From positions 43,140 through 107,139 of the forward strand of contig DUMB01000079.1 of the NCBI GenBank assembly GCA_012840085.1: 64,000 nucleotides of DNA, read 5' to 3'. Numbering within the stretch: position 1 is the first letter of the stretch; every line of letters starts with the position of its first letter. This DNA is from Clostridiaceae bacterium (lineage in GTDB: Bacteria; Bacillota; Clostridia; Acetivibrionales; DUMB01). Below are positions 1 through 64,000 of the stretch, piece by piece. A program made the translations under genes and the position numbers. The notes beneath the pieces are model-generated. The model was not told the origin of the DNA, did not search any database, and worked only from the letters and a program-made list of their open reading frames with translations.

Positions 1-1
1 G

Positions 2-406
2 TCCAATAATATAAGCACAAATGTTGTTTTCTTTGACAATAATTATGTTAAAATTGAAGCCAACAATATATTCATGTTTCAGGAAGTATATGATGTTGTT
101 TCAAGACTGTCTTTTACGGGCAATACGGATATAAATCAATTGATTGAAAGAGATCTTCAAAACAACCTCATTCCTGAGGCAGTTATTATATTTACCTGCA
201 ATACTGATTTTAATCCGAACAGCTTTATCTTAAACAGGTATTTGCCAAAGGGAAATATAAGCTTAGTGTATATTTCACCGAGCAAACACATATCAGGTAT
301 TGCTCAAAAGGAAAAAAGCACCCTTGATTCCATGTCTGACTCTGGCATAAACTTATATAGTATAGGTACGGATGACAATATCAAAGATGTACTGGAAAAG
401 CTATGA
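2..406 (+). CDS. 5'-truncated CDS (window edge); possibly the DUF58/vWA-like partner of the downstream transglutaminase-like protein
   Basis: The frame of track ORF 74..406 stays open back to nt 2 (SNNISTNVVFFDNNYVKIEANNIF, then MFQEVYD...). Its stop overlaps the next start (ATGATGA at 403). Function is inferred only from the common MoxR/DUF58/transglutaminase gene order. Confidence 0.45.
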   Translation, partial: SNNISTNVVFFDNNYVKIEANNIFMFQEVYDVVSRLSFTGNTDINQLIERDLQNNLIPEAVIIFTCNTDFNPNSFILNRYLPKGNISLVYISPSKHISGIAQKEKSTLDSMSDSGINLYSIGTDDNIKDVLEKL

Positions 407-2931
407 TGAAAGGAAAACTCAAGAGAGGTGGTGACTGGGGAATGGGAAACATAAAACATGCCGGTGTGTACGATATTAAAAGCAGAATAATAAAAATTAC
501 AGAACACCTGGGGGACTGCATTCTTGCTGCCATATTCTGTTTAAGCATGGTTTATGCAATGACCACTTCCCTGCTGTTTGACTACTCTCCCCTGTTTTTG
601 TACCACATAATATTTGCTCTGTTAATAATATTTTCTGTAATGTTTTATAACAAAACTACAAGGCTGATTTCCTTAGGAGCAATATTTTTATTTACATTGT
701 CCCTTGCCATATATTTATATAAGACAAATGCCCTGGCAGAATTCATTGAATCAACCGGATTTTTTATGGAATGGGTCAGAAACTATACTTCCGTAGGAGC
801 ATCATTTATATCATCATACGCAATAATACTTACTATCCTGATATGTATCGCAGTTTGCCTTCCCGCATACTTTTTTATTGTTTCCAGGTTCAATTTTTTC
901 GTTGTACTGTTCGGAGGAGTATATCTCTTTGTTATTCAATGGATTGCAGACATTTTTGTGAGCTACCAGCCATTTTACATGTTCCTGTTTGTAATAATCA
1001 TTTACTATTTCAGATACATATATCAAAAAAGCTCTTCAGAAGAAACGGCTGACCGCACATCAATGCTGCTTTTTTCCATTTTCCTGTTACCTCTGTGCGT
1101 ACTGATACTTTATATTGTCATGTCCCTGCCCGTAAGTGAAAAGCCTCTTGAATGGCCATGGCTTGACAAAAAAGTAATAACAGCCATTGATTATGTAAAA
1201 AACAGATTCAGCTATCAGACCTTTGACAGATTCTCAATTGAAAATGCAGGCTTTGATGACGGTGACAGCAAGCTTGGCGGAAGTGTTAACAGCGATGGTA
1301 CTCCCGTGCTGAAAGTTAAGACTCCCCAAAGAATTTATCTGAAAGGTTCAGAAAAGGATATTTATGACGGTTCATCCTGGAAATCCAGCAGTGAAGAGAA
1401 TATGCCTCTGTCACCTTTTGCTTATGAGTCAATAGATACATCTTCTCCCTACCTGGACACATTTGAAATGGAAATAGGTCTGTTTTTGTATACCGGTGAT
1501 CCGCATGTTCTCAGCATGCACACTAAAGAAATAAGTATTGACGTCCAGTTCCTTAATTTAAGAACACCATGTATTTTTGCACCTGTCAAGATTACGGGCA
1601 TTAAAAGCAGTGGCAATAACCCTGTAGATATATTCCATAACGGAAACGGTATTTTATATACTGATGATTATATGAGTAAAGGTTTTGAATATAATATTAA
1701 AATGAGGTCCGTTGACCTGAATGATGAAGTAGTCAAAGCTCTTCTTGAAAACAGCCACAGAGGCTTTTTAAAGAAAGAATTCAGAAAGCTGCGTCAGCGC
1801 TACAGATTTTCACCCTATTCATCTTATGTCCAGAAAGCGGATATAGACAGAGCCTTAAAGAGGAACGGAAAAACATTACTTCTGATAGATGAATATATCT
1901 CAGCGCTTATGGAAAATTCCGAAAGAATATACTCCAGATATCTGCAAATTCCCGATACTCTTCCTGACAGAGTCATGCATCTTGCTTATGGGTTAACTCT
2001 AAATGCAAAAAACAGCTACGAAGCAGTAAGGTCCATTGAAAACTTTCTTTCTTCAAATTTCCGTTATACTCTTACACCGGAGCCTATGCCGGAGGACAGG
2101 GATTTTGTAGATTGGTTTCTGTTTGAATCAAGAGAAGGCTATTGTACTTACTATGCAACAGCCATGACAATTCTTACACGCTGTATAGGCATTCCCGCAA
2201 GATATGTAGAAGGATATACGCTGCCTTCGAAACAGAACAGCGATGGTACATACACAGTTACAAATGAGCAAGCCCATGCATGGGTTGAGGTTTATTTTGA
2301 AGGCTTTGGCTGGCTTCCGTTTGAGCCTACTCCCGGATATAACACATCCGTTTCTGAACAGGCAGCATCTGTTCAAGCGAATCTGGACAATGTGAATAGC
2401 AATTCTATGGTTACCATGCCGCGTGATAATGATTCCAACGTTACGGACAGCTTTTCTGAGAATCAGCCTGCAGTTACGGAAAAGCCGGAAGAAAGCCATG
2501 CAAAACTCAACAGCCTGACTATTCCACTAATTGTATTTGCTTTTCTGCTGCTTGTATTTTCCGGTACAATTACCGTCAATTATCTGAGAAGAAAAGCAAG
2601 GTTAAGAAAATTCCACAATGCTTTGCCAAGACAAAGCATTCTTCTAATGTATGGTCATATATTGGACGTTCTCTCATCTCAGGGGCTTGGCCTGCAACCG
2701 GGTGAGACACCTGTTGAATATTCCGACAGAATTGAAGGCTGTATGTCTTCAAACTCTTCTTTTAAAAGGATAACAAACATCTTTCTTACAGCCAGGTATG
2801 CAAATTCAGATGTACATGAAAATGAAAAGTCCGAAGTATACAGTTTTTACAAATGCTTCTTGATGGAAATCAAAAAAGTAATTGGCAGCAGGAAGTACTG
2901 GATATATAAAAATATACTAGGAAAGCTATAA
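403..2931 (+). CDS. Transglutaminase-like domain membrane protein
   Basis: 842-aa ORF with multiple N-terminal hydrophobic helices. Transglutaminase core motifs are present: REGYCTYYATAMT (Cys) and AHAWVEVYFEGFGWLPFEPTP (His/Asp). A late TM helix (IPLIVFAFLLLVF) and a cytoplasmic tail follow. Confidence 0.85.
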   Translation: MMKGKLKRGGDWGMGNIKHAGVYDIKSRIIKITEHLGDCILAAIFCLSMVYAMTTSLLFDYSPLFLYHIIFALLIIFSVMFYNKTTRLISLGAIFLFTLSLAIYLYKTNALAEFIESTGFFMEWVRNYTSVGASFISSYAIILTILICIAVCLPAYFFIVSRFNFFVVLFGGVYLFVIQWIADIFVSYQPFYMFLFVIIIYYFRYIYQKSSSEETADRTSMLLFSIFLLPLCVLILYIVMSLPVSEKPLEWPWLDKKVITAIDYVKNRFSYQTFDRFSIENAGFDDGDSKLGGSVNSDGTPVLKVKTPQRIYLKGSEKDIYDGSSWKSSSEENMPLSPFAYESIDTSSPYLDTFEMEIGLFLYTGDPHVLSMHTKEISIDVQFLNLRTPCIFAPVKITGIKSSGNNPVDIFHNGNGILYTDDYMSKGFEYNIKMRSVDLNDEVVKALLENSHRGFLKKEFRKLRQRYRFSPYSSYVQKADIDRALKRNGKTLLLIDEYISALMENSERIYSRYLQIPDTLPDRVMHLAYGLTLNAKNSYEAVRSIENFLSSNFRYTLTPEPMPEDRDFVDWFLFESREGYCTYYATAMTILTRCIGIPARYVEGYTLPSKQNSDGTYTVTNEQAHAWVEVYFEGFGWLPFEPTPGYNTSVSEQAASVQANLDNVNSNSMVTMPRDNDSNVTDSFSENQPAVTEKPEESHAKLNSLTIPLIVFAFLLLVFSGTITVNYLRRKARLRKFHNALPRQSILLMYGHILDVLSSQGLGLQPGETPVEYSDRIEGCMSSNSSFKRITNIFLTARYANSDVHENEKSEVYSFYKCFLMEIKKVIGSRKYWIYKNILGKL

Positions 2932-3062
2932 TAAAAATACCTTTGGAATGCTATAACAAAAAGATGCCTGGAAAGATACAAGCGTATATATCTAGAAAGA
3001 TATAAAAATTATTGCCTGTAAAGATATAATAAAATATGTTCGGAAAGATATAACATAAAAAC
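2918..3062. repeat. Six degenerate tandem units of 24-25 bp carrying a GGAAAGATATAA-like box
   Basis: GAAAG-type cores sit at 2921, 2946, 2971, 2995, 3019 and 3043. The first unit is the last codons plus stop of the transglutaminase CDS. Confidence 0.8.
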
Positions 3063-3140
3063 ACAAAAAACAACATGGCCGACATTCCAAAACAGAATGC
3101 TGTTCTGAAATGAAACAGGATACTGTTCTAAAATGTCGGC
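3056..3140 (-). terminator. Complex hairpin terminator of the ior-paaK-ACT operon
   Basis: The outer stem GCCGACATT (3078-3086) pairs with AATGTCGGC (3132-3140) and encloses two small hairpins (CAGAAtgctgTTCTG, AACAGgataCTGTT). On the minus strand it is followed by TGTTGTTTTTTGTGTTTTT. Confidence 0.5.
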
Positions 3141-3192
3141 TTAATATTAAATGTATTCGGCTTCACAATGAATGTATTTAAAATGCAAAGAA

Positions 3193-3624
3193 TTACAAAT
3201 TGTATACTTCTTCTGCTGAAAGGACTTTAATTTTCATCTCTTCAAGCAGCTTTATTGCTTTCTCAGGTTCTTCCACCCTCAATATTACAAGAGCGTGTGT
3301 AGAAGATTTCCCAACAAAAGCATACATGTATTCGATACCGACCGAGCCATTTTTCAGCACTTCAAGAGCAGATGCCAATCCACCGGGTTCATCAGGGACT
3401 GCTATTGCAATTACACTTGTGCAACTTACAGTAAACCCATTTTCAATAAGCACTTTTTCTGCTTGTTCCGGTTTGTTGACTATGAGCCTCAATACGCCAA
3501 AATCAGTAGTATCTGCAATTGAAAGTGCACTTATGTCAATATCATGGGAGCCGAGTATTTTGGTTACTTCTGCAAGCCTTCCAGACTTGTTTTCAAGAAA
3601 TACCGATATTTGTTTTACCAACAT
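3193..3624 (-). CDS. ACT domain-containing protein
   Basis: 143 aa with two ACT-like halves (ISVFLENKSGRLAEVTKIL...; ALVILRVEEPEKAIKLLEE). It lies 16 nt downstream of paaK, its usual partner in anaerobes. Confidence 0.75.
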   Translation of the reverse strand: MLVKQISVFLENKSGRLAEVTKILGSHDIDISALSIADTTDFGVLRLIVNKPEQAEKVLIENGFTVSCTSVIAIAVPDEPGGLASALEVLKNGSVGIEYMYAFVGKSSTHALVILRVEEPEKAIKLLEEMKIKVLSAEEVYNL

Positions 3625-3640
3625 AACACTTGCTCCTTTC

Positions 3641-4942
3641 TTATATTTTTCTTTTATCTATGACTCTTTTTGCCTTTCCTTCGCTTCTTTCAATAGATTT
3701 GGGCTCTACAAGCTTTACTTTTGCACTTATTCCGAGGGTGGATTCTATTTCTTTTGTTATCTTTCTTTCTACGTCTTCCAGCTTTCTAACCTGGTCAGAG
3801 AACATTTTTTGGTTCATTTCAACCCATATCTCGAGGACATCAAGTCTTCCAACCCTGTCAACTATTAACTGGTAGTGAGGTGCTATATCACTGAACTCAA
3901 GCAACACACTTTCAATCTGGGACGGGAATACATTGACTCCTCTGATAATTAACATATCATCCGTTCTGCCGGTAACTTTACTCATCCTGACAAGAGTTCT
4001 TCCGCATTCGCATTTTTCATAAGTAAGTGAGGAAATGTCCCTTGTTCTGTATCTAATGAGAGGAAGCCCTTCTTTTGTAATTGTGGTAAATACAAGTTCA
4101 CCGGTTGAACCAGGAGGCAGTACCTCTTCGGTTTCAGGATCAATGATTTCAGGTATGAAATGATCCTCCTGTATATGGAGACCGCATTTACATTGACATT
4201 CACTTGCTACGCCAGGTCCCATGACCTCGCTTAATCCATATATATCTATTGCTATTATGCCAAGCCTCTCCTCTATCTCTTTGCGCATATTCTCAGACCA
4301 GGGCTCAGCGCCGAAAACTCCGGCCTCCAATTTCAGATCGTCTTTTGATATACCCTGCGCCTCCATCTCCTCAGCCAGATAGAGTGCATATGAAGGTGTA
4401 CACGCAATTATTGTGGTTCCAAAATCTTTCATTATTTGAATTTGTCTTTTTGTGTTTCCAACTGAAACCGGTATTACTGAAGCACCAATTCTTTCAGCGC
4501 CATAATGGGTACCAAGCCCACCTGTAAAGAGGCCGTAACCATATGCTACCTGTATAAACGAATTCTTGTTGGCACCTGCATTTACAAGGGTTCTTGCCAT
4601 TATTTCCGACCATGTGTCAAGGTCCTTTTGGGTATAACCTACAACAGTCTGTTTTCCGGTCGTTCCTGATGACGCATGTATCCTGACTATTTCAGACATC
4701 GGTGCCGCAAACATTCCGTAAGGGTAATTGTCTCTCAGGTCCTGCTTATACACAAACGGAAGTTTCTTTAGATCTTCTATAGATTTTATGTCTCCTGGCT
4801 CTACTCCTTTTTGCTGCATTTTTTCTCTGTAGCTGGGAACGTTTTGGTAGACTCTCTTTACAGTTTCAATCAAACGCTTACTCTGCAAATCTGCCATCTC
4901 ATCCCTGGACATGCACTCACAAGTTGCATTCCAATACTGCAT
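3641..4942 (-). CDS. paaK: Phenylacetate--CoA ligase family protein
   Basis: 433 aa. The N-terminus [19 protein letters not shown] and the AMP-binding motif [11 protein letters not shown] are typical of the PaaK family. Confidence 0.85.
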
Positions 4943-5204
4943 AATTATAACCTCCCTAAAATTTACTTAAATGCCTACTCATCTCCCCACGGAAATGTCT
5001 TTTAGGGATTACGGGACACCCCCCCGCCCCACACAAAAGCACACAGGCGTTTATTAATATTCTTTTTTATATATTTTAGCTTATCCATGCTTGTTAAGCC
5101 TGGATAAGCTATTTATTCCTATTTACATTTAACAATGTTGTTATTATACTTTTATTTTTTCCCAAATTATCCGCCAATTTTTCCTGTAACGGTATCTGCT
5201 GAAA

Positions 5205-5786
5205 TTATTGCGCTTGTAGCGAATAACCTTCTTCAAATGCTTTCAGGTTAACATCAAGGAACTTCGAAGGAACTGTTTCCTTTAAAGATTCCAGCCAAAC
5301 TTCCTTCTCTATTTGGGTGGATTTTGCCAGCACCCCAAGCAACACTGTATTTACTGTTTTTATATTGCCGCATTTTTTAGCAATACTAAGGGCATCAACA
5401 ACAATCGTTTTCCTGCAATTTTCCTTGATTTTTTCTATGATTTTTTCAGGATATTTTGCCTTTCCTATAATTACAGGCATAGGATCAATTTTTTGCTCGT
5501 TAACAATGAATTTACCGCCACATCTCAAATACTCTGCCCATCTCATACTTTCAAGCTGTTCAAAGGAAATTATAATGTCAGCTTCTCCTTTTTCTACCAG
5601 AGGAGAATGAATTTTATCACCAAGTCTCACGTAAGTTACAACGCTGCCGCCTCTTTGTGACATTCCATGAACTTCTGACACTTTTACATCATAATTTTTT
5701 TTCAAAGCCACAGCTCCAAGTATTCTACTGGCAAGCAGGGTACCTTGGCCGCCAACCCCCACTATCATTATATTAAGATTTTGCAC
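5205..5786 (-). CDS. iorB: Indolepyruvate:ferredoxin oxidoreductase subunit beta
   Basis: The IVGVGGQGTLLASR motif is present and the gene overlaps the iorA stop. The start is moved to GTG 5786, which has AGGTG 7 nt upstream. The track start at 5795 remains possible. Confidence 0.8.
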   Translation of the reverse strand: MQNLNIMIVGVGGQGTLLASRILGAVALKKNYDVKVSEVHGMSQRGGSVVTYVRLGDKIHSPLVEKGEADIIISFEQLESMRWAEYLRCGGKFIVNEQKIDPMPVIIGKAKYPEKIIEKIKENCRKTIVVDALSIAKKCGNIKTVNTVLLGVLAKSTQIEKEVWLESLKETVPSKFLDVNLKAFEEGYSLQAQ

Positions 5787-7530
5787 AGTCAGCACCTGCC
5801 TTTTCTATTGCATCAAATCTGCAAACTTTTGTACACAGTTCACATCCAACACACAGCGCGTCGTTTATTTCAATGCTGCTCCCCTTGTCAACTATAGCAG
5901 GACAACCTATTGTCATGCACACTTTACATTTCCTGCACTTTTCAGAGGATATCTTTAAAGGTCCTTTGAAATTTACACTTCTTTTTAAAAGTGCGCACGG
6001 TCTCTGAGCTATAATTAACGAAGGTTCGTCTGCTTCCACTTCTTCCTTCACTATTTTTTCAAATTCCTTTAGATTAAAGGGATCTGCAACTCTTACCCTG
6101 TCTATGCCAATTGCATTTGCAAGTTTTACAAGGTCCACCTGCCTGGTGGGTTCACCTTTAATAGTAAATCCGGTAGTAGGGTTTTCCTGGTGACCGGTCA
6201 TTCCTGTTATGGAATTATCCAGAACAATTATAGTAGAATTTCCCTTATTGTATACTATATCGATAAGGCCTGTAATTCCGGAATGAATAAAAGTAGAGTC
6301 ACCAATTACTGCAACTGTTTTTCTGGAAAAGTCCCTGCCTCTTGCCTTTTCCATACCGTGAGCCATGCCTATACTTGCACCCATACATACACAAGTATCC
6401 ATGGATTCATTTGGAGGAAGGGCTCCAAGGGTATAACATCCTATATCTCCATTTACCGTAAGCTTTAACTTTTTCAATACATAGAATGTTCCCCTGTGCG
6501 GGCAACCAGGACACATAACCGGAGGGCGCACAGGTATTGCCTCATTTATAGCCGCATTAATTTCAACTTTTTCACCAAGCACTTTCTCTTTGATTATATT
6601 GGCACTCAATTCTCCGATTGCCGGAAGCAATTCTTTTCCGGTAACTTCTATGCCCATCTTTTTAATCTGGTTTTCAAAAAACGGTTCGAGTTCTTCAACT
6701 ACATATAGCTTTTTAACCTTGCCGGAAAATTCCCTAATGAGTTTCTCAGGAAGTGGATATACCATGCCAAGTTTCAGGTATGAAACATCTCCGAAAGCCT
6801 CTTTTGCATATTGATAAGCAATACCACTGGTAATAACGCCGATATCTTTGCTTCCCCATTCAATCTTGTTTAATGATGTATTCTCGGCGAATTCCCTCAG
6901 ACGGGCCATCCTCTTTTCAACTTCTACATGGCGTTTGCGTGCCATTGCCGGCATCATTACGTATTTGTTGAAGTCCTTTTTATAATCTTTTAGTTTGTAA
7001 TCTTCTTTCTCTCCCAGTTCAACCAGACTCTGGGAATGGGATATTCTGGTGGAAAGCCTTAATATTACAGGACAATCAAACTCCTCACTGATTTCTAAAG
7101 CTTTTTTTACAAAGTCCTTACACTCCTGGCTGTCTGATGGCTCAAGCATCGGAACTTTAGCAGACCTTGCATAGAACCTGCTGTCCTGTTCATTCTGTGA
7201 ACTGTGCATGCCCGGATCGTCCGCCACCACTATTACAAGACCGCCGTTTACTCCGGTATATGAAACGGTAAACAGCGGATCTGCAGCAACATTTAATCCG
7301 ACGTGCTTCATTGAGCAAATGGAGCGTGCTCCGGCTATGGATGCACCTATGGCAACTTCCAAAGCAACCTTTTCATTTGGCGACCATTCAGAATAAATAT
7401 TATCGTAATTAGCTGCTATAGTTTCAGTAATCTCTGTACTTGGAGTGCCCGGATAAGCTGTAGCCACAGTGACTCCGGCTTCATAAGCTCCCCTTGCCAC
7501 TGCCTCGTTTCCTAACATAAGTTTTTTCAT
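5773..7530 (-). CDS. iorA: Indolepyruvate:ferredoxin oxidoreductase subunit alpha
   Basis: The protein has a TPP-enzyme layout (GDSTFIHSG) and two ferredoxin-type cluster motifs (CRKCKVCMTIGCP, CVGCELCTKVC). ATG 7530 is preceded by GGGGGA at 6 nt. The track start is TTG 7536. Confidence 0.88.
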   Translation of the reverse strand: MKKLMLGNEAVARGAYEAGVTVATAYPGTPSTEITETIAANYDNIYSEWSPNEKVALEVAIGASIAGARSICSMKHVGLNVAADPLFTVSYTGVNGGLVIVVADDPGMHSSQNEQDSRFYARSAKVPMLEPSDSQECKDFVKKALEISEEFDCPVILRLSTRISHSQSLVELGEKEDYKLKDYKKDFNKYVMMPAMARKRHVEVEKRMARLREFAENTSLNKIEWGSKDIGVITSGIAYQYAKEAFGDVSYLKLGMVYPLPEKLIREFSGKVKKLYVVEELEPFFENQIKKMGIEVTGKELLPAIGELSANIIKEKVLGEKVEINAAINEAIPVRPPVMCPGCPHRGTFYVLKKLKLTVNGDIGCYTLGALPPNESMDTCVCMGASIGMAHGMEKARGRDFSRKTVAVIGDSTFIHSGITGLIDIVYNKGNSTIIVLDNSITGMTGHQENPTTGFTIKGEPTRQVDLVKLANAIGIDRVRVADPFNLKEFEKIVKEEVEADEPSLIIAQRPCALLKRSVNFKGPLKISSEKCRKCKVCMTIGCPAIVDKGSSIEINDALCVGCELCTKVCRFDAIEKAGADCAKS

Positions 7531-7704
7531 TTGCAATCCCCCGATACATGATGAAATAAATATTTTATATGTTATTTAATCTGGTTCAATCTTTTGTCAG
7601 CTGATAATAAACTAAGATGTCATGCCAAATTTAATCTATTTCTTTATTGTAACACAAAAAAGCAACAGAGGTAAAGTGACAAAGGGAAAGTCTGGATTTA
7701 AAAC

Positions 7705-9204
7705 TTATATATCAGCTTCAGCCTCAACGAGTACTTTCCCATATGCCGTTTCATCGCTCTTTTTGGCTAACTTTGATGATACAAGGCTTACAACCGGAAC
7801 AACAACAAGTGAAGCAATCATGGCAAAAGCCCCTATATTAGGTGCGTACTGGGCATTCATTCCATAAATAAGTGTTCCGCCAATGGAACAACCAAAACCG
7901 GTTATAAAGCCTGCCCAGGCACCTGCTTTTGTTGTACCTTTCCAGTAAAGCCCGTAAACGAAAGGAGCTAAAAAAGCACCCGCAATGGTTCCCCATGAGA
8001 AAGACATAAGAGTTAGTATTGCATTGGGAGTAAGCGCAACAACAAGTGAAAGAGCAACAAACAGTACGCATAACACTCTCATAATAACCATTACCCATTC
8101 CTTTTTCATTTTGGGGAAAAGTGTACCTTTGAGCAAGTCAAGAGATATGGCTGAGCTTGAAACAAGTACAAGTGATGACAGTGTTGACATTGAAGCAGAA
8201 AGGACGAGTACTATTACTACAGCCATTAATGCTTCCGGTAATGACTTTTCCAGCATCATGGGAACTATCATATCAAAGTTTGCTTTCCCATTAACAACAG
8301 GAACCTGATTGTCGAGATAAATACGTCCGAAAGCTCCTACAAAATATGCTCCTCCACCTATAAGAGCCGCAAACAATGTTGAAACAACTGTTGCTTTTTT
8401 TATTGCAGTTTCGTCTTTTATAGCATAAAATTTATGAACCATCTGAGGCAATCCCCAGGTACCTAAACTGGTCAATACTATTAAAGCTAACAGATTCAAG
8501 GGCTGTCTGCTGAAAATACTGACAAGTCCCGGGCCATCGCCGGGTATTTCAGAAAGCTTCTTTATACCTTCTCCCAGTCCGCCAACAGTAGGATTTGTCA
8601 CAACAAAAATTATCATCAGAATAATCCCAATAATCATTATTATTCCCTGTATGAAATCGTTAATTGCTGTGGCAATATAACCTCCAAGGAGAAGATATAC
8701 AGCAGTAAGTACTGCCATGGCAATCATGCAATATTCAAAGGGTATTCCGAAAGCTCTTTCAAAAAGATAGCTCAACCCCTGATAAACCGATGCTGAATAA
8801 GGTACAAGGAAAACGAAAATAATTATAGCAGTTACAATTTTCATTGCTTTACTGTTGTATCTTTTTTCGAAAAACTCAGGCATTGTGGAAGCATTCAATT
8901 CGTGAGTCATTCTGCGAGTCCTTTTTGCAAGCACAAGCCAAGCAAGAAGGCTTCCTATTACAGCATTGCCAATTCCTATCCAAGTTGCAGACAATCCGAA
9001 TCCCCAACCTGATTTTCCGGCATATCCAATAAAAATAACTGCTGAAAAATAAGTAGTACCATACGCAAAAGCTGACATCCATGCTCCCATTTTTCGTCCG
9101 CCCAGGAGAAAATCCTGAACACTGGAGATTTTACGACGGCTGTATATGCCCACACCTATCATAACAGCCACAAAGAGTACAAGAAATGCATACTTGATAT
9201 ACAT
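7705..9204 (-). CDS. Sodium:solute symporter (SSF) family transporter
   Basis: 499-aa polytopic membrane protein with SSF-like N-terminal segments (LGGRKMGAWMSAFAYGTTYFSAV). The substrate cannot be determined from sequence. Confidence 0.75.
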   Translation of the reverse strand: MYIKYAFLVLFVAVMIGVGIYSRRKISSVQDFLLGGRKMGAWMSAFAYGTTYFSAVIFIGYAGKSGWGFGLSATWIGIGNAVIGSLLAWLVLAKRTRRMTHELNASTMPEFFEKRYNSKAMKIVTAIIIFVFLVPYSASVYQGLSYLFERAFGIPFEYCMIAMAVLTAVYLLLGGYIATAINDFIQGIIMIIGIILMIIFVVTNPTVGGLGEGIKKLSEIPGDGPGLVSIFSRQPLNLLALIVLTSLGTWGLPQMVHKFYAIKDETAIKKATVVSTLFAALIGGGAYFVGAFGRIYLDNQVPVVNGKANFDMIVPMMLEKSLPEALMAVVIVLVLSASMSTLSSLVLVSSSAISLDLLKGTLFPKMKKEWVMVIMRVLCVLFVALSLVVALTPNAILTLMSFSWGTIAGAFLAPFVYGLYWKGTTKAGAWAGFITGFGCSIGGTLIYGMNAQYAPNIGAFAMIASLVVVPVVSLVSSKLAKKSDETAYGKVLVEAEADI

Positions 9205-9299
9205 ACCCTACCATCCTTCCATACTAAATTTAATTTTTTTGATTTTTTTAATCGACCTTGCTTTTTTCCATGCTTCCAAACTTCAATGCTATTATTATT

Positions 9300-9328
9300 A
9301 ATATAATACGATAAAAACAATTTTGCAA
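9300..9328 (-). promoter_or_regulatory. Putative sigma-A promoter of the SSF symporter gene
   Basis: On the minus strand TTGCAA (9328-9323), a 17-nt spacer and TATATT (9305-9300) lie about 95 nt upstream of the ATG. Confidence 0.4.
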
Positions 9329-9354
9329 TATCATTAAGTCAAAAAAACAATTCG

Positions 9355-9440
9355 CAATAAAAACAGGCATGCAAATAAGCTAACATGCCAAATCCGTTTA
9401 TAAAAGGTCACTAATAACATTAAGCTTATTGCCATGCCTG
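9355..9440 (-). terminator. Long-loop hairpin terminator downstream of the beta-CASP gene
   Basis: CAGGCATGCAAATAAGC (9364-9380) pairs imperfectly with GCTTATTGCCATGCCTG (9424-9440). TTTTTATT follows on the minus strand. Confidence 0.45.
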
Positions 9441-9506
9441 TCATCCCAATTGCGAATTGAAAACTAAAGTCTGTTCATACTACGATTTTCAACTGACTGC
9501 ATGTAA

Positions 9507-11141
9507 TCAGGCAATAACGTCCAATATTGACTTTTCAAGATTCTTAAGTTTTTGTTTGATTGCCTCCACTTCACTGTCATCAGTTTCTCTTTTCAGGTCT
9601 TCTTTGATTATTTCAGACATTTCGTCAATTTCTTCTTTGATTTTTTCAAGATAATCGAGAATCTCCAGTCTCTTAAACCTGAAGACGCTTTCAATCTTCT
9701 GAGGTTTACCTGTAACGTCTGTGACACTTGAAAGTGTAATTATGAATGAATCACCTTTTGAAGGTATTATTGTCTGCAGATTAAATTTATGTTCAAGTTC
9801 ACTGGCGAATTCACGCATTACATTTTCTTCACCATGTACAACAAAGACCTTCCGGGGTTTTTTAACAAATGAACCTACCCACTGCATCAATCCGTCTTTA
9901 TCGGCATGGCCTGAAAATCCTTCAATCATTTCAATTCTGGCATTTATTGAAATTTCTTCTCCAAATATTTTAACGCTTTTTGCCCCGTCTAAAATCCTTC
10001 TTCCAAGAGTTCCTTCAGCCTGGTATCCTACAAAAAGGATTGTGGAATCGCTTCTCCAGAGATTGTGTTTCAGATGATGTTTTATTCTTCCTGCTTCGCA
10101 CATACCACTGGCTGATATTATTATGCTGCTGTCCATTCTTTCATTCAATGCCTTTGATTCATCTGATGTCTTTGTAAAACGCAGTCCTGGAAAGTCCAGC
10201 GGATTATCGCCGCTTTCTATGAATTTCCTTGCTTCTTCATCGAAGCAGTCAAGGTTTTTTCTGAATATTTCTGTTGCGGATATTGCAAGAGGACTGTCTA
10301 TAAAAACAGGTATATTCTTGAAATGCTCATATTTTTCTGCGTATACATCCATGTGCTTATTTAATTCGTATATTATTTCCTGAGTCCTGCCTATGGCAAA
10401 GGAAGGTATAACAACATTGCCGCCCTTGTTCACAGTATCCAGTATTATATTCAAAAACTTTTCAGCTTTATTTTCTCTTTCCCTGTGCAATCTATTGCCA
10501 TATGTTGATTCCATAACCAGATAATCAGCATCCTCAATTATCGCGGGGTCTCTGACTATCGGCATATCTCTGTTGCCAAGATCGCCGGTAAAAACAGTCT
10601 TAATATTCTCTCCGTTTTCATAAACCCAAAGCTCAATTATAGAAGACCCCAGAATATGGCCGGCATCATTGAAACGCACTTTTATGCTGTAGGTTAAATC
10701 AACAATTTCACCGTATTTTACTCCTCTGAAGAGCTTCATACAGTCAACAGCGTCCTGGAGAGTATATAAAGGCTTTACAGGCGGTTTGCCTGCCCTTTTT
10801 CTCTTGCGGTTCTCCCACTCATTTTCAAACTCCTGGATGTGGCCGCTGTCAGGAAGCATTACTGCACAAAGGTCTGCCGTAGCTTTTGTGGTAATAACTT
10901 CACCTTTAAAACCATCCAAATATAATTTTGGTATTCTGCCGCTGTGATCAATGTGGGCATGAGTAAGAAGCACGAAGTCAATATCAGTAGGATTGAAATC
11001 AAAATCCTCTTTATTCATTTCTACCTCTTTTGCCCTGCCCTGGAACATTCCGCAGTCCACAAGAAGCTTGCACTTTTCCGTTTCTACAAGAAAACATGAA
11101 CCGGTTACGGTCTTAGCAGCCCCTAAAAATGTTATTTTCAT
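9507..11141 (-). CDS. MBL-fold metallo-hydrolase, beta-CASP RNA-metabolising nuclease family
   Basis: MKITFLGAAKTVTGSC and the HxHxDH motif (THAHIDHSG) are present, with a beta-CASP-like middle region and a charged coiled-coil tail. The start is set at ATG 11141, preceded by the SD GAGAGGTGGGG. The track start at 11189 is judged too long. Confidence 0.85.
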   Translation of the reverse strand: MKITFLGAAKTVTGSCFLVETEKCKLLVDCGMFQGRAKEVEMNKEDFDFNPTDIDFVLLTHAHIDHSGRIPKLYLDGFKGEVITTKATADLCAVMLPDSGHIQEFENEWENRKRKRAGKPPVKPLYTLQDAVDCMKLFRGVKYGEIVDLTYSIKVRFNDAGHILGSSIIELWVYENGENIKTVFTGDLGNRDMPIVRDPAIIEDADYLVMESTYGNRLHRERENKAEKFLNIILDTVNKGGNVVIPSFAIGRTQEIIYELNKHMDVYAEKYEHFKNIPVFIDSPLAISATEIFRKNLDCFDEEARKFIESGDNPLDFPGLRFTKTSDESKALNERMDSSIIISASGMCEAGRIKHHLKHNLWRSDSTILFVGYQAEGTLGRRILDGAKSVKIFGEEISINARIEMIEGFSGHADKDGLMQWVGSFVKKPRKVFVVHGEENVMREFASELEHKFNLQTIIPSKGDSFIITLSSVTDVTGKPQKIESVFRFKRLEILDYLEKIKEEIDEMSEIIKEDLKRETDDSEVEAIKQKLKNLEKSILDVIA

Positions 11142-11237
11142 TGCAGATACCCCACCTCTCTTTTCCCCTCTACATAAGATCAGGTACAAATTTATACAAG
11201 TTAAATTGTTTACATAAGTTAACTTGCTTTATATAAA

Positions 11238-11349
11238 TTAACTTGTTGTGCCAGCCAATGAGACAGCATTGTGGAGAACACCGGAGCTAGTTTTTATCAG
11301 CCCTTAAGCTCTGAATTCCTGCTATCGGAATGCAAACACAACAAGTTAA
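11238..11349. mobile_element. Copy 1 of a ~110-bp palindromic MITE-like element
   Basis: Termini are TTAACTTGTTGTGCCAGC ... GCAAACACAACAAGTTAA. The internal blocks AGCATTGTGGAG and GAATTCCTGCTATCGG are shared with the copies at 15460 and 36309. Confidence 0.75.
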
Positions 11350-11379
11350 ATTCATATACAAAAATATTCACTCATTTGA

Positions 11380-12363
11380 TTAATACCCTTTTAAGCACTG
11401 CCTTAACAATTTAACACAGTTTTCAATATCAGTAATGTCAGCCATTTCCACCGGGCTGTGCACATACCTGCAAGGAATGGATATTACTCCTGAAGGAACT
11501 CCTCCCCCTGTCACGTGTATTGCACCTGCGTCTGTGCCGCCCTGTTCCATTATCTCAAATTGGTATGGAATTCCTATCTCTTTGGCTGAATTCTCAATAA
11601 GCCTTCTTACCTCAGGATGAGCTATAAACGAACGGTCTTTAATTTTTATGGCAGGTCCGCCGCCGCATTTGACTTCCATCAGTTCACATTCCGGGGTATC
11701 TCCTGTATCAGTTACGTCAATAGCAATTGCAATATCGGGCATTATACCAAACGCTGAGGTTTTTGCACCTCTAAGTCCCAATTCTTCCTGCACTGTAAAT
11801 ACAAAATATATTTCATTGTCTGTATCAGGCATTTCCTGTATTGTCTTAACCAGAACAGCGCAGCCGCCTCTGTCATCAAGGGCTTTTGACATGACCATGT
11901 TGCCTGCCAGCACTGTGTCGCCTACAAAACATGCAGTATCTCCTATCTTCACCTTTTTTTCTGTTTCTTCCCTGCTTTTTGCCCCAATATCGATATACAT
12001 ATTTGATAGTTTCAGATCTTTAATTTCTTTGAGTTTTTGTTCGTAAAAGACAGCACCAGCAGTACCGTTTTTGAACATTACTCTCTGACCCAGTGCAAAA
12101 TACTGCCATACCCAGCCTACGTTTGAAAACCTGATAAATCCTTTTTCATCAATGTATGTAGCCATTACGCCTATTTCGTCCATATGAGCAGCTACCATGA
12201 TTTTTTTGCCGCTGCCTTTTTTAACAGCGATCAGGTTTCCAAGAGCGTCAACTTTTATTTCATCAACTTTTCCATCTATCTCATTTTTTATAACTTCCCT
12301 TATTTGTTCTTCACTGCCAGATACTCCAAAAGAGCCTGCAAGCTTTTTGATTGTTTCAAACAT
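11380..12363 (-). CDS. M42 family metallopeptidase (TET aminopeptidase-like), paralog 3 of 3
   Basis: The M42 pattern is present: GVSGSEEQIRE, AAHMDEIG, VQEELGLRGA, and CRYVHSP near the C-terminus. The start is set at ATG 12363, with GGAGGT 7 nt upstream. The track start at 12378 contains the SD itself. Confidence 0.85.
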   Translation of the reverse strand: MFETIKKLAGSFGVSGSEEQIREVIKNEIDGKVDEIKVDALGNLIAVKKGSGKKIMVAAHMDEIGVMATYIDEKGFIRFSNVGWVWQYFALGQRVMFKNGTAGAVFYEQKLKEIKDLKLSNMYIDIGAKSREETEKKVKIGDTACFVGDTVLAGNMVMSKALDDRGGCAVLVKTIQEMPDTDNEIYFVFTVQEELGLRGAKTSAFGIMPDIAIAIDVTDTGDTPECELMEVKCGGGPAIKIKDRSFIAHPEVRRLIENSAKEIGIPYQFEIMEQGGTDAGAIHVTGGGVPSGVISIPCRYVHSPVEMADITDIENCVKLLRQCLKGY

Positions 12364-13414
12364 TGCAGTTACCTCCATTTAATATTTTTAATGTATAGTC
12401 AGTATTATTCTCAAGTTCTTTTAATACAGCCTCCATCAGCTTTATGCAACCCTCATAATCCTTCCTGCTCATGACTGAGGAAGGTGAGTGTATATACCTG
12501 CAGGGCACTGAAATTGAAGCCACTTTTACACCACAACGGCTTCTCTGAATTTTCCCTGCATCATTTCCTCCCGTCGTAGTTTTTTTGAATTGTACATCAA
12601 TTTTATATTTCCTTGCCGTATCATATATAAAATTTACAACATCCTTATCTGCATATGCTGTTCTGTCCATAACTGTAATAACAGGGCCTTTTCCAAGCTC
12701 CGTAGAATACTCATGTTCCTTTATTCCGGGAACATCGGAACAGGTAGTACCCTCAATTACAATAGCTATATCCGGGTTAATTTGATATCCAACAACTTCA
12801 GAACCTCTTAATCCTATCTCTTCCTGCACGGTAAAACTTGCGTACAGGTCGAATTCATAGCGTTGTTTTAACAGTTCCATTATTATTGCGCAGCCTACTC
12901 TGTCATCCAGCGCTTTTGCTTTTATACAGTCAGAACCCAATTCTGTGAATTTGCTGTCAAAAGCGATATATTCCCCAAGGCCTGCAAGCTTTTCAGCTTC
13001 ATCACGCTTATCACAGCCTATATCAATATACATGCTTTTTATTTTTATATTTTTATCCCTTTCATCCTTTTCTTGCAGATGGATTGGTTTACAGCCTATT
13101 ACTCCTTTCAGCCCCTTATCGCCAACCACCACTCTTTTACCGGGGAGAACCCTTTGATCTATACCTCCGACAGGTCTGAATTTAATCAACCCATCTTCAC
13201 TGTGGCCCGTAACAATAAATCCTACTTCATCCATGTGTGCAGACAGCAACAGTTTAAATTTTGAGGCGGTACCCTTTTTATATGCGATGAGATTTCCTAC
13301 TTTGTCCACTTTAATTTCATCTGCCACATTTTCTATTTCCTTCTTTATGAACTCTCTTACCTTTTCCTCATTGCCGGATACTCCGTTTATCTGAGTTAAA
13401 TTCTTAAGAAGCAT
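12356..13414 (-). CDS. M42 family metallopeptidase, paralog 2 of 3
   Basis: Motifs GVSGNEEKVRE, SAHMDEVG, VQEEIGLRGS and CRYIHSP are present. GGAGGTG lies 6 nt upstream of the ATG, and the ATG abuts the upstream stop. Confidence 0.88.
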   Translation of the reverse strand: MLLKNLTQINGVSGNEEKVREFIKKEIENVADEIKVDKVGNLIAYKKGTASKFKLLLSAHMDEVGFIVTGHSEDGLIKFRPVGGIDQRVLPGKRVVVGDKGLKGVIGCKPIHLQEKDERDKNIKIKSMYIDIGCDKRDEAEKLAGLGEYIAFDSKFTELGSDCIKAKALDDRVGCAIIMELLKQRYEFDLYASFTVQEEIGLRGSEVVGYQINPDIAIVIEGTTCSDVPGIKEHEYSTELGKGPVITVMDRTAYADKDVVNFIYDTARKYKIDVQFKKTTTGGNDAGKIQRSRCGVKVASISVPCRYIHSPSSVMSRKDYEGCIKLMEAVLKELENNTDYTLKILNGGNCNV

Positions 13415-14485
13415 TCATATCACCTCCATATTGCGGGTAAGCCTTGCTATGAATCTTGCTGCCAGCCTTCCTGTATTTTTTATATCGTCAACATGAACTG
13501 TTTCAACTGCAGTGTGCATATATCTGACGGGTATGGACAGCAATACCGTAGGTATGCCGGCGCGGGAAACCTGTGTGGCCCATGCCTCGGTCCCTGTATC
13601 AGAAGGCTCAACGTCTATCTGATACGGAATATTTTCATCCTTTGCCACGTTTATTACAGTCTGGCTCATCTTTCTGTCAAGTACAGGCCCTATACCGACT
13701 GCAGGTCCTTTCCCAAGAGCATAAGTTTCCTCCTTTGACGTGTCAGGCATATTGCCATGACAGGCATCAATAACAATGGCTACATCAGGTTCAATTGCAT
13801 ATGATGAAATGATTGCCCCCGTCAAATGTGTTTCTTCCTGAGTGCTTGCAACAAAATATACATCTGCACCGTGTTTTATGCCTGTCAATTCTTTCATGAT
13901 CTCAATCAAAGCTGTCACTCCGCTTCGGTTGTCAACAGTCTTTGCACTGAATTTTCCATTTTTCAGCTCTGTAAATTCAAAGTCCAATGTTATCAAATCA
14001 CCTATTGAAACCACTTTTTTCAGTTCTTCCGCGCAGATACCTGTATCCACAGCGAGATCTTCAATCTTTATTGATTTATTGGCTTCTGCGGGTTTTAACA
14101 GATGTGGTGGTTTTGCGCCAATTATTCCAGGAATGTCCCTGGTTCCGTGAATGATCACTTCATGAGCCGGAAGGATTTTGGGATCAACTCCTCCAACAGA
14201 AGTTATTCTGATAAAACCTTTTTCGTCGATACTCTTTACCATGAGCCCGATTTCATCCATGTGAGCCATTACAAGTACCTTCATTTTTCTGCCGTCTATG
14301 TACCCGTTTTCATCTGCAGAAGCTGTCATTTTTCCAACTACATTGTAAAACTTGTCTATCCATACTTCTTCACAGAACTCCATAAAGATTTCCTTCAGAC
14401 GTCTTGCCAGAAGTTCCTCGTGCCCGGACACTGCAATGCTGCACGTTAAATCCTTCAAAATGTCCGGAGTCTTCATATTTTTCAT
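13415..14485 (-). CDS. M42 family metallopeptidase, paralog 1 of 3
   Basis: Motifs AVSGHEELLAR, MAHMDEIG, STQEETHLTGA and VRYMHTA are present, with the SD GAGGTGA upstream. Confidence 0.85.
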   Translation of the reverse strand: MKNMKTPDILKDLTCSIAVSGHEELLARRLKEIFMEFCEEVWIDKFYNVVGKMTASADENGYIDGRKMKVLVMAHMDEIGLMVKSIDEKGFIRITSVGGVDPKILPAHEVIIHGTRDIPGIIGAKPPHLLKPAEANKSIKIEDLAVDTGICAEELKKVVSIGDLITLDFEFTELKNGKFSAKTVDNRSGVTALIEIMKELTGIKHGADVYFVASTQEETHLTGAIISSYAIEPDVAIVIDACHGNMPDTSKEETYALGKGPAVGIGPVLDRKMSQTVINVAKDENIPYQIDVEPSDTGTEAWATQVSRAGIPTVLLSIPVRYMHTAVETVHVDDIKNTGRLAARFIARLTRNMEVI

Positions 14486-14533
14486 ATTTTCACCTCGTGT
14501 ATCATTATTTATATGTCTTAACCAGTATAAACC

Positions 14534-14677
14534 TCACATCAAATTAACTGCCATATTTATATCAGCTGCCTTGTTAATATTAGCTGCTATGTTGTTATAA
14601 GTTGCCACGCTGGTGTCAACTGCCATATCGCTATTAGTTGCCGCGTTGATATCAGCTGCTGTTTTGCAGCCCGCCAT
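14534..14677 (-). CDS. Candidate 47-aa small ORF made of hexapeptide repeats (MAGCKT AADINA ATNSDM AVDTSV ATYNNI AANINK AADINM AVNLM)
   Basis: I translated this by hand: ATG at 14677, TGA at 14536-14534. It is on the same strand as the M42 operon and 48 nt upstream of it. Seven in-frame 18-nt units each start with GCA. Ile, Asn and Asp codons vary synonymously between units. The SD is weak (GGGAAG). It falls below the track length cutoff. Confidence 0.4.
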   Translation of the reverse strand: MAGCKTAADINAATNSDMAVDTSVATYNNIAANINKAADINMAVNLM

Positions 14678-14682
14678 TTGCC
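14546..14682. repeat. Array of ~8 degenerate 18-nt tandem units (ARCTGCC-N-TAT-type)
   Basis: Units begin at 14546, 14564, 14582, 14601, 14618, 14636, 14654 and 14668. The array coincides with the candidate sORF. Confidence 0.8.
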
Positions 14683-14829
14683 AGATCTTCCCGGAAAGAG
14701 CTCTTTGCCCGCAGTTATTTTAATTATACCAAATTAATTTGATTAATATTAACATATATTTTGCTCTAAACAATGCAGTTGCATTCTTGGAACCTTTGTT
14801 CTGTCCTGAATAATTTTAAAAATTTTCTC

Positions 14830-14858
14830 TTGACTTAAATCAATAATTGCTATATACT
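14830..14858 (+). promoter_or_regulatory. Sigma-A promoter of the tRNA operon
   Basis: TTGACT (14830-14835), a 17-nt spacer and TATACT (14853-14858) lie 18 nt before the first tRNA. Confidence 0.7.
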
Positions 14859-14875
14859 AGACTCTGTCACTTTGA

Positions 14876-14952
14876 GGGCCTTTAGCTCAGTTGGTTAGAG
14901 CAACCGGCTCATAACCGGTTGGTCCGGGGTTCGAGTCCCTGAAGGCCCACCA
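14876..14952 (+). tRNA. tRNA with CAU anticodon (elongator Met or lysidine-modified Ile2)
   Basis: GGGCCTTTAGCTCAGTTGGTTAGAGCAACCGGCTCATAACCGGTTGGTCCGGGGTTCGAGTCCCTGAAGGCCCACCA folds as a cloverleaf with an encoded CCA. The G1-C72 pair excludes an initiator. Confidence 0.9.
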
Positions 14953-15004
14953 ATAAAGCAGAAACCAGGAATAAGAAATACCTGAAAACTGGATTCTGCC
15001 ATAT

Positions 15005-15080
<76 letters not shown>

Positions 15081-15113
15081 AAATAATATTAATTTAATAT
15101 TTAATTTTATTAT

Positions 15114-15198
15114 GGAGGGATTCCCGAGTGGCCAAAGGGGGCAGACTGTAAATCTGTTGGCACCGCCTTCGATGGTTCGAATCCATCTCCCTCCACCA
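15114..15198 (+). tRNA. tRNA-Tyr (GUA), long variable arm
   Basis: GGAGGGATTCCCGAGTGGCCAAAGGGGGCAGACTGTAAATCTGTTGGCACCGCCTTCGATGGTTCGAATCCATCTCCCTCCACCA. Confidence 0.92.
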
Positions 15199-15201
15199 AA
15201 A

Positions 15202-15238
15202 CTGTGACAGTGACGATTGTTCATTGTCACAGTTTTTT
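15202..15238 (+). terminator. Rho-independent terminator of the tRNA operon
   Basis: The stem CTGTGACAGTGA / TCATTGTCACAG is followed by TTTTTT. Confidence 0.8.
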
Positions 15239-15459
15239 AATTCACCTGATATTAAACTAAATAAATCAGTATATTAATTAATGACAATCCATTGAATCAA
15301 TGTGATTAAATCAATATAATTATTGAATTACTAAATTGAATTATTTATATATAATCATAATTTGGGGACAGGACAAAATTGTTTGTCATAATAATTGAAC
15401 AATTTTATCCCGTCCCCTTAACGCATTACATGTATTACGGCCTTATTTATATTGTTAAT

Positions 15460-15570
15460 TTAATTTGCTATGCCAGGTACTGATATAGCTTTGCGGAGAG
15501 CTTTAGAACTTGCTTTACCAGCTCTTAAACATGGAACTCCTGCTATCGAAATGCCGGCACAGCAAGTTAA
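15460..15570. mobile_element. Copy 3 of the ~110-bp palindromic MITE-like element
   Basis: Termini are TTAATTTGCTATGCCAGG ... CCGGCACAGCAAGTTAA. The internal blocks AGCTTTGCGGAG and GGAACTCCTGCTATCGA match the other copies. The element ends 1 nt from the murD stop codon. Confidence 0.7.
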
Positions 15571-15571
15571 C

Positions 15572-16972
15572 TTACTCCTGAAGATTGTTTACTATTTCCT
15601 TGAACTTGTTCCCTCTTTCCTCAAAATTCCTGAACATGTCAAAGCTTGCACTTGCAGGTGAAAACAGTACGACATCGCCGGAAACGGCATTTTCATATGC
15701 TGTTTGAACTGCCTCTTCCAGAGATTTGCACATGAAAACCGGTATATCTTTTCCCCTGCCCGACCTTTCAATTTCTTTCAGAAGCGCATCCCTTATCTTC
15801 GGACCGGTTGCGCCTGTGAGCACAAGGCACTTGACTCTTTCTGCCATTATTTCACCCATATCATCATAGGGGATATTTTTATCGTATCCTCCTGCAATCA
15901 AAATAACTTTTTGCCTGAAGGACTTTAAGCCGGCCATGGTCCTGCTGGGGCTGGTTCCAATGGAATCATTGTAGAACTTTATGCCCCTCACTTCTCTTGC
16001 AAGCTCTATTCTGTGCTCAACGCCTTTAAATGTTGTTGCCACCCGTTTGATGGTCTCAGGTTTTACGTGTTCGATAACGGCTGCTATTGCGGCCAGATAG
16101 TTTTCCACGTTATGCTCGCCTGGTATAACTATATCATCTGCATTTACAATTTCCAGTGTTTTCCCGGAGCTTTTGTAAACCAACCTGCCATTTTCAAGTA
16201 CAGCTCCGCTGTCGGTCTGTCCACATCTGCTGAAATATACCACCTTGCCTTTTGCTTCTTCTGCAAAACCCTTTGTTATGCTATTATCATAATTCAAAAC
16301 AACCTTGTCATTCTGTCCTTGATATCTGAAAATATTTTTCTTTGCATCAATGTATTCTTCCATGGATTTATGTACATCAAGATGATTTGGTGCCATATTG
16401 GTTACTACGGCAATATTAGGGCTCTTTTGCATTGTATGGAGCTGGAAACTGCTCAGTTCAAGCACTACCTTGTCGCTTTCTTTAATTTCATCAATTTTGT
16501 CCAGAAGGGGTGTCCCTATATTTCCACCAAGCCAGCACCTATATCCTTCTTCTTTAAGTATGTTGTATATAAGGGTTGTGGTAGTTGTTTTTCCGTCACT
16601 TCCTGTAACTGCAAAGATTTCTGCCGGGCACAGCTCAACAAATACTTCCATTTCGGAAGTTACAACAGCACCTCTTTCCCTTTCTTTCACCAGCTCCGGT
16701 ATGTCAAACCTTACTTTAGGTGTTTTGAATATTACATCAAAACCATTTAACTTCGATAAATAATCTTTACCCAGAACATATTTCACATTTAGTCCTGCCA
16801 GGTTGTTGAGTGTTTCTTTAAGTTGGTCTTCATCAGCCTTGTCAAAAGCAGTAATGTCAACTCCGAGTTTTGCAAGATATTTTATTAGCGGAGTATTGCT
16901 TATTCCTATGCCAAGAACTGCCACTTTTTTAGTTTTGATCCAGCTTTTGTATTCATTTAGTTTTGTGTTCAA
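15572..16972 (-). CDS. murD: UDP-N-acetylmuramoyl-L-alanine--D-glutamate ligase
   Basis: 466 aa with an N-terminal Rossmann segment (KVAVLGIGISN), the Mur ligase P-loop (VTGSDGKTTTTTL) and a typical MurD length and layout. Confidence 0.9.
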   Translation of the reverse strand: MNTKLNEYKSWIKTKKVAVLGIGISNTPLIKYLAKLGVDITAFDKADEDQLKETLNNLAGLNVKYVLGKDYLSKLNGFDVIFKTPKVRFDIPELVKERERGAVVTSEMEVFVELCPAEIFAVTGSDGKTTTTTLIYNILKEEGYRCWLGGNIGTPLLDKIDEIKESDKVVLELSSFQLHTMQKSPNIAVVTNMAPNHLDVHKSMEEYIDAKKNIFRYQGQNDKVVLNYDNSITKGFAEEAKGKVVYFSRCGQTDSGAVLENGRLVYKSSGKTLEIVNADDIVIPGEHNVENYLAAIAAVIEHVKPETIKRVATTFKGVEHRIELAREVRGIKFYNDSIGTSPSRTMAGLKSFRQKVILIAGGYDKNIPYDDMGEIMAERVKCLVLTGATGPKIRDALLKEIERSGRGKDIPVFMCKSLEEAVQTAYENAVSGDVVLFSPASASFDMFRNFEERGNKFKEIVNNLQE

Positions 16973-17079
16973 TATGATTCCTCCTCAATATTTTAAGAAA
17001 AATTGATTAATATACTGAAAATAAAATAAAACTCAATAAAAATATATATTCATTTTTAAAAAATAATTATAATTTATAC

Positions 17080-17108
17080 TTGCAAAATAATATTTTTTCT
17101 AGTACAAT
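17080..17108 (+). promoter_or_regulatory. Sigma-A promoter of tRNA-Leu
   Basis: TTGCAA (17080-17085), a 17-nt spacer and TACAAT (17103-17108). Confidence 0.65.
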
Positions 17109-17129
17109 AAGTATTGCGTTTTCAAACAC

Positions 17130-17216
17130 GCGGATGTGGTGGAATTGGCAGACACGTTAGATTCAGGTTCTAATGGTCGCAAGGCCATGCAGGTTCAAGT
17201 CCTGTCATCCGCACCA
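17130..17216 (+). tRNA. tRNA-Leu (CAG)
   Basis: GCGGATGTGGTGGAATTGGCAGACACGTTAGATTCAGGTTCTAATGGTCGCAAGGCCATGCAGGTTCAAGTCCTGTCATCCGCACCA, with a long variable arm. Confidence 0.9.
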
Positions 17217-17225
17217 ACCAGCAAG

Positions 17226-17267
17226 GAGAATTACAAAGTCTAAAGGATTTTGTAATTCTTCTTTTTT
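17226..17267 (+). terminator. Rho-independent terminator after tRNA-Leu
   Basis: GAATTACAAA (17228-17237) pairs with TTTGTAATTC (17249-17258), followed by a T-run. Confidence 0.75.
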
Positions 17268-17594
17268 GTTGTTGTCACAACCTGGCCGCAAAGCATGCCG
17301 TCATGTCAACAACAAACACGGTTTTCTTTATAGTATAACCTCCTTTACCGAGTATAGTACATTTAGGCAAGCCGGTAAAGAGTTTTTGCATTTAAGTCTT
17401 TACATTTAAGTCTGTTTTCTTAACATATAAGTCTGTTTCCTTCACATATTTATAAATAAGTTTGCTTATCATTATTTATAATAAATATGGTATTTAGCTT
17501 AAAAAAATAAGGTATTCAGCTTTAAAATTTAAAACATTTAAAGAATAAATCCTGTAATGACATACTTACGTCATATTGTAATATCAAAGTGTAT

Positions 17595-17640
17595 AAAATA
17601 AAAAATTCCGACGCTGACCTTAAGGTACAAACGCCGGAAT
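17595..17640 (-). terminator. Rho-independent terminator after the flavin reductase-rubredoxin gene
   Basis: On the minus strand TTCCGGCG ... CGTCGGAA is followed by TTTTTTATTTT. Confidence 0.7.
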
Positions 17641-17652
17641 ACATCATTTTTT

Positions 17653-18300
17653 CTAAAGTTTTACGAATTTCTCAACACCTTGACCGCATATTGGACATTT
17701 GAAATCCGGTGGCAATGTTTCTCCTTCATAAATATAGCCGCAAATCTGGCATACATATTTTGATTTTTCAGCCACCTGCTTTTTGTCTTCATCATTTCTA
17801 TCAGGCATATATGTCGGTGCATTTTTGGGGCTCTTTCCTTTTATTACTTTGTGATAATATGCATATGTCATAACTTGTCCTGATTCATTGAAAACATCCC
17901 CGTCAATAACTTCGCCAAGAAAAACCGTGTGTGTTTCTGTCTCCATTTTATCTATTACTTTACATATAATGTATCCACGCGAATCTTTGAGAACCGGAAG
18001 ATTCTCTTTCATCTCATACGCTACACCATCAAACTTGTTTGTATCCCTGCCTGATTTAAAACCAAAAGTTCCAATGACTGAAGGGTCTGTAGTCTCCAAA
18101 AGTATTGAAATTGCAAACTTATTTTCTTTCTTGATGCATTCATTGGTAAAATTATCATGACTTATACTTATAGCTATTGTTGCAGGTTCTGCCGTAACCT
18201 GCATTACACTGTTGGCAATGCATCCGGTAGGCCTGTCACCATCCATCGAAGATATAACATATACGCCATACGAAATGTTCCACAAGACATTCATATTCAT
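17653..18300 (-). CDS. Flavin reductase-like domain fused to a C-terminal rubredoxin
   Basis: The N-terminus is a flavin reductase-like FMN-binding fold (ISYGVYVISS..DRPTGCIANS). The C-terminus carries a rubredoxin CxxC...CPxC motif (YVCQICGYIYEGE...FKCPICGQ). Confidence 0.8.
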   Translation of the reverse strand: MNMNVLWNISYGVYVISSMDGDRPTGCIANSVMQVTAEPATIAISISHDNFTNECIKKENKFAISILLETTDPSVIGTFGFKSGRDTNKFDGVAYEMKENLPVLKDSRGYIICKVIDKMETETHTVFLGEVIDGDVFNESGQVMTYAYYHKVIKGKSPKNAPTYMPDRNDEDKKQVAEKSKYVCQICGYIYEGETLPPDFKCPICGQGVEKFVKL

Positions 18301-18399
18301 TTTATCATTCCCCTTCTTCCGTTCCAGACTTCAGGTAATATTTTTAACTTTTATTTTAATGGATTTTTATATTATCTTAATTTAAGTTCTTGCATCATA

Positions 18400-18912
18400 T
18401 TAAAGAACTAAAGAAGGAGGTGCATAAATCCGGGCTTTCATCTCGTTATCCAACATATACAAGCCTTTGGGATCGCCGGCAAATAAGTCATATTTCTTAA
18501 TATTGTCTTCGGCATTCTTTTCTTCCTCACCCTGTTCTTTTATAAACCAGTCAAGGAACTGCATGGTTCGAAAATCATTTATACTGAAAGCAACTTTATA
18601 TATATTATTAATAGATTCAGTTACAAATTGTTCATGTTCAAAAGCTTTTACCAGCGGTTCTCTGAAGTTATTATATTTCACCTCGGGAGCGGCAATTTCT
18701 TTTAAAACAACTGATTCACCGTTATTCAGTAAATACTGACGGAATAATAGCGCATGGTCCCGTTCCTCCTGCGTTTGCACGAAGAACCAATTCTCAAAAC
18801 CATTTAAATTTTGGTCTGCATAATAATTGGCAATATCCAAATATAAATATGCAGAATAAAGCTCTTTATTAAGCTGTTCGTTTAGCAGTTTTACGATTTC
18901 TTTATTAAGCAT
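18400..18912 (-). CDS. Ferritin (non-haem)
   Basis: 170 aa with a ferritin-like four-helix pattern (LNEQLNKELYSAYLYL, QTQEERDHALLF, EHEQFVT). Confidence 0.85.
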   Translation of the reverse strand: MLNKEIVKLLNEQLNKELYSAYLYLDIANYYADQNLNGFENWFFVQTQEERDHALLFRQYLLNNGESVVLKEIAAPEVKYNNFREPLVKAFEHEQFVTESINNIYKVAFSINDFRTMQFLDWFIKEQGEEEKNAEDNIKKYDLFAGDPKGLYMLDNEMKARIYAPPSLVL

Positions 18913-19123
18913 TTTATTCCACCCTTTCGTATATTAAAATTTTTTAGGTGCCTTTGTAATATGCTTCTTAATAGTTTTCCTTACTTATCTTAAAATAACC
19001 CGGCCTAGCCTTAAAACTCTCCGGCCAACCCTGAAAATCCCTGAGAACATCTACAATTAAATATGTTTTTAATAATTATATCATACAAAATTTGGTTCGA
19101 ACAGTATTTGGAAAAATACTTTC

Positions 19124-21022
19124 TTATTCCAACTCAAATGCACCGGTATAAAGTTGATAGTACTGTCCTTTTTTGGCCAACAGCTCCTCATGGTTGCCGC
19201 GTTCAATGATGCGCCCGTGATCCAATACGATGATAACATCTGAATTTTTAACCGTAGACAGCCGGTGAGCAATTACAAATACCGTTCTGTCTTCCATTAA
19301 AGCATCCATTCCACGCTGGACAATGGCTTCAGTTCTCGTATCAATTGAAGATGTTGCTTCGTCCAAAATCATAACCGGAGGATCTGCAACTGCTGCTCTG
19401 GCAATAGATATTAACTGACGTTGTCCTTGCGACAGGTTTGCACCGTTTTCAGTAATCATTGTATAATAACCGTCAGGCAACCGGCTGATAAAATCATCTG
19501 CACCTACAAGCTTTGCAGCTGCAATACATTCATCATCGGTGGCATCCAGTTTACCGTAACGGATATTATCCATAACAGTGCCCGTAAAGAGATTGGTATC
19601 CTGCAAAACCATACCAATAGCCCGACGAAGGTCTGCTTTTTTGATTTTGTTTATATTAATACCGTCGTAACGAATTTTGCCATCTGCAATATCGTAAAAT
19701 CTATTCAGCAAGTTTGTAATCGTTGTTTTTCCGGCACCTGTTGCACCGACAAAGGCCACCTTTTGTCCTGGTTTTGCGTACAGGCTCACATCATGTAAAA
19801 CGGTTTTACCCGGTTCATATTCAAAATCGACATTAAATAATCTCACATCACCTGCCAGTTTAGTGTATGTTACGGAGCCATCACTGCTGTGGGGATGTTT
19901 CCATGCCCAAATTCCCGTTCTCTCTTTGCATTCTATTAATTGACCATTTTCCTCACGTACGTTTACCAAGGTAACATATCCGTTATCCTGTTCCGGTTCC
20001 TCATCAATCAAATCATAGATTCGCTGCGCACCGGCAATTCCCATAACAACAGCATTTATCTGGTGGGACACCTGGTTAATGTTGCCTACAAACTGCTTGG
20101 TCATGTTCAGGAAGGGAACGACAATACTGATTCCCATAGCAAGTCCTGAAAGGCTAAAATTCGGTGCGTTGGTAATCAATAGAATACCGCCGGTAATTGC
20201 AACAAAGACATATAATACGTTGCCGATATTATTCAAAATAGGACCTAAAATATTGGCATACCGGTTTGCTTCCCTTGAATCGTTAAATAATGACTCGTTA
20301 ATTTTATCGAAATCCTTTTTACTTTCCTCTTCGTGACAGAAAACTTTTATTACTTTTTGGCCGTTCATCATCTCTTCTGCAAAGCCTTCCATATGACCAA
20401 GTGCTTTTTGCTGCCTGATAAAATATTTAGCAGAACCGCCACCAACCCTTTTTGTTACAAAAAGCATTGCTATTACACCGAGAATTACAACAAGAGTAAG
20501 CCATATACAAAAGTAAATCATAATTCCAAAAACAGTAATTACTACAACACTTGATACCAGAAGTTGCGGAAAACTCTGAGAAATCATTTGCCGCAGTGTA
20601 TCAATGTCATTGGTGTAATAACTCATTATATCGCCATGATTATTGGTATCTACATATTTGATTGGTAGTGTTTGCATGTTGTTAAACATTTTTACACGGA
20701 ATTTTTTCAAAGTCCCCTGGGTAATAAACGCCATCATCTGGTTATATATAATACCACTCACAAGGGATAGTATATAAAATATTCCCAATATGAAAACCAA
20801 ATACAATATGTTTTCTTTAACTGCATTCCAGTCACCGGACTGCCAGCTCTTCTCCACAATAGCAATAATATTCTGCATAAATACGGCAGGAATTGAGCTT
20901 ATAACCGCATTGAATAATATACATACTATGACAACCGGTAACATCACCGGGTAAAACTCAAGTATGTCCTTAAACAATCGGAGTATAATCCCTTTTTTAT
21001 TTTTAACCTGATTAGTTTTCAC
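19124..21022 (-). CDS. ABC exporter, fused permease/ATPase (second half of a heterodimer)
   Basis: Six-TM domain followed by an NBD: Walker A GATGAGKTT, signature LSQGQRQ, Walker B ILDEATS. The start is set at GTG 21022, with AGGTGA 5 nt upstream, overlapping the upstream stop. The track start at 21103 lies deep inside the upstream gene. Confidence 0.85.
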   Translation of the reverse strand: MKTNQVKNKKGIILRLFKDILEFYPVMLPVVIVCILFNAVISSIPAVFMQNIIAIVEKSWQSGDWNAVKENILYLVFILGIFYILSLVSGIIYNQMMAFITQGTLKKFRVKMFNNMQTLPIKYVDTNNHGDIMSYYTNDIDTLRQMISQSFPQLLVSSVVVITVFGIMIYFCIWLTLVVILGVIAMLFVTKRVGGGSAKYFIRQQKALGHMEGFAEEMMNGQKVIKVFCHEEESKKDFDKINESLFNDSREANRYANILGPILNNIGNVLYVFVAITGGILLITNAPNFSLSGLAMGISIVVPFLNMTKQFVGNINQVSHQINAVVMGIAGAQRIYDLIDEEPEQDNGYVTLVNVREENGQLIECKERTGIWAWKHPHSSDGSVTYTKLAGDVRLFNVDFEYEPGKTVLHDVSLYAKPGQKVAFVGATGAGKTTITNLLNRFYDIADGKIRYDGININKIKKADLRRAIGMVLQDTNLFTGTVMDNIRYGKLDATDDECIAAAKLVGADDFISRLPDGYYTMITENGANLSQGQRQLISIARAAVADPPVMILDEATSSIDTRTEAIVQRGMDALMEDRTVFVIAHRLSTVKNSDVIIVLDHGRIIERGNHEELLAKKGQYYQLYTGAFELE

Positions 21023-22640
21023 TTTGATCACCTGCCTTGTTCTGAGAATAGTATATTTCCCGATAGATGGCATTTTCAGCCAATAATTGCTTATGAATTC
21101 CAATACCGTTAATGGAACCGCGGTCCATTACTATTATTCTGTCCGCATCCTCAACAGAAGCTGTTCTCTGGGCTATAATTATCTTGGTTGTTTCCGGCAT
21201 GTATTCCCTCAATGCTTTGCGAATTTTGGCATCTGTCCTGGTGTCCACTGCACTGGTAGAATCATCAAGAATCAATATTTTAGGTTTTTTGAGCAATGCT
21301 CTTGCAATGCAAAGCCTTTGCTTCTGACCACCGGATAAATTGGCTCCGCCCTGCTCCACATAGGTGTCATAGCCATTGGGAAACTGATTGATAAATTCAT
21401 CGGCACAAGCAAGTCTGCAAGCCTCAACCAACTCTTCGTCGCTTGCATCTTTATTTCCCCAACGGAGATTCTCCTTAATTGTTCCTGAAAACAAAACATT
21501 CTTCTGTAATACAACAGCAACCTGATTGCGCAAAGCTTCCAGATCATAGTTTCTGACATCCACACCGCCAACTTTTACAGTTCCTTCAGTCGCATCATAC
21601 AGCCGTGGAATCAGCTGAATAAGGGATGATTTCGAAGATCCTGTACCTCCAATAATTCCAATAGTTTCGCCGGATCTGATTTGCAGGTTTATATTTGCCA
21701 AGACCATTCTCTCTGCTTTTTTGGAATATTTGAAGCTGACATTCTCAAAGGAAATTGAACCATCCTTAACTGTATAAACGGGATTTTCAGGATTTGTTAA
21801 TGTACTTTTCTCATTGATTACTTCAACTATACGCTTGGCAGATTCAGCGGCCAAAGTAATCATTACAAATACCATTGAAAGCATCATCAGACTGACAAGA
21901 ATCATAAAATTATATGTCAATATGGCGGAAAACTGCCCGATATCAAAATCCAATCCCCTGCTGGTAATAATGGTATAGGAGCCAAAGGACAAAACGAAAA
22001 TCATTACTACATACATGCAAAACTGCATTAATGGTCCAGTAAGAGCTAATATGCGCTCTGCCCTTGTAAAGTCCGCATATACATCCTGTGCCGCAGCCTC
22101 GAATTTTTTCTTCTCATAATCTTCACGAACAAAAGACTTTACCACACGCATTCCTTTAATATTCTCTTGAATTGATTTATTCAGAGCATCGTATTTGGTA
22201 AAAACCTTCTTAAACAATGGAAAAGTTTTATATATTATAATACCCAAACCAATTGCAAGAATTGGAACAACTACGAGGAAAATCCATGCCATGCGTCCAC
22301 CCATAACAAATGCCATCACAAATGCAAAGACCAGCATCAAAGGAGCACGTACCGCCACTCTGATCAGCATCATATATGCGTTCTGGACATTGGTAACATC
22401 GGTTGTCATTCGGGTAATCAGCGATGATGTCAGAAACTTGTCGATATTCTCAAAGGAATAATTCTGTATGCTATAGAACATATCCTTCCGCAGATTTTTT
22501 GCAAATCCGCAAGCCGCAGTAGCACTGGTACTCCCGGCAACACCACCAAATGTCAGTGACAAAAATGCCAGGATAATCAGAATAATTCCATACTTAATGA
22601 TTGTGTTTAAATCGCATCCTCCTTTAATTTCGTTGACCAT
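21012..22640 (-). CDS. ABC exporter, fused permease/ATPase (first half of a heterodimer); the true start is probably upstream of the first ATG
   Basis: Walker A GGTGSSKSS, signature LSGGQKQ, Walker B ILDDSTS. The frame stays open with ABC-like N-terminal sequence (IIKELARSVREYKKLSIITPVLISLEVIIECIIPFITAN) up to nt 22757, and no ATG, GTG or TTG occurs in that stretch. Confidence 0.8.
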   Translation of the reverse strand: MVNEIKGGCDLNTIIKYGIILIILAFLSLTFGGVAGSTSATAACGFAKNLRKDMFYSIQNYSFENIDKFLTSSLITRMTTDVTNVQNAYMMLIRVAVRAPLMLVFAFVMAFVMGGRMAWIFLVVVPILAIGLGIIIYKTFPLFKKVFTKYDALNKSIQENIKGMRVVKSFVREDYEKKKFEAAAQDVYADFTRAERILALTGPLMQFCMYVVMIFVLSFGSYTIITSRGLDFDIGQFSAILTYNFMILVSLMMLSMVFVMITLAAESAKRIVEVINEKSTLTNPENPVYTVKDGSISFENVSFKYSKKAERMVLANINLQIRSGETIGIIGGTGSSKSSLIQLIPRLYDATEGTVKVGGVDVRNYDLEALRNQVAVVLQKNVLFSGTIKENLRWGNKDASDEELVEACRLACADEFINQFPNGYDTYVEQGGANLSGGQKQRLCIARALLKKPKILILDDSTSAVDTRTDAKIRKALREYMPETTKIIIAQRTASVEDADRIIVMDRGSINGIGIHKQLLAENAIYREIYYSQNKAGDQSEN

Positions 22641-22817
22641 ATTGGCGGTTATGAATGGAATAATACATTCAATAATTACCTCCAGGCTAATGAGTACCGG
22701 AGTAATAATTGACAGTTTTTTGTACTCACGAACGCTTCGAGCTAATTCTTTAATTATAGTGTATCAGTCCTTTCCATAAAAAAAGTGTTTATTTATCCAG
22801 TGTATTGTTTATCTGCT

Positions 22818-22870
22818 CTGAAAAAAACGAGTATTGTTTATCTACTGAATTTACATGATAAACACTACTC
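22818..22870 (-). terminator. Rho-independent terminator or attenuator upstream of the ABC exporter operon
   Basis: On the minus strand CGAGTAGTGTTTATC ... GATAAACAATACTCG (15-nt arms with 1 mismatch) is followed by TTTTTTT (22826-22820). Confidence 0.6.
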
Positions 22871-23204
22871 GTTATATGCATTATAGGTCTTTTATCAAAT
22901 AATTTTTAAAATTATTATTTCATACCAATGTACCTGTCATGTAATATCATTCGCATTCAGCAATGCCTATATCCTTTTTATCTCTTATTTATCTCTTTGG
23001 TTTTCTGTATCTACTTTATATACAGATTGTAATATACAAAAATATACAAATGTAATAACAAGCGTATAAATACATAGCTGCCACTATAAATACATAGTGG
23101 CACACTGGTATTATCAAAAAATAGTATCAAAATTCACTTATATTGTCAATATAGCAATTTATTCGAACTTTTGCTGATAGTTTAAAAAGCTGTCCAGAGA
23201 TGAA

Positions 23205-23474
23205 CAAATTCACGTTCTTTCTTGCATTTTTTCTGTTCCTTATTTTTCGCTTATTTTTCTTCAACTTCTTTTCTTTAAGCTTCTTTGTTGCATCTTCTTT
23301 TTTCGCTTGTTTGTTTCACTTCTTTTTTCACTTTTTTTCACTTCTTTTTTCGCTTCTTTTTTCAGTTTCCTGTTTTTTAGCTTCTCTTTTTACAAGTTCC
23401 ATTTTTTGGCTCCTATTATCCAGCTTCCTATTATCCAGCTTCCTATCATCCAGCTTCCCCAAGTAAATCCGCAA
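23205..23474. repeat. ~270-bp polypyrimidine (plus strand) low-complexity tract containing a 3 x 15-bp tandem repeat
   Basis: The plus strand is almost all T/C. TAT(T/C)ATCCAGCTTCC occurs three times at 23414-23458. The minus strand reads as K/E-rich text broken by stops at A-runs. Confidence 0.8.
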
Positions 23475-24284
23475 TTACCTTTCAGTGAAGTTCATCAATA
23501 GAACATTAAATTCGTCTTTTTGATCATAAAAAGTTGCGTGTCCGGAAAATTTAAACGGTACTAATGTAGAATTTCGAATCATGCTACGTTGTATCTCTGC
23601 AAGCTGAAAAGGAACCACTTTATCATGTATGCCGTGAATAATTAATGTAGGTACTTGAATAGCTTGCAAGTCTGCGAAAAGCACTTCGTTAATCCAAGTC
23701 TTTGCAACAGCTGCAGTTGCCCATCCTGCTGCCTGCAACCCCAACTGGAAGAACCAGTCTGAGAATGCTTGAGACGTATGTTGGAAGAAAAACCTGTCGC
23801 CAAAATTTCGAAGCATTTGTGGACGGTCATTATATGTACCCTCTATTATATCTAAAACCACCTTTTCATCAACACCATAGGGAAAATTAGGACGTTTGAC
23901 TAAACTTGGTGCGGCGGCTGCAATAAGAACAAGCTTATTTACCCCATACCCTTTATGGCGTCCCATGTATCTTACTGCTATTGCACCACCGGTAGAATGT
24001 CCGGCTAAAGTAAAGTCACGCAGACCTAATGTTTCAACCACCGCTCTCACATCGTCTGACAAGGTATTATAATCATACCCGTAAAATGGTTTATCCGACT
24101 TGCCAAAACCTCTCGTATCGATTCCTACACACCGGTAACCAAATTGCGGCAGCTTATCAAACTGGTATTCAAACAAATTATGATTGCCTGGCCAACCGTG
24201 CAAAAACACAATCGTCTTTTTACCTTCCGGATTTAAATCCTCAACATATATATTTACATTGTTTACGTTGACATAGCAACCCAT
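23475..24284 (-). CDS. Alpha/beta hydrolase (non-haem haloperoxidase/esterase-like)
   Basis: HGWPG oxyanion motif, nucleophile elbow GHSTGG, and late IHGIHD/SGH motifs. The start is set at ATG 24284, with the SD AAGGAGGGAG upstream. Confidence 0.8.
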   Translation of the reverse strand: MGCYVNVNNVNIYVEDLNPEGKKTIVFLHGWPGNHNLFEYQFDKLPQFGYRCVGIDTRGFGKSDKPFYGYDYNTLSDDVRAVVETLGLRDFTLAGHSTGGAIAVRYMGRHKGYGVNKLVLIAAAAPSLVKRPNFPYGVDEKVVLDIIEGTYNDRPQMLRNFGDRFFFQHTSQAFSDWFFQLGLQAAGWATAAVAKTWINEVLFADLQAIQVPTLIIHGIHDKVVPFQLAEIQRSMIRNSTLVPFKFSGHATFYDQKDEFNVLLMNFTER

Positions 24285-24563
24285 ATTCTCCCTCCTTAAT
24301 GAATAATTACAGATTATAATATTCATAAGGATAGTTTAATGTGATGTTGTACCTTATCCAGAATTGGCTTGTCGTGCTGGCACAACAGGTAAAACTAATT
24401 CTTTATTGCCGGGGAAAAGCAAAACACCGATAGCACAAGCCAAAAAGTGTTACCCTTTAGTACATATGGTGCAATTGAGAAATGCTAAGACTGGTGCTAA
24501 AATATATTTTTACAAGAAGTGAAATCCATAATAAAGTATGAAGCAAACAGGAGGTCTGTCTTT

Positions 24564-25226
24564 ATGGAGAAAATCTATCCTGCGCCCTGGACCCTGTCCG
24601 GAAAAGGTTACATATTGCTCTACAGATTCCCCGGAAACTTCGTGGAAGAAAAGGCCAATTTGCCGGAGTTCCTGAAAGGTAATTTTGCCGGCGGCTTTGG
24701 AGCCCTTATGCTGGTTGACTACAGCAATTCTGATGCCGGTCCCTATGGTGAATTGCTTTTAATTCCAGGCAAATTTAAGCATCAAGGCAAAAAACTCAAT
24801 ACCATCAGCAAAATATATGTTTCCACCATGGCAAGTGTGGAAAACGGAAAAAGAAACTGGGGAATTCCTAAAGAGCTCGCTGAATTCTCCTTCCAAAGCA
24901 TGGGGCCTCGTACAGAGAAAGCGTGCGTTTTCTCACAAGAAGGTACAATTGCCGAATTCACACTGGAATCAGGCAAATTGTCCTTTCCGGTAAACACCAA
25001 ACTTTTCCCCTTCCCCCTGGTTCAGCAACATGAAGGAAAATATTATTATACCACCTTTCATGGAAGCGGAACCGGCAAGCTTGCCAAATTAAAGGACATC
25101 CGTATTAATTCCCGACTCTTCCCTGATATAAGCGGGTTTAAACCCATTGTTGCAATTAAGGTGGAACCCTTTAAAATTACATTCCCTGCAGCAACCATTG
25201 AATCGCAGGCAGATAATTTAAGATAA
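24564..25226 (+). CDS. Acetoacetate decarboxylase-like (ADC family) protein
   Basis: The N-terminus PAPWTLSGKGYILLY and the GPYGELLLIP segment resemble the ADC-like beta-cone family. The start is set at ATG 24564, with GGAGG 9 nt upstream. Confidence 0.55.
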   Translation: MEKIYPAPWTLSGKGYILLYRFPGNFVEEKANLPEFLKGNFAGGFGALMLVDYSNSDAGPYGELLLIPGKFKHQGKKLNTISKIYVSTMASVENGKRNWGIPKELAEFSFQSMGPRTEKACVFSQEGTIAEFTLESGKLSFPVNTKLFPFPLVQQHEGKYYYTTFHGSGTGKLAKLKDIRINSRLFPDISGFKPIVAIKVEPFKITFPAATIESQADNLR

Positions 25227-25258
25227 CCAAACTCAGCAGTCACTGTTTTAAAATCTTC

Positions 25259-26590
25259 TTATTTTAAAACCTTCTTATATGGCGCAATCATACCTTCATT
25301 CATTTTGTTTCCTATTTTTGCCTTCAACTTTGGAGAAGATATGAGGGCGCCAACAAGATACATTTTTAATGCTGTAGCCCTTTTCTTCTGAGGGAAGTCG
25401 TACAATCCATGTTCTTTGTAGAAACGGTGGTCAGCTTTCATCAGACCGCGCATGAGCCAGATAAGATCCCTGAAAATTTTCATTCCTCCGACACCATAGA
25501 AATTTCTGGGCTGAATATACTTATGACTAATAGCATAATCAAGTCTTGCGGCAAGTCTGTCTATTTCTGTATCAGGATCTATTTCGTCACAGGCAACTCC
25601 TGCAAGAAAATTTCCTCCAACCTCGCTTCGGCCTTCAATAATCATCTGCAGATTAGACTCAGAAGGGTAATTTCCACTGATCAGGTATCCGGTCGGCTTT
25701 CCCATAGTCACTGTCCTATGTCCGTTGCAGAACTGCCTGTCATCATACATTTTAAAAAGAGAGCCCATGGAATGATCCTTAATGGTAAATGCATATATTA
25801 TGGCATCTGCAGTCTGAATGTTGTTGCGCAGGAAATCATCAAATCCATCCTTATAAATGCATTTTCCTGTAGCTGCGCAGTTAAAGCAGCCTAAACATCC
25901 TCCGCGTAAAGGATACTCGGAAATATTGACAATGCGGCTCTTATACTTAAGAACTGCTCTAAACCTTTCTATCATATCATTAAGCTGCTTATCATCTTTA
26001 GCACAGTCTGTAACTATAACTACATCCCCGCTCTTTTTATCCTGACCTGCAGCAACAGTGCTAACCGGTAGATGCTTAGGAGCCGCAGCATGCTTTGGAA
26101 TGGTCTCATATACATCGTGCTCCATACTCCAGCATACATACTCAAAAAATTCTTTCGCAGTTTTTTGTCCATTTTCAGTCAGAAGGTCATCCATATCTGC
26201 TGACAAGCCCTTAATGTATTTCATGCCAAGATCCTGACAGTTCTCCTGAATGTACTTATGTGCAGTCACATCATAAAAGTGCTTGGAAGTAGTAATCTGA
26301 GTAACATATTTACCTGATACATTAAGACCGGATGCTTTTAGAAGTTCTATGAACCGGTGCAACTGGCTTGGCGCAATAAAGGTATAAACTGGATAAGAAA
26401 AAATAATCAGATCTGCCTCTGTTATTGCGTCAACAGCGGCTGTAAAATTTTTTTCAAATGATCTTATGTATTGACCAACATGAAGAAACTGAAATTTATG
26501 CTCAGGAAATCTTTTTTCCAGATACAATGATGTCTGTAATGTAATACTGTATTCGCCTTTAGGACTTCCATTCAAAACAAGAACCTTCAT
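25259..26590 (-). CDS. Flavodoxin-like fold NAD(P)H-dependent oxidoreductase (tandem-domain, Cys-rich)
   Basis: MKVLVLNGSPKG opens the protein and a second flavodoxin-like half (VVIVTDCAKDD) follows. A Cys cluster GGCLGCFNCAATGKC is present. The gene is translationally coupled to the upstream MFS gene. Confidence 0.6.
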   Translation of the reverse strand: MKVLVLNGSPKGEYSITLQTSLYLEKRFPEHKFQFLHVGQYIRSFEKNFTAAVDAITEADLIIFSYPVYTFIAPSQLHRFIELLKASGLNVSGKYVTQITTSKHFYDVTAHKYIQENCQDLGMKYIKGLSADMDDLLTENGQKTAKEFFEYVCWSMEHDVYETIPKHAAAPKHLPVSTVAAGQDKKSGDVVIVTDCAKDDKQLNDMIERFRAVLKYKSRIVNISEYPLRGGCLGCFNCAATGKCIYKDGFDDFLRNNIQTADAIIYAFTIKDHSMGSLFKMYDDRQFCNGHRTVTMGKPTGYLISGNYPSESNLQMIIEGRSEVGGNFLAGVACDEIDPDTEIDRLAARLDYAISHKYIQPRNFYGVGGMKIFRDLIWLMRGLMKADHRFYKEHGLYDFPQKKRATALKMYLVGALISSPKLKAKIGNKMNEGMIAPYKKVLK

Positions 26591-26591
26591 A

Positions 26592-27887
26592 CTATGCCTC
26601 CTTTACATTATACTGTTCAGGACACAAAACCTTTTCCCGTTTTATATTATAAAACAAAGCTGTTGCAAGGATACCTAAAAGTAACAATGCAATACTTAGA
26701 ACAAAGGGCAGTACTCTTGAAATATCACTCAGCAGGCCGCCTATATATCCAAAGGGCACACTCACCAGCATTACCAGCGTCTGAAGTATTGCCATAATTC
26801 CTGAACGCTCCTCTGGATCAACATGAATTGCGACCAGAGATTCTCTAAGCGTATTTAGAACAGCTCCCCCCAACGCTTCAAAAACCAATGAAATGAATAA
26901 TAATACATATCCCCATACACCAGCATCTGATATTGAAATCAATAATATATAAGCAGCTATAGAACTGATGAATCCCCCGTACAACGGCCACTTCAACTTG
27001 GATTGTTTGATTCGTGAAATAACTGTGAAGAAAAGAATAATTGAAAGTATGCTCCGTACCATCGGGAAAATAGGCAGTAAAGTATCAGAAACGCCAATAC
27101 GGCGGGATACTATAATTTGCCAGAAGGTCATCCCAATCATAGTCACAATCTCTACCAGGATACTTATAACTATTGCAAATATTGTACCTCGAGAATTTAT
27201 TATCTTTCGTATTGCACTTTTATACCCGGACAGCATCTCTATACATGACTTATCACGAGATGCTTCACATCTGATTTTTCCAACACCTGTTTCCGTAGAG
27301 AACTTATATAGAATTAATAACTTTGCCGTCATAATAATGAAAGCATTGATATAGAGTATTCGCAGAGCCGGAACCAGTGTCAGTTTTGCCACCAGAATTG
27401 ATGATATCGGCGCAAACAGTGCCGAAAGATTGCCACAAAGTATAATCCATGAATATATTTGCGTAATTTTATCTTTTGGGGCATCCTCTATAAGCAAACA
27501 ATCCCAGGATACTGTAGTTATTTTCATCATACCGTTAAGTAATGCAGCTACAACAAAAAACCAAAATCCCTGGCTGGATGCCCATATAATGCAAGGAATG
27601 CACCAGGCCAGAAAATCAAATATCGCTGTAGTCTTCCTGCGGCCAAGTTTATCTGTGATAACACTGGATAAAAATGCAAAAACCATCTGAGAAAACATAT
27701 AAATTGAAGTGACAATCCCTACCTGTACGTCACTCAAACCAAAAGCGAGCATATATACCGACGCATAGGGCAGGCACAGGTTCATGGAAAGTCCCCACAG
27801 AGGTTCAGTAAAAACACAGGCACGGGGGTTACCGCGCAGCTCGATAAGGGTACGTAGTAATTTATGATTTAATAATTTGTTTTTCAT
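26592..27887 (-). CDS. MFS transporter
   Basis: 431 aa with ~12 TM helices and an MFS loop motif (DKLGRRKT). Confidence 0.8.
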   Translation of the reverse strand: MKNKLLNHKLLRTLIELRGNPRACVFTEPLWGLSMNLCLPYASVYMLAFGLSDVQVGIVTSIYMFSQMVFAFLSSVITDKLGRRKTTAIFDFLAWCIPCIIWASSQGFWFFVVAALLNGMMKITTVSWDCLLIEDAPKDKITQIYSWIILCGNLSALFAPISSILVAKLTLVPALRILYINAFIIMTAKLLILYKFSTETGVGKIRCEASRDKSCIEMLSGYKSAIRKIINSRGTIFAIVISILVEIVTMIGMTFWQIIVSRRIGVSDTLLPIFPMVRSILSIILFFTVISRIKQSKLKWPLYGGFISSIAAYILLISISDAGVWGYVLLFISLVFEALGGAVLNTLRESLVAIHVDPEERSGIMAILQTLVMLVSVPFGYIGGLLSDISRVLPFVLSIALLLLGILATALFYNIKREKVLCPEQYNVKEA

Positions 27888-28067
27888 TTTAGCTAGTTCC
27901 TCTCTTGTCGCTCATTAAGCTATATAATGTAAAAAAGAAGTTATATAGTGTAAAAAATTTCTTGTAATTTTTATTTCGTGTAATTTTTCAGTAACAAATT
28001 TTTTTACTAACTCATATTAGCAGTTAATCTACATTTTACTACATGACAGTTTACTATTCTATTGTTA

Positions 28068-29378
28068 TTATTGATAAATAATTCCCTTCCGTTCTGAGGC
28101 CTTGCGCAATACCAGTGCTATTATTGTGCACATTCCCTCTGCAATGGCAACTGTGTACCAGACAAAATCATAGCCGAATATATGCGGCAAAAAGTTGATG
28201 CAGAGATAATTGAAAACAATGCTTCTTGACACATTAAGCACGATTGCATATTGCGTGCGTTTTGTCGAGAAAAGATAAGCTCCTGTAACTGCGTTATATG
28301 CTGTGAATACAAAGTTCAGGCAATATTTCGGCATCGCTGAAGACACGATAGAGTATGCTGCCTCTTCCGCCCCGAACAATACACAGACAGGTTTTCCGAT
28401 AAAAAAAGTCAGCAGTAACAGTATTCCACCACCTGCAAGTGCGATAATCCGACCGGTTTTGAAATAATATTTCAGGCTTCTGTCATCATTTGCACCATAG
28501 CTTAAGCCATACAGAGGCTGGAGTCCTACGGCAAGTCCCCATATAAGGGAGGAAAAAAGCGATCCTGCATAGGTAATTATCGAGAAAGCATTGACAGAAA
28601 GATCACCCAGATGTGTTATCAGCATATTATTCATGGAAAAAGTGGTTATCGTGGACGCAAACTGGGATATCATTTCAGGCAGGCCGCGAAGAAATATTTT
28701 CTTGTAGAGCGACGGCTGAAATTTGAACTTTTTGATTTCTAAACGTCCCCTTTTACAAATAAAATGAGTTAAATCCACAAAAAGGGAGACTGTGCAGGCC
28801 ACTCCGCTTGCGAAAGCAGCCCCGCCTATACCTTTGTGGAACACATAAATCATAACTGCATCCAGCACGATGTTTGTGCCTGTGCATACAAATGCCACGA
28901 CCATCGTAAGCTCCGGATCTCCATCGTTACGTACATACTGATTCAGGCAATAAAACACTGAAGTTGGAATCAGAAATACAGAATACCATCGAATATATTC
29001 AGCGACCATCGAAAGAAACGTTTCGTTTGCACCAAGCAGTACAGCTATTTTTTCCGGAAAGGCCACCCCTGCTATGGTAAAAATTGTAAATACAGCTATA
29101 TTGATGAGCAGAGAATGCATAAACACCTGATTTGCACCTTCTGTATCACCGCGCCCCAAACGGACTGAAGCTACAGCAACACCACCAACATTAAACAGAC
29201 AAGTCAAGGCACTGAAAAGTGTGATAAAAGGCATCGCCAGACTTACCGCACCGAGCGCATCGGGACCGACTCCGTTTCCGACAAATCTGCCGTCAACAAT
29301 CGTCAGCAGAAAAAATGCTGCATTTCCAATCATAGCCGGGATAATATATTTTCTTAAATTCTTATGTAGTTCACTCAT
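28068..29378 (-). CDS. MATE family efflux transporter
   Basis: 436 aa with 12 TM helices and a MATE-like N-terminus (IIPAMIGNAAFFLLTIVDGRFVG). Confidence 0.8.
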   Translation of the reverse strand: MSELHKNLRKYIIPAMIGNAAFFLLTIVDGRFVGNGVGPDALGAVSLAMPFITLFSALTCLFNVGGVAVASVRLGRGDTEGANQVFMHSLLINIAVFTIFTIAGVAFPEKIAVLLGANETFLSMVAEYIRWYSVFLIPTSVFYCLNQYVRNDGDPELTMVVAFVCTGTNIVLDAVMIYVFHKGIGGAAFASGVACTVSLFVDLTHFICKRGRLEIKKFKFQPSLYKKIFLRGLPEMISQFASTITTFSMNNMLITHLGDLSVNAFSIITYAGSLFSSLIWGLAVGLQPLYGLSYGANDDRSLKYYFKTGRIIALAGGGILLLLTFFIGKPVCVLFGAEEAAYSIVSSAMPKYCLNFVFTAYNAVTGAYLFSTKRTQYAIVLNVSRSIVFNYLCINFLPHIFGYDFVWYTVAIAEGMCTIIALVLRKASERKGIIYQ

Positions 29379-29836
29379 TTTTTTATTTTGTCCTCCTAAA
29401 ATGTCCTCCTAAAGCATGCCGCAAAATCCGTAACAGGATGTATGTGCGAATAGCTGAAATGACGGTTTGCTTACTTAACAGAGTATAGTATGATTCCATA
29501 TTTATGTCAACCGAATTCATAAAATGGTTATGCTATTTTATTACATCCATTACGCCTGCTCAATTCCTGCAATGACTAATGACTGAACAGAATCAGCTGG
29601 TAAGATTTCATACTCAATGATTATTATTATTAATATCTTCAGAGGTGCTTTATTTCCAGTATTCTTTTCTTATCATAAGTTTACATAAATCTTAATTGTG
29701 ACTAAGAATTAGTTATACGAATTTAAGCAACAAAAATCAATGCCAGCCTCGGATTCGGGGCAAAAGCCATTATAAGCGCTCCGATAAGAATACCGGGTGC
29801 CCTTTATGTCCTTTCTTTATTTGCTTTTTTTCTTCT

Positions 29837-30310
29837 TCATTTTATTTCTTTTTCCATCCTGTCAAGATTAGAATTCAGTTTTTTCAACAGTATAAACAAA
29901 GTTTGTTTCTCTTCTTCCGTAAACCCCTCCAAAACCTTTCGGTCTGCTGATTCAAAAATTTGTTTACTTTGTTCTACAACTTTTTTCCCTTTTTCAGTAA
30001 TGTTAATTTTATTAATGCGGTTATCCTCTTCAACTATTGCTCTATTGATGTACCCGCCCTTTTCCAACTTTTTTAAAGATACTGCTACCGTTGCCGGAGA
30101 TATATTCATTGAACAGGCAATATCGTTCTGTGAAGCATTCGGGTTATGGGAGATCTCCATCAATAGGCGATGTTGGGCCTGGTAAACACCGGTCTCATTC
30201 AGATAACTCTGCATAATTTTCCTGTGTTTTATAGCGAAATAAATTAATTGATGAATAATTGCCTTGTTACAGATTTTATTTGGACAATTATTATCATAAT
30301 TATTGTCCAT
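29837..30310 (-). CDS. MarR family transcriptional regulator
   Basis: Winged-helix core QHRLLMEISHNPNASQNDIACSMNISPATVAVSLKKLEKGGYI. Confidence 0.85.
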   Translation of the reverse strand: MDNNYDNNCPNKICNKAIIHQLIYFAIKHRKIMQSYLNETGVYQAQHRLLMEISHNPNASQNDIACSMNISPATVAVSLKKLEKGGYINRAIVEEDNRINKINITEKGKKVVEQSKQIFESADRKVLEGFTEEEKQTLFILLKKLNSNLDRMEKEIK

Positions 30311-30343
30311 TTTCTATTTCCCACCGCCTTATTTTGTGATTTT

Positions 30344-30390
30344 TATTAGCTTGTTAAACATTACCTTGTTAATTATTAGCTAGTTAACTA
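30344..30390. promoter_or_regulatory. Putative MarR operator repeats
   Basis: ATTAGCTTGTTAA (30344-30356) and ATTAGCTAGTTAA (30374-30386) lie 30 bp apart. The second contains the perfect palindrome TAGTTAACTA. Both sit 35-80 nt upstream of the marR ATG. Confidence 0.35.
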
Positions 30391-30572
30391 TTACAATGTA
30401 ACATTCCATTTACTCAGTGTCAATTCTCATTTTGTTCAGTCTGAGTTTCACTTATGATAAAAGACCACGGGTTTAATATTCTTTTTCAATACGGCCATAA
30501 AAGATTTTCCCGCTGACGGCATCTTCCCACCGTCATATATCAAGTTTTTTAGATTGGTAAGCCATTATAAAA

Positions 30573-31796
30573 TTATTCTACTACCTTCTCCTTCATCTTT
30601 TTTATAAGCTCTAATACCCTTGTTTCAATCTTAATCAGGTCTTCTTTCCTGGGTGCTCCTTCAAATTCCACCGACTCAATAAAATCCCAGCCCATCTTAT
30701 TTCTTTCTATAATTTCACTGAGCTCTTTCTCCGCACCACCGGACCATCCATAAGACCCAAACCTAAAGGCCGCCTTGCCTTTAATCTTTTTTCTGCCAAG
30801 CTCATCTAAAGCTGCTGCTACTGGTGGAAACAGTCTGTACTCATAAGTAGGAGCTGCAATAATTATACCTGCAGATTTAAAAACAGTTGCGACCATTTCA
30901 CTATCACTTTCCAGTGGCATTTGCAGCTTGTTGTATTTGACGCCTTCTCTTTGAAGTATGTTTTCAGCGTAATCAAGTGCTTTTGCAGTCATTCCATACA
31001 TGGATCCCCATAGTATAGTAACTTCATTCTTACCTGCCCCTTCAGCATATCGGGAATATCTGGAATATTCGTCTATGATTTTCTGGGGATTCTTTCTATA
31101 AACAGGACCATGACCAGGTGCTATTGTGTTTATTTCCAGCGATTTTGCTTTCTCTACTGCCTTTTTCACACTAGGTGTAAAAGTCGCCATAACATTGGAA
31201 TAATACCTTATTCCTTCAAATTCAAAGAATTCTATCTCTTCAGGTGTCAGCTCATCATCAAAATAATGTTCCCCCATCCTGCCAAATGTTCCAAACATAT
31301 CGCATGAGAAGAGAGTTTTTGAATTTCTTTCATAGGTGTACATAGTATCCGGCCAGTGAACGTTTGGTACCGGATGGAAACTCAACACCTTACCATTTCC
31401 AAGGTCTAAAGTATCTCCTTCCTTCACAACCCTTATTTTATCTTCTCCATAAAAGGAGGCCACCATCTTTGCAGCTTTATCTGTACATATTACTGTAAAA
31501 TCTTCCTTGATTTTTCTGAAGTTTGAAATCCAGCCGGAATGGTCTGGTTCCATATGGTTAACAATCAAATAATCAATATTTTTAGGCTCAACACCTATTT
31601 CTGCCAAGTTTTTATAAAGGGTCTCGGGTATCCCATCCCAACCAATTACACCATCAATGATTGCAGTCTTTTCTCCCTGAACTATATATGAGTTTAGGGT
31701 AACACCATTTACAATTTCCCAGATTCCCTCAAAAAGAATGTCCTCAACATTCATAGTCAGCATGTGTATTCCGTCTGCAATTTTCAACACCTTCAT
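30573..31796 (-). CDS. FprA-type flavodiiron protein (MBL-like plus flavodoxin domains)
   Basis: Diiron motif NHMEPDHSGW, with a C-terminal flavodoxin-like domain (EVTILWGSMYGMT). Confidence 0.88.
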   Translation of the reverse strand: MKVLKIADGIHMLTMNVEDILFEGIWEIVNGVTLNSYIVQGEKTAIIDGVIGWDGIPETLYKNLAEIGVEPKNIDYLIVNHMEPDHSGWISNFRKIKEDFTVICTDKAAKMVASFYGEDKIRVVKEGDTLDLGNGKVLSFHPVPNVHWPDTMYTYERNSKTLFSCDMFGTFGRMGEHYFDDELTPEEIEFFEFEGIRYYSNVMATFTPSVKKAVEKAKSLEINTIAPGHGPVYRKNPQKIIDEYSRYSRYAEGAGKNEVTILWGSMYGMTAKALDYAENILQREGVKYNKLQMPLESDSEMVATVFKSAGIIIAAPTYEYRLFPPVAAALDELGRKKIKGKAAFRFGSYGWSGGAEKELSEIIERNKMGWDFIESVEFEGAPRKEDLIKIETRVLELIKKMKEKVVE

Positions 31797-31981
31797 TATA
31801 ATTCATCCTCCTTCAATTTATAGTATCATAAGTTGCTTTCAGGCAATTAGGGTCAATATTTAAAAAAGTAAAGAGTTATTAAAACAAAATACTTTTAATA
31901 GCGACATTCTACATAATCTATCGGAATATTTCAACTATTCAAATAGTCTGGCAACTCCGCTGAATGCAATCTCATTACAAA

Positions 31982-32652
31982 CCTATAGGTTTACTTGTGT
32001 TTCTAATCCCGACTTAAACTCTACCACTACCCTGTAGACATTTACAATCACTTTTTCAACCGGTTTTCTAATTAGTTTATCACTAAACTCCTCAATGCTC
32101 AATTATTCAATGCCAAGCGCAGCTTTCCTATTGGTTTTATTAAATCCTGCCAATATGAAGCTGTCATCTGTGAGAAACAGGGGTTTATTGTTATAGTAAC
32201 CAAGGTTCAATATTTTTTTGAATGAAATCAATACGGTCAAATACATAACATCTCCGTTGCTTCCAATTGATGCATATATTCTTTTTTGTATCAATGATCC
32301 GCCAAAGATAACCATAAGTCATGCCGCCGAACTCTTTTGCGCATACTTTTCTTGGTGCAACCATTTCATTTATCCAATCCTGTGATATGATCCTTTCACA
32401 TGCACGAGTCGCCGAAACAACCAAAGGTTTTTCCATCCATGTTAGTTTTAGCATTAAAAAGAAGCATATTATAATATTGTCTACTGAGATTTGATGTTGT
32501 ATAAGCAAATATACGTCAATGTGACTTTTGAAAATGTCAAAAAACATAGTAAGAAGGTTTCGTTTATTCAGCTTCCTTTCAATACTGAACATTCGCTGAA
32601 AAGTGTAATTTCGAAATGCGCAGCATTCATCATTGCTTATAGTAGTTATCAC
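31982..32652 (-). pseudogene. Decayed gene of unknown function downstream of TetR (one frameshift, one in-frame stop)
   Basis: Track ORFs 32191..32652 and 32103..32315 overlap in different frames. After the TAA at 32105-32103 the same frame continues as LSIEEFSDKLIRKPVEKVIVNVYRVVVEFKSGLETQVNL to TAG 31984-31982. Confidence 0.4.
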
Positions 32653-33238
32653 GCAGAGAAAGAATAAGCTGTTCCATTTCTTTTATGGCTCTGTCCGGAT
32701 TTTCAAATACTTCCTGTTTATTTACAGACATATATCCTTCCACAGCCAGCGTAATCAGTTTTAATAGTTTTTCCGGAGCTTCTGGATCTTTAAATAGTGA
32801 ACGGTCAACATTCTCCAAAATATCATCTGCATTGTTTTTCATATATTTTCCCTTTATGAGCTTTATGTCCGAACTCACTTGGGGGTCTGTTTCAAAATAT
32901 GCAGCATTCAGGAAGCGAAGCATATAGGGATATTCCCTCATTAGTCGAATTTCCCTTCGAAGATTTTTTATTATGTACATAAAGAAGTCTCTTTCACCGG
33001 TCAGGTTTTCCTCATCTTCAATACTGCCAGCAGTTTTCAGAGCCGTTTCAAACAAATACAAATAGAAGCCCTTCTTATTTCCGAAATAGTGAAACAGCAG
33101 TGACTTTGATATTCCTGCTGCCTCTGCTATGGAAGACGTAGGTGCTTTCCTGTATGGGAAAGAAGAAAAAACTTTGTATCCGGCATTTAACATCTGCCTT
33201 TGGCGTTCCTGAGGAAGATTATAAAATCTCTTATTCAT
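32630..33238 (-). CDS. TetR/AcrR family transcriptional regulator
   Basis: N-terminal HTH: YRKAPTSSIAEAAGISKSLLFHYFGNKKGFY. Confidence 0.88.
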   Translation of the reverse strand: MNKRFYNLPQERQRQMLNAGYKVFSSFPYRKAPTSSIAEAAGISKSLLFHYFGNKKGFYLYLFETALKTAGSIEDEENLTGERDFFMYIIKNLRREIRLMREYPYMLRFLNAAYFETDPQVSSDIKLIKGKYMKNNADDILENVDRSLFKDPEAPEKLLKLITLAVEGYMSVNKQEVFENPDRAIKEMEQLILSLRDNYYKQ

Positions 33239-33601
33239 TTATTTCACCAGTATACCCTGAAATCTAGCAATGAAGCCTTTAAATATTATACAAACACCTA
33301 TTATCACCAATGCAGTTTCCGATTTTCCGACAATAGGCACTTTCATTCCGAAAATCTGAGCAATCATCGAAAGCAATAGTATTACTCCAAGAATATACCC
33401 GCAAATCGTTAATGGATGATTCCAGGCTGCGGAAATAAACTTCCCAACGCTTGCCATACAAAGAACAAACCCAATTGCACACAGAGTGATAGATGCGGAT
33501 CTGGGACTGCGTATCCATAAAAACTGTTTCCCGGATAGACCCAAGCAAATCAATGCAACTGAGATAATAGCCTCTACAACCAGAAGGGAAACATTTTTCA
33601 T
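33239..33601 (-). CDS. Small integral membrane protein (4 predicted TM helices), co-transcribed with TetR
   Basis: 120-aa hydrophobic ORF whose stop directly abuts the TetR ATG. It is preferred over the overlapping ORF 33279..33644. Confidence 0.6.
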   Translation of the reverse strand: MKNVSLLVVEAIISVALICLGLSGKQFLWIRSPRSASITLCAIGFVLCMASVGKFISAAWNHPLTICGYILGVILLLSMIAQIFGMKVPIVGKSETALVIIGVCIIFKGFIARFQGILVK

Positions 33602-34196
33602 ACAGATTTCTCCTTGTATTTACATATTTAGTTAATGTCATCATACTACCGTTGACCGATTTTGTGAAGACCTATAAAAAATAAAATTGAAAAACATTTC
33701 AAATTAGTTAAAAATCATCTCCTCAATTTCCCTATAAAATCAAGGCTCATAATACCGCCACCGCTGTAAGATCTGAAACTAAATTAATGTCAGTAGTTTG
33801 TCAATGATTAGAATAGGCATTTTTAATTAACTCCACCAATGCGCTTTTCCTCTTGTTTTTTATTTTTATATATAACTGCAATTTAAACAAATATAATGCT
33901 ACAAACCAGTATACATTTCATGGATTAAATGTTGCTATAGAGGCAGAATGGCAATTGCGTATTACATACCCTTTCGATTGAGCTTCATAGAAACCACTAT
34001 TGATTGCAAGTATTGCATCTTTAGCAATTAATGAAATATATTCCTTTACATTTCTTTCATAAGTATTTCCGCCAATGCAGTCTTTAAATTATTTTAAGAG
34101 TGTCTTTAATAATATCCGCAAGACTTGCACTCCCGGTACAAACCAAATACAATTTAAAATAGCATAAATCCAAAATCGAAATGGGGATGACGCTTC

Positions 34197-34901
34197 GTGA
34201 ATGAGTATAAAATTATGATTGTTGATGATGAGCCGGATATTTTAGACGTCCTGGAAAAAGCTCTTAACATAGAAGGATATTTCAACATTATTAAATCCTG
34301 CAACGGTCTTTCAGCCATAAGCATTTGTAAGGAAGCCCAACCCGACGTTATTATCTTGGATGTTATGCTTCCGGATATTGATGGGTATGAAGTATGCAAA
34401 CAAATCCGGCAGTTTTCCCACTGCCCTATTCTGTTCCTTTCTTCAAAAAATGATGAATTGGATAAAATACTCGGCTTGGCAGTGGGCGGTGATGATTATG
34501 TTACTAAGCCTTTTAGTCCCAGAGAAGTAGTTTATAGAGTTAAAGCGCAGCTTCGCCGTGCCCGGTACAAGCATAATTCCACAAATGATTATTCTATTAA
34601 AGTTGGAGAACTGATGATTGACCCCAACGGCTGCATAGTGATGAAAGGAGACAAAGAAGTAGAATTGACAGCAAGAGAGTTTGAGATTCTGCGATACTTG
34701 GCTGAAAATAAAGGACGGGTTATCAGTCGTGAACGCTTGTATGAAACTATTTGGGGAGAGGACGGCTTTGGTTGCGATAATACTGTTATGGTACATATTC
34801 GCCACTTGCGTGAAAAAATCGAGGATAACCCCTCAACACCAAAATATATTGTCACAATGAAAGGTTTAGGTTATAAGCTGGTGAATCCATATGAAAAGTA
34901 G
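34197..34901 (+). CDS. OmpR/PhoB-family response regulator
   Basis: Receiver domain (IMIVDDEPD, DVMLPDIDG, KP) plus a winged-helix output (LTAREFEILRYL, MKGLGYKL). GTG start with GGGGATGA upstream. Confidence 0.88.
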   Translation: MNEYKIMIVDDEPDILDVLEKALNIEGYFNIIKSCNGLSAISICKEAQPDVIILDVMLPDIDGYEVCKQIRQFSHCPILFLSSKNDELDKILGLAVGGDDYVTKPFSPREVVYRVKAQLRRARYKHNSTNDYSIKVGELMIDPNGCIVMKGDKEVELTAREFEILRYLAENKGRVISRERLYETIWGEDGFGCDNTVMVHIRHLREKIEDNPSTPKYIVTMKGLGYKLVNPYEK

Positions 34902-36297
34902 AACTAGATTAAATCCCTTTTTTCGCATCTTTGTTTTCGTGACCGTTTTAATTTTAATGGCAGTTGTTACTGCAATCGTTCTGTTTTATTATATCTTCTC
35001 AATACCTGAACCGGAAGGACTGAGCCCGACAGACTGGCCAAACAGATTTACGGATAATTTCTCAATGTGGATAAAGATTGAGAACGGAAACATAAAAATA
35101 CGGGATGTTGGACTACAACGATTGGATGAGTATGGTTTATGGCTTCAAATTTTCGACGAAGAAGGGCACGAAGTTTTCGCATACAATAAACCTCATCATT
35201 ACCCAACAAGTTATTCTGCTCCTGAATTAATTGCATTTAGTACAAGCACCTATGAGAATGGATATACCGTTTTTGCCAGCAGCTTTGAAAGCGCCGATAA
35301 AGCATATGGTTATATTATTGGCTTCCCTTATGCCATCGGGAAATATATGCTATATTATAACGGTGAAAGAATCGGGCGTCTATATCCTGTATTTCGTACA
35401 GGAATCTTATTTCTTTTTTGTGCCATTGTTATTTTGGCTCTTGCTTATGGCTTCTGGCTTACCGGACATCTTAGCAAAATATCAAACGGCATTACAGAAC
35501 TATCTCTTCGCACTTATTTGCCGCTTCCCGAGAAAGGCATATTCAGAGAAATCTATAGAGCTCTTAATGAAGTGGATACAGAAATCCGCCATAGTGATAA
35601 GGTGCAACAGGATACTGAAAGAGTACGCAAAGAGTGGATAGCAAATATTACACACGATTTAAAAACGCCCCTTTCTCCAATTAAAGCATATGCAGAGTTG
35701 CTTGCTTATAGCCCCGTTGCTGAAAGTAAAACCGTTAGGGAATACAGTTCAATAATTTTAAAAAATGTCGATTACACCGAGAAACTGATTAACGACTTAA
35801 AACTTACCTATCAGTTGGATTCCGGTTCAATACCATATAATCCCCAAAAGGTAAATATTACACGCTTTCTGAAAGAATTAGTCATTGATATAGTAAATAA
35901 CCCCGCTTTTTCAAATCGAAATATTGAGTTTGAAAGCAATGCAGAAGGGCTTTCAGTTCCCCTTGACGCCAGTTTATTCCGCCGTGCTGTTGAGAATATT
36001 ATCATAAACGCACTTATCCATAACCCACAGGATACGAAAGTAAAAATCACTGTAAGTCCGGACTCCCAAAAAGGTGTATGTATTTGCGTATGTGATAACG
36101 GAACAGGTATGAGCGATGAGGAGCAAGCAGAATTATTTAACCGATATTACAGAGGTACAAATACTAAAGAAAAACCTGAAGGCAGTGGTCTTGGGCTTGC
36201 TATCGCAAAACAGATTATAACGTTACACGGCGGCAATATTACTGTAAAAAGTAAACCCAATGAGGGTACACAATTCTTGGTTTACCTTCCGCACTAA
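34891..36297 (+). CDS. Sensor histidine kinase
   Basis: Two TM helices flank an extracytoplasmic loop. H-box ITHDLKTPLSPI; HATPase boxes NALIHNP, DNGTGM, GSGLGLAI. It overlaps the RR gene by 11 nt. Confidence 0.88.
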   Translation: MKSRTRLNPFFRIFVFVTVLILMAVVTAIVLFYYIFSIPEPEGLSPTDWPNRFTDNFSMWIKIENGNIKIRDVGLQRLDEYGLWLQIFDEEGHEVFAYNKPHHYPTSYSAPELIAFSTSTYENGYTVFASSFESADKAYGYIIGFPYAIGKYMLYYNGERIGRLYPVFRTGILFLFCAIVILALAYGFWLTGHLSKISNGITELSLRTYLPLPEKGIFREIYRALNEVDTEIRHSDKVQQDTERVRKEWIANITHDLKTPLSPIKAYAELLAYSPVAESKTVREYSSIILKNVDYTEKLINDLKLTYQLDSGSIPYNPQKVNITRFLKELVIDIVNNPAFSNRNIEFESNAEGLSVPLDASLFRRAVENIIINALIHNPQDTKVKITVSPDSQKGVCICVCDNGTGMSDEEQAELFNRYYRGTNTKEKPEGSGLGLAIAKQIITLHGGNITVKSKPNEGTQFLVYLPH

Positions 36298-36308
36298 AAG
36301 CAGTTAAA

Positions 36309-36414
36309 TTAACTTGTTGTGCTAGCATTTCGATAGCAGGAGTTCCGAGCTCAAGAGCTAATAAGCTCTAAAGCTCTCCACAATGCTATCTCATTATCTA
36401 GCACAACAAGTTAA
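36309..36414. mobile_element. Copy 2 of the ~110-bp palindromic MITE-like element (inverted relative to copies 1 and 3)
   Basis: Perfect 17-bp terminal inverted repeat TTAACTTGTTGTGCTAG / CTAGCACAACAAGTTAA. The internal blocks TCGATAGCAGGAGTTCC and CTCCACAATGCT are shared with the other copies. Confidence 0.8.
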
Positions 36415-36527
36415 CTTAAGGTAAAATTAAGATACGTAAAAGCTACACCTAAGATAGATGATTTATGCTATTTGCATAGGTCATCTATTTTTTTGTGCAT
36501 ATGAAGAAATGAACCGGAGGTATTAAT

Positions 36528-37430
36528 ATGGAATTGCAATTACAAAACCTGTGCAAGCAATATGGCAGAAAATGTGCTGTTGATAATGTAAATATTAATT
36601 TAAAACCGGGGCTATATGGATTACTCGGTGCAAACGGTGCAGGAAAAACAACTTTAATGCGAATGATATGCGGTGTTCTAAAGCCCACTTCCGGCAGTAT
36701 CTCCTTAAACGGAAAAGCAATTGAAAAATTAGGTGAACAATATTACGCCCAGTTAGGCTATTTGCCCCAGGATTTTGGCTTCTATCCTGATTTCACCGCC
36801 CGTGAATTTATGTTATACATTGCAGCGGTGAAAGGGCTTGATAAGAAAGAAGCAAAGACTCGAACAGAGAATCTGCTTCATATAGTAAATCTGTCCCATG
36901 TGGCAGACAAGAAAATCAAATCATATTCCGGTGGTATGAAACAGCGCCTGGGAATTGCACAAGCGGTGCTTAATAATCCGTCCATATTAATACTTGATGA
37001 GCCTACAGCAGGACTTGACCCAAAAGAACGGGTACGTTTTCGTAATCTTATATCAGATTTATCCAAAGAGAGAATTGTTATTTTTTCAACTCATATTGTT
37101 TCTGATGTTTCATATATAGCAGACACAATATTAATGATGAAACAGGGCCGTCTTCTACTGCAAGAACCAATAGATTCAGTTACAAACAGTATCAAAGGTA
37201 AGGTATGGGAAGTATTGGTCAGCGAGCAAGAGGTAAGTGAATACGGCAGACGCTTTTCCGTTGTAAACCTGCGCCACGAAAACAATATGGTGCACCTGCG
37301 AATTATAAATGAAACTGCGCCTTCAATTGATGCACATACTGTAGAACCAAGCCTGGAGGATTTATTTTTATACCATTTTGGAGAAGAAGCACATATCGAA
37401 AGGAGCAATGAAAATGAAGCCGTTAATTAA
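36528..37430 (+). CDS. ABC transporter ATP-binding protein (ABC-2 type)
   Basis: Walker A GANGAGKTT, signature SGGMKQR, Walker B ILILDEPT. GGAGGT SD. Confidence 0.88.
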   Translation: MELQLQNLCKQYGRKCAVDNVNINLKPGLYGLLGANGAGKTTLMRMICGVLKPTSGSISLNGKAIEKLGEQYYAQLGYLPQDFGFYPDFTAREFMLYIAAVKGLDKKEAKTRTENLLHIVNLSHVADKKIKSYSGGMKQRLGIAQAVLNNPSILILDEPTAGLDPKERVRFRNLISDLSKERIVIFSTHIVSDVSYIADTILMMKQGRLLLQEPIDSVTNSIKGKVWEVLVSEQEVSEYGRRFSVVNLRHENNMVHLRIINETAPSIDAHTVEPSLEDLFLYHFGEEAHIERSNENEAVN

Positions 37431-38649
37431 ATATGAGTTTTTGAAAATATTACGCAAAAAGTCCGCCCTTATTATTATGGCAGTAAGTCTGCTTATAGCA
37501 GCATTTCTTTTTGCTTTACCCATTATGCAATATCAAGCCTATAATCAGGATGGTGTTATCAAAGGCCTTGAGGGGATTGCATATGAAAAAGAACAATACA
37601 TGCAATTATCAGTTGTTCTGACAGAAGAGTATATAGCTGATACAATCCGTGAGTATCAAAAGCTTTTTGAAAACCCAGATAATGTAGGATATGACGGTAA
37701 TGAGAGATTTTTAATTGGTGACGCTTATTGGAATTTTGTTGCACCCCGGGAAAAGCTGTTAAGCATAATTGCAGCAAATTACAATAAACCGGGAGAATAC
37801 AAAGGATTAAGTAAACTAACGGAACTAGACATGACAACCGGGGCTGATTTCTATAAAACAAGGAATGAAAAAGTTGAAGCGTTGCTGAACACTCCCTCAC
37901 GAAGCATGTCCGAAAAACAAAAGGAATACTGGCAGAATATGAGTAGCCAGGTGCAAATTCCTTTCCAATACGGATATTATGAGGGATGGGAAATTATTAT
38001 AAGCAGTTTTGAACTGTTGATGTTTGCTGTACTTGCTATCTGCATTGCCATTGCCCCTGTCTTTTCAGGCGAATACCAGGCAGGAACAGATGCGGTCATT
38101 TTATCAGCAAAGTATGGAAAAACAAAACTGATAACAGCAAAAATTGTTTCTTCATTTGTATTTGGAATTCTAGCGTTTACACTTCATGTTGTTGTGGCAT
38201 GTGGATTGCTTCTGATAACATTTGGCGTGGATGGCTGGAATCTTCCAGTACAAGTTGTAAATACAACGATACCGTACCCCTTTACATTCTTGGAAGCTGT
38301 CATTATTAACTTAACTATTATCTACCTGGTACTGCTCGCCATGATTAGTCTAACGCTTTTTTTGTCAGCGAAAATGAAAAACTCATATCTTGTACTTGCA
38401 GTGCTTGTTCCAGTGCTTTTCATTCCTATATTCCTTTCCCCTAACGGTACGACGGGCATTTATAACTTGATTCTGTTTCTGCTGCCTTACCGCTGTGCAA
38501 TGCCTGAGCTCAACAAATACATTTCCTATCAGTTTGGAGGTTTAGTATTGGATGTACTTACCATAAGAGCTATTCTTTATCCTGTATTGACAGCCATTAT
38601 GCTGCCTTTTGCAAGACTGGGATTTAAGAAACATCAGGTTTTGGTTTGA
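37408..38649 (+). CDS. ABC-2 family transporter permease
   Basis: N-terminal TM helix, a large extracytoplasmic loop, then 5 TM helices. The start is set at ATG 37408, after GAAAGGAG. Confidence 0.75.
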   Translation: MKMKPLIKYEFLKILRKKSALIIMAVSLLIAAFLFALPIMQYQAYNQDGVIKGLEGIAYEKEQYMQLSVVLTEEYIADTIREYQKLFENPDNVGYDGNERFLIGDAYWNFVAPREKLLSIIAANYNKPGEYKGLSKLTELDMTTGADFYKTRNEKVEALLNTPSRSMSEKQKEYWQNMSSQVQIPFQYGYYEGWEIIISSFELLMFAVLAICIAIAPVFSGEYQAGTDAVILSAKYGKTKLITAKIVSSFVFGILAFTLHVVVACGLLLITFGVDGWNLPVQVVNTTIPYPFTFLEAVIINLTIIYLVLLAMISLTLFLSAKMKNSYLVLAVLVPVLFIPIFLSPNGTTGIYNLILFLLPYRCAMPELNKYISYQFGGLVLDVLTIRAILYPVLTAIMLPFARLGFKKHQVLV

Positions 38650-38715
38650 ATTTAACCGATATTTCATTCTGCTTAGGCCCACCCTAGATATTGACACAGA
38701 ACCCAAAATTAAAGG

Positions 38716-38757
38716 CTTGGGCATCATAAATTTTATGTTCCCAAGCTCTTTTATTTT
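38716..38757 (+). terminator. Rho-independent terminator of the TCS/ABC unit
   Basis: CTTGGGCATCATAAA / TTTTATGTTCCCAAG hairpin followed by CTCTTTTATTTT. Confidence 0.65.
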
Positions 38758-38821
38758 AACTCTATAGTATAGCTTTTCTACCTGCACCTGTTGATAAAAT
38801 CTTTTTTATTTTACGTCCGGT

Positions 38822-40498
38822 TTATTTTGATTCCAACCTTTGAATAGATTTAAGAGCCCAAATGTACTTGTTTATCAAATTCTCATCCGCATATTCTTCC
38901 TTCTCAGCAATATCTAAATTTTCTTTCAGGTACTGTACAGCTTCATCTTTTTGACCGCTTAAATACATGAGAACTCCGCGTTCCAGGGAAAAATATGTTT
39001 CAAAAGGTACTCCGGCAGTATCAGCTTTTGCAAAGAGTTTATCCATATAATCCAGCGCCTTGCCATACTCTCCCGCGTATGTCAAATAATAAGCCGCCAA
39101 AGGATAGAAGCGGACATCTTCCATATTCGCGATGTAGGCATTTCCATATTCATCCGGTATGAAAAGTTCCTCAGCCTTTTTTGTATATTCAATCACCTTT
39201 TGTCTGTTTATATCTGTACAGGAATAATATTTAATAAATTCTTCATAGATTTTGTATAAATCATCTTTACCGTTCCTATCTGTCTGATAGGCTTCCTCTG
39301 CCTTCTTAAGATACTCTATGGGCAAGTTAGGATTAAGTTTATAAATCCAGTAATATATCCCGGCCTTATTCCAGTAGTCTTTTTCTTCTAATTCCTTCAA
39401 TACTTCCAGTCTGTCCCTTTCCGGTTCATAGTAAGGAATTTCTTTTTTTAAGTTTTCGTACTTTTCCACTATCAAATTTTCCAGCTCTGCAGCTTTTAAT
39501 AAGTATTCATCTGTACCGGCTTCATATCCTTTTTGCTCAAGAATATCATATATTTCACCACTCATAAGTTCTTGTGCCATCTGACGATCCAGCTCATAGG
39601 CCTTAAACTCAGCTACATATTTCTTATCCAGCTCGGTAGGAGGATTTTGATATATCTCTTCAGTCATAAAAGTTGCCATATAATCACTGTCTCTGGTAGA
39701 AGCAATTAAAGATAAATATGCTTCAGGATTAGCGAATAGATCAGTATTATATGCAATCTCTTTTAACACATTGGTCATTATAACTGCTGTAGCCGCACGG
39801 GTAATATTTTCTTCAGGTCTGAAAGTACCGTCAGGCAAGCCTCTGATAATTCCATTATTTACAAGATACATGATTTCATCATAAAACTCATGATCCGGTG
39901 TAACATCCTTAAACTTTATACCTACGTTTCTCACCGGGGGATCCAAAAAGGATATGGTAACAAGAGCAGCTTCCTCACGGGTTATAAGCTTATTGGGATA
40001 GAAGTTTTCTCCGGGAAAGATTTTCTCAAACAAACCTGGATTCTTCTTGTCACAATATTTTTTAACCCAAGCTACATAATTTCTGGACCAATGCTTTTCC
40101 ATATCATTGTAAGGCAATTTATAATCTACAGTTGAAAAATTCTTTAAAAACTCTCTACGTTCATTCTCGCGAAAACCATAGAAATCGTAATAGATAAAAC
40201 CAACTGAAATTTCTTCAGGAACAATACTTTCATCTAAAACACAAACGGTTTTAAACAAAGTAGTTAAATATTCAGCTCGTGTAGTATTGTTATCGGGTTT
40301 AAATGTTTTATCCGGATAACCTAATAAAATCTCACGGTCAACCAATGCAGCAATAGTTTGACCTGCCCAATGGTTGGAAATATCGGTAATTTGATAAGAA
40401 AGGGGCAGATAGTCCATATCTTCAGCTACTGCATTAATTGGAATCAATAAATTGATTAATAATGCCAGAACTAAAAATAAAATAATTGTTTTGCGCAT
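38822..40498 (-). CDS. SLH domain-containing surface protein with a helical TPR-like C-terminal region
   Basis: Signal peptide (MRKTIILFLVLALLINLLIPINAVA), then three SLH-like segments (HWAGQTIAALVDREILLGYPDKTFKPDNNTTRAE; ...LITREEAA; FKDVTPDHEFYDEIMYLVNNGIIRGLPDGTFRPEENITRAA). Start at ATG 40498, after AAAGGAG. Confidence 0.8.
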   Translation of the reverse strand: MRKTIILFLVLALLINLLIPINAVAEDMDYLPLSYQITDISNHWAGQTIAALVDREILLGYPDKTFKPDNNTTRAEYLTTLFKTVCVLDESIVPEEISVGFIYYDFYGFRENERREFLKNFSTVDYKLPYNDMEKHWSRNYVAWVKKYCDKKNPGLFEKIFPGENFYPNKLITREEAALVTISFLDPPVRNVGIKFKDVTPDHEFYDEIMYLVNNGIIRGLPDGTFRPEENITRAATAVIMTNVLKEIAYNTDLFANPEAYLSLIASTRDSDYMATFMTEEIYQNPPTELDKKYVAEFKAYELDRQMAQELMSGEIYDILEQKGYEAGTDEYLLKAAELENLIVEKYENLKKEIPYYEPERDRLEVLKELEEKDYWNKAGIYYWIYKLNPNLPIEYLKKAEEAYQTDRNGKDDLYKIYEEFIKYYSCTDINRQKVIEYTKKAEELFIPDEYGNAYIANMEDVRFYPLAAYYLTYAGEYGKALDYMDKLFAKADTAGVPFETYFSLERGVLMYLSGQKDEAVQYLKENLDIAEKEEYADENLINKYIWALKSIQRLESK

Positions 40499-40754
40499 TT
40501 CTTCATCTCCTTTTGTTATTTTAGTCCGGCAATCATCAATTTTATGAAAAGATTGCCAGTAGTAGACATTCGACAAGAAGTTGTAAAATCCTCTTTTTTC
40601 TTTACTGGAATCCAGATTTCGTTTAGATATTCCGGATTTTCAGTGTCTGTACTCTCGTTTCACAAAAAATTTCAGGACCTTCAGCAGCCTCATATCCTGA
40701 AATATCAAAGGATGCATTTATTCATCAGGCAATCTGTACACAGTATTGTCGACC

Positions 40755-41600
40755 CTAGATAGAAATCCTCCAAACTGCTCTGCCTGAATCTTCGCTTACA
40801 GTTACAGCAGGATTATATCCTTTGTCAATCAGCCCCAGCCATACGTGACATACGCAAATACCTATATCCAAGTTTGGATATTCCCATTTGAAATGCTTAT
40901 ATCCCACCGGCATAGCAACAGTTATAGTTTTATATTTATCCTCAAATCCAAACCTCCACATTTGTGAGTTTGCAGCAGACGGTGCTTTTCTTCCCAAATC
41001 CAGGGCATACAGTATGTCATCTGATAGCTTTTCATAATCATTTGAATCCACAAGCAACTCCTTAATTTCTTTGCGTTTGAAACTAAAGGTTGCTTTCGTA
41101 ATTCTGTCCATAAGCCGAAGTCCTTTATCTTCATAATAGCCCAGGGGTGAAATACATATTGCTCTTCTGCCTGTTGTTTCACCTTTAGAGCATCCATATC
41201 CCATATTTGCTTCTTTTAGCTGATCCGTTGGCTGCAAATGAGGCATCAGGCGTTCAAGTTCTGAAAGCTTATAATACCCGTACCAACAGGTTGAAATGCC
41301 CTTACTTTGCGCAAAGAGGATTAAAAATTCCCCTATAAAACCGGCCTTTGATATTGAAACTACATCAGTTTCTGCTATGAAAGCAACATTATCTGGCGGA
41401 GATTTCATTACTGTATAAAGGGTTCTTGTTGGTTCAGCATTAAAAAACCTAATCTCCACATTATGCTCAAATGGAACCGGCATTGATTTTGCAAAGTTCT
41501 TTATAGATTCCATGATCTCGTCATCAACGGGAATCATTTTGTAACTGCGCACTGAACGGCGTGAATCGATAGTACTCCTAATATCAAATGGTCCAGTCAT
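40755..41600 (-). CDS. Nitroreductase family protein
   Basis: RRSVRSY signature near the N-terminus and PSAANSQ later. The start is set at ATG 41600, with AGGAGG 8 nt upstream. The track start at 41642 lacks an SD. Confidence 0.65.
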   Translation of the reverse strand: MTGPFDIRSTIDSRRSVRSYKMIPVDDEIMESIKNFAKSMPVPFEHNVEIRFFNAEPTRTLYTVMKSPPDNVAFIAETDVVSISKAGFIGEFLILFAQSKGISTCWYGYYKLSELERLMPHLQPTDQLKEANMGYGCSKGETTGRRAICISPLGYYEDKGLRLMDRITKATFSFKRKEIKELLVDSNDYEKLSDDILYALDLGRKAPSAANSQMWRFGFEDKYKTITVAMPVGYKHFKWEYPNLDIGICVCHVWLGLIDKGYNPAVTVSEDSGRAVWRISI

Positions 41601-41648
41601 ATTTGAAACCTCCTGATTTGGAATCTCCGAATACTTTTCCATGGTATA

Positions 41649-41690
41649 ATTATATATAGAATTTCCTCGATTATATATAGAATTTCCTCG
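41649..41690. repeat. Perfect 2 x 21-bp tandem duplication ATTATATATAGAATTTCCTCG
   Basis: 41649-41669 and 41670-41690 are identical. They lie 50-90 nt upstream of the nitroreductase start. Confidence 0.9.
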
Positions 41691-42129
41691 TTTTGCATCT
41701 TATAAAAATGAAGCACCATGCTTTACCAGCAGGGTGCTCTCTTTTAATGGTCTCAAGAGTATCTTTTCTATGTGTCTTGCTTAAGCTGCCTCTATTTTTC
41801 TTCCAGCATTTCAAAATTCATATTGAGAATCAGATGGCTTTTTCTTGATATTCCGCATGACCAAACTCATGAGACTCCTAGGTGTTAGTCAGAAGTCCAT
41901 TTCTGATATCCGTAGTTTCATATTTTGTTTAATCATCGCCAGTCATTTTGATAAAATGAATTGAAATATGTATGAGGCCACAGTTACTTGTGCTGCGGCC
42001 TCGTTAAAATACATTTTATTGCTGCTTAGTCTTATCTTTAACATTCCTTGTCATACCCACAAGTATTGTTACACCATATGCTGCAGATGTTATATAAGTT
42101 GCGCGCGTTGTCCAAATCCCGCTTGCTAT

Positions 42130-45100
42130 TTAATTTGCGGCATACTTATTGTATATCCTGTATAGTATTACCGCTGCTTCGGCGCGGGTAGTGAATGCTT
42201 TGGGATTCAATTTATCACCGGAGCCGGCTATCAGTCCTTCTTTGACCAGTGTAGCCGTGCTTCCTATTGCATATTCGGCGATATCTTCTTTGTCTATGAA
42301 TTTATTCAATGCGGTTGTATCTTTCGCAGCCTTGAGTCCTTTATATTTCTCCAAAGCCCTGGCTGTGAGCACCATCATATCCTGCCTGGAGATATACTCC
42401 ATCGGGTTAAAACGGTTATTTCCGACACCGGTGGTAATGCCCAGCTTTTTGGCGATACCAACTGCTTCATAATAGTAGGTACCCGGCCTCATATCATCAA
42501 AATTGCTGTCAAAGCTCGCAGTCAGCCCCAGGGTTTTAACAAGCAGTACCAGATAGTCTGCTCTGGTAATGTTTGAAACAGGAGAGTAGGTATCCTTTGA
42601 AGTTCCGTTGATGATACCTTTGGAAGCTAAAACCTCAACAGGTCTTCTTGCCCATTCCACACTGCCCAGGTCACTGAAGGTCTTATGCACATAAGCTACA
42701 GCATAATGACTGAAATGGGTTGTGGTAAATGTCACAGTTCCGGTTTCCGGGTCGTAGCGTCCGTTTGGTACTGAAATTATATTGCCGCTGCCGTCGATGT
42801 ACCAGATGACAATATGCTCCGGATCAGCCAGTTCCTCTGCTGTCGGTGTATAAGGTATGCTCACCGTAACCGGTGCGTCCGGATTATTCCATTCGATTTG
42901 CACACTGTCCAGGGTTAAGGTAAGTTGTACAATTGGCCTGTCTCCAATGGCTGCTTTTACATCCTCAGGCAGGCCGGATTTGTCGCCATGGCCTATGGTG
43001 ATGCTTGCTTTTTTCCCTTCTATTTCCGGCAATCCCGAAAGCATGTCTGACGGGATGGTGATACTACCCACATCGGTGGAGAAAGTCAGAGCGTCTTTCT
43101 GTTGTGAACCGGAAAGGAAATCTGCGGGAATTCCTAATGTGTAGGAGTTCACATCGGGAATGGAAGGTACTGTAAGAACAGTCATCCCGGTGCCGGTAAA
43201 GATATCATTTATCACGGTATCCTCCAATTCTACCGCTGCGTTTCCCATATCCGTATTCACAGTGACGGGCAGGGTGATTTCTGTTTTGTCGATGCCAGAA
43301 ACATTAGCGTTGTAAGTTGGTGTATCCTGAGTATAGTCGCTTTCGCCGATTATAATACCTCCGAAACCACCACCTGCTCCGCTGCCAGAATTGGAAACCT
43401 TCAAAGTTACCGTGTATGTGTCGGTGGAATCCTCTGTCCCATCATTTGCCTTAAATACCAGTGTAATTGTGCCTGTTACAGTCGGTGTATATGAATAACT
43501 TTCATTTGCATCGATATACTCAGCGCCGTTTATTGATACTCTATATGTCAGCTGGTCACCATCGGCATCTTCGAATATGGTCGACAGATCAAGGATATAT
43601 GCATTATTTACTGTCACTGCGACCGTCCTAGTTGCCGGTACGCCTGCTTTACGGTTCGGCGCTGTGTTCATCGGCGGTGCAGGATTTACTGTCAAGACAG
43701 CAGCTTCACTGGTTACACTACTAACTGCATTCGTTACCACTACAGTATAGCTTCCTGCATCCGATAGCTGGACAGTTTTAATAGTCAATGTATTCGAATT
43801 GACTCCACTAATGTTTTCCTTATTAGACAGTTCAATGCCGTTCTTCATCCACTTGTAGCTTAATGGCTCAGTGCCTGTAGCTTCTACTGTGAAAGTGACC
43901 GTATCCCCTTCAGTTACCGTCTGGCTTATGGGCTGAGTGGTTATAGACGGTGCTACAGGTGCTGGATTGACTATCAGGGTTACCGTGTATGTGTCAGTGG
44001 AGTCTTCTGTTCCGTCATTTGCCTTAAATACCAGTGTAATTGTGCCTGTTACAGTCGGTGTATATGAGTAATCTTTGCTTGCCGCAACATACTCGACACC
44101 GTTTATTGACACTTTATATGTCAGTTCGTCGCCGTCAGCATCCTCGAATATGGTCGACAGATCAAGGGTATATGCATTGTTCACTGCCACTGTAGCTGTC
44201 GCGGTTGCCGGTATGCCTGCTTTACGGTTCGGCGCAGTATTAACCGGCGGTGCAGGGTTTACCGTCAAGACAGCAGCTTCACTGGTTACACTACTAACTG
44301 CATTCGTTACCACTACAGTATAGCTTCCTGCATCCGATAGCTGGACAGTATTAATGATTAACGTATTCGTTTTAGCACCGCTGATGTTCTCATCGTCAAT
44401 CAGTTCTATACCATTCTTCATCCACTTGTAGCTTAATGGCTCAGTGCCTGTAGCTTCTACTGTGAAGGTGGCCGTATCCCCTTCAGTTACCGTCTGGCTT
44501 ATGGGCTGAGTTGTTATAGACGGTGCTACAGGTGCAGGATTTACCGTCAAAGTTACCGTGTATGTGTCAGTGGAGTCTTCCATTCCGTCATTGGCTTTGA
44601 ATATCAACGTAATTGTACCGGTTGAGGTTGGTGTATATGAGTAATCTTTGCTTGCCGCAACATACTCAGCACCGTTAACTGACACTTTATATGTCAGTTC
44701 GTCGCCGTCAGCATCCTCGAATATGGTCGACAGATCAAGGATATATGCATTGTTCACAGTAACACTTTCTGATGCAGTAGCCGGTATACCTGCTTTACGG
44801 TTCGGTGCAGTATTCACAGGTAGTACTGGATTTACCGTCAAGACAGCAGCTTTGCTGGTTACACTGGCAAGTTCATTTGTTACTGTTACAGTATAGCTTC
44901 CGGCATCTGACTCCCTTGCACTGATAATGGTCAATTCAGCCGTATCGCTTCCGTTAATGTTCTCATCATCATTTATTTCTGTGCCGTCTTTCATCCACTT
45001 GTAACTTAATGGCTCAGCACCTGTCGCTTCTACTTTAAAGGTGACAGACTGTCCCGCAGATACAGTCCGGCTGACCGGATGCATGGTGATGAACACCGGC

Positions 45101-48100
45101 AACTGACCAGGTGATGTTACAAAATTAACCACATATGTCTTTGTTGTTTTAAGATCCCAGGAAGTAACTGTCAAAGTTGTGCTACCAGGAATCTCCTCAG
45201 CATCGAAATATGAAACATCTGCATATTCGTCATTGGCTTCCCCATAAACCCATGTTGGGCTATCATATGGTGATGTGCCTTCTGGAACCAACACATAATA
45301 TTCATATATTTCAGTGTCAAAACCCTGTAATGGTGTATATTCATATATTCCCCAATCGAATCCAACATAAAGGCTCTTCAATGTGGCATCATATGCTTTA
45401 TTGCCATCAATGCCTCTTACTTCCAGCCATCTCCCAATCCCTACATTAAATCCAATCCAGAAATAATATGAATCATATTCTGTAAGTCCTTCATAGAGAT
45501 CAGCCTTTATGGTAAGAACATCATCCTCCACAGTGTAGTCAATACCCTGAATTAAGGTGCTGGACTTCCATTCAAATTCTTCATTGTCGAAGTATTCCAT
45601 TTCAATAGTTGTAACCTCAGTTGCATCATTCCATGTAATGTGAACGTTGATGTCGGAAGGGGGAGCATTTATGTCGATAATCTTTATTTCAGGGTCCAGT
45701 TCCGCATCGATGCTGTCAACATATACATAGAAATATGTCTGGCAGCCTTTATAACTTACAGTAATTGTTTTACTGCCTTCACTGCTGCTGTCAAAGCCTG
45801 TTATTTCAAGTTCCTCGATGGGGATCTCCCGTTTGCTGCCGTTTGAATATATGGCATTTACCACCAAACCTGTCAAATCAAGCTCTTCTCCAAGGTAATA
45901 TTCATCCTTGTAAGGACACTGCGACACCTCTAATCCGGCCACTCCCAAGACCAACACTTCGAAGGCTGAGGATAGTGTTACACCCCCATAAGTTATACCA
46001 ATATCCTGCTTTCCAGGCACATCGATGTTAAATCCGAATATATCAGCTTCGCTTATGTCACTTAATACTATTTCCTGATTATCAGTAGTAATGCCTTTCA
46101 CAACAAGACCTGTCAGGTCAATGTTATCTCCTAGATAATATATATACTTGGTTGGTGGTACTGCAACAACTAAACTCTTCAATCTTACAATGAACGGAGC
46201 CGGATCGGAGGTATCCGATGCTACGTGGTACATATCATTTTCATAAGGTACAGCTGTTACTGTGACATAGTAGGTGGTACCGTTTCTAACATCGGTTACC
46301 GGTAACGGAGGCAAGTTAAATGAAGTTCCATCAGTGGCCTGTTTGGTGTAAGTGGTCGGTTCACCTCCTGCTGAACCATCAGGAGTGATGGTAATGATAT
46401 AACTTCCTGCATTAGGCACCGGATCCCAGTGCAATACATCCAAAGAAATTCTAACGTTTCCGGGAACCGGCAGCTTTTCTGTCTTTTTCACCTTGAACGA
46501 ATTATAACTCTGAAGCCAGTTCTGGTATCCCAAAAAATCCATTGTGGTATAAACGGTATACTCCCCTAAAACAGCATCCGTAACGGTCAGATAAAGTTCA
46601 GCTATATTATCGGTTACAGTTGCGGTTACAAGAGTTCCTTCCACTATCTCACCGGTGCTATTGTCCTGCAGTCTGGAGGTTATTACTGTTCCATCATCTA
46701 CATTTTTTGTAACAACAGTAACTTTTATTGTGGCATCCATTCCTTCGGGTATATCTTCCGGATAAATGGTCACCGACTTGAATTCCGGTCTTTCCTTTAT
46801 TGTTATTACTTTGCTGCCGCTTATTCCTGAACCGTCATCGGCTGTTGCTATTACAGTTACAGTTCCGGCTCCTGTGCATATCAGATATCCGTACTGGTCA
46901 ATGGTTGCGCTTCCCGTACCCGGTTCTACTGTCCAAATAATCGGCACATCACCGGCGTTTGCCGGGATGATTTGCAAATGCATCTGTATGATACTACCAA
47001 CTATTAATGTATCAACATCTTCCCAACCTGCTTTCACTATAATACTTTCAATGGGTGGACTTCCTGTTATAAAACTCACATCTGTCCTGGGTATTAAGTT
47101 TTTATTCGCGTCACCTACCGGCTTGATACTAAAAGAATATGCCAAGTAGGGATTCAAACCGCCTGTAGGTGTTATGGTAAGCACCTTTTTGTCCTGACTC
47201 AGTGAGGCGGTAATTTCCACTATATCCATAGATGTCCGCAGTTCAACCAAAGATGCAGGATCAATGATTTCCTTTACATTCAGGCCGTCACGGTAATATT
47301 TCAATGGTTCATCATAGGTAACTGTCAAATTCTTGAGTATAGAGAAATTTTTCTCGCCATCCGCCGGACTTGTGGACAGTATTATAGGAGGTGCAAAATC
47401 TTTGACACCAAATTTTTGCAGGTAAGGATAAGTACCTTCGCTGATAGCCCATACACTTTCAAAGTCCCATCCGGCGTTTACAAATTCATCCGCTGACTTC
47501 ATTTCAAGAGTGGTTAGGGGCGTACCGTAGAATACACTATTATCAAAAGTATATAAAGAACTGTTATAGAAGGAATTACTGACAGCAATACCGGCTGATT
47601 CATTGTTTCCAATCAATCCTCCTATCAGTGATCTTCTCTCATTGTTTACATTTATTTCTACTGATGCAAAGGAATTGGTTATTTCAGCGCTACCGTCAAT
47701 AAAGCCCACCAAACCGCCGCAGCCCACCGGATCAGGCGAGAAAGAGTTTCCGCCTATCAGCAGTCCGGCAGAATAGCAGTTTACAATGCTTACTTCCTGA
47801 TCACTTCCAAACAGCTGACCTATTAATCCGCCTGTATTTTTATAACCTCTCACATCAACATTTGTATAAGATTCAGATATTGAGGAATTTATCAGCATTC
47901 CGGTAATACCGCCGACATTTTCATTACCCCAGGCACTTCCTTCAAAAGAAGATTCTGATATATCAGAATAAGAAACACCGAATATGCCTCCTACATTTAT
48001 GCCTCCTATAGCGTATGCTGCTGATACTTGGCCAGTCACATGGATACTGGTCCTGATTCCGTTCCCCAGATCTGTTCCTGCAAGAGCTCCAACGTTGTGA

Positions 48101-51100
48101 CGGCCTCCAACATCCACATTGGTCAGACTGATATTCTTGATTGTTCCACTTGAGATGAAGCCAAACAAGCCTACGTTATCAGTCGTAAGCCGCTCTATAT
48201 GCAAGCCGCTTATAAAATGCCCGTTACCGTCAAGAGTTCCTGTAAAAGGATTACTGGCGTCACCGATAGGCATCCAGCCTAATGAGCCATATCCTGTATC
48301 ATAAGAGCTCAGATCAATGTCAGCTTTCAGCCTGTAATGGGCGCCAAGATCATTTCTTATGGCGTCAAGCTGGGCGGCATTGCTGATGAGATAAGGATCA
48401 TTTTCACTACCTGTGCCTCCGTCGAAAGTTGTTTTATTTTCTACCTCAATCTCGCTGAAAGCAATGAATATGCCTCCGTCCATTGTTCTTAAATCTCCTG
48501 GTGTATAGCTTACGGTGACTATATCGGAACTGGCAAGAACAGGACCCTCCAGCTCAAAAATGATCTGTTTTTTATTAGCCCCCAGCAATGCAGCCCTGAT
48601 GCTTCTTTCAGTTCCATTGACAAAGGCCTTGAACTGTGCCTGTTTTCCGGCAACATCAGACAATGGCTTTTCAAATGTCAGGATAATCGTTCTTCCTTTG
48701 GTGTCGGTCTCAGCTGCCAAAGGCGGCGCTTCAACTGTCCTGAAGCTTAATGTAAAGGACAGTGAACGCATATCCGGATCTTCTGCATCAGCAGCAACAC
48801 CTTCAGGCAGCGTAACAGTATATAATTTCCCATAGCGAAGGCCTTCTGCCGGAATAATTGTTAGTGTCATTCCGTCTGATGACAAGCTGTAAGTGCTTTC
48901 AATGACTGAACCGTTTTCTTTTACATTTATACCTGATGCAGCATCAGTAAGATGCACGCTTTTGTTGAAAACTAAGGTTATGGAGCTTTCAGGATTTACA
49001 TCATTTCTGTTTTTCACAGGGTTTGATGAAGCCACACCTACTCTGTCTGTTACAATTACATCGATTGTTTTTATTGCAATATTACCTCTGCTGTCCTCGG
49101 CAACACAAGTCACTTTTGTGGTCCCCAGAGGAAACTTTGACCCTGATTCAAAAGTAACCAGCACTTCCACAGGTCCATCCACCGCATCATATGCGCTGAA
49201 TCCTTCAAAATATGCAGTTCCTTCTTTACCCGATTCATCCACAGGCACTAAGATTTCTGACGGTCCGGTAATAACAGGCGGCGTAGTGTCCTGTACAATT
49301 ACCTTGAAGCTTCCTGTGGCTGTGTTCCCGGATTTATCTGTGGCGGTAACAGTCACAATGGTTTCACCAATTGGGAATAACGAACCTGCATAAGGTTCGC
49401 AGTACACCGGCACATATCCGTCCACTTCATCATAAGCCTTGACCCAAAAGGTAACATAGGCTCCCTCTGCCGAAGTTGCCTCCACTGTTATATCTTCCAA
49501 TGCAATATTAGGAGGAGTTGTATCCGGCGGCCCCATTCTGGTGGCAAATATGTACATCACCCTGGTGGTACGGTTATCTTCTGCGGTGACAAGTATTTTT
49601 ATGTCGTTGCTTCCCTCCTCAAGAGCTATCTCCATAGGTTCACCGTTTTCATAGGGGATACCGTTGATGGCCACCCTTGCACCTGCACCTCCCGCATCGG
49701 ATGTCACACTGGGCATTGCCACAAGAGTTACACTTTCAGTATCATTGCTGAAATACATATTATAGCTGAATACACCTTTTATATTCGGTACTTCCACGCC
49801 ATTTAATGTTAACAGGCTCAAAGTGGCATCGCTGGACGGCATTCTGTTAAGAATGATGGTATAATTCTGTTTCAGTTTGCCGTCTTCCGAGATCATAGTG
49901 ATATCAATAATATTTTCTCCCACCTTAAGAGGGAATGCGCCTGTATAACCGTTTACTGTCAAACTTTCACCGCCTGATCTAAAGTTTATAACGGCACTTG
50001 CACTCGTCTCAGGGGTAATGGTTACAGTGATTTCATCGACGTCATTTTTTATATCAAAAGTATGCTTACGTTTTGATGTGTTCAGCATCCTGGAGGCAAA
50101 TGATCCGTCAGAAGACAATACAATGCTTTTAGCCTCAGGATTCCGTTCAGGCAAATACTCACGTTTCACTATTACGGTGTAAATCTTGTTACTGCCGTCC
50201 AGATTGCCCACCACCATGTCAATCAGGTTCATGCCCTGTTCAAGGTAAACAGTAACAGGATCTCTGACGATTTTTCCATCCCTGAAATCAGGAAATTGCG
50301 TCACCTTGTCATTTATTGTAACGTACCCGCCGTTGTTCCCATTCCAGCCAAGCACATTCAGATATTCAGTACCGGTCGGTACTGTCAGCTCGTATTCTGT
50401 AATATTCCTGTCAAAAGAAGGCTTAAGCTGCAGTTGTTGTCCGCTGCTGTCTGTAATTTCAAGGCGTGGGTAATCAGACAAATTATGACCTTTTCCATTT
50501 AATATAAGCAGGTACAGGGCTTTTTTCCCACCCTCGGTAGTAACTTCGATAGGTACAGTATAACTCTGGCCTACATAAAGGGGTTGCTTTGAGTATAAAT
50601 TCCAAACGGTATTATAATCTTTCCCTGTTAAGCCGAAATTTTCACTTGCAGAACCCAAAATCTCCATTGAAGCCACTCTTCCGGTCTTGATAGCAGCGTC
50701 TACAAAGGCGTTTATTACCCCCTCGGGGAAATTAAAGAAATAAACTCCCTCACCAGGATTCTCAAGCTCCCCTGCATTTCCTTCTTCATAGGTATCATAG
50801 TCTATGTAGTCGAGTGACAGGGATATGAATTCAGGATTATCTGTATAGTCGGGAATCTCCCTGTAAATTTTTATGTGGTAAAGTTCAATATGTACACCGT
50901 CAGGTGCTCTGGTTTTAATCATGAAAGTATTTTCGCCCGGTGAAAGACGTATCTTATATGTATAAATCGGGCTTTCTTCTCCGTCAACAGAGTCAGGTTT
51001 CATCTGTATATCACCAAAATACCAGCGCCATACGGTTGTATCATTTTCCTCTGTACTGAAGCGGATTACAACAGACTCGACTTCCGATCCTACATTGACA

Positions 51101-54021
51101 ATCTGTTCAAATGTAGATCTGCTTAGGTCATACTCGAAAGGTTCTTCTCCGTCCGCGCCTCCGCCTTTTGAAACTGTAAGATAGCTTAGTTTGGCATTGC
51201 TTGAAAAAGCTCTGAATACCTCAAGACGATAGGTTCTCACTGTATCCGCCCCGGGTTCACGCACATCCTCGGCGCTTAAGGATATATCGACATAATTATT
51301 GCCGGGCGTCAGGTACATTCTGTAAGCGTTGTTATGATCCCATTCCATGCCGTTTACTTTCAGCTTAGCGCCTTTAGCATCCTCTTTTGTCATGCGTATA
51401 TCTAAAAACTCGGTATATTCTCCCACGTTAAGAGAGTAAAAGGTCATATAGGGATCAAAATTTCCCTGCATTATGTCCACTTTTCCGTCTTTACCGCGGT
51501 CCTCCCACAGTTCCAGTCTCTCAAGCCTGTCGGAGTGTTCCATTTGCACATTTACCGTATATTGCCTTGTTGCTTTTTTGTTTCCTGACTGAACAAATAT
51601 CTTAAATTGCTTTTTGACACTTGTGTCTGCAATAAAATAATCTTCGTTAGGATCATATTCCTGCTTGCTGTTTTTGTCCTCCTGGACATGGATTGATTGA
51701 CCCGGATGGGCTTTGGCAAGGTTTAAATAGAAGATCTGACCAAATCGGTTATAGGGTATCCACACATTATACACCGTGTTGCCCTGGCCAAATTCCGGAG
51801 TCATCTCAAAAGGAACACCATTCGGAGGTACTACAGCAAGAGTTATGAGGGATGTATTGCTGGAATCGTAATTCCAATAGAGCTGTGGAGGAGGACCAGT
51901 TACTTCATTAAACTCCAGGCTCAGAAGGTTTTGATTTATTGTTATTCCACCTTCAGCACCTACTTCTACGGCTTCTCCAAGGCTCAATCCTACGCCTGCA
52001 CCCGCATTAACGGTAGCTTTAAAACCTGCACTGCCATCAATATCGGGGTCATCAAGGCCTATCAAAAAGAGGAGCATTTCCACATTTGTCTGAGCAGATA
52101 TGTCGATTCCGGCGCTCAGGCTGATTTTGGCTTCAGCACCCAGATCGGCATTAGCACCTGCCCCTATGCTGATGCCGAAGGTTGAGTTCCGTAACCCGGT
52201 AAGGGCTTCAGAACCTAACACCTGCAGTTCATTCCACATAGTTTCTATAGGCTCAAGTTTGCCTTGATATGCTGCTTCTGTCATATAATTGAGAATTGTT
52301 TCAGGAGCAAGAAGCAGCGCCCGCAAAAACGGTTTTACCGGAAACTCCGCCGAAAACTGTATCGGAGGAGCAAGAGTGGTGGAAAGGCTCAGGCTGGCAT
52401 CCTCCAGCATGTTGTTGACTAAACTTTCATCGACTTGAAGAGGATTCACACCTTGAGGTATCCAGCCTTCAAGGCCTGTATACTGTAAAAGGCCTGCAAG
52501 AGTTGCAGAAACGGCCTGTAATGACTCTGCGATAAAATCCGGGGTATCCTGTATTGAGGCTTCAGGAATTGATAAGGTTGCACTGAGAAGATTTACTGTA
52601 TCAGTGTCTTCTGAATCGGATGAGTCACTTTCTCCTGCCAGATCCAGTGAGGCTGAAATTTCTATTCCTACAGCTTCTTCGCCCAGTGATTCGAAAAAGC
52701 TGTTGGTAAAATCTCTGCAGCCTCCATTATTCCATACATCTACTAAGCCTCCATAATTTAACCTGCTGTTGAGCCATCCGTCCACAAGTCTTTTCATGTC
52801 ATTGGCCATTTCCGGAGCAAATTCTACAAGGTCCACCAGCATATCCTTGGTAATTTTTGAAAGTGCTCCGGAGGTCAGAGAATATGACATATCTGCGCTT
52901 GCGCTGACTCCGGCCCATTTTGTATCAAGAGCACCTAAGCCTACATCTCCGGACAATCCGAAGCTCAGCTCTATTTCGCCCAATGCCTCTCTGTCTCTCT
53001 GACTGAACCCGTACAGGCAGCTAATGGCGCTGTACAGGAGGGTTGCTGCATCATCAGTCGCCTCTTCTGGTGTAGGATTTCTGTATTTGTACTTTTGAGA
53101 AATTGATTGGGCTGACTTTGCCAGATTACTGGTCATGAGCTTAAGAAGCTTACCCGCCACTGCCTGGGATACCTCGACGGAAAGTGACGCCTTTGCTTCT
53201 CCTTCCAATGAAACCCCTGCGTCCACAGTAGCTTTCAGACTGATTTCAAACTCAAGTTCAACTGAAGTTTCATCCATTGCGCCAATCTTAACCTGGACAT
53301 ATTTATTATCGTAGTATGGTAGATATTCCTCGGCTTTAAAGACCGGTAAACCTCCTATAAGAGGAATTCTGAGATGAACGTAGGATTTGCCGTTGCGGGT
53401 TATATCCAGAAAGGCGTAGGGTATATACATTTCATTTTCAAAGTGCTGGGCGTTTCCTCTGCCAAGAGGATTGTCATTTCCAAAGCCCACCACTGCCTGG
53501 CTTCCACCGGGGCCATCCAAACGTATGCAAGCTGAAACATAACCCATATCTGTCTTTTCAGCCCATGCCCTAACCTCCAGTATATCAGTGCCGTTGACCT
53601 TCAGTTTTGGAAGATCCACCTCTACGCTGAAGTTGAAAGGTACAGCCCTCAGCATTGACACTCCTATGTTGCCGGTGGCTGAAAGGTCCTGCAAAATTTT
53701 CATTATCTCCGATATTTCTTCAGTAGTTTCTCCGCCGGCTACGGCCACATTTCCGCCTGTCACGCTCTGAAAAGCCTTTTGGAGCGCCTCCAGCCGGCCT
53801 TCGCCCATGAATGATGATAACTTGTCCGCCGCGCTTTTAAGCCCTGTCTCTTCAAGGACATCGTTCAAAATGCCATCCAGCGGCGAAGCGTGAACTTGCG
53901 CCGGTGCAAAAGGCCCGCCTATTATGTCTCCCAGTATGGCAGTAATCAGCGCCATGGAAATTATCATCGTTACGGATATAAGCGGTTTTAACAACCTTCT
54001 TCTTTTACAGTTGTTTTTCAT
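42130..54021 (-). CDS. Giant (3963 aa) mosaic cell-surface protein with C-terminal SLH anchor
   Basis: Single uninterrupted ORF with the SD GGGGG. In order it contains:
- An N-terminal signal/TM segment.
- ~650 aa that I cannot assign.
- Many cadherin-like beta-sandwich-type modules (e.g. NITEYELTVPTGTEYLNV).
- Two HYR-like modules (DTTPPNIALEDITVEATSAEGA..., DTTPPVITGPSEI...).
- A GLUG/beta-helix-like region (DPYLISNAAQLDAIRND...NVGLFG...).
- Big_2-like and Ig-like modules.
- Three copies of an I-set-like Ig plus cadherin-like unit.
- A Gly-rich linker.
- Three SLH repeats at the C-terminus. Confidence 0.9.
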   Translation of the reverse strand: MKNNCKRRRLLKPLISVTMIISMALITAILGDIIGGPFAPAQVHASPLDGILNDVLEETGLKSAADKLSSFMGEGRLEALQKAFQSVTGGNVAVAGGETTEEISEIMKILQDLSATGNIGVSMLRAVPFNFSVEVDLPKLKVNGTDILEVRAWAEKTDMGYVSACIRLDGPGGSQAVVGFGNDNPLGRGNAQHFENEMYIPYAFLDITRNGKSYVHLRIPLIGGLPVFKAEEYLPYYDNKYVQVKIGAMDETSVELEFEISLKATVDAGVSLEGEAKASLSVEVSQAVAGKLLKLMTSNLAKSAQSISQKYKYRNPTPEEATDDAATLLYSAISCLYGFSQRDREALGEIELSFGLSGDVGLGALDTKWAGVSASADMSYSLTSGALSKITKDMLVDLVEFAPEMANDMKRLVDGWLNSRLNYGGLVDVWNNGGCRDFTNSFFESLGEEAVGIEISASLDLAGESDSSDSEDTDTVNLLSATLSIPEASIQDTPDFIAESLQAVSATLAGLLQYTGLEGWIPQGVNPLQVDESLVNNMLEDASLSLSTTLAPPIQFSAEFPVKPFLRALLLAPETILNYMTEAAYQGKLEPIETMWNELQVLGSEALTGLRNSTFGISIGAGANADLGAEAKISLSAGIDISAQTNVEMLLFLIGLDDPDIDGSAGFKATVNAGAGVGLSLGEAVEVGAEGGITINQNLLSLEFNEVTGPPPQLYWNYDSSNTSLITLAVVPPNGVPFEMTPEFGQGNTVYNVWIPYNRFGQIFYLNLAKAHPGQSIHVQEDKNSKQEYDPNEDYFIADTSVKKQFKIFVQSGNKKATRQYTVNVQMEHSDRLERLELWEDRGKDGKVDIMQGNFDPYMTFYSLNVGEYTEFLDIRMTKEDAKGAKLKVNGMEWDHNNAYRMYLTPGNNYVDISLSAEDVREPGADTVRTYRLEVFRAFSSNAKLSYLTVSKGGGADGEEPFEYDLSRSTFEQIVNVGSEVESVVIRFSTEENDTTVWRWYFGDIQMKPDSVDGEESPIYTYKIRLSPGENTFMIKTRAPDGVHIELYHIKIYREIPDYTDNPEFISLSLDYIDYDTYEEGNAGELENPGEGVYFFNFPEGVINAFVDAAIKTGRVASMEILGSASENFGLTGKDYNTVWNLYSKQPLYVGQSYTVPIEVTTEGGKKALYLLILNGKGHNLSDYPRLEITDSSGQQLQLKPSFDRNITEYELTVPTGTEYLNVLGWNGNNGGYVTINDKVTQFPDFRDGKIVRDPVTVYLEQGMNLIDMVVGNLDGSNKIYTVIVKREYLPERNPEAKSIVLSSDGSFASRMLNTSKRKHTFDIKNDVDEITVTITPETSASAVINFRSGGESLTVNGYTGAFPLKVGENIIDITMISEDGKLKQNYTIILNRMPSSDATLSLLTLNGVEVPNIKGVFSYNMYFSNDTESVTLVAMPSVTSDAGGAGARVAINGIPYENGEPMEIALEEGSNDIKILVTAEDNRTTRVMYIFATRMGPPDTTPPNIALEDITVEATSAEGAYVTFWVKAYDEVDGYVPVYCEPYAGSLFPIGETIVTVTATDKSGNTATGSFKVIVQDTTPPVITGPSEILVPVDESGKEGTAYFEGFSAYDAVDGPVEVLVTFESGSKFPLGTTKVTCVAEDSRGNIAIKTIDVIVTDRVGVASSNPVKNRNDVNPESSITLVFNKSVHLTDAASGINVKENGSVIESTYSLSSDGMTLTIIPAEGLRYGKLYTVTLPEGVAADAEDPDMRSLSFTLSFRTVEAPPLAAETDTKGRTIILTFEKPLSDVAGKQAQFKAFVNGTERSIRAALLGANKKQIIFELEGPVLASSDIVTVSYTPGDLRTMDGGIFIAFSEIEVENKTTFDGGTGSENDPYLISNAAQLDAIRNDLGAHYRLKADIDLSSYDTGYGSLGWMPIGDASNPFTGTLDGNGHFISGLHIERLTTDNVGLFGFISSGTIKNISLTNVDVGGRHNVGALAGTDLGNGIRTSIHVTGQVSAAYAIGGINVGGIFGVSYSDISESSFEGSAWGNENVGGITGMLINSSISESYTNVDVRGYKNTGGLIGQLFGSDQEVSIVNCYSAGLLIGGNSFSPDPVGCGGLVGFIDGSAEITNSFASVEINVNNERRSLIGGLIGNNESAGIAVSNSFYNSSLYTFDNSVFYGTPLTTLEMKSADEFVNAGWDFESVWAISEGTYPYLQKFGVKDFAPPIILSTSPADGEKNFSILKNLTVTYDEPLKYYRDGLNVKEIIDPASLVELRTSMDIVEITASLSQDKKVLTITPTGGLNPYLAYSFSIKPVGDANKNLIPRTDVSFITGSPPIESIIVKAGWEDVDTLIVGSIIQMHLQIIPANAGDVPIIWTVEPGTGSATIDQYGYLICTGAGTVTVIATADDGSGISGSKVITIKERPEFKSVTIYPEDIPEGMDATIKVTVVTKNVDDGTVITSRLQDNSTGEIVEGTLVTATVTDNIAELYLTVTDAVLGEYTVYTTMDFLGYQNWLQSYNSFKVKKTEKLPVPGNVRISLDVLHWDPVPNAGSYIITITPDGSAGGEPTTYTKQATDGTSFNLPPLPVTDVRNGTTYYVTVTAVPYENDMYHVASDTSDPAPFIVRLKSLVVAVPPTKYIYYLGDNIDLTGLVVKGITTDNQEIVLSDISEADIFGFNIDVPGKQDIGITYGGVTLSSAFEVLVLGVAGLEVSQCPYKDEYYLGEELDLTGLVVNAIYSNGSKREIPIEELEITGFDSSSEGSKTITVSYKGCQTYFYVYVDSIDAELDPEIKIIDINAPPSDINVHITWNDATEVTTIEMEYFDNEEFEWKSSTLIQGIDYTVEDDVLTIKADLYEGLTEYDSYYFWIGFNVGIGRWLEVRGIDGNKAYDATLKSLYVGFDWGIYEYTPLQGFDTEIYEYYVLVPEGTSPYDSPTWVYGEANDEYADVSYFDAEEIPGSTTLTVTSWDLKTTKTYVVNFVTSPGQLPVFITMHPVSRTVSAGQSVTFKVEATGAEPLSYKWMKDGTEINDDENINGSDTAELTIISARESDAGSYTVTVTNELASVTSKAAVLTVNPVLPVNTAPNRKAGIPATASESVTVNNAYILDLSTIFEDADGDELTYKVSVNGAEYVAASKDYSYTPTSTGTITLIFKANDGMEDSTDTYTVTLTVNPAPVAPSITTQPISQTVTEGDTATFTVEATGTEPLSYKWMKNGIELIDDENISGAKTNTLIINTVQLSDAGSYTVVVTNAVSSVTSEAAVLTVNPAPPVNTAPNRKAGIPATATATVAVNNAYTLDLSTIFEDADGDELTYKVSINGVEYVAASKDYSYTPTVTGTITLVFKANDGTEDSTDTYTVTLIVNPAPVAPSITTQPISQTVTEGDTVTFTVEATGTEPLSYKWMKNGIELSNKENISGVNSNTLTIKTVQLSDAGSYTVVVTNAVSSVTSEAAVLTVNPAPPMNTAPNRKAGVPATRTVAVTVNNAYILDLSTIFEDADGDQLTYRVSINGAEYIDANESYSYTPTVTGTITLVFKANDGTEDSTDTYTVTLKVSNSGSGAGGGFGGIIIGESDYTQDTPTYNANVSGIDKTEITLPVTVNTDMGNAAVELEDTVINDIFTGTGMTVLTVPSIPDVNSYTLGIPADFLSGSQQKDALTFSTDVGSITIPSDMLSGLPEIEGKKASITIGHGDKSGLPEDVKAAIGDRPIVQLTLTLDSVQIEWNNPDAPVTVSIPYTPTAEELADPEHIVIWYIDGSGNIISVPNGRYDPETGTVTFTTTHFSHYAVAYVHKTFSDLGSVEWARRPVEVLASKGIINGTSKDTYSPVSNITRADYLVLLVKTLGLTASFDSNFDDMRPGTYYYEAVGIAKKLGITTGVGNNRFNPMEYISRQDMMVLTARALEKYKGLKAAKDTTALNKFIDKEDIAEYAIGSTATLVKEGLIAGSGDKLNPKAFTTRAEAAVILYRIYNKYAAN
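43395..45113. repeat. Intragenic 3 x 573-bp tandem repeat (191-aa Ig plus cadherin-like unit)
   Basis: The anchor GTTACCGTGTATGTGTC recurs at 43406, 43979 and 44552, exactly 573 bp apart. An 86-nt stretch is identical between 43691-43776 and 44264-44349. Confidence 0.9.
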
Positions 54022-54110
54022 TTCTTTACCCCCTAAATCAAAACTTTTTTAAAAAAAAATTTTTGAAATTACTAAATATTCCCAGTTAATTCTAAATAAT
54101 TATTACATAA

Positions 54111-54148
54111 ATTATAAAAAATGGACTACCACCAAAAGTGCCACCAAA
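54111..54148 (-). promoter_or_regulatory. Candidate activator-dependent promoter of the giant gene
   Basis: On the minus strand TTTGGTGG occurs twice (54148-54141, 54136-54129) with a 12-bp period. TATAAT (54116-54111) lies 12 nt downstream. The -35 position reads ACTTTT, a poor match. Confidence 0.35.
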
Positions 54149-54189
54149 TTAAAATTTTTTTCAAAAAATTCCACACCTGAAAAAGGAAA

Positions 54190-54222
54190 CAAAAAACGCA
54201 GGATGTTGAGTTATCCTGCGCT
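54190..54222 (-). terminator. Rho-independent terminator of the STAND/SARP regulator gene
   Basis: On the minus strand GCGCAGGAT aactcaac ATCCTGCG is followed by TTTTTTG. Confidence 0.75.
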
Positions 54223-54272
54223 TTTCAAAAGTTATCCTACACTTTTCAAGTCATCGTCCCTGTTTTCTGCAG

Positions 54273-57200
54273 CTATTTATTCTTTTTCCTTTTGCCTTCC
54301 TTTGAAGCATCAATGCGATGTCCATGGTGGTTCAAGCTAACACAGCGGCGCAATAGCTCCACGATTTTGGCCTGTTCACCGGATTCCCGATAGTTTTCCA
54401 GTAAAGTTTCCGCCGCCTGAAGAAAGCTATTCTCACATAGTAATCTGGAGCTTTCAGCCCAGAGAGCCTCCATATCATCCAGATAGCGGCCGGTGTAATG
54501 GTCAACAACCCTTTGGGCATTTTCATGGACAGGTTTTTTTCGGAAGTCCTCAACTACTTGCCGGAAATTATCATAGTCGCAGATGATTTCCTCCATGTTC
54601 AGCTTATACACATCCTTTTCCCGAAGGATTGGGTTCTTAGCCCCAAGGCTTTCAAAAGCCCTGCGTATTTCACCCCTGCGCGTATGGAACAAACGGGTGA
54701 CGTCAGCCTCACTGTCTCCCCACAGATCAGCGTAAATTCGCTGCCGGCTGACACCCTCCCGATGCTCAAGCAGGTAGGCCAATAGCTCCCTGGATTTCTG
54801 TGTGCGGATTTTGACGCGAAAGTGCCTGTCATGAGCCGGGGCTATATAAAAAGTTCCCAGAGTGTTTATATATACCTTCTGGGCAGCATAACCGCTGTAA
54901 GCCAGCATTTCACGGGTAAACTCAGGAGTAATGCCGCGGCTTTGGGCAAATTTCAGCACTTCCCCAAACACGGATTTTATCTGAAAATAGTAGCGGTGGC
55001 CATATTCCATGGACATGGTAAGGCATCTTCGGGCACATTCCTCCGCTTTGGTTTCATTCTTTTCACGCAGGTAAATAGCGGCTAACCCTCCGTAAGCGAT
55101 CATAGGGGCAACCAAGGTCCCGGCTGCTTCCCCGGTTTCAATGCACTTTCTGTAAAAGGCTTTGCTCTGTTCCATATCCTGTTCCAGCGTATGGAAAGCA
55201 TTGGCCAATCGTCCGAAGGCCAGTGCCCGGAAATATGGAGTGGCATGTTCGACCAGTTCAAGAATATCCTTAACCCAATACAGCGCTTTTTCAGACCTGG
55301 CCAAAAGCTCTGCGTCCATGTGCAGTATTTTTATAAAGAGCATGTAATTACCGGAATTACGTTTTAAGTCAACGTGTTCCTCTGCCAGCTCCAGATACTT
55401 GTTGAATTCTGATAAATCCACCAAGCCTCCCTGGATACTTTTCCGCATTTCCTCGGCCAGCAGGATTTCAGCATACATCAGGTAGTTAAGACTCATCTCC
55501 TCATGGAGCCCAAGACGGCGGAGACGGGAAAGTTCAGCTTCCATAAGGGAGACAGCCTTTTCTTCCTGTCCTGTAACCTGGTATGCTTTGGCGGCATATG
55601 CACCCACGCTATGGCGTGCGAGCCAGTCTTGCTCTTCTTCGGGCAGAGACAGGGATTTTTCGTAGTAATGAAGACACTTTTTGTAATTGCCTTGATAAAA
55701 ATAAATGACAGTCAGATATCGTTCAAACCACGCCCTGACCCTTGCGTTGCCGTAAGCAGCGCACTTTTTCACCATTGAAAGGGTCAGTTCCAAAGCGTCG
55801 CACAGACGGGTTGACAGTGTCAGGTTGTGAATTTTTTCAATAATCAGCAGGTACCAGTCTTCGGGGGGAGCGTCATCCGGCAATGGCAGCATACTGTCGA
55901 TCAGACGGTTGCTTTCCTCATAGGAGGCTTTGTTGCGCAGAATTCTGGCTTTATGCGCCATAACCTGCAGCAGAACCCTGCTGTCACCACTTAGCTTGGG
56001 AAGTGCTTCATTCAAGCACTGTTCGGCCTCATAAAAACGTCCCTGACTGGACAGATATAATCCTCTTGCTAATAATACCTCAGGGGAAAGATGAGTGCGC
56101 TGGGCTTCCATGCAATCGAAATACCCTTTGAGATTGCCATAGTGTCCCTTGCCGAAGGGCCTGCCCAACTCTGCCTTAATGCAATCGTGGATAAAAGCTC
56201 CGTCTCCGATTAGAAGGGCATAATCGGCAGCCCGTTCGTATTCACCGCGGGCAAAGCAATCGGACATGGCCCTGCGCAAGACTTCCAGTCCCAGTCCGTT
56301 GTCGTTTTGCCGTAAAAAAGAAGCGAACAGGGTATGGTAGCGGTAAACTGTGGAAACCTGGACAGTAAAAATATTCCTATGTACAAGCCAATCCAGTATT
56401 TCTCGTGTGTTTTTAATACCCAAAAGCCTGTTGCACTCATTGGGGTTAAGCTCAGGAAACCACGCGGTTGCAAGAAGGAAATGCCGTGTTTCTTCAGGTA
56501 GCTGATTAAAAATCTCATTCATTAAATAGTGGTTAAGGTTACGATCATTATGGGGCAGACGAATCTTTCCCGCTTCTGAGGCCATGCGGTAGGATTGCAG
56601 AGCTAAAGCCCAGCCCTCTGTGGCCTGATATACGGCTTCGTCGAAAAATCCCCAAAGCTCTTCAGCTTCCTCCCGGCTGAAGCGCAGGTCAGCTTTTGTA
56701 AGCTCGGCGACACGACCGTCCATCTTGAGCCGGAAAAGGCTGCTCCGCAGCTCATGGCGTCCTGCCATGACAAGGGTTAGGTTCTGAGGGCAGCTTTTTG
56801 CCAGCCTGGTCAGGAAGTCCATCACTGCTCCGTCAGAAATAACGTGCACATCGTCCAGGATAAGAATGAGCTTGCGGTGTCCCAATGCCTTTAAGAGTGA
56901 TGTCAATGCTAAGGAGACAAAGGTATTATCTGCGGCGAATGGCAGGAGGTCTGTGACGTAAAAATCAAAACGAGGCAGTTTCTTTCGGAAGGCGTTCTCC
57001 AAATGTCGCAAGAAATTCATCAGGTCGCTGTCCCGCTCGTCAAGGGAGAGCCAGATAACATTATTGCGTCCTGTGGTGTACTGCATCAGGAGAGTGGTTT
57101 TACCATAGCCTGCATCGGCATGGATGTATGTAAGGCTGCTGCCGGGTGGAGCAATTTTTTCTATCAGGCGGGGGCGAAAGACAACAGCGCGTGGAGGGCT

Positions 57201-57473
57201 GGGCCTGAGTAAAGTGTATTCCTCTGTCTCAGGTTGTACCATGTGAACTAGCTCATCAGCCTCTGCTACAACAGCTGACGGATACGGATTTCTTTTGATG
57301 TACCGGCCAGATTTAATACGTTCATCAGCCGGCTTTTCAGCCGATTCAGGGATTAGCCATACCCTGCTGTGGCGCACCGCTCCCTCAACCCTGCCCTCAC
57401 TGCAGAGCGTGTGTACCCTGCGTTGGGATATACCCCATTTCTCAGCGGCCTCTTTCGGCGATATATACTTCAT
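54273..57473 (-). CDS. Large STAND-type regulator: N-terminal HTH, P-loop NTPase, TPR-like repeats, C-terminal SARP winged helix plus BTAD
   Basis: - N-terminal HTH: ISPKEAAEKWGISQRRVHTLCSEGRVEGA...WLIP.
- Walker A DAGYGKTT and Walker B LILILDDVH.
- A long helical repeat region.
- C-terminal INTLGTFYI...KSRELLAYLLEHREGVSRQRIYADLWGD (OmpR/SARP wHTH), then ICDYDNF...HYTGRYLDDMEALWAESSR (BTAD-like). Confidence 0.8.
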   Translation of the reverse strand: MKYISPKEAAEKWGISQRRVHTLCSEGRVEGAVRHSRVWLIPESAEKPADERIKSGRYIKRNPYPSAVVAEADELVHMVQPETEEYTLLRPSPPRAVVFRPRLIEKIAPPGSSLTYIHADAGYGKTTLLMQYTTGRNNVIWLSLDERDSDLMNFLRHLENAFRKKLPRFDFYVTDLLPFAADNTFVSLALTSLLKALGHRKLILILDDVHVISDGAVMDFLTRLAKSCPQNLTLVMAGRHELRSSLFRLKMDGRVAELTKADLRFSREEAEELWGFFDEAVYQATEGWALALQSYRMASEAGKIRLPHNDRNLNHYLMNEIFNQLPEETRHFLLATAWFPELNPNECNRLLGIKNTREILDWLVHRNIFTVQVSTVYRYHTLFASFLRQNDNGLGLEVLRRAMSDCFARGEYERAADYALLIGDGAFIHDCIKAELGRPFGKGHYGNLKGYFDCMEAQRTHLSPEVLLARGLYLSSQGRFYEAEQCLNEALPKLSGDSRVLLQVMAHKARILRNKASYEESNRLIDSMLPLPDDAPPEDWYLLIIEKIHNLTLSTRLCDALELTLSMVKKCAAYGNARVRAWFERYLTVIYFYQGNYKKCLHYYEKSLSLPEEEQDWLARHSVGAYAAKAYQVTGQEEKAVSLMEAELSRLRRLGLHEEMSLNYLMYAEILLAEEMRKSIQGGLVDLSEFNKYLELAEEHVDLKRNSGNYMLFIKILHMDAELLARSEKALYWVKDILELVEHATPYFRALAFGRLANAFHTLEQDMEQSKAFYRKCIETGEAAGTLVAPMIAYGGLAAIYLREKNETKAEECARRCLTMSMEYGHRYYFQIKSVFGEVLKFAQSRGITPEFTREMLAYSGYAAQKVYINTLGTFYIAPAHDRHFRVKIRTQKSRELLAYLLEHREGVSRQRIYADLWGDSEADVTRLFHTRRGEIRRAFESLGAKNPILREKDVYKLNMEEIICDYDNFRQVVEDFRKKPVHENAQRVVDHYTGRYLDDMEALWAESSRLLCENSFLQAAETLLENYRESGEQAKIVELLRRCVSLNHHGHRIDASKEGKRKKNK

Positions 57474-57688
57474 TTAATATTGCCCCCCTTTACAGCTCTA
57501 AATCTGTTTCTCTAGATCTGTTTTTTTTATTATATTCGATTAATCGAACAATATCAATGAAGTACCAGTTTAAGAAAAATTGTTAAATGAAATGTGAGCT
57601 CACTTTACGTGAGCCCATCGCACTTTACAAAATCTGTATCCCAAATAACAACCGAAATAAAGCAATGTTCTTGACAGTCCATGGTCCG

Positions 57689-58393
57689 CTAGTCCGCCGT
57701 CAACACAATTTTGCCGCCAAAGTTGCTTAAAGTAAACAGTTCTGAGTCATGCAGCCATTCATATGAAACATTGTATTCAAATGGGAAAACCTGGGGTATT
57801 GAAGACAACTCTGCAATTTCATAGTAAGCTTTTTCTTTTAAATTAAGTATGGCCAGTAACAGCACCTGTATGGTTTTAGCATCCGTAACCGGGTACTTTT
57901 TTATGCGATATACCCCAATCTTTACATTTTCGATGGCCCCAATCTGTTTCAATGTCTGTAATATCTTATCGCTGGAATGGTACAAAGTGGTCCCTTCTCC
58001 CCACATTTCGAACAACTTTTCCTTGAGCCAGGAAGCCGCAAAAGTATCCTGAATTTTAGTAAGCTTGCCTATTAAAGCACATACATCACAGAATATGGGG
58101 TAAGCAAGCAGCATCATGCTCCAATGCAATGCCAGTTTATTCGACTTATCATCTTTATATGCTTCTAAAGCTTGCTGTTTTAAAGCTGAAAGCTCATCAG
58201 GAATTCTAACCCATATATTCATGAGGATTTCCCTTGTCTTTCTTACGTTAACAGGGCTTTTTATTTCAAATGACAAGTATTCGGTTAACTCATCTTTAAT
58301 TTGGGTTTCGTTCTTGCCCTGTAATAAAAGGTCTACAGTCTTATTGAGCCATTCCGGTTTAATGGAACGGGACAGTCCAATCATCTTTGCCAT
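57689..58393 (-). CDS. brxA: BrxA-like protein (DUF1819-like), last gene of a type 3 BREX-like locus
   Basis: 234-aa helical protein directly after pglZ, matching the position and size of BrxA in type 3 BREX. Sequence resemblance is judged by eye only. Confidence 0.5.
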   Translation of the reverse strand: MAKMIGLSRSIKPEWLNKTVDLLLQGKNETQIKDELTEYLSFEIKSPVNVRKTREILMNIWVRIPDELSALKQQALEAYKDDKSNKLALHWSMMLLAYPIFCDVCALIGKLTKIQDTFAASWLKEKLFEMWGEGTTLYHSSDKILQTLKQIGAIENVKIGVYRIKKYPVTDAKTIQVLLLAILNLKEKAYYEIAELSSIPQVFPFEYNVSYEWLHDSELFTLSNFGGKIVLTAD

Positions 58394-58396
58394 CTA

Positions 58397-58501
58397 TATT
58401 ACCGCCTTTACTAATTATGTATTAATATCTGTATTACCGTCTTTACTGATTATGTATTAATATCTGTATTATCGCCTTTACTAATTCTATATAACCGCTT
58501 T
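58397..58501. repeat. 35-bp tandem repeat (about 3 units) in the pglZ-brxA spacer
   Basis: TATTACCG/TATTATCG unit starts fall at 58397, 58432 and 58467. A fourth partial core lies inside the pglZ 3' end (58487-58507). Confidence 0.85.
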
Positions 58502-59938
58502 TACTTTAATAAATGGGACAATTACCTCGTCAATGGTGATGCCCCCGTGTGTCATTACTTCTTCATTCTTATTGTCAAAAGAAACGCCTGGTTTGCATAC
58601 GTAGTATTTATAGTTTTTATCCAGATAATAACCCGGATACATCACAACTTTGTCAGCCAAAGAATCCTTTATTTCTGCAAAGTCTTTCAGAACAAGCATC
58701 CTTCTGGATTTGGTTTCCACCTCGACACCGGCATTTCTTATAGTTCCTGTGCCGACGCATGGTGTATTGCCATGGTCAGATGTTACATAAACATTAAATC
58801 CCTGTGAATACAAATCTTTAATTAAAGCTTGTAACTTACCGTTCTTTGCCCACAATAAAACATCATTATACATTCCTAAGCGTCCCTGCTTTTGCCCATG
58901 AACCATGTTATCTATATCATTAATAATGACAGCAGCAAACTTGGTAAAATGGCTTATGGCCGGATTGTATCCCATAGCATATAAACATTGAGCTTTAGAA
59001 TATCCTGCATTTTCTGCTGCTTTGATGAAATTTTTTTCTTCCTGGCTCAAAGCAAAAGGACTTTCCAATTCGCGGGGATATTTTCCGCTTAGCAATCCCT
59101 GCCTTGATATCGCCGTAGTCGTCGGTATAAGGGCATAACTGCAGTGGTATTCATACTCAATACCTTCCAGGCACCGTGAGATGACTTCAAAATCAAATAA
59201 GGACATTCCATCCAGTACAATAAGTGCAACTTTTCCATGAGCAATAAAATCAATTACTTTGGGCAGTATTTTCGGAGCCGGTTTATTGCTCTCACCGGAA
59301 AGTCTTTGGTAGCCATCAAATATAAACTTTTCAAATTCCTCATTAACAAAACCCGTATCTATCGGAATGTTTGCTTTTGCAGCGTAATAATCAATCAGTG
59401 CCTTTTTTCTGGCAATCTCAATCCAACCAAATGAAGTAATATCATATTTGTCACCGGAAGGCAAGAGGATTTTTATCATAACCTCACAATAAGCTTTTAC
59501 ATTCTCCTTTGAAAAGACCGTGCCTGAAATAAAGTCTTCCGTCTCTTCCCTGGTGTCACAGGACGAATAAAGCTCCTCATAGGCAAAACTAATCAAGTCA
59601 ATGTCTTTAACATACCGTCGCACCGTATCTTCATGAAGTTTCGGAAAGATGCTTCTCAGAGAAATTTCAACTTCAAAAAACTTTTTCCTTATATCGTACG
59701 GCACATATATGTCAGAATAAACAATAACCGCATATTTATTGTCGGAATTCCTTATTTCCTGCTCATACTTCAGCCGGAATGCTTCAATATCCTCATACAG
59801 AATGACCTCAAAATTCTGAGCAATAAGCAGCCTGGTATAATCAAAGACAGCAGAAAATCTTCCGGTATCAAATATCAGCAGCCGTTTTTCGTATTGAATT
59901 GAAAAAAGCTCTGCTATCCGTTTCTCTATCATTATCAT
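58487..59938 (-). CDS. pglZ: PglZ domain protein (alkaline phosphatase superfamily)
   Basis: Motifs LIVLDGMSLFDF, VYVTSDHGNTPC and THGGITIDEVIVPF fit the PglZ metal-site pattern. At 483 aa it is shorter than PglZ proteins I recall from type 1 BREX. Confidence 0.7.
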   Translation of the reverse strand: MIMIEKRIAELFSIQYEKRLLIFDTGRFSAVFDYTRLLIAQNFEVILYEDIEAFRLKYEQEIRNSDNKYAVIVYSDIYVPYDIRKKFFEVEISLRSIFPKLHEDTVRRYVKDIDLISFAYEELYSSCDTREETEDFISGTVFSKENVKAYCEVMIKILLPSGDKYDITSFGWIEIARKKALIDYYAAKANIPIDTGFVNEEFEKFIFDGYQRLSGESNKPAPKILPKVIDFIAHGKVALIVLDGMSLFDFEVISRCLEGIEYEYHCSYALIPTTTAISRQGLLSGKYPRELESPFALSQEEKNFIKAAENAGYSKAQCLYAMGYNPAISHFTKFAAVIINDIDNMVHGQKQGRLGMYNDVLLWAKNGKLQALIKDLYSQGFNVYVTSDHGNTPCVGTGTIRNAGVEVETKSRRMLVLKDFAEIKDSLADKVVMYPGYYLDKNYKYYVCKPGVSFDNKNEEVMTHGGITIDEVIVPFIKVKAVI

Positions 59939-59942
59939 AATT

Positions 59943-62612
59943 TCACTCCATATGTACTATCAATACCGGCTTAAATTCAGGACAAAACTTCCTGCCCGCC
60001 TGATAATTTGCTTCTATCTCTGCTTTTTCCCGGCTTAAAGCCATAAGTTTGTGTTTCCTGATATTTTCGATCCCTATACGCTGTGCAGCTTCAATCCTTA
60101 AATTCAAAGCGTACATGTACTTTCTGTATTTTTCTTCATTTCTTTTTTCCAGTTCTTCTTTCAGCGCTAAGAAAATGTCATAGGCAAATTCCTGTGACGC
60201 TGTGCGGAGCTTATTCTGAGTTTCAGTATCCATCTTTTCTCCTTCACAAACTGTAATAACCCTGTCTTTGTCAAGAATAGCCTCCCATATTTTCTTTCCG
60301 GCCATAGGACGCAGGATAAAATTTTCGTTAATAAAGACAGGAATAATCTTCTGTCCCTGGATGTCAGGGCTGAGGGTTATCCGCCACAGCATAAAATATC
60401 CTTTTTCATTGGGAAAATCTTTTATTGAAACATTTAAAAGCCTGCCTGCCAGATCCTGCTCCATTTCCTTGTTCAAATGACCAATAATGACAGGATCATT
60501 GATACTGAAGTTCTCGACAGGCATGCAGGGATTTCCCTTATAGTTTTCATAATATGTGACCATCTGCCGCAACGCAGATTCAAAGTCAAAAGCAGATCCT
60601 GACTCAATCATTGACGTAAGGTCTTTTTCTTCTTTGATAAGGTCTTTTATGAGCATGGTGTTTTGAACCTGCTTTTTCAAATCCTCCTCAACCGGGCGAA
60701 TGTTAAACTCAATATTCTTAGGATTACGGATTGATTTCAAATAGGCATCCGTAAAGTTAAGCTCGGCTGTTTCACTGTCAAGCACATCGGAATACTTGTC
60801 GATGCCAATCTCTTTAAGTATGACGGACAGTTTTTCTTCCAATACGGCTTTAACACGGTATTCAACAGTATCAGCCAGAATAAAATTATAAACAATAACA
60901 TCTCTTTGCTGTCCTATACGGTCAACTCGTCCGATGCGCTGTTCAATCTTCATAGGATTCCATGGAAGGTCGTAATTAATAATACAGTTGGAAAACTGCA
61001 GGTTTAAACCTTCGCCACCGGCATCAGTTGAGACAAGAATGTCTGTCCTGGTTTTAAACTCCTGAAGCGTGGCATTCCGTTCCTCAATACTCATACTGCC
61101 ATTGAGGACAGATATTGAATATCCCCTGTCTTTCAGCAGTTGCTCAAGATAACTTTGTGTCGCCACAAACTCTGTAAAAATAATAACTTTTCTATGCCGG
61201 TCTTCGGCAAACAGGTAATCGATAATTTCAATCAACGGCTCAACTTTTACATCAAGATATTGGAACTCTGCCTGCCTGGCAACCGCAATGATATCGTCAA
61301 GCCGGGCAATTTCTTCATTGATGTCCAGAGAAATGGCGGCAATGGCTTTATCCATGTTCTCTTCCAGTTCCATCTCCGCAAACTCTTCTTCTGACATGGA
61401 TTGGTACTTGAATGCCTGCCCTTCCAGGACTTTAACGCGCTGTTCCATACTTTCCCGGATAGCTCTTGTGCTGCTGGTAACCAGACGCTGCATCATAATG
61501 AGCAGGAATACCAACCACATATTTTTGCCACGGTTGCGCATTGCCTTGTTATAGTTTTTTGACACGTAATCTGAAACCATTTCATACAGCTTGCGCTGCA
61601 TGGAATGCCGTTCGTCCCAGTGCAATTCAACAACCTTGGTAGTCCTGTTTTTAAAGAGCTTGTTGCCGTTATTGTCTATGGCTTCACGCTTTTCAGTCCT
61701 TATAACATAAGGGGCCACCTGCTCCCTGACAATGGCATTGATATTGGGAAAGGCCTTTTCATCAACCAAGCGTATAAGGCGCAAAAATGGCTCTGTTTTG
61801 CCGTTATGAGGAGTTGCAGTTAATAGCAGGAGATATGGACTTGCAGCAGCCAGGAGCTTGCCAAGCTTATATCTGGCTACTTCCCCTGAACTACCGGCAA
61901 CCCTGTGAGCCTCGTCAATCACGATCAAATCCCAGCCGCTGTTGATGATGGAATAGACCCGTTCTTCATTGTATCGGGCAATTCTTTCTTCCGTCCATCC
62001 CACCCGTCTTTCCAAGGGCTTGATGGAATCCATGGGCGATATAACCTGGTCAAACTGGCCATAAACGTCCTCATTTCCTGTTATCTTGCGAATGGTATCA
62101 TAATCCTCCGGCAGGATAACATGGAACTTCTCGTTGAACTTCTCCTGCATTTCCAGACTCCATTGGGTTACAAGGCCTGTGGGACAAACAATCAGTACAC
62201 GCTTGACAAGTCCCCTGGTCTTTAACTCTTTAATAATTAGCCCTGCTTCAATAGTTTTTCCAAGACCCACTTCATCAGCCAGTATATATCTCACATTATT
62301 GTTTGATAAAGCCCTGTTAAGGACATATAACTGGTGCGGCAAAGGAATGATACAGCTGGATAGCTTTGACAGTATTCCTTCAGAGGTTTCGTTCTTAATT
62401 TTTGACAGCAAGGCAACATACCGAAGATAGCTCTCATTAAAATTTTCTTCGGGTACTTCGGTGCAAATGTCGTCAGCGGATATCTTATATACTGCCCCGT
62501 TGGAAGCATTATACACCTTGTATGACACAAAGCCCCAAACCTCACTGATCTCCAATATCTGTACACGCTCATTTTTTATTTTGTCAAAAACGTAATCTCC
62601 AACACCAGGCAT
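59943..62612 (-). CDS. brxHII: SNF2-family helicase (BrxHII-like)
   Basis: Motif I ADEVGLGKTIEAG, motif II LIVIDEAHRV (DEAH), helicase-C motifs (LVSTDAGGEGLNLQ, QRIGRVDRIGQ), and ~300 aa of unassigned C-terminal region. Confidence 0.8.
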   Translation of the reverse strand: MPGVGDYVFDKIKNERVQILEISEVWGFVSYKVYNASNGAVYKISADDICTEVPEENFNESYLRYVALLSKIKNETSEGILSKLSSCIIPLPHQLYVLNRALSNNNVRYILADEVGLGKTIEAGLIIKELKTRGLVKRVLIVCPTGLVTQWSLEMQEKFNEKFHVILPEDYDTIRKITGNEDVYGQFDQVISPMDSIKPLERRVGWTEERIARYNEERVYSIINSGWDLIVIDEAHRVAGSSGEVARYKLGKLLAAASPYLLLLTATPHNGKTEPFLRLIRLVDEKAFPNINAIVREQVAPYVIRTEKREAIDNNGNKLFKNRTTKVVELHWDERHSMQRKLYEMVSDYVSKNYNKAMRNRGKNMWLVFLLIMMQRLVTSSTRAIRESMEQRVKVLEGQAFKYQSMSEEEFAEMELEENMDKAIAAISLDINEEIARLDDIIAVARQAEFQYLDVKVEPLIEIIDYLFAEDRHRKVIIFTEFVATQSYLEQLLKDRGYSISVLNGSMSIEERNATLQEFKTRTDILVSTDAGGEGLNLQFSNCIINYDLPWNPMKIEQRIGRVDRIGQQRDVIVYNFILADTVEYRVKAVLEEKLSVILKEIGIDKYSDVLDSETAELNFTDAYLKSIRNPKNIEFNIRPVEEDLKKQVQNTMLIKDLIKEEKDLTSMIESGSAFDFESALRQMVTYYENYKGNPCMPVENFSINDPVIIGHLNKEMEQDLAGRLLNVSIKDFPNEKGYFMLWRITLSPDIQGQKIIPVFINENFILRPMAGKKIWEAILDKDRVITVCEGEKMDTETQNKLRTASQEFAYDIFLALKEELEKRNEEKYRKYMYALNLRIEAAQRIGIENIRKHKLMALSREKAEIEANYQAGRKFCPEFKPVLIVHME

Positions 62613-62629
62613 ACTTGCACACTCTCACC

Positions 62630-64000
62630 TTAAATCCTTCCTAAACTGAGGTCATAATACATAAGCAGCTTGTCATCTTCCTGGATGACACTTTCCGGCA
62701 AGCGTTCCGCTGTTTCAACGATCAGCTTGTAATTCTTGTCAGCCCAAAGCTTTGCAAAACCAACCCTGATTGCTTCGGTGCGGAACAGCTTGAGCTTGCC
62801 TTTGGTAGCCAGGTATCCTTCGAATTCTTTGAGCAGTTTCTTTTCGCGCAGCTTTGCCACATCGGCAGCTTTTGTAATGTCAGGGATGTACCATCTGCCT
62901 TTTTCGTCCTGCAGGAAGTTCTCTTCAAGCAAAACTGCCAGCTCAGGCCTTTTCTCAAACTTGTCCCAGGCTTTTATCTCCTGCATAAACTTAGGCTGGA
63001 GTTCGGCATATGTCTGCGGTGTCTCAAGCTGATGGTAAAGCCATGCAATTGCAGACTTCTCATTGGTGACGAAAAGCTCAAACTGAACAGGCTCCACATC
63101 ATTTACTATCCGAACATTATCATATTCGTTGACTTGATCAGGCAGGAAGTACATTCCGTCACGCTTCAGGAACCTTTCATCCAAACCTTTATAAAAGTCC
63201 GTTGCGTCCAAGGGAACAGCAATTCCATTCATAATATGGTACGCAACCATACGGTCATAGAGCAGGAATGCCTGGCGTTCTGCTATCATTTCAATCTTGC
63301 CGTCCTTGATAACAACTACGGGCAAATTTTCAAGATGCTGTCTTACGAAGCTCCATGCCGTTTCTTCGCTTCCGGCCTGGGAAATGAACTCCCGCTTAAA
63401 GCTTTCCTTTGGCTTATATGCTGAAATTACAAGGTCCTGCTTAACAGCCGACGTGGTCGTAACCTGTTTGAAGCTTCCCTGCTTCTTGTCCAGCGTGCGA
63501 ACATCTGCAATAACGAAACCGGAACGCTGCAGCGATTCCTGAATGGCATTCCATACAGAGTTCTGTGAATTATGGAATTCCACCGTCATCCAACGGCCAG
63601 GCTTAAGTATCCGGTAACATTCAGAGAAGCACTGGGTCATCAGTGACTGATACTCCGGCAAACCTTTCCCCTGAACTGCATTCATAATCGCTTCAGGTTT
63701 CTGATTGGTAAGAACTTTCAACCAGGCCTCCCAAATAAAGTTCAGTTCAGAATAGTTTAAATTGCCTCCAAAAGGCGGATCGGTAAATATATAATCTATT
63801 GAATTTTCTTTAATATTTGACATGTCTGAGCAGGATTGTATGGTAATAACATTGGACATACTTTCAAGCTTCTTTACTGAATCAGTATATTTTTCAATTT
63901 TCCTTCTAATAAAAGAAAATACATCTATTTCTCTGATTATTGAAGACACATACAATGTCCCGGATAGTTTGCTTGGCAATCCACTCGGACGCTCCCTGTT
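62630..64000 (-). CDS. pglXI: DNA methyltransferase (PglXI-like), 5'-truncated by the window end
   Basis: Catalytic motif IV IDYIFTDPPFGG is followed by YRILKPGRWMTVEF. The track start is a TTG, but the frame stays open to nt 64000 (NRERPSG-LPSKLSG). The SAM-binding motif I is not in the window. Confidence 0.75.
   Translation of the reverse strand, partial: NRERPSGLPSKLSGTLYVSSIIREIDVFSFIRRKIEKYTDSVKKLESMSNVITIQSCSDMSNIKENSIDYIFTDPPFGGNLNYSELNFIWEAWLKVLTNQKPEAIMNAVQGKGLPEYQSLMTQCFSECYRILKPGRWMTVEFHNSQNSVWNAIQESLQRSGFVIADVRTLDKKQGSFKQVTTTSAVKQDLVISAYKPKESFKREFISQAGSEETAWSFVRQHLENLPVVVIKDGKIEMIAERQAFLLYDRMVAYHIMNGIAVPLDATDFYKGLDERFLKRDGMYFLPDQVNEYDNVRIVNDVEPVQFELFVTNEKSAIAWLYHQLETPQTYAELQPKFMQEIKAWDKFEKRPELAVLLEENFLQDEKGRWYIPDITKAADVAKLREKKLLKEFEGYLATKGKLKLFRTEAIRVGFAKLWADKNYKLIVETAERLPESVIQEDDKLLMYYDLSLGRI

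Follow-up and report, generated by a model that had tools for sequence, protein, structure and literature searches.

The 18-nt tandem array located upstream of three M42-family aminopeptidase genes, together with the 47-codon open reading frame (ORF) that spans it, is probably a non-coding, essentially neutral and lineage-specific minisatellite (18-nt VNTR) in the 5' leader of the M42 operon. Its units follow each other head to tail beyond chance expectation in the window, i.e. the whole stretch of 64,000 nucleotides analysed here, their number varies, and the array is not conserved across orthologous loci, all of which is typical of minisatellites. A preliminary description had proposed three explanations for the ORF, namely a small secreted or structural peptide, a leader peptide sensing the supply of Ala, Asn and Asp, and a DNA repeat with a fortuitously open frame. 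The distribution of the array, an indel, the pattern of substitutions and an open antisense frame support the last of these. The locus comprises the following features, given in the order of transcription of the operon.

14723-14752, minus strand: sigma-70-type promoter of the M42 operon (TTAATA, 18-nt spacer, TATAAT, with TG before the -10 box)
14660-14714, minus strand: 5' module of the insert, devoid of GCA-type units and missing in every array-free relative, carrying the weak Shine-Dalgarno (SD) sequence and the ATG (14677) of the ORF
14534-14677, minus strand: 47-codon ORF from ATG to TGA, judged to be an incidental open frame and gene-called in the source assemblies
14534-14659, minus strand: seven degenerate 18-nt tandem units, each with a conserved half (GCARYTRAY) and a 9-nt variable half
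14486-14533, minus strand: 3' part of the leader, the last ~35 nt of which (AAGACATATAAATAATGATACACGAGGTGAAAAT) are common to all close relatives, with the SD sequence GAGGTG at 14496-14491
13415-14485, 12356-13414 and 11380-12378, minus strand: three tandem M42-family aminopeptidase genes (Pfam PF05343, E 1e-87 to 2e-97)

The basic anatomy of the ORF, as first described, was confirmed by the ORF listing and by cutting the sequence in an 18-nt register. The ORF runs on the minus strand from an ATG at 14677 to a TGA at 14536-14534, with a gap of 48 nt between this stop and the M42 start codon (14485), and its product is a peptide of 47 aa, MAGCKTAADINAATNSDMAVDTSVATYNNIAANINKAADINMAVNLM. In the 18-nt register, a single non-repeat unit, ATGGCGGGCTGCAAAACA, is followed by seven exact 18-nt units that each open with GCA and make up codons 7-47 plus the stop. 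A two-unit pattern with at most one mismatch was found 6 times in the 64-kb window, always at the array locus, compared with 0.02 times in shuffled sequences. Because the units are degenerate, with 7-14 of 18 bases common to any pair within the window array (40-78% identity), Tandem Repeats Finder reported just 2.8 copies at best (period 18, 75% matches). By exact-sequence look-up, the window belongs to a 129-kb contig of a biogas-fermenter metagenome (run DRR066655, project PRJDB5067); the ORF is identical in two independent assemblies of this run (the ENA assembly and Logan), and no unit-number polymorphism was seen within the single sample carrying the window lineage.

Based on the comparison of the units, the codon-position pattern is unlike that of a protein under purifying selection. 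When the units of the window were pooled with those of L049, the sister lineage that also carries the array (n = 18), positions 1-9 (GCARYTRAT) were found to be conserved and positions 10-18 to be variable at all three codon positions. Codons 1 and 2 are fourfold degenerate, with A in 16 and T in 17 of the 18 units at their respective third positions, and codon 2 combines variable first and second positions with a nearly fixed third one. These conserved third positions are not explained by codon usage, since GCA represents 42% of the Ala codons in the long ORFs of the window and T-ending Ala, Thr and Val codons represent 27-36%; shared descent of the units explains part of the pattern. The occurrence of synonymous codons at equivalent positions had been taken as a sign of a conserved peptide, a reading that is contradicted by the location of this variation in the variable half of the unit, whereas the conserved half has near-fixed third positions. 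The open frame probably results from a unit length divisible by three and from a founder unit that would be stop-free in four of the six frames. One antisense frame runs through the array without a stop in both the window and L049, portions of the array are covered by plus-strand ORFs, one of 82 aa starting with TTG and one of 36 aa starting with GTG, and, when the 141-nt body was shuffled by mononucleotides, 36% of the sequences had one or more of the six frames open.

The array sits in a divergent intergenic region, the plus strand of which carries tRNA-Met, tRNA-Phe and tRNA-Tyr genes. In the promoter scan, the M42 promoter scored 10/12 with an extended -10. The promoter blocks TTTGGTATAAT and TAATATTAA are invariant across five aligned leaders, and L177 and L186 likewise have TTTGGTATAAT. 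Transcription would start at this promoter and, given its use, the array is probably part of a transcribed leader of ~230 nt. A weak proximal site at 14531-14504 would, if transcription began there, leave the array outside the mRNA. The SD sequence of the first M42 gene has a predicted duplex energy of -11.8 kcal/mol. No terminator-like site was found on the minus strand between 14300 and 15300, including the gap between the ORF and the M42 gene, and an Rfam search at E <= 10 found nothing in 14486-14760, the three tRNAs alone passing the threshold. The neighbours of the ORF (tRNA genes, murD, the three M42 peptidases and an RNase J-like gene) are not modifying enzymes of the kind expected next to a RiPP precursor, and relatives possess the M42 genes but lack the ORF.

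Homologues of the first M42 protein include a few close ones (93, 90, 86, 83 and 78% identity), the rest being at ~60% or lower. The latter are mostly metagenome proteins; the named ones include Acetivibrio, Pseudobacteroides and Herbivorax. The DNA was compared around the close homologues and in Acetivibrio cellulolyticus, and among these lineages only the window lineage and L049 were found to carry the array, the M42 protein of L049 being 93% identical. The other lineages are as follows, with the identity of their M42 protein.

L177-L185 (nine contigs from several samples): 90%, array absent
L051: 86%, array absent
L052: 83%, array absent
L186: 82%, array absent
L053: 78%, array absent
Acetivibrio cellulolyticus: 58%, synteny from the tRNA genes to M42 kept, leader without tandem repeat

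Being confined to the window lineage and L049, the array is therefore a derived feature of one shallow branch. The five close lineages devoid of the array keep the promoter block TTTGGTATAAT and the last ~35 nt before the M42 ATG, and the spacer between the promoter and the ribosome-binding block is ~40-115 nt long, lineage-specific in sequence and repeat-free. Array-bearing and array-free relatives alike have the three-gene M42 arrangement. From the -10 box to the ribosome-binding block, the sequence differs in every lineage compared and, judging from these alignments, is an indel hot spot. A scan of GTDB genomes with the M42 protein revealed only relatives at <=39% identity, without an upstream 18-nt array. 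The end of the L050 contig, 43 nt upstream of the M42 ATG, was considered as a possible assembly break caused by the array, an idea that was dismissed as the longer L177-L184 contigs have a short array-free leader. Weak unit-like resemblances occur at the equivalent position in L051 (GCAACAGTG), L052 (GCAGGATTAAATG) and L177 (GTACTAATATG); these are short and AT-rich, and represent a lead only.

The two array-bearing lineages differ in both the length and the frame of the array. There are 7 units in the window and 11 in L049 and, because unit 8 of L049 is 17 nt long, the length difference amounts to 71 nt, one short of four units, which breaks the frame; the frameshift lies in an A-run and is known from one metagenome assembly. 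The L049 frame exits the repeat after nine of the 11 units and then stops, yielding a 57-aa gene called by JGI. The final two and a half units of L049 lie outside this frame, their DNA being nearly identical to the last units of the window. The TGA stop of the window is TAT in L049. In the orthologous units, defined as those fixed by their flanks or by identity, five nonsynonymous and one synonymous differences were counted (nd = 5, sd = 1; N = 69.2 and S = 17.8 sites), a ratio that is about neutral, versus a pS of 0.294, a pN of 0.031 and a dN/dS of 0.084 for the first M42 gene. In a rough binomial estimate, at least five nonsynonymous changes out of six have a p of ~0.004 under M42-like constraint and of ~0.6 under neutrality. 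Collinear units 0-5 are identical at 87/108 positions (~81%), against ~80% for the third codon positions of the first M42 gene; the array thus appears to diverge at about the rate of third codon positions and itself looks roughly neutral. The promoter and the 5' module are identical at 94 of 98 positions. Recent recombination was considered as the source of this leader conservation and rejected, as third-position identity in the first 150 nt of the first M42 gene is 0.80, like the remainder of the gene. With only two array-bearing sequences, all these comparative tests have little power.

As a check on the peptide, the preliminary description had proposed examining in related genomes whether indels are multiples of 18 or 3 and whether substitutions are mostly synonymous. 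The comparison revealed a non-multiple-of-3 indel in L049, where neither the frame nor the stop is preserved, changes that are mostly nonsynonymous, and relatives free of the array. The secreted or structural peptide initially envisaged is difficult to reconcile with the 71-nt indel, the lost stop, the nd of 5 versus sd of 1, and the absence of the ORF from relatives. Likewise, a leader peptide sensing Ala, Asn and Asp finds no terminator on which attenuation could act, its frame would be broken by the same 71 nt, and it is absent from orthologous operons, the M42 operon occurring without the ORF in five relative lineages.

Searches with the peptide gave a similar picture. HMMER searches of 1.84 billion representative proteins returned one marginal match (E = 4e-4), to P0121, a 2101-aa surface protein with Ala/Asn/Asp-rich repeats, which was rejected as a homologue because the match is of low complexity. 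A word-index protein search with the peptide found nothing, but did not retrieve the gene-called L049 ORF either, despite the many words in common, and is thus uninformative. At E <= 10, no Pfam family, and hence no Hexapep, was found for the window or the L049 peptide; the sole Pfam match of the frame-corrected L049 peptide is a weak one to DUF188 (E = 0.11). AlphaFold2, run without alignment, predicted one alpha-helix covering residues 7-46 (pLDDT 86), although little weight can be given to a helix predicted from one Ala-rich sequence. With no Hexapep match and a predicted alpha-helix, the suggested likeness to the hexapeptide rule of left-handed beta-helices was not borne out.

Regarding translation, a putative SD sequence (GGGAAG/AGGAAG) lies 9 nt upstream of the ORF, with duplex energies of -7.9 kcal/mol in the window and -5.4 kcal/mol in L049. 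Initially described as weak, this site is in fact intermediate: it is weaker than the median of the long ORFs of the window (-10), but stronger than that of all ATGs (-3.2). The value of -7.9 kcal/mol falls in the best 7% of window ATGs, and translation is therefore plausible. The ATG is conserved in the window and L049, and gene callers accepted the ORF in both; the putative SD sequence lies within a predicted hairpin. In these comparisons, the data show no purifying selection on the peptide sequence, and the ORF itself may or may not be translated.

At the RNA level, the 5' module and the first repeat unit are predicted to form an outer stem and two hairpins, a minimum-energy fold shared by the window and L049. 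The four substitutions that separate the two 5' modules include one G.U to A-U change and one compensatory C-G to U-A pair, whose G-to-A component is the Ala2Thr change of the ORF. The fold z-scores of the module are only -1.3 and -2.3, and the compensatory pair (n = 1, p ~0.03 as a rough estimate) hints at some RNA-level constraint, which is to be taken as a lead. Compared with shuffled sequences, the window array is less structured (z = +1.06) and the whole window leader has a z-score of -0.98, whereas z-scores are -2.2 for the L049 array and -3.8 for the whole L049 leader, the latter better than all 100 shuffles. Since the L049 structure arises from L049-specific units, there is no conserved array structure. 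In the minimum-energy fold of the window, the SD region of M42 is base-paired to unit 3 (CACCAGCGTG); an anti-SD role was rejected and the pairing attributed to chance, the complementary sequence being absent from L049.

A second expansion was identified at 11191-11247, one intergenic region downstream, where an 18/19-nt unit occurs in three copies; this unit has one copy in L177 and none in L049 and L051. Overall, 21 of the 41 tandem-repeat regions fall outside the long open frames, in ~12% of the window. Taken together, this nearby expansion and the enrichment of repeats in intergenic DNA make local duplication, followed by gain and loss of units, the simplest origin for the array. A short leader segment would have been inserted or duplicated to give the array founder, units would then have been gained or lost by slipped-strand or unequal recombination, and point mutation would have eroded them. 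The effect of the array is most likely modest, consisting of a longer leader and perhaps an upstream ORF translated incidentally, with no selected peptide.

Two features fit this scenario less well. An array-less lineage is barely more distant than L049 (pS of 0.306 versus 0.294), and the divergence of the units is not comfortably reconciled with the youth of the array under a simple recent in-situ duplication; moreover, slippage gives no account of the ~55-nt 5' module. Because these two points are unaccounted for, the arrival of the ~190-nt insert as a ready-made sequence, either a MITE- or BOX-like non-autonomous element or captured foreign DNA, was kept as a rival, although a very unlikely one. 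The sharp presence/absence boundaries between close lineages, the unique 5' module, the strong divergence of units in a phylogenetically young array, and a 14-nt imperfect inverted repeat (86% complementary) that brackets the insert, with arms at 14724-14711 (ATTAAAATAACTGC) and 14551-14538 (GCAGTTAATTTGAT), are all consistent with such an event. However, the 5' arm overlaps the conserved -10 region and is therefore not part of the insert, the 3' arm is the last repeat unit, and no target-site duplication is evident. No further copy of any part of the insert was found in the 64-kb window, nor any match in the 240 other loci compared or in plasmids and phages by blastn, and the 1-to-3 expansion nearby took place in situ. 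A three-unit degenerate pattern gave more than 120 matches in metagenomes and 53 in viral sequences, but is too unspecific; the multi-unit matches inspected are unrelated 9- and 18-nt minisatellites, and blastn comparison of the pattern-scan loci with the leader gave weak short matches only, none to the insert or array. It is also quite unlikely that the array is a cis-acting element in which the GCARYTRAY cores are repeated binding sites of a regulator (TRAP-, CsrB- or operator-array-like) and the 5' module acts as a stabiliser or sensor. This possibility draws on the alternation of a 9-nt conserved core with a 9-nt spacer at a strict 18-nt period, on core variation made almost entirely of transitions, which is compatible with G-U-tolerant pairing, on the 96% identity of the promoter and 5' module versus ~80% at third codon positions, and on the RNA data, namely the common fold of the 5' module, with its compensatory and wobble-to-Watson-Crick changes, and the z-score of the L049 leader. 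Yet the compensatory pair is a single one, the L049 array owes its structure to L049-specific units, the window array folds less well than shuffled sequences and the window leader has a z-score of -0.98, no Rfam family matches, and the anti-SD-like match of window unit 3 is missing in L049. In addition, the array diverges almost neutrally without keeping its unit number, all other relatives have the M42 operon without it, a period of 18 bp does not keep in phase with the turns of the DNA helix, and only 5 of the 18 units have an intact CAGCTG palindrome.

An unlikely reading, but one with several points in its favour, is that of a young upstream ORF or micro-protein born de novo, whose translation would modulate the M42 operon or whose peptide would itself be functional. 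The ATG is kept and gene-called in both lineages, its SD duplex beats most background ATGs, the frame is open for 47 codons in the window and 57 in L049, and a helix is predicted by AlphaFold2. Furthermore, the hexad A-[ATV]-[DNE]-x-[NSK]-[IMV] is kept in the L049-specific units, including through GCA to GCT and ACT to ACA changes. Set against this are a dN/dS of ~1 over the orthologous units, the frame-breaking difference and the stop that is not conserved, the absence of the ORF in every relative at <=90% M42 identity, and the position of fourfold-degenerate third positions among the most conserved sites, together with an antisense frame that is just as open. The peptide has no homologue or Pfam match and the leader no attenuation terminator, the putative SD sequence is predicted to be enclosed in a hairpin, and the helix prediction carries little weight. 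It is similarly improbable, if slightly more so, that a gene is being observed at birth, i.e. that the expansion created a translated repeat ORF (47 aa, and 57 aa in the sister lineage) already influencing the M42 operon, or a helical Ala/Asn/Asp-rich micro-protein, with the 5' module serving as translational control.

The probable minisatellite can be compared with several known systems. Bacterial VNTR loci, including promoter and 5'-UTR repeat tracts that alter expression, are among the subjects of a review (PMC3899988), and 5'-UTR repeats have been studied in Haemophilus (PMC12721329). The array resembles VNTR loci in its head-to-tail arrangement, its fixed 18-nt period, its 7 versus 11 units, its site between promoter and start codon and its absence from slightly more distant relatives, as well as in the enrichment of short tandem duplications in the intergenic DNA of the window. 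It differs from phase-variation tracts, which are near-perfect and actively slipping, by units that are 40-78% identical, and looks old or decaying. Since it interrupts neither the promoter spacer nor the coding region, the array has no evident on/off consequence for M42.

Regulatory leader peptides and upstream ORFs such as trpL, hisL and ermCL belong to attenuation systems, with which the locus shares an operon connected with amino-acid supply and a short same-strand ORF in its leader. In contrast to these, the array leader has neither a terminator/antiterminator nor a run of one regulatory codon, and its ORF is not conserved with the operon and has a neutral substitution pattern. Hexapep (PF00132) proteins have the same six-residue period, with an aliphatic then a small residue, as in the rotated unit [IMV]-A-[ATV]-[DN]-x-[NS], but the ORF has only 7 hexads (~2.3 coils), a single predicted alpha-helix and no homologue. 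TRAP binds the (G/U)AG repeats of the trp leader, and CsrB-type sponge RNAs carry GGA repeats. The array is similar to such sites in having regularly spaced short conserved cores with variable spacers in a 5' leader, but it lacks GGA and GAG/UAG motifs, has no Rfam match and is not co-conserved with the operon. To our knowledge, its period and core differ from those of any described repeat-based RNA-protein regulatory system.

The feature is a further example of a degenerate intergenic minisatellite in an operon leader, found here in a lineage of uncultured biogas-reactor Clostridia in which intergenic segments of ~18 nt undergo expansion. Should the array prove to influence expression, it would provide a modest example of repeat-driven regulatory evolution. 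It also calls for caution in annotation, as an 18-nt stop-free repeat automatically yields a neat hexapeptide-repeat ORF that gene callers accept: the ORF was called in both the ENA and Logan assemblies of the window, and its L049 version in the JGI assembly.

Comparison of the M42 aminopeptidase leader among relatives revealed that the stretch extending from the -10 box of its sigma-70-type promoter to the conserved block preceding the M42 start codon is non-homologous in each lineage, as illustrated by L177 (2930-2975), L051 (3940-3965), L052 (660-690), and L053 (155-240), whose M42 sequences are 90, 86, 83, and 78% identical to that of the window, respectively. This region can thus be regarded as an indel hot spot. 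The L053 leader carries its own insert of ca. 85 nt, which was not recognized as a terminator by the terminator scan; in this insert, TTTAT comes after the two arms of an 8-nt inverted repeat (AAAGCACA...TGTGCTTT). The downstream border of the stretch is formed by the following element:

14486-14520, minus strand: conserved block AAGAyATAyAAATAATnATnCAyGAGGTGAAAAT, directly before the M42 ATG

This block is mostly retained at the equivalent positions of L049-L053, L177, and L186 (82% M42 identity), with the greatest divergence in L053, and overlaps a weak promoter-like site (TTTATA-16-AATAAT, 14531-14504). The block may act as a proximal promoter or as an operator.

Within the insert of the window leader, the 5' module (14637-14718, minus strand) and its counterpart in L049 (200-281), the 93% relative and the only one with the 18-nt array, have an identical predicted fold, composed of an outer stem and two hairpins. 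Four substitutions distinguish the two modules, including a compensatory change from a C-G to a U-A pair and one from G.U to A-U. The small ORF has its putative SD within the first predicted hairpin. Both this 47-aa ORF and the 57-aa ORF of L049 are included in the gene calls of their source assemblies, yet neither was returned by the word-index search or by the representative library; negative results of these searches with very short proteins should therefore be considered with caution.

Upstream of the M42 promoter, L177-L180, all belonging to the 90% lineage, exhibit ABC-transporter permease genes and a GH66 glycoside hydrolase gene (positions 1-2656), and the tRNA cluster and murD are replaced. 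This gene change is a rearrangement with a breakpoint just upstream of the M42 promoter.

A second array of similar unit length was found upstream of an RNase J-like gene (ATG near 11141):

11191-11247, minus strand: three copies of an 18/19-nt unit, CAAGTTAAyTTATrTAAA

At the same place, the unit occurs three times in the window, once in L177, and is absent from L049 and L051. Judging from these copy numbers, this array is a direct case of in-situ expansion within the window lineage. More broadly, 21 of the 41 tandem-repeat regions fall within the approximately 12% of the window not covered by stop-free stretches of at least 150 codons. Examples of these regions, followed by a long composite tract, are:

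2906-3178, 17381-17527, 27917-27988, 30344-30393, and 54209-54249: tandem repeats outside long stop-free stretches
58392-58505: likewise outside such stretches, 2.7 copies of a 35-nt unit
23239-23458: long composite tandem-repeat tract with periods of 12, 15, 22, and 34

The sole ORF across this composite tract, on the plus strand, would encode an 88-aa product rich in Phe, Leu, and Ser and was judged implausible. The tract adjoins the end of an alpha/beta-hydrolase-like gene (23475-24326, minus strand).

What the first reader, a model, noticed from the sequence alone, without database searches (positions are those of the whole stretch)
36309..36414. Unclassified ~110-bp palindromic MITE-like element family (three copies in 64 kb)
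**Seen.** Copies lie at 11238-11349, 15460-15570 and 36309-36414. The last is inverted relative to the other two.
- Copy 2 has a perfect 17-bp terminal inverted repeat: TTAACTTGTTGTGCTAG / CTAGCACAACAAGTTAA.
- All copies share the internal blocks CGATAGCAGGA(G/A)TTC and CTCC(A/G)CAA(T/A)GCT. These blocks are themselves partly complementary (GATAGCA with TGCTATC, GGAG with CTCC), so the whole unit can fold into one long hairpin.
- All copies are intergenic, at gene ends.
- All are flanked by TA within TTAA.
- No transposase is present in the window.

**Inference.** It is either a non-autonomous element, with the TA flanks recalling IS630/mariner-type MITEs, or a family of structured small RNAs or terminators.
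Basis: partly seen in the sequence, partly recalled or inferred. Interest (0 to 1): 0.6.

Follow-up and report, generated by a model that had tools for sequence, protein, structure and literature searches.

The report
Small decaying transposon relics (new MITE family)
The three ~100-bp palindromic repeats are real copies of a previously undescribed miniature, gene-less transposon of an uncultured biogas-reactor clostridium; it inserts at the motif TTAANTTAA and duplicates those 9 bases, an ordinary kind of selfish DNA rather than a conserved RNA gene.

Summary
Three related copies (73-84% identical) lie at the stated places, each a long imperfect hairpin. The perfect 17-bp inverted repeat belongs to the third copy, not "copy 2".

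They are MITEs. Four related genomes lack the copy at 36309-36414. Removing the element plus one 9-mer from the window gives a gapless match to three of them, so insertion duplicated a 9-bp target, TTAANTTAA. The element proper runs CTTGTTGTGC...GCACAACAAG (36313-36410).

In 31 distinct copies from related metagenome contigs, the central N matches as a direct repeat in 16 and as an inverted repeat in 2. This excludes the TA (IS630/mariner) idea.

The target holds TAA stop triplets on both strands. I infer that this is why copies abut stop codons.

There is no sign of RNA-level selection:
- Pairing equals the shuffled controls.
- Orientation relative to genes is not significantly biased.
- There is no terminator U-tract and no significant Rfam hit.

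The window copies are the short end of a nested size series (53-319 bp). The long forms carry the Rfam Clostridiales-2 motif, below its threshold.

No parent transposase was found in the window or in 734 kb of related DNA. I class it as a new member of a known kind, of low to moderate interest.

The parts
36313..36410 (+). Copy 3, element proper (98 bp). It runs CTTGTTGTGCTAG...CTAGCACAACAAG with a perfect 13-bp terminal inverted repeat. It is the least decayed copy in the window.
   Evidence: hairpin -49.9 / -58.6 kcal/mol, z about -10.8. The element is absent from the orthologous site in L071, L072/L073 and L074. The reconstructed empty site aligns without gaps to L071-L073.
36304..36312 (+). 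Left copy of the 9-bp target-site duplication of copy 3 (TTAAATTAA).
   Evidence: The empty alleles carry a single TTAACTTAA (CTAACTTAA in L074) at this place.
36411..36419 (+). Right copy of the 9-bp target-site duplication of copy 3 (TTAACTTAA). It matches the left copy at 8 of 9 positions.
   Evidence: In relatives this 9-mer holds the last two codons and the stop codon of the histidine kinase gene.
11242..11345 (-). Copy 1, element proper (104 bp), with decayed ends. It lies between the M42 peptidase gene and the beta-CASP gene.
   Evidence: An element sits at the same site in the L010-L013/L041 lineage. The site lacks it in L009 (footprint-like TGAATTAACTTTAAT) and in L014-L016 (ordinary terminator).
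11233..11241 (-). Flanking 9-mer of copy 1. It reads ATAAATTAA on the + strand and TTAATTTAT in element orientation.
   Evidence: It matches its partner at 7 of 9 positions in direct register, with the same central base.
11346..11354 (-). Flanking 9-mer of copy 1. It reads TTAAATTCA on the + strand and TGAATTTAA in element orientation.
   Evidence: The L010 copy shares the same unusual TGAA start.
15464..15566 (-). Copy 2, element proper (103 bp), with decayed ends. It lies directly after the MurD-like ligase gene and before a hairpin that could serve as a terminator for both convergent transcripts (read from sequence).
   Evidence: The profile finds no element in locus L014, which includes the region after murD.
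15455..15463 (-). Flanking 9-mer of copy 2 (TTAATTTAA on the + strand).
15567..15575 (-). Flanking 9-mer of copy 2. It reads TTAACTTAC on the + strand and GTAAGTTAA in element orientation. It contains the murD stop codon (15572-15574).
11196..11228 (-). Extra fragments of element ends beside copy 1: a second ...CAAG + TTAACTTAT junction and a TTTAA + CTTG stub.
   Evidence: The interpretation as repeated hits or a local duplication is inferred.
24371..24392 (-). Possible relic made of two element ends only (CCTGTTGTGCCAGCACGACAAG). This is low confidence.
   Evidence: (E = 0.41). There are no matching flanking 9-mers. A clean 53-bp copy of this ends-only type exists at L067 3746-3798.

Best explanation
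**What it is.** The three repeats are copies of a non-autonomous DNA transposon (a MITE) of an uncultured clostridial lineage related to Acetivibrio, from biogas and bioreactor metagenomes.
- The element proper is bounded by inverted ends, CTTGTTGTGCYRG...CYRGCACAACAAG.
- The window copy checked (copy 3) has no ORF of 20 aa or more lying within it.

**How it most likely works.**
- Shown: insertion occurs at the palindromic, AT-rich target TTAANTTAA and leaves a 9-bp duplication.
- Inferred: a DDE-type transposase supplied in trans binds the two ends and makes a 9-bp staggered cut. The transposase has not been found.
- Inferred: the target contains TAA triplets on both strands, so it is rare inside genes and common at stop codons and in the AT-rich tails of terminators. 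This explains why copies sit at gene 3' ends and sometimes share a stop codon with the neighbouring gene.

**History.**
- Shown: after insertion the copies decay without compensating changes.
- Inferred: copy 1 predates the split of three species-level lineages.
- Inferred: copy 3 arose after the window lineage split from its nearest sampled relative.
- Shown: the window copies are the short end of a nested size series (53 to 319 bp) that shares the same ends.
- Inferred: the short forms are internal-deletion derivatives of the long ones.

**Side effect (inferred, not tested).** Transcribed copies place a long hairpin in 3' untranslated or intercistronic RNA. I see no evidence that this is selected.
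For: **Real repeat family**
- establish the three copies and their excess over chance.

**Empty versus filled site for copy 3**
- Histidine kinase orthologues at 90%, 88% and 82% identity (L071, L072/L073, L074) have intergenic spacers of 116, 107 and 104 bp, against 230 bp in the window.
- They read ...AAAAG(C/T)AA (T/C)TAACTTAA G..., with TTAACTTAA in L071-L073 and CTAACTTAA in L074. The window reads ...AAAAGCAG TTAAATTAA [element] TTAACTTAA GG....
- Left flank plus one 9-mer plus right flank aligns without gaps over 319 bases to L071-L073 at about 90% identity.

**Direct-repeat signature of the 9-mer**
- The central N is identical in direct register in 16 of 31 distinct copies (chance 0.32, p = 0.02). 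It is complementary in only 2 of 31 (p = 0.003).
- L037 has a non-palindromic 9-mer repeated directly, CTAATAAAA / TTAATAAAA: 8 of 9 in direct register against 3 of 9 in inverted register.
- Conservation drops sharply outside position -8.

**Orthologous site of copy 1**
- The element is present in the window and in the L010 lineage. It is absent in L009 and L014.
- Nine genes give the tree ((window, L009), L010), L014.

**Many dispersed copies**
- A metagenome scan returned 54 loci. Together with the copies in the earlier loci, they give 48 distinct element sequences in varied contexts.
- Some contigs end inside the element (L002, L030, L062).
- The size series is nested and shares the same ends.

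**No RNA-level constraint**
- 86.6% of cells are paired, against 86.4% in shuffles. The covariation score is 0.162 against 0.163.
- In the terminal stem there are 96 one-arm changes against 7 changes shared by both arms.
- G-U mismatches number 28 on the forward strand and 31 on the reverse strand, outside two positions that differ between the two ends.
- In the inner stems, G-U number 11 and A-C number 17.
- Orientation in tandem gene contexts is 17 forward to 9 reverse, p = 0.17.

**No coding capacity**
- The only ORF of 20 aa or more that overlaps copy 3 (29 aa, 36239-36328) starts in the element's end and runs out into the flank.

**Rare target**
- TTAANTTAA occurs 9 times in 64 kb, and 3 of these flank copies.

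**Stop codons in the flanking 9-mer**
- The stop codon of the neighbouring ORF lies in the flanking 9-mer at 4 to 6 of 24 nearby ends.
Against: - No autonomous element with the same ends was found in the window, in 734 kb of related contigs, in plasmid or phage collections, or in viral contigs. Mobilisation in trans and the transposase family are therefore inferred.
- Only one clean empty/filled comparison exists (copy 3). The L009 allele at the copy 1 site is not a pristine empty site.
- For copy 1, the central base of both 9-mers differs between the window (T/T) and L010 (C/C). A single ancient insertion then needs two parallel changes; the alternative is independent insertions at one hot spot.
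- The census is biased, because the metagenome scan required an intact 20-mer in the left arm. That arm cannot vary in most sampled copies. This weakens the covariation test on those copies, though not on the window copies or on extra copies found by profile.
- The scan of one genome per species (GTDB) returned only 4 chance matches, so no whole-genome census or host range is available.
Confidence: 0.8

Rival explanations
1. The copies are MITE-derived, but the host retains them because the hairpin works in RNA, as a 3'-end stabiliser, an RNase III processing site or a substitute terminator.
For: - All three window copies, and a fourth decayed copy just outside the window (L007 2715-2790), lie 3' of a gene in the same orientation.
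- Copies 2 and 3 sit between the stop codon and a downstream hairpin plus T-run. That terminator is read from the sequence and was not called by the scan.
- At the copy 1 site, relatives without the element have an ordinary terminator hairpin, which is missing or degraded where the element is present.
- The hairpins are very stable.
Against: - Across the wider family, orientation relative to transcription is not significantly biased: 17 to 9 (p = 0.17), or 14 to 9 without the window copies.
- Stems decay by uncompensated one-arm changes, and pairing equals the shuffled controls.
- G-U mismatches are no commoner on the sense strand than on the antisense strand.
- No U-tract follows the hairpin, and no terminator-like site is called at the elements.
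- Copies are lost in sister lineages (L009).
Confidence: 0.12
2. The repeats are genes or cis-elements of a conserved structured RNA family (a relative of the Rfam Clostridiales-2 small RNA). The 'inverted repeats' would then be a closing helix rather than transposase-binding ends.
For: - Long relatives (L032, 319 bp; L038, 215 bp) contain a match to RF02937 Clostridiales-2. Scores are 53.0 bits (E = 5.8e-12) and 37.3 bits (E = 2e-7).
- The 319-bp form folds into a long stalk carrying several hairpins (z = -6.2).
Against: - The window copies lack the Clostridiales-2 core altogether. They have only chance-level Rfam hits to plant or animal microRNA hairpins.
- The matches in long forms stay below the family's gathering score of 58.6.
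- There is no covariation in the short forms.
- The 9-bp direct duplication and the empty sites are properties of transposition, not of an RNA gene.
- Ends-only copies of 53-75 bp exist.
Confidence: 0.05
3. It is an IS630/Tc1-mariner-type MITE that duplicates a TA dinucleotide.
For: Both ends of the conserved unit start with TA(A), and TA is conserved at more than 80% of copies at positions -8 and -7.
Against: - A TA duplication predicts the empty site ...GCAGT TA AGG.... The observed empty sites read ...GCAA TTAACTTAA G..., which only the 9-bp model reproduces without gaps.
- The unpaired central base of the 9-mer behaves as a direct repeat, not as part of an inverted repeat.
Confidence: 0.03

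Closest known systems
MITEAba12 of Acinetobacter and Moraxellaceae (PMC6382973)
   Same: - It is a 113-bp, non-coding, AT-rich element with 16-bp imperfect terminal inverted repeats and 9-bp target-site duplications.
- It can fuse with or truncate neighbouring ORFs.
- The size class, lack of coding capacity and duplication length match the element here.
   Different: - There is no recognisable sequence resemblance to the element here.
- MITEAba12 has an identified parent (ISAba12, a DDE transposase) and was seen to move. Here no parent has been found and movement is inferred from comparison of genomes.
- The element here is palindromic over its whole length, has a strict palindromic target (TTAANTTAA), and belongs to a nested size series up to 319 bp.
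Correia elements of Neisseria and RUP of Streptococcus pneumoniae (from my own knowledge, not checked here)
   Same: - They are roughly 100-160-bp intergenic repeats with long terminal inverted repeats and internal-deletion size variants.
- They are often co-transcribed with neighbouring genes as hairpins.
- For Correia elements, no parent transposase is known.
   Different: - Those elements duplicate TA, whereas this family duplicates 9 bp.
- The host phylum or family is different, and the sequences are unrelated.
- No promoter or processing activity has been shown here.
Rfam RF02937, Clostridiales-2 RNA (candidate small RNA; Rfam release 15; from the Weinberg et al. 2017 survey by my recollection)
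   Same: The 319-bp and roughly 210-bp members of this repeat family contain the motif in their centre. Scores are 53.0 and 37.3 bits, with E = 5.8e-12 and 2e-7.
   Different: - The window copies do not contain the motif.
- The matches are below the gathering score of 58.6 bits.
- The Rfam entry types the motif as 'Gene; sRNA', whereas here it lies inside a unit with inverted ends and a 9-bp duplication. Whether Rfam or the paper also notes a mobile context was not checked: the main text of PMC5737381 contains none of the terms 'Clostridiales', 'transposon' or 'mobile', and no supplement is held.
IS families that make 9-bp duplications at symmetric targets, such as IS10/IS50 (IS4 family) and the IS903 group (IS5 family) (from my own knowledge)
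   Same: They leave a 9-bp duplication. IS10 has a symmetric target consensus with a free central base, which implies a dimeric DDE transposase and a 9-bp staggered cut.
   Different: There is no transposase here to classify. The ends (CTTGTTGTGC...) could not be matched to any named IS with these tools.

Membership tests
MITE (miniature inverted-repeat transposable element) | Small size (tens to a few hundred bp) with no coding capacity | tested here: met
   - The elements proper are 98-104 bp in the window and 53-319 bp across the family.
- The only ORF of 20 aa or more that overlaps copy 3 (29 aa) starts in the element's end and runs out into the flank.
- Only short, spurious-looking ORFs occur in the 319-bp form.
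MITE (miniature inverted-repeat transposable element) | Terminal inverted repeats | tested here: met
   - Copy 3 has perfect ends: 13 bp within the element proper, or 17 bp if the adjoining TTAA is counted.
- The consensus CTTGTTGTGCYRG is kept at 81-100% per position in 31-32 copies.
MITE (miniature inverted-repeat transposable element) | Target-site duplication flanking the element | tested here: met
   - The duplication is 9 bp, TTAANTTAA. It is supported by the empty/filled comparison at copy 3.
- The central base is identical in direct register in 16 of 31 copies, against 2 of 31 complementary. L037 has a direct non-palindromic 9-mer.
MITE (miniature inverted-repeat transposable element) | Multiple dispersed copies and insertion polymorphism between related genomes | tested here: met
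   - There are 48 distinct element sequences, from the 54 metagenome loci together with the window and the loci fetched earlier.
- Copy 3 is absent in four related contigs.
- The copy 1 site is occupied in two of four lineages.
- The profile finds no element in locus L014, which includes the region after murD.
MITE (miniature inverted-repeat transposable element) | A cognate autonomous IS with matching ends that supplies the transposase | tested here: inconclusive
   - None was found in the window or in 734 kb of related contigs.
- None was found in the plasmid, phage or viral collections.
- IS copies are often missing from metagenome contigs, and whole genomes could not be searched.
IS630/Tc1-mariner-derived MITE | Duplication of a TA dinucleotide at the insertion site | tested here: not met
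   The empty sites fit a 9-bp duplication and do not fit a 2-bp duplication.
Rfam RF02937 Clostridiales-2 RNA | A match to the covariance model at or above the gathering score (58.6 bits) | tested here: not met
   - The window copies give no match at all.
- Long relatives score 53.0 and 37.3 bits, which is significant but below threshold.
Conserved structured RNA (any family) | Base pairs maintained by compensatory changes beyond what column composition gives | tested here: not met
   - 86.6% of cells are paired, against 86.4% in shuffles (212 of 500 shuffles as high).
- The covariation score is 0.162 against 0.163 (248 of 500 shuffles as high).
- The sample has 17 sequences and is partly biased by the scan pattern.
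Intrinsic (Rho-independent) terminator | A G+C-rich hairpin followed directly by a U-tract | tested here: not met
   - No terminator-like site is called at any copy.
- The hairpins are followed by TTAANTTAA and mixed sequence.
REP/BIME elements mobilised by RAYT (HUH) transposases | Palindromes of 20-40 bp without a target duplication, linked to a RAYT gene | tested here: not met
   The units are longer and have a 9-bp duplication. No HUH or transposase domain was found in the window.

The most novel reading that the evidence does not exclude
The full-length form of this family may be a transposable unit that carries a structured RNA, the Rfam Clostridiales-2 motif together with a 300-nt multi-hairpin stalk. 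That RNA might have a role in the element's own life cycle, for example regulating or guiding its transposase, as RNAs encoded by other IS families do. On this reading the window copies are stripped-down derivatives that kept only the ends. It would also re-assign an orphan Rfam 'small RNA' to a mobile element.
Probability: 0.12. Interest if true: 0.6.

Novelty: new member of a known kind. Interest (0 to 1): 0.3.

Why it matters
- It adds a well-defined MITE family, with known ends, a 9-bp duplication and the specific target TTAANTTAA, to a poorly studied uncultured group of cellulolytic-type clostridia from biogas reactors.
- It offers a simple sequence-level explanation for why such repeats pile up at stop codons and gene 3' ends.
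- It gives annotators a way to mask these repeats, which break assemblies (contigs L002, L030 and L062 end inside copies).
- It gives a concrete signature for finding the missing transposase.
- The one point of wider interest is that the Rfam Clostridiales-2 motif, listed as a candidate small RNA, lies here inside a unit with inverted ends and a target duplication. If that holds for the Rfam seed sequences, the motif's biology should be reconsidered.

Tried and rejected
**Searches that found nothing useful**
- Rfam at gathering thresholds on the window gave only four tRNAs. Rfam at permissive thresholds on copy 3 gave only chance hits to eukaryotic microRNA and snoRNA families.
- Viral-contig scans with three patterns gave no hits.
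- The scan of one genome per species with a two-block pattern gave four hits. All lack the inverted ends, in line with the handful of chance matches I estimated beforehand for a pattern of this size.
- blastn of the 319-bp form against plasmid and phage records gave no match.
- Literature searches for the end sequence, the target motif, 'Clostridiales-2' and MITEs in thermocellum-type clostridia found nothing relevant. The Weinberg 2017 paper has no held supplement, and its main text does not mention the motif.
- A search for an autonomous copy, meaning inverted ends 330-6000 bp apart with matching 9-mers, found only pairs of separate small copies.

**Ideas considered and dropped**
- A strict sense-strand function, suggested by the 3-of-3 (4-of-4) common orientation in and next to the window. 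It is not upheld in the wider set.
- Duplication of TA, of the outer TTAA or of the inner TTAA. None reproduces the empty sites.
- L009 as a pristine empty site. It carries about one and a half 9-mers and sits inside the clade that has the element, so it is more likely a secondary deletion.
- RNAalifold on the short copies recovered only one 7-bp helix, because the alignment is gappy. I therefore counted pairs on a structure mapped from copy 3.

Full report

Yes. The three stretches are clearly related. MAFFT gives 84% mean column identity, and pairwise identity is 73-84%. The 17-mer TTAACTTGTTGTGCTAG occurs six times in the window with up to three mismatches, against 0.23 expected. Five of the six are element ends. 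A profile built from the three copies finds no other full copy in the window.

Copy 3 (the finding's own coordinates) is inverted relative to the other two. Each copy folds into one long imperfect hairpin. Copy 3 is the strongest, at -49.9 and -58.6 kcal/mol on the two strands with z about -10.8.

All three lie just 3' of a gene: an M42 peptidase, a MurD-like ligase and a histidine kinase. No transposase domain was found among the scanned window ORFs of 110 aa or more. Three of these have no Pfam match, and two further ORFs were not scanned.

**2. Where the window comes from**

The window is part of a 129-kb contig from a biogas-fermenter metagenome (ENA ERZ925057). Its proteins are labelled 'Clostridiaceae bacterium' (MAG). 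The nearest named relatives are Acetivibrio species, at about 67-69% identity for the beta-CASP protein.

**3. Related genomes show gain and loss**

Contigs carrying orthologues of the beta-CASP gene, at 95%, 92% and 89% protein identity, come from three further species-level lineages. Nine shared genes give the tree ((window, L009), L010), L014.

At the site of copy 1 the pattern is as follows:
- The L010 lineage has an element in the same orientation.
- L014-L016 have an ordinary terminator hairpin with a T-run and no element.
- L009 has no element, but reads TGAATTAACTTTAAT, about one and a half copies of the flanking 9-mer.

I infer one old insertion followed by a secondary deletion in L009. 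Independent insertions at a hot spot are not excluded.

The profile finds no element in locus L014, which includes the region after murD, the site of copy 2.

**4. The decisive comparison is at copy 3**

Histidine kinase orthologues at 90%, 88% and 82% identity (L071, L072/L073, L074) all lack the element.
- Empty sites read ...AAAAG(C/T)AA (T/C)TAACTTAA G... .
- The window reads ...AAAAGCAG TTAAATTAA [CTTGTTGTGC ... GCACAACAAG] TTAACTTAA GG... .

Joining the window's left flank, one 9-mer and the right flank gives a sequence that aligns without a gap over 319 bases to L071-L073, at about 90% identity. Models with a TA duplication, or with either TTAA alone as the duplication, do not reproduce the empty sites.

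So the element proper is 36313-36410 (98 bp), and insertion duplicated the 9-bp target TTAANTTAA. In the relatives this 9-mer holds the last two codons and the stop codon of the kinase gene.

**5. A wider census supports the 9-bp duplication**

One metagenome scan with a 20-base pattern from the left arm returned 54 loci, mostly from bioreactor metagenomes. A profile search over all loci held then found 73 element matches, which reduce to 48 distinct sequences.

Conservation is high from position -8 inwards and falls to background outside it. The 9-mer is palindromic except for its central base, so only that base can distinguish a direct repeat from an inverted one.
- It is identical in direct register in 16 of 31 copies (chance 0.32, p = 0.02).
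- It is complementary in only 2 of 31 (p = 0.003).
- One copy (L037) has the non-palindromic 9-mer CTAATAAAA / TTAATAAAA, repeated directly.

This is the signature of a target-site duplication. It implies a 9-bp staggered cut at a symmetric target.

The target is rare. It occurs nine times in the window, and three of these flank copies. It contains TAA on both strands. I infer that this explains the pile-up at stop codons:
- Of 24 element ends with a nearby ORF stop, 4 have the stop exactly in the outer TAA of the 9-mer, and 2 more have it in the inner one.
- One of these is murD beside copy 2.

**6. No evidence that the hairpin is selected as RNA**

I mapped the hairpin of copy 3 onto an alignment of 17 short copies.
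- 86.6% of cells pair, against 86.4% after shuffling partners among sequences.
- The covariation score equals the shuffled mean (0.162 against 0.163).

In the terminal stem, one-arm changes outnumber changes shared by both arms, 96 to 7. G-U mismatches are as common on one strand as on the other, 28 against 31, outside two positions that differ between the two ends of the consensus. The inner stems behave the same way.

Orientation relative to flanking genes is 17 forward to 9 reverse in tandem contexts (p = 0.17), or 14 to 9 without the window copies. The common orientation seen in the window is therefore compatible with chance.

No U-tract follows the hairpins, and the scan called no terminator-like site at any of the elements. 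Read from the sequence, copies 2 and 3 lie between the stop codon and a downstream hairpin with a T-run, so they are probably transcribed in 3' untranslated RNA. That is an inference.

One caveat applies. Most census copies were selected for an intact left-arm 20-mer, which limits the power of the covariation test on them.

**7. A nested size series and a link to Rfam**

The family runs from ends-only copies of 53-75 bp, through the 93-130-bp forms seen in the window, to forms of about 145-165, 180-215 and 319 bp. All share the same ends.

The longer forms add internal sequence at the tip of the hairpin. Different members carry different internal deletions. I infer that the short forms derive from the long ones.

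The centre of the 319-bp form (L032 5139-5218) matches Rfam RF02937, Clostridiales-2 RNA, at 53.0 bits (E = 5.8e-12; gathering score 58.6). A 215-bp form scores 37.3 bits, with the 3' part of the motif missing. None reaches the gathering score.

The window copies lack this core and have no meaningful Rfam match. The 319-bp form folds into a long stalk bearing several hairpins. The long forms are too similar to one another to test covariation.

**8. What was not found**

No autonomous element with these ends turned up in the window, in 734 kb of related contigs, or in the plasmid, phage or viral collections. The scan of one genome per species returned only chance matches. No paper contains the end sequence or the target motif.

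**9. Comparison with known elements**

- By its features this is a MITE. The closest documented analogue in architecture is MITEAba12: 113 bp, 16-bp ends, 9-bp duplications, with parent ISAba12 (PMC6382973).
- From my own knowledge, Correia elements and RUP are functionally similar hairpin-forming intergenic repeats, but they duplicate TA.
- Also from my own knowledge, a 9-bp duplication at a symmetric target recalls IS10-type (IS4 family) or IS903-type (IS5 family) DDE transposases. This is a lead for the search for the parent, not a family assignment.

**10. Verdict**

The MITE reading is supported. The IS630/mariner and small-RNA/terminator readings are not supported. This is a new member of a known kind and is of modest interest. 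One side observation deserves a follow-up: here the Clostridiales-2 motif sits inside a transposon-like unit.

Noticed in passing
L032 5030-5348, L038 799-1013, and also L037 and L020: Long members of the same repeat family carry the Rfam RF02937 Clostridiales-2 'small RNA' motif in their centre, at 53.0 and 37.3 bits (below the gathering score of 58.6). Here the motif therefore lies inside a unit with inverted ends and a 9-bp target duplication.
   Followed up: partly
window 11196-11228: Next to copy 1 there are extra fragments of element ends: a second CAAG + TTAACTTAT junction and a TTTAA + CTTG stub. Each insertion regenerates the target motif on both sides, so repeated hits or a local duplication at this spot are plausible.
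   Followed up: partly
window 24371-24392 (- strand): CCTGTTGTGCCAGCACGACAAG looks like two element ends placed back to back, a possible ends-only relic in an intergenic region. It has no matching flanking 9-mers. A clean 53-bp copy of this type is at L067 3746-3798.
   Followed up: partly
L007 2715-2790 (same contig, just beyond the right end of the window): A fourth, strongly decayed copy lies directly after a short-chain dehydrogenase gene. The gene's stop codon lies in the flanking TAA.
   Followed up: partly
window 36289-36312: The histidine kinase gene beside copy 3 has a GAA-to-TAA change five codons before the ancestral stop (468 aa against 470-473 aa in relatives). The ancestral stop lies inside the duplicated 9-mer.
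   Followed up: partly
window about 50000-64000 and L007 1-14126: There is a BREX/Pgl-type defence gene cluster: PglZ, a BrxC/PglY-like ATPase, an N6/N4 DNA methylase and an SNF2-family helicase.
   Followed up: no
window 42130-54021, with repeats at 43401-45075: A 3963-aa ORF encodes a protein with Ig-like, cadherin-like and Big domains. It contains three tandem 573-bp repeats that are 74-89% identical.
   Followed up: no
window 2901-3058, 14546-14666 and 58392-58496: Three short repeat arrays were seen: units with 24-25-bp spacing (GATATAA...), units with an 18-bp period, and three 35-bp tandem units. Their nature was not examined.
   Followed up: no
L020 2837-4266, L038 799-1248 and L058 10117-10455: In related contigs, copies of the element lie close to riboswitch or leader RNAs: a T-box flanked by two copies, a TPP riboswitch 125 bp downstream of a copy, and a purine riboswitch next to a copy.
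   Followed up: no

Follow-up and report, generated by a model that had tools for sequence, protein, structure and literature searches.

The regulator gene and its surroundings

The stretch of DNA analysed here, a 64-kb window of a Clostridiaceae contig, contains on its minus strand an open reading frame at 54273..57473 that, according to the ORF list and its translation, encodes a protein of 1066 amino acids. A previous sequence-only reading had described this gene as a regulator, and the ORF and every domain that it named are present: from the N-terminus, an HTH, a MalT-like STAND NTPase, a TPR sensor and a C-terminal winged helix (wHTH) with a short BTAD. The protein was scanned with Pfam, NCBIfam and PADLOC and modelled at full length with AF2 (pLDDT 83.9). 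A database entry identical to it (P0001, 100% identity) carries the annotation 'AAA family ATPase' and derives from a Clostridiaceae MAG, on a contig from a biogas fermenter.

The neighbours are also those of the sequence-only reading, with genes for BrxA, PglZ, BrxHI and PglXI upstream and a giant SLH gene downstream. The latter, the predicted target of the regulator (42130..54021, minus strand), encodes a surface protein of 3963 aa whose N-terminus resembles a signal peptide and in which Pfam finds Ig/I-set, cadherin-like, Big_3/Big_5 and HYR domains as well as three SLH domains. The hand counts of G+C made previously (30/60 for each of two lines of the regulator gene and 24/60 for a pglZ line) proved exact on recounting. 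Over its whole length the regulator gene has a GC of 0.494, the window mean being 0.40, and a GC3 of 0.528, the highest value in a table of the 22 larger ORFs, the rest of which range from 0.31 to 0.48.

Judging from its flanking signals, the regulator is its own transcription unit, with its own promoter and terminator. The promoter, TTGATA-17-TATAAT (57529..57557, minus strand; score 11/12 in the promoter scan), holds in its spacer a palindrome, TTCGATTAATCGAA (57548-57535, minus strand), which is a candidate autoregulatory operator. The entire 29-nt promoter, TTGATATTGTTCGAAGTTTnGCnTATAAT, is kept in about 18 loci whose regulators bear the N-terminal HTH and is absent from the Desulfitobacterium loci, whose regulators are without it; Natronincola (L016), where the promoter is kept although the HTH is deleted, is an exception to the idea of autoregulation. 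At the other end, the terminator scan located an intrinsic terminator (54190..54227, minus strand; CGCAGGAT...ATCCTGCG, then a T-run) that stands between the regulator and the giant gene, and an equivalent hairpin with T-run was found in L005, L009, L016, L001 and L034. The same scan returned a terminator-like hairpin 3' of brxA (57595..57617, minus strand), which divides the BREX genes from the regulator and whose sequence is identical in L005.

Domain architecture and relation to known systems

The excisionase/MerR-like HTH at the N-terminus (57339..57473, minus strand; aa 1-45) is confirmed by Pfam, PHROG and AF2. HTH_17 matches aa 3-44 with an E-value of 4e-5, under the Pfam gathering score, HTH_59 is matched as well, and the PHROG excisionase phrog_2655 gives an E-value of 2e-9; in the AF2 model the domain adopts a strand-helix-helix-hairpin fold (pLDDT 83-89) and is followed by a disordered linker at about aa 57-88 (pLDDT <50). 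It is missing from the Desulfitobacterium and Natronincola homologues and from a sister clade of about 35% identity (the 35% clade). The next module (56298..57188, minus strand; about aa 96-392) is a MalT-type nucleotide-binding oligomerisation module composed of P-loop NTPase, helical and winged-helix domains. The Walker A (GYGKTT) and Walker B (LILDDVH) motifs noticed before are read from the translation at aa 122-127 and aa 204-210, respectively, and G122, G124, K125, T126, D207, D208 and the sensor arginine R239 are invariant across 34 homologues. In Pfam, AAA_22 matches aa 113-244, AAA_16 matches too, and the scan of the regulator gave no match to NB-ARC, the NTPase being MalT-like. Indeed, the NCBIfam MalT profile aligns through its positions 7-477 with aa 88-527 (E 4e-47), with a score of 160.8 that is far under the equivalog cut-off of 537, a precomputed match to PF25873 (WHD_MalT) is on record for the exact protein, and MalT (8bob_C) is the best PDB fold match of the regulator in Foldseek (E 7e-14, 26% identity).

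The helical repeats, previously estimated at about 500 aa, cover about 470 aa in the AF2 model (about aa 394 to 860), where the region is all-helical, and constitute a TPR-like sensor (54894..56297, minus strand; about aa 393-860) in which TPR_1/2/8/12/14 match aa 464-820. In fold searches this sensor resembles domain III of MalT (1hz4, TMt 0.71) and the peptide receptors Rap and NprR (TMt 0.60-0.67).

The C-terminal output is of the SARP type (54330..54893, minus strand) and consists of an OmpR-type winged helix (aa 861-965) and a short BTAD (aa 966-1048), as the sequence-only reading had perceived. Pfam taken alone is weak here, with Trans_reg_C at aa 891-944 (E 1.8e-3) and BTAD at aa 967-1047 (E 0.017, below threshold, profile positions 3-91 of 146), the latter segment having about 85 aa as compared with 146 in the Pfam model. 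A second AF2 model, of aa 858-1066 (me99f2ed6aab9; pLDDT 87.3, pTM 0.81), by contrast, has exactly six PDB matches with E <= 1e-3, all of them SARP domains of AfsR (8hvr and 8k60, TMq 0.65-0.67) or of EmbR (2ff4 and 2fez); in this fold search only AfsR and EmbR span the whole module, over about 198-237 aligned columns. A profile search of the PDB retrieved OmpR/PhoB-family DNA-binding domains (E 6.6e-5). No match to GerE, the LuxR-type HTH, was found in the regulator by Pfam, and the C-terminus folds as a wHTH plus BTAD. As the BTAD is truncated and below the Pfam threshold, its contacts with RNA polymerase may be unlike those of AfsR.

The domain order had been called unusual, a view that is not borne out here: it is the normal MalT plan with a SARP module replacing the LuxR HTH, and it is frequent in other phyla. 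It is unusual only relative to the characterised actinomycete SARPs, and is common in databases, yet functionally uncharacterised. With MalT, to which the profile, the PF25873 WHD and the best PDB matches (8bob and 1hz4) relate it, the regulator shares the same succession of P-loop NTPase, helical and winged-helix domains, TPR-like sensor and C-terminal DNA-binding output, but it has an OmpR-type wHTH and BTAD where MalT has a C-terminal LuxR/GerE HTH, and it bears the extra excisionase-like HTH. With AfsR and the large Streptomyces SARPs, as well as EmbR of M. tuberculosis, it shares the wHTH-BTAD fold and, as regards the AfsR type, the joining of this fold to a STAND NTPase and TPR repeats. 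However, its SARP module is C-terminal (aa 861-1048 of 1066) and not N-terminal, its NTPase is MalT-type whereas that of the large AfsR-type members is NB-ARC-type, its BTAD is about 60 aa shorter, its host belongs to the Clostridia and not to the actinomycetes, and its predicted target is a surface-protein gene instead of an antibiotic cluster. SARP domains are described in the literature only as N-terminal (PMC10972967, PMC10936776). This applies also to the SARP-LAL proteins PimR, FilR and SanG, which, like the regulator, have a MalT/LAL-type ATPase and a TPR region in addition to a SARP module but carry this module at the N-terminus (PMC10972967); a homologue of this type among the regulator's matches (P0111) has its BTAD at 94-239 and has kept the C-terminal GerE HTH.

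The same overall architecture is met in uncharacterised AAA-TPR_MalT-Trans_reg_C-BTAD proteins of Chloroflexota and other phyla, considered here along with REC-wHTH-BTAD proteins. Representatives (P0065, P0071, P0073, P0150, P0164 and P0173) have about 1050-1130 aa, of which about residues 820-1090 form the SARP module, and a profile search for the C-terminal module showed its closest relatives to be almost all non-N-terminal. These proteins have an overall identity of 23-26% to the regulator, their BTAD is full-length and passes the Pfam threshold, and they lack an N-terminal HTH. Finally, the STAND activator GutR of Bacillus subtilis has an N-terminal HTH ahead of its STAND NTPase and TPR repeats, and no C-terminal SARP module; likened by description only, the regulator has these three elements and adds the SARP module.

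The predicted operator, its cargo and the BREX neighbourhood

Past the regulator's terminator lies the predicted operator, TTGGTGG-CACTT-TTGGTGG (54129..54147, minus strand), in which one heptamer (54147-54141) is followed by its direct repeat (54135-54129) at a period of 12 bp; it is the sole perfect copy within the 64-kb window. The TATAAT -10 of the giant-gene promoter (54111..54116, minus strand) is found 12 nt past the 3' heptamer, and the giant gene starts 89 nt after it. There is no TTGACA-like -35 at 16-18 nt from this -10, the promoter is not among the sigma-70 promoters of the scan, and the heptamers stand where this -35 would be expected. An A/T-rich tract, AATTTTTTGAAAAAAATTTTAAT (54148..54170, minus strand), directly upstream of the box, has counterparts in L005, L009, L011, L034, L023 and L122 and might, from its sequence, function like an UP element. 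The scan offered an alternative weak promoter for the giant gene (TTTATA-18-TAGAAT, 54118-54089), which would set the box further upstream and is not kept in relatives. SARP sites are direct heptameric repeats replacing or overlapping the -35, with the 3' 11-bp repeat 8 bp from the -10 (PMC10936776, PMC10972967), a distance that places the end of the heptamer 12 nt from the -10, as in the window. The predicted site would resemble those of the AfsR type, with direct heptamers over the -35 position, except for its repeat period of 12 bp, the canonical SARP period being 11 or 22 bp; it differs from that of MalT, which is an array of MalT boxes.

Across 1.6 Mb of loci, one copy of the box TTGGTGG-N5-TTGGTGG-N12-TATAAT was found beside every regulator of at least 49% identity, always directed at the adjacent gene and with the fuller consensus tTGGTGGCA(C/G)TTTTGGTGGTAG-N9-TATAAT. 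When 25 distinct sequences are stacked, the box is nearly invariant and its flanks carry little or no information; the spacing from heptamer to TATAAT is 12 nt in 24 of them (11 nt in L012), and none has a -35 hexamer at any allowed spacing. The genes faced by the box comprise 13 distinct, mutually non-orthologous secreted or surface-protein genes, the large ones being of the SLH or Cu-amine-oxidase-N1 types, together with seven ECF-sigma operons, one Nif11 peptide gene and one MFS-like gene. Non-orthologous large surface-protein genes adjoin relatives of the regulator down to about 33% identity, and a sister subclade flanks Nif11/radical-SAM peptide clusters, its neighbours encoding Nif11 leader peptides, radical-SAM enzymes and C39 peptidase exporters. 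In relatives, the regulator, the box and the regulator's own promoter seem to behave as a portable cassette driving unrelated cargo.

The 35% clade retains a heptamer-N5-heptamer arrangement about 12 nt from TATAAT, with repeats of the TGTT(C/A)A(C/G) type (TGTTCAC-type), and the recognition-helix segment FHTRRGE(I/V/D)(R/K), almost constant in the clade of at least 49% identity, is different there. In this clade a divergent gene of 977-2968 aa adjoins the regulator in 8 of the 15 loci with drawn ORF maps, and the four large genes submitted to Pfam all bear SLH, LRR or Flg_new domains. The box sequence changes together with the regulator clade, its geometry being kept. Homologues without the N-terminal HTH still have the box, which should therefore belong to the C-terminal module. 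A reverse test, in which metagenomes were scanned by DNA pattern alone, gave 12 bona fide copies of box plus -10, of which 10 adjoin a regulator homologue and two, without one, lie ahead of secreted proteins.

These two solitary copies, the second DNA-binding domain of the regulator and the predicted nature of the box-SARP binding leave room for a different reading, namely that the box is read by another factor, such as an alternative sigma factor or the N-terminal HTH, and that the regulator acts elsewhere or on itself only. We hold this to be very unlikely: box and regulator gene are paired one-to-one across Clostridia, Peptococcaceae and Negativicutes, the box shifts in sequence with the regulator clade at constant geometry and persists where the N-terminal HTH is missing, and tandem direct repeats fit a wHTH and not a sigma factor, the -10 being sigma-A-like. 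The location of the box inside the core promoter, directly upstream of the -10, is in turn compatible with occlusion, and a truncated BTAD might not contact RNA polymerase, as expected of a repressor or anti-activator that binds the TTGGTGG box and blocks the giant-gene promoter until a signal removes it. Such a role is improbable, since a target promoter that has no -35 in any of the 25 sequences should be inactive without a factor. MalT-type STAND proteins, moreover, acquire DNA-binding multimers upon activation. Furthermore, all characterised wHTH-BTAD proteins at such a position are activators (PMC10936776, PMC10972967).

The sequence-only reading had kept open a defence-related role on account of the BREX genes. 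The regulator would then be an antiviral, Avs-like STAND sensor whose TPR region senses phage proteins and which acts on DNA or on BREX expression, or else a BREX accessory factor or regulator. The gap from brxA to the regulator downstream of it is 215 bp, the BREX locus is type-3-like, and this layout is kept in the 85% identical orthologue (L005). The GC3 of the regulator gene is atypical, as is common in islands, Avs3 (8dgc) is among the STAND matches of the fold search, and one relative (L008) adjoins a HEC-01 candidate defence pair. However, when the four BREX proteins of the window were searched by tblastn, a BREX locus was found next to a homologue in L005 only, with a single weak helicase match in L014 and no BREX in any homologue locus at 72% identity or less. 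Linkage to relatives of the regulator was observed for large surface-protein genes and not, beyond that one orthologue, for BREX. No PADLOC defence STAND model matches the regulator, the only match being a generic TPR model (E 8e-6), and Pfam and fold searches found in it no nuclease, protease or other effector, both terminal domains being DNA-binding. The 29 non-redundant loci examined supplied 102 neighbour ORFs, among which matches to defence models are sporadic; they occur in about 3/30 loci, which, with a background of 0.0153 per gene (PMC13581612), is far short of the P<=1e-4 criterion of the same paper. In the window itself, the regulator is insulated from brxA by the hairpin together with its own promoter, and no box was found in the BREX part. 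The comparative data thus largely refute a role as Avs-like sensor or BREX factor, to which we give next to no credence, and the adjacency to BREX appears coincidental.

Proposed mechanism and wider reading

The proposal that the regulator is a signal-integrating activator of the giant gene, already put forward in the sequence-only reading, is supported by the neighbour genes of relatives, by the conserved box and -10, and by the co-variation with clade. We consider it probable (roughly 0.7) that it is a MalT-type STAND activator with a SARP output, which would bind the heptamer pair and turn on the giant gene, BREX being incidental; activation rather than repression, ligand gating, box binding and the oligomeric state we infer from sequence and from analogy. 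By analogy with MalT and AfsR, a ligand would bind the TPR sensor and, with ATP at the Walker A and B motifs, release autoinhibition and allow oligomerisation. Two C-terminal SARP modules might then sit head-to-tail on the heptamers TTGGTGG-N5-TTGGTGG (54147-54129) and recruit sigma-A RNA polymerase, so that the gene of the 3963-aa SLH-anchored surface protein would be transcribed. The excisionase-like HTH probably binds the palindromic spacer of the regulator promoter, resulting in autoregulation, which is the most speculative step.

A bolder proposal, rather unlikely in our estimation, is that the family forms a new class of STAND receptors for secreted-peptide or surface signals, that is, a portable cassette of sensor and promoter with interchangeable cargo. 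If so, the ligand in the RiPP-linked subclade would be the exported peptide of the cluster itself, leading to autoinduction, and in the subclade of the window the signal would control the display of the 3963-aa surface protein from a variable island beside BREX; this display could then be a response tied to phage or to community state. A peptide-receptor function is allowed by the resemblance of the TPR sensor to Rap and NprR as well as to MalT domain III, and by the Nif11 leaders, radical-SAM enzymes and C39 exporters encoded next to the subclade. The cassette, for its part, is allowed by the fact that cargo genes swap while regulator and box stay constant; the giant proteins of the window and of L009 are 24% identical, and their regulators are 72% identical.

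Domain architecture of the regulator

The gene at 54273-57473, proposed in the sequence-only reading to encode a STAND regulator, was confirmed by ORF calling and translation as a minus-strand ORF of 1066 aa, in which the Walker A (DAGYGKTTLL, aa 122-127) and Walker B (LILILDDVH) motifs are found as noted there. Across 34 aligned homologues, residues G122, G124, K125, T126, D207, D208 and R239 are invariant. The domains then listed are likewise present in a Pfam scan, namely HTH_17 (aa 3-44), AAA_22 (aa 113-244), several TPR families (between aa 464 and 820), Trans_reg_C (aa 891-944) and BTAD (aa 967-1047), with HTH_17, Trans_reg_C and BTAD below gathering score. The NCBIfam MalT profile aligns its positions 7-477 with aa 88-527 (E 4e-47, under the equivalog cut-off), and a PHROG excisionase family matches residues 1-60 (E 2e-9); a PDB sequence search with the N-terminal 60 aa gave no match. 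On the biogas-fermenter metagenome contig of a Clostridiaceae MAG to which the window belongs, the identical protein carries no annotation beyond 'AAA family ATPase'.

In a full-length AlphaFold2 model, for which 34 homologues served as input (mean pLDDT 83.9), aa 1-45 form a small strand-helix-helix-hairpin domain and aa 57-88 a disordered linker. An alpha/beta NTPase with its helical and winged-helix domains reaches to ~aa 392; next come an all-helical repeat domain across aa 394-860, the winged helix of aa 867-965 and four more helices (aa 966-1046). The best PDB matches of the whole model are led by MalT (8bob_C, E 7e-14, 26% identity) and include a Pyrococcus STAND-TPR protein (6mfv), Avs3, MalT domain III (1hz4, TMt 0.71) and, at TMt 0.60-0.67, the peptide receptors Rap and NprR. 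When aa 858-1066 were modelled separately (pLDDT 87.3, pTM 0.81), all six PDB matches with E <= 1e-3 proved to be SARP domains, i.e., those of the AfsR transcription complexes 8hvr and 8k60 (TMq 0.65-0.67, rmsd 3.5-4.1 Å over ~198 columns) and, for the remainder, the EmbR structures 2ff4 and 2fez; the C-terminal wHTH and BTAD are therefore confirmed. Lower-ranked matches of this model are all isolated OmpR/PhoB DNA-binding domains, and the BTAD is ~60 residues shorter than usual. The domain content and the folds of the regulator can thus be stated firmly.

The domain order had been considered unusual, which is true only in comparison with characterised SARPs; otherwise the order is the one usual in MalT, with a different output domain at its end. 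Indeed, P0065, P0071, P0073, P0067, P0150, P0164 and P0173, remote homologues found in Chloroflexota and other groups, combine AAA and TPR_MalT with Trans_reg_C plus a full-length BTAD, and their SARP module lies at ~residues 820-1090. Searching 1.84 billion representatives with a profile of the module returned 12,031 proteins with E <= 1e-3 (1,519 at E <= 1e-10). Among the best 150 of the 12,031, the module hardly ever stands at the N-terminus: it is preceded by a receiver domain in ~365-aa proteins, a STAND-TPR region (~1100-aa proteins), a kinase-AAA-GAF region or, in the single ~600-aa protein checked, a P-loop ATPase domain. The regulator's architecture is itself common in databases. In contrast to the regulator, the true SARP-LAL protein P0111 carries its SARP module at the N-terminus and retains a C-terminal GerE HTH.

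The regulator works like both SARP and MalT/LAL proteins. It stands outside the SARP family as defined because neither the position of the module nor the type of NTPase fits, and outside MalT/LAL as defined because the LuxR HTH is absent. The most fitting description is a STAND activator of the MalT clade whose output is SARP-type, from an uncharacterised family; literature searches on C-terminal SARP/BTAD domains or on this family found nothing relevant. The SARP wHTH-BTAD, N-terminal in the textbook actinomycete proteins, hence also serves widely, in other phyla, as the C-terminal output of MalT-like STAND proteins.

A direct-repeat box before the giant gene

Between the regulator stop codon and the giant surface-protein gene, the minus strand holds an intrinsic terminator (54227-54190), an A/T-rich tract, the direct repeat TTGGTGG-CACTT-TTGGTGG (54147-54129) and, 12 nt past this box, a TATAAT -10 element (54116-54111), with the giant-gene ATG 89 nt beyond. 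No -35-like hexamer occurs 16-18 nt from this TATAAT. The box has only one perfect copy in the 64-kb window, the chance expectation with up to two mismatches being 0.42. One copy of tTGGTGGCA(C/G)TTTTGGTGGTAG-N9-TATAAT adjoins every regulator of tier 1 (relatives of at least 49% identity), and it is always directed at the surface-protein gene or ECF-sigma operon alongside, be that downstream or divergent. When 25 distinct sequences are stacked, the box, the T-tract and the -10 are near-invariant while the flanks hold little or no information, and the spacing from box to -10 is 12 nt in all but one (24/25).

In the reverse test, a metagenome collection was scanned with the box pattern alone. 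Of 125 matches, most being chance occurrences or coding tandem repeats, 12 had the -10 context, and ten of these adjoin a regulator homologue (54-73% identity); of the remaining two, one lies ahead of an Ig/Big_2/Flg_new (plus SLH) protein and the other ahead of a signal-peptide protein. At the level of sequence, these data establish a clade-specific conserved direct-repeat box, a predicted operator at a fixed distance from a -10 without -35. Its one-to-one association with the regulator gene and its orientation toward large surface-protein genes are equally established by these genome comparisons.

The sister clade (tier 2, ~33-36% identity, ~960 aa, without the N-terminal HTH) shows a different heptamer in the same geometry, its divergent intergenic regions containing TGTT(C/A)A(C/G)-GGTTT-TGTT(A/C)A(T/C), then ~12-13 nt and TATAAT. 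The recognition segment of the winged helix is 'NLIAVNL..LK' in this clade, versus an almost unchanged 'LFHTRRGEIR' in tier 1. Moreover, homologues lacking the N-terminal HTH (Desulfitobacterium, Natronincola, tier 2) keep their box, so that the C-terminal module is the part to which it belongs. In published SARP promoters, direct repeats recur every 11 or 22 bp, and 8 bp separate the 3' repeat from the -10 (PMC10936776). With 11-bp units, the heptamer of such sites would end 12 nt from the -10, the same distance as at the box; the period of the box, 12 bp, is different. The SARP-type promoter geometry appears to be kept with a C-terminal output.

Two other candidates in this region were rejected. 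An alternative promoter, TTTATA-18-TAGAAT (54118-54089), is not conserved in relatives. A post-stop direct repeat (54249-54231 and 54228-54210, minus strand; 19-nt TTGAAAAG(T/C)G(T/C)AGGATAAC with a 21-nt period) was dropped as an operator candidate: it is not conserved in the 85%-identical orthologue L005, and its second copy is the 5' arm of the terminator. Nothing credible was found for a riboswitch or RNA element such as c-di-GMP in the giant-gene leader (Rfam, gathering threshold and E<=1). Separately, tandem arrays of the 12-nt TGGTGGTAGTTT imitate the box in many marine and soil metagenome contigs (L091, L092, L103, L108 and others); these look like coding or low-complexity repeats without connection to the regulator.

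By analogy with MalT and AfsR, ligand and ATP would drive oligomerisation of the regulator, two SARP modules would bind in tandem and sigma-A RNAP would be recruited, activating the giant gene, with autoregulation possibly exerted through the N-terminal HTH. Anaerobic Firmicutes commonly have giant surface proteins anchored by SLH domains; no study on their regulation was found in the literature searched. An uncharacterised regulator family is now paired with a precise predicted operator and a defined target promoter, and this pairing of regulator, operator and giant surface gene is specific, new as far as the literature searched shows, and directly testable.

Relatives, predicted target genes and the regulator promoter

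Tier 1 includes ~50 full-length homologues of 49-85% identity (Clostridia, Peptococcaceae, Desulfitobacterium, Natronincola, Sporomusa); among GTDB representatives, scanned without the window's own genome, the best match is 70% identical. Downstream of the regulator lie a >3393-aa cadherin-like/Big_3/SLH gene in L009/L010 (72% identity, with smpB and a small HTH_36 gene upstream), a 1128-aa Calx-beta/Big_2/Cu_amine_oxidN1 protein in L001-4 (70%), a 1385-aa SLH/GLUG protein in L011 (70%) and a 1450-aa SLH/CBM_X2 protein in L016 (55%), while divergent genes of 1579 aa and 870 aa occur in L012 (57%) and L018 (59%), respectively. In eight tier-2 loci, divergent upstream genes encode 977-2968 aa, and the four run through Pfam all contain SLH, LRR or Flg_new domains.

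A subclade of 50-58% identity (Formimonas, Sporomusa, Desulfitobacterium, MAGs) adjoins instead an ECF sigma factor and a ~125-aa protein, in a gene set that also includes Nif11 leader peptides, a radical-SAM enzyme and a C39-peptidase ABC exporter. The TTGGTGG box aims at the ECF sigma operon in L006 (8061-9682), L007 (8330-9697), L008 (13055-15852), L015, L017 and L022, and in L014 a Nif11-type peptide gene lies directly behind it. Together, these genes resemble a RiPP cluster controlled by a cascade from regulator to sigma factor.

In tier 2, a small conserved Cys-rich ORF (58-101 aa) separates the large surface-protein gene from the direct-repeat promoter (L024 7594-7815 (-), L026 9547-9780, L027 9523-9810, L031 9536-9841, L032 4175-4408, L038 9562-9861, L028 2779-2955). 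Its motifs are CGV.E..FPC.G.CC ... CP.C ... IFEC; it matches no Pfam family and none occurs in the window. In two relatives, a small HTH_36 protein precedes the regulator (L009 6290-7594, 96 aa; L034 9458-9658). In L009 its gene stands behind smpB, a classic island-insertion neighbourhood, a hint that regulator and giant gene move as a pair within variable regions.

The regulator's own promoter is TTGATA-17-TATAAT (57557-57529, minus strand; promoter scan 11/12), with the palindrome TTCGATTAATCGAA inside its spacer. The whole 29-nt promoter, TTGATATTGTTCGAAGTTTnGCnTATAAT, is kept in ~18 loci whose regulators have the N-terminal HTH and is missing from Desulfitobacterium loci, whose proteins lack it; in Natronincola the promoter is retained and the HTH is a deleted remnant. 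This distribution faintly suggests that the excisionase-like HTH might bind the spacer and autoregulate. The 5' leader (57521-57496, minus strand) carries, between -10 and RBS, a direct repeat ACAGATCTAGAG / ACAGATTTAGAG with a 14-nt period; L005 has a longer leader, with several repeats of the AAACA(G/A) type.

Composition and the BREX neighbourhood

Hand counts of G+C made earlier (30, 30 and 24 per 60) are exact. The regulator has a GC of 0.494 and a GC3 of 0.528, above all the rest of the 22 larger ORFs tabulated (GC3 0.31-0.48), which fits horizontal acquisition. Most window genes have a GC3 of 0.31-0.41; BrxHI (0.46) and PglXI (0.48), at 59943-63979, are raised too, brxA, pglZ and the giant gene are closer to background, and the 42-64 kb block appears to be a mosaic in composition. 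Two groups of tRNA genes, four genes in all (14876-15195 and 17130-17213, plus strand; Rfam gathering scan), have no relation to the regulator.

The defence role earlier envisaged from the adjacent BREX locus was not borne out and is rejected on the basis of PADLOC on the regulator, tblastn of BREX proteins against 89 loci and PADLOC on the neighbours. Among relatives, BREX genes flank only L005 (85% identity), and conserved BREX linkage is absent. Across 102 neighbour ORFs from 29 non-redundant loci, PADLOC gave only sporadic defence matches: one HEC-01 pair, one helicase, and generic matches to kinase and radical-SAM models. A hairpin 3' of brxA (57617-57595) further sets the regulator apart from BREX. 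One adjacency is hence a poor guide to a defence role, this BREX-abutting STAND-TPR gene being a housekeeping-type transcription factor.

The HEC-01 candidate, an AAA_15/AAA_21 ATPase and DUF4276 pair (A, E 2.5e-182; B, E 3e-77), precedes the regulator homologue of Desulfitobacterium hafniense DP7 (L008 7998-9811) and is the sole clear defence neighbour among 29 other family loci. The BREX locus itself is type-3-like, with PglXI, BrxHI, PglZ and BrxA (window 57689-63979, minus strand; L005 1-9685). PglZ has 483 aa in both and matches the second half only of the 641-position PADLOC profile. The BrxHI helicase has 889 aa in the window versus 70 plus 447 aa called in L005, a split which suggests truncation or disruption there.
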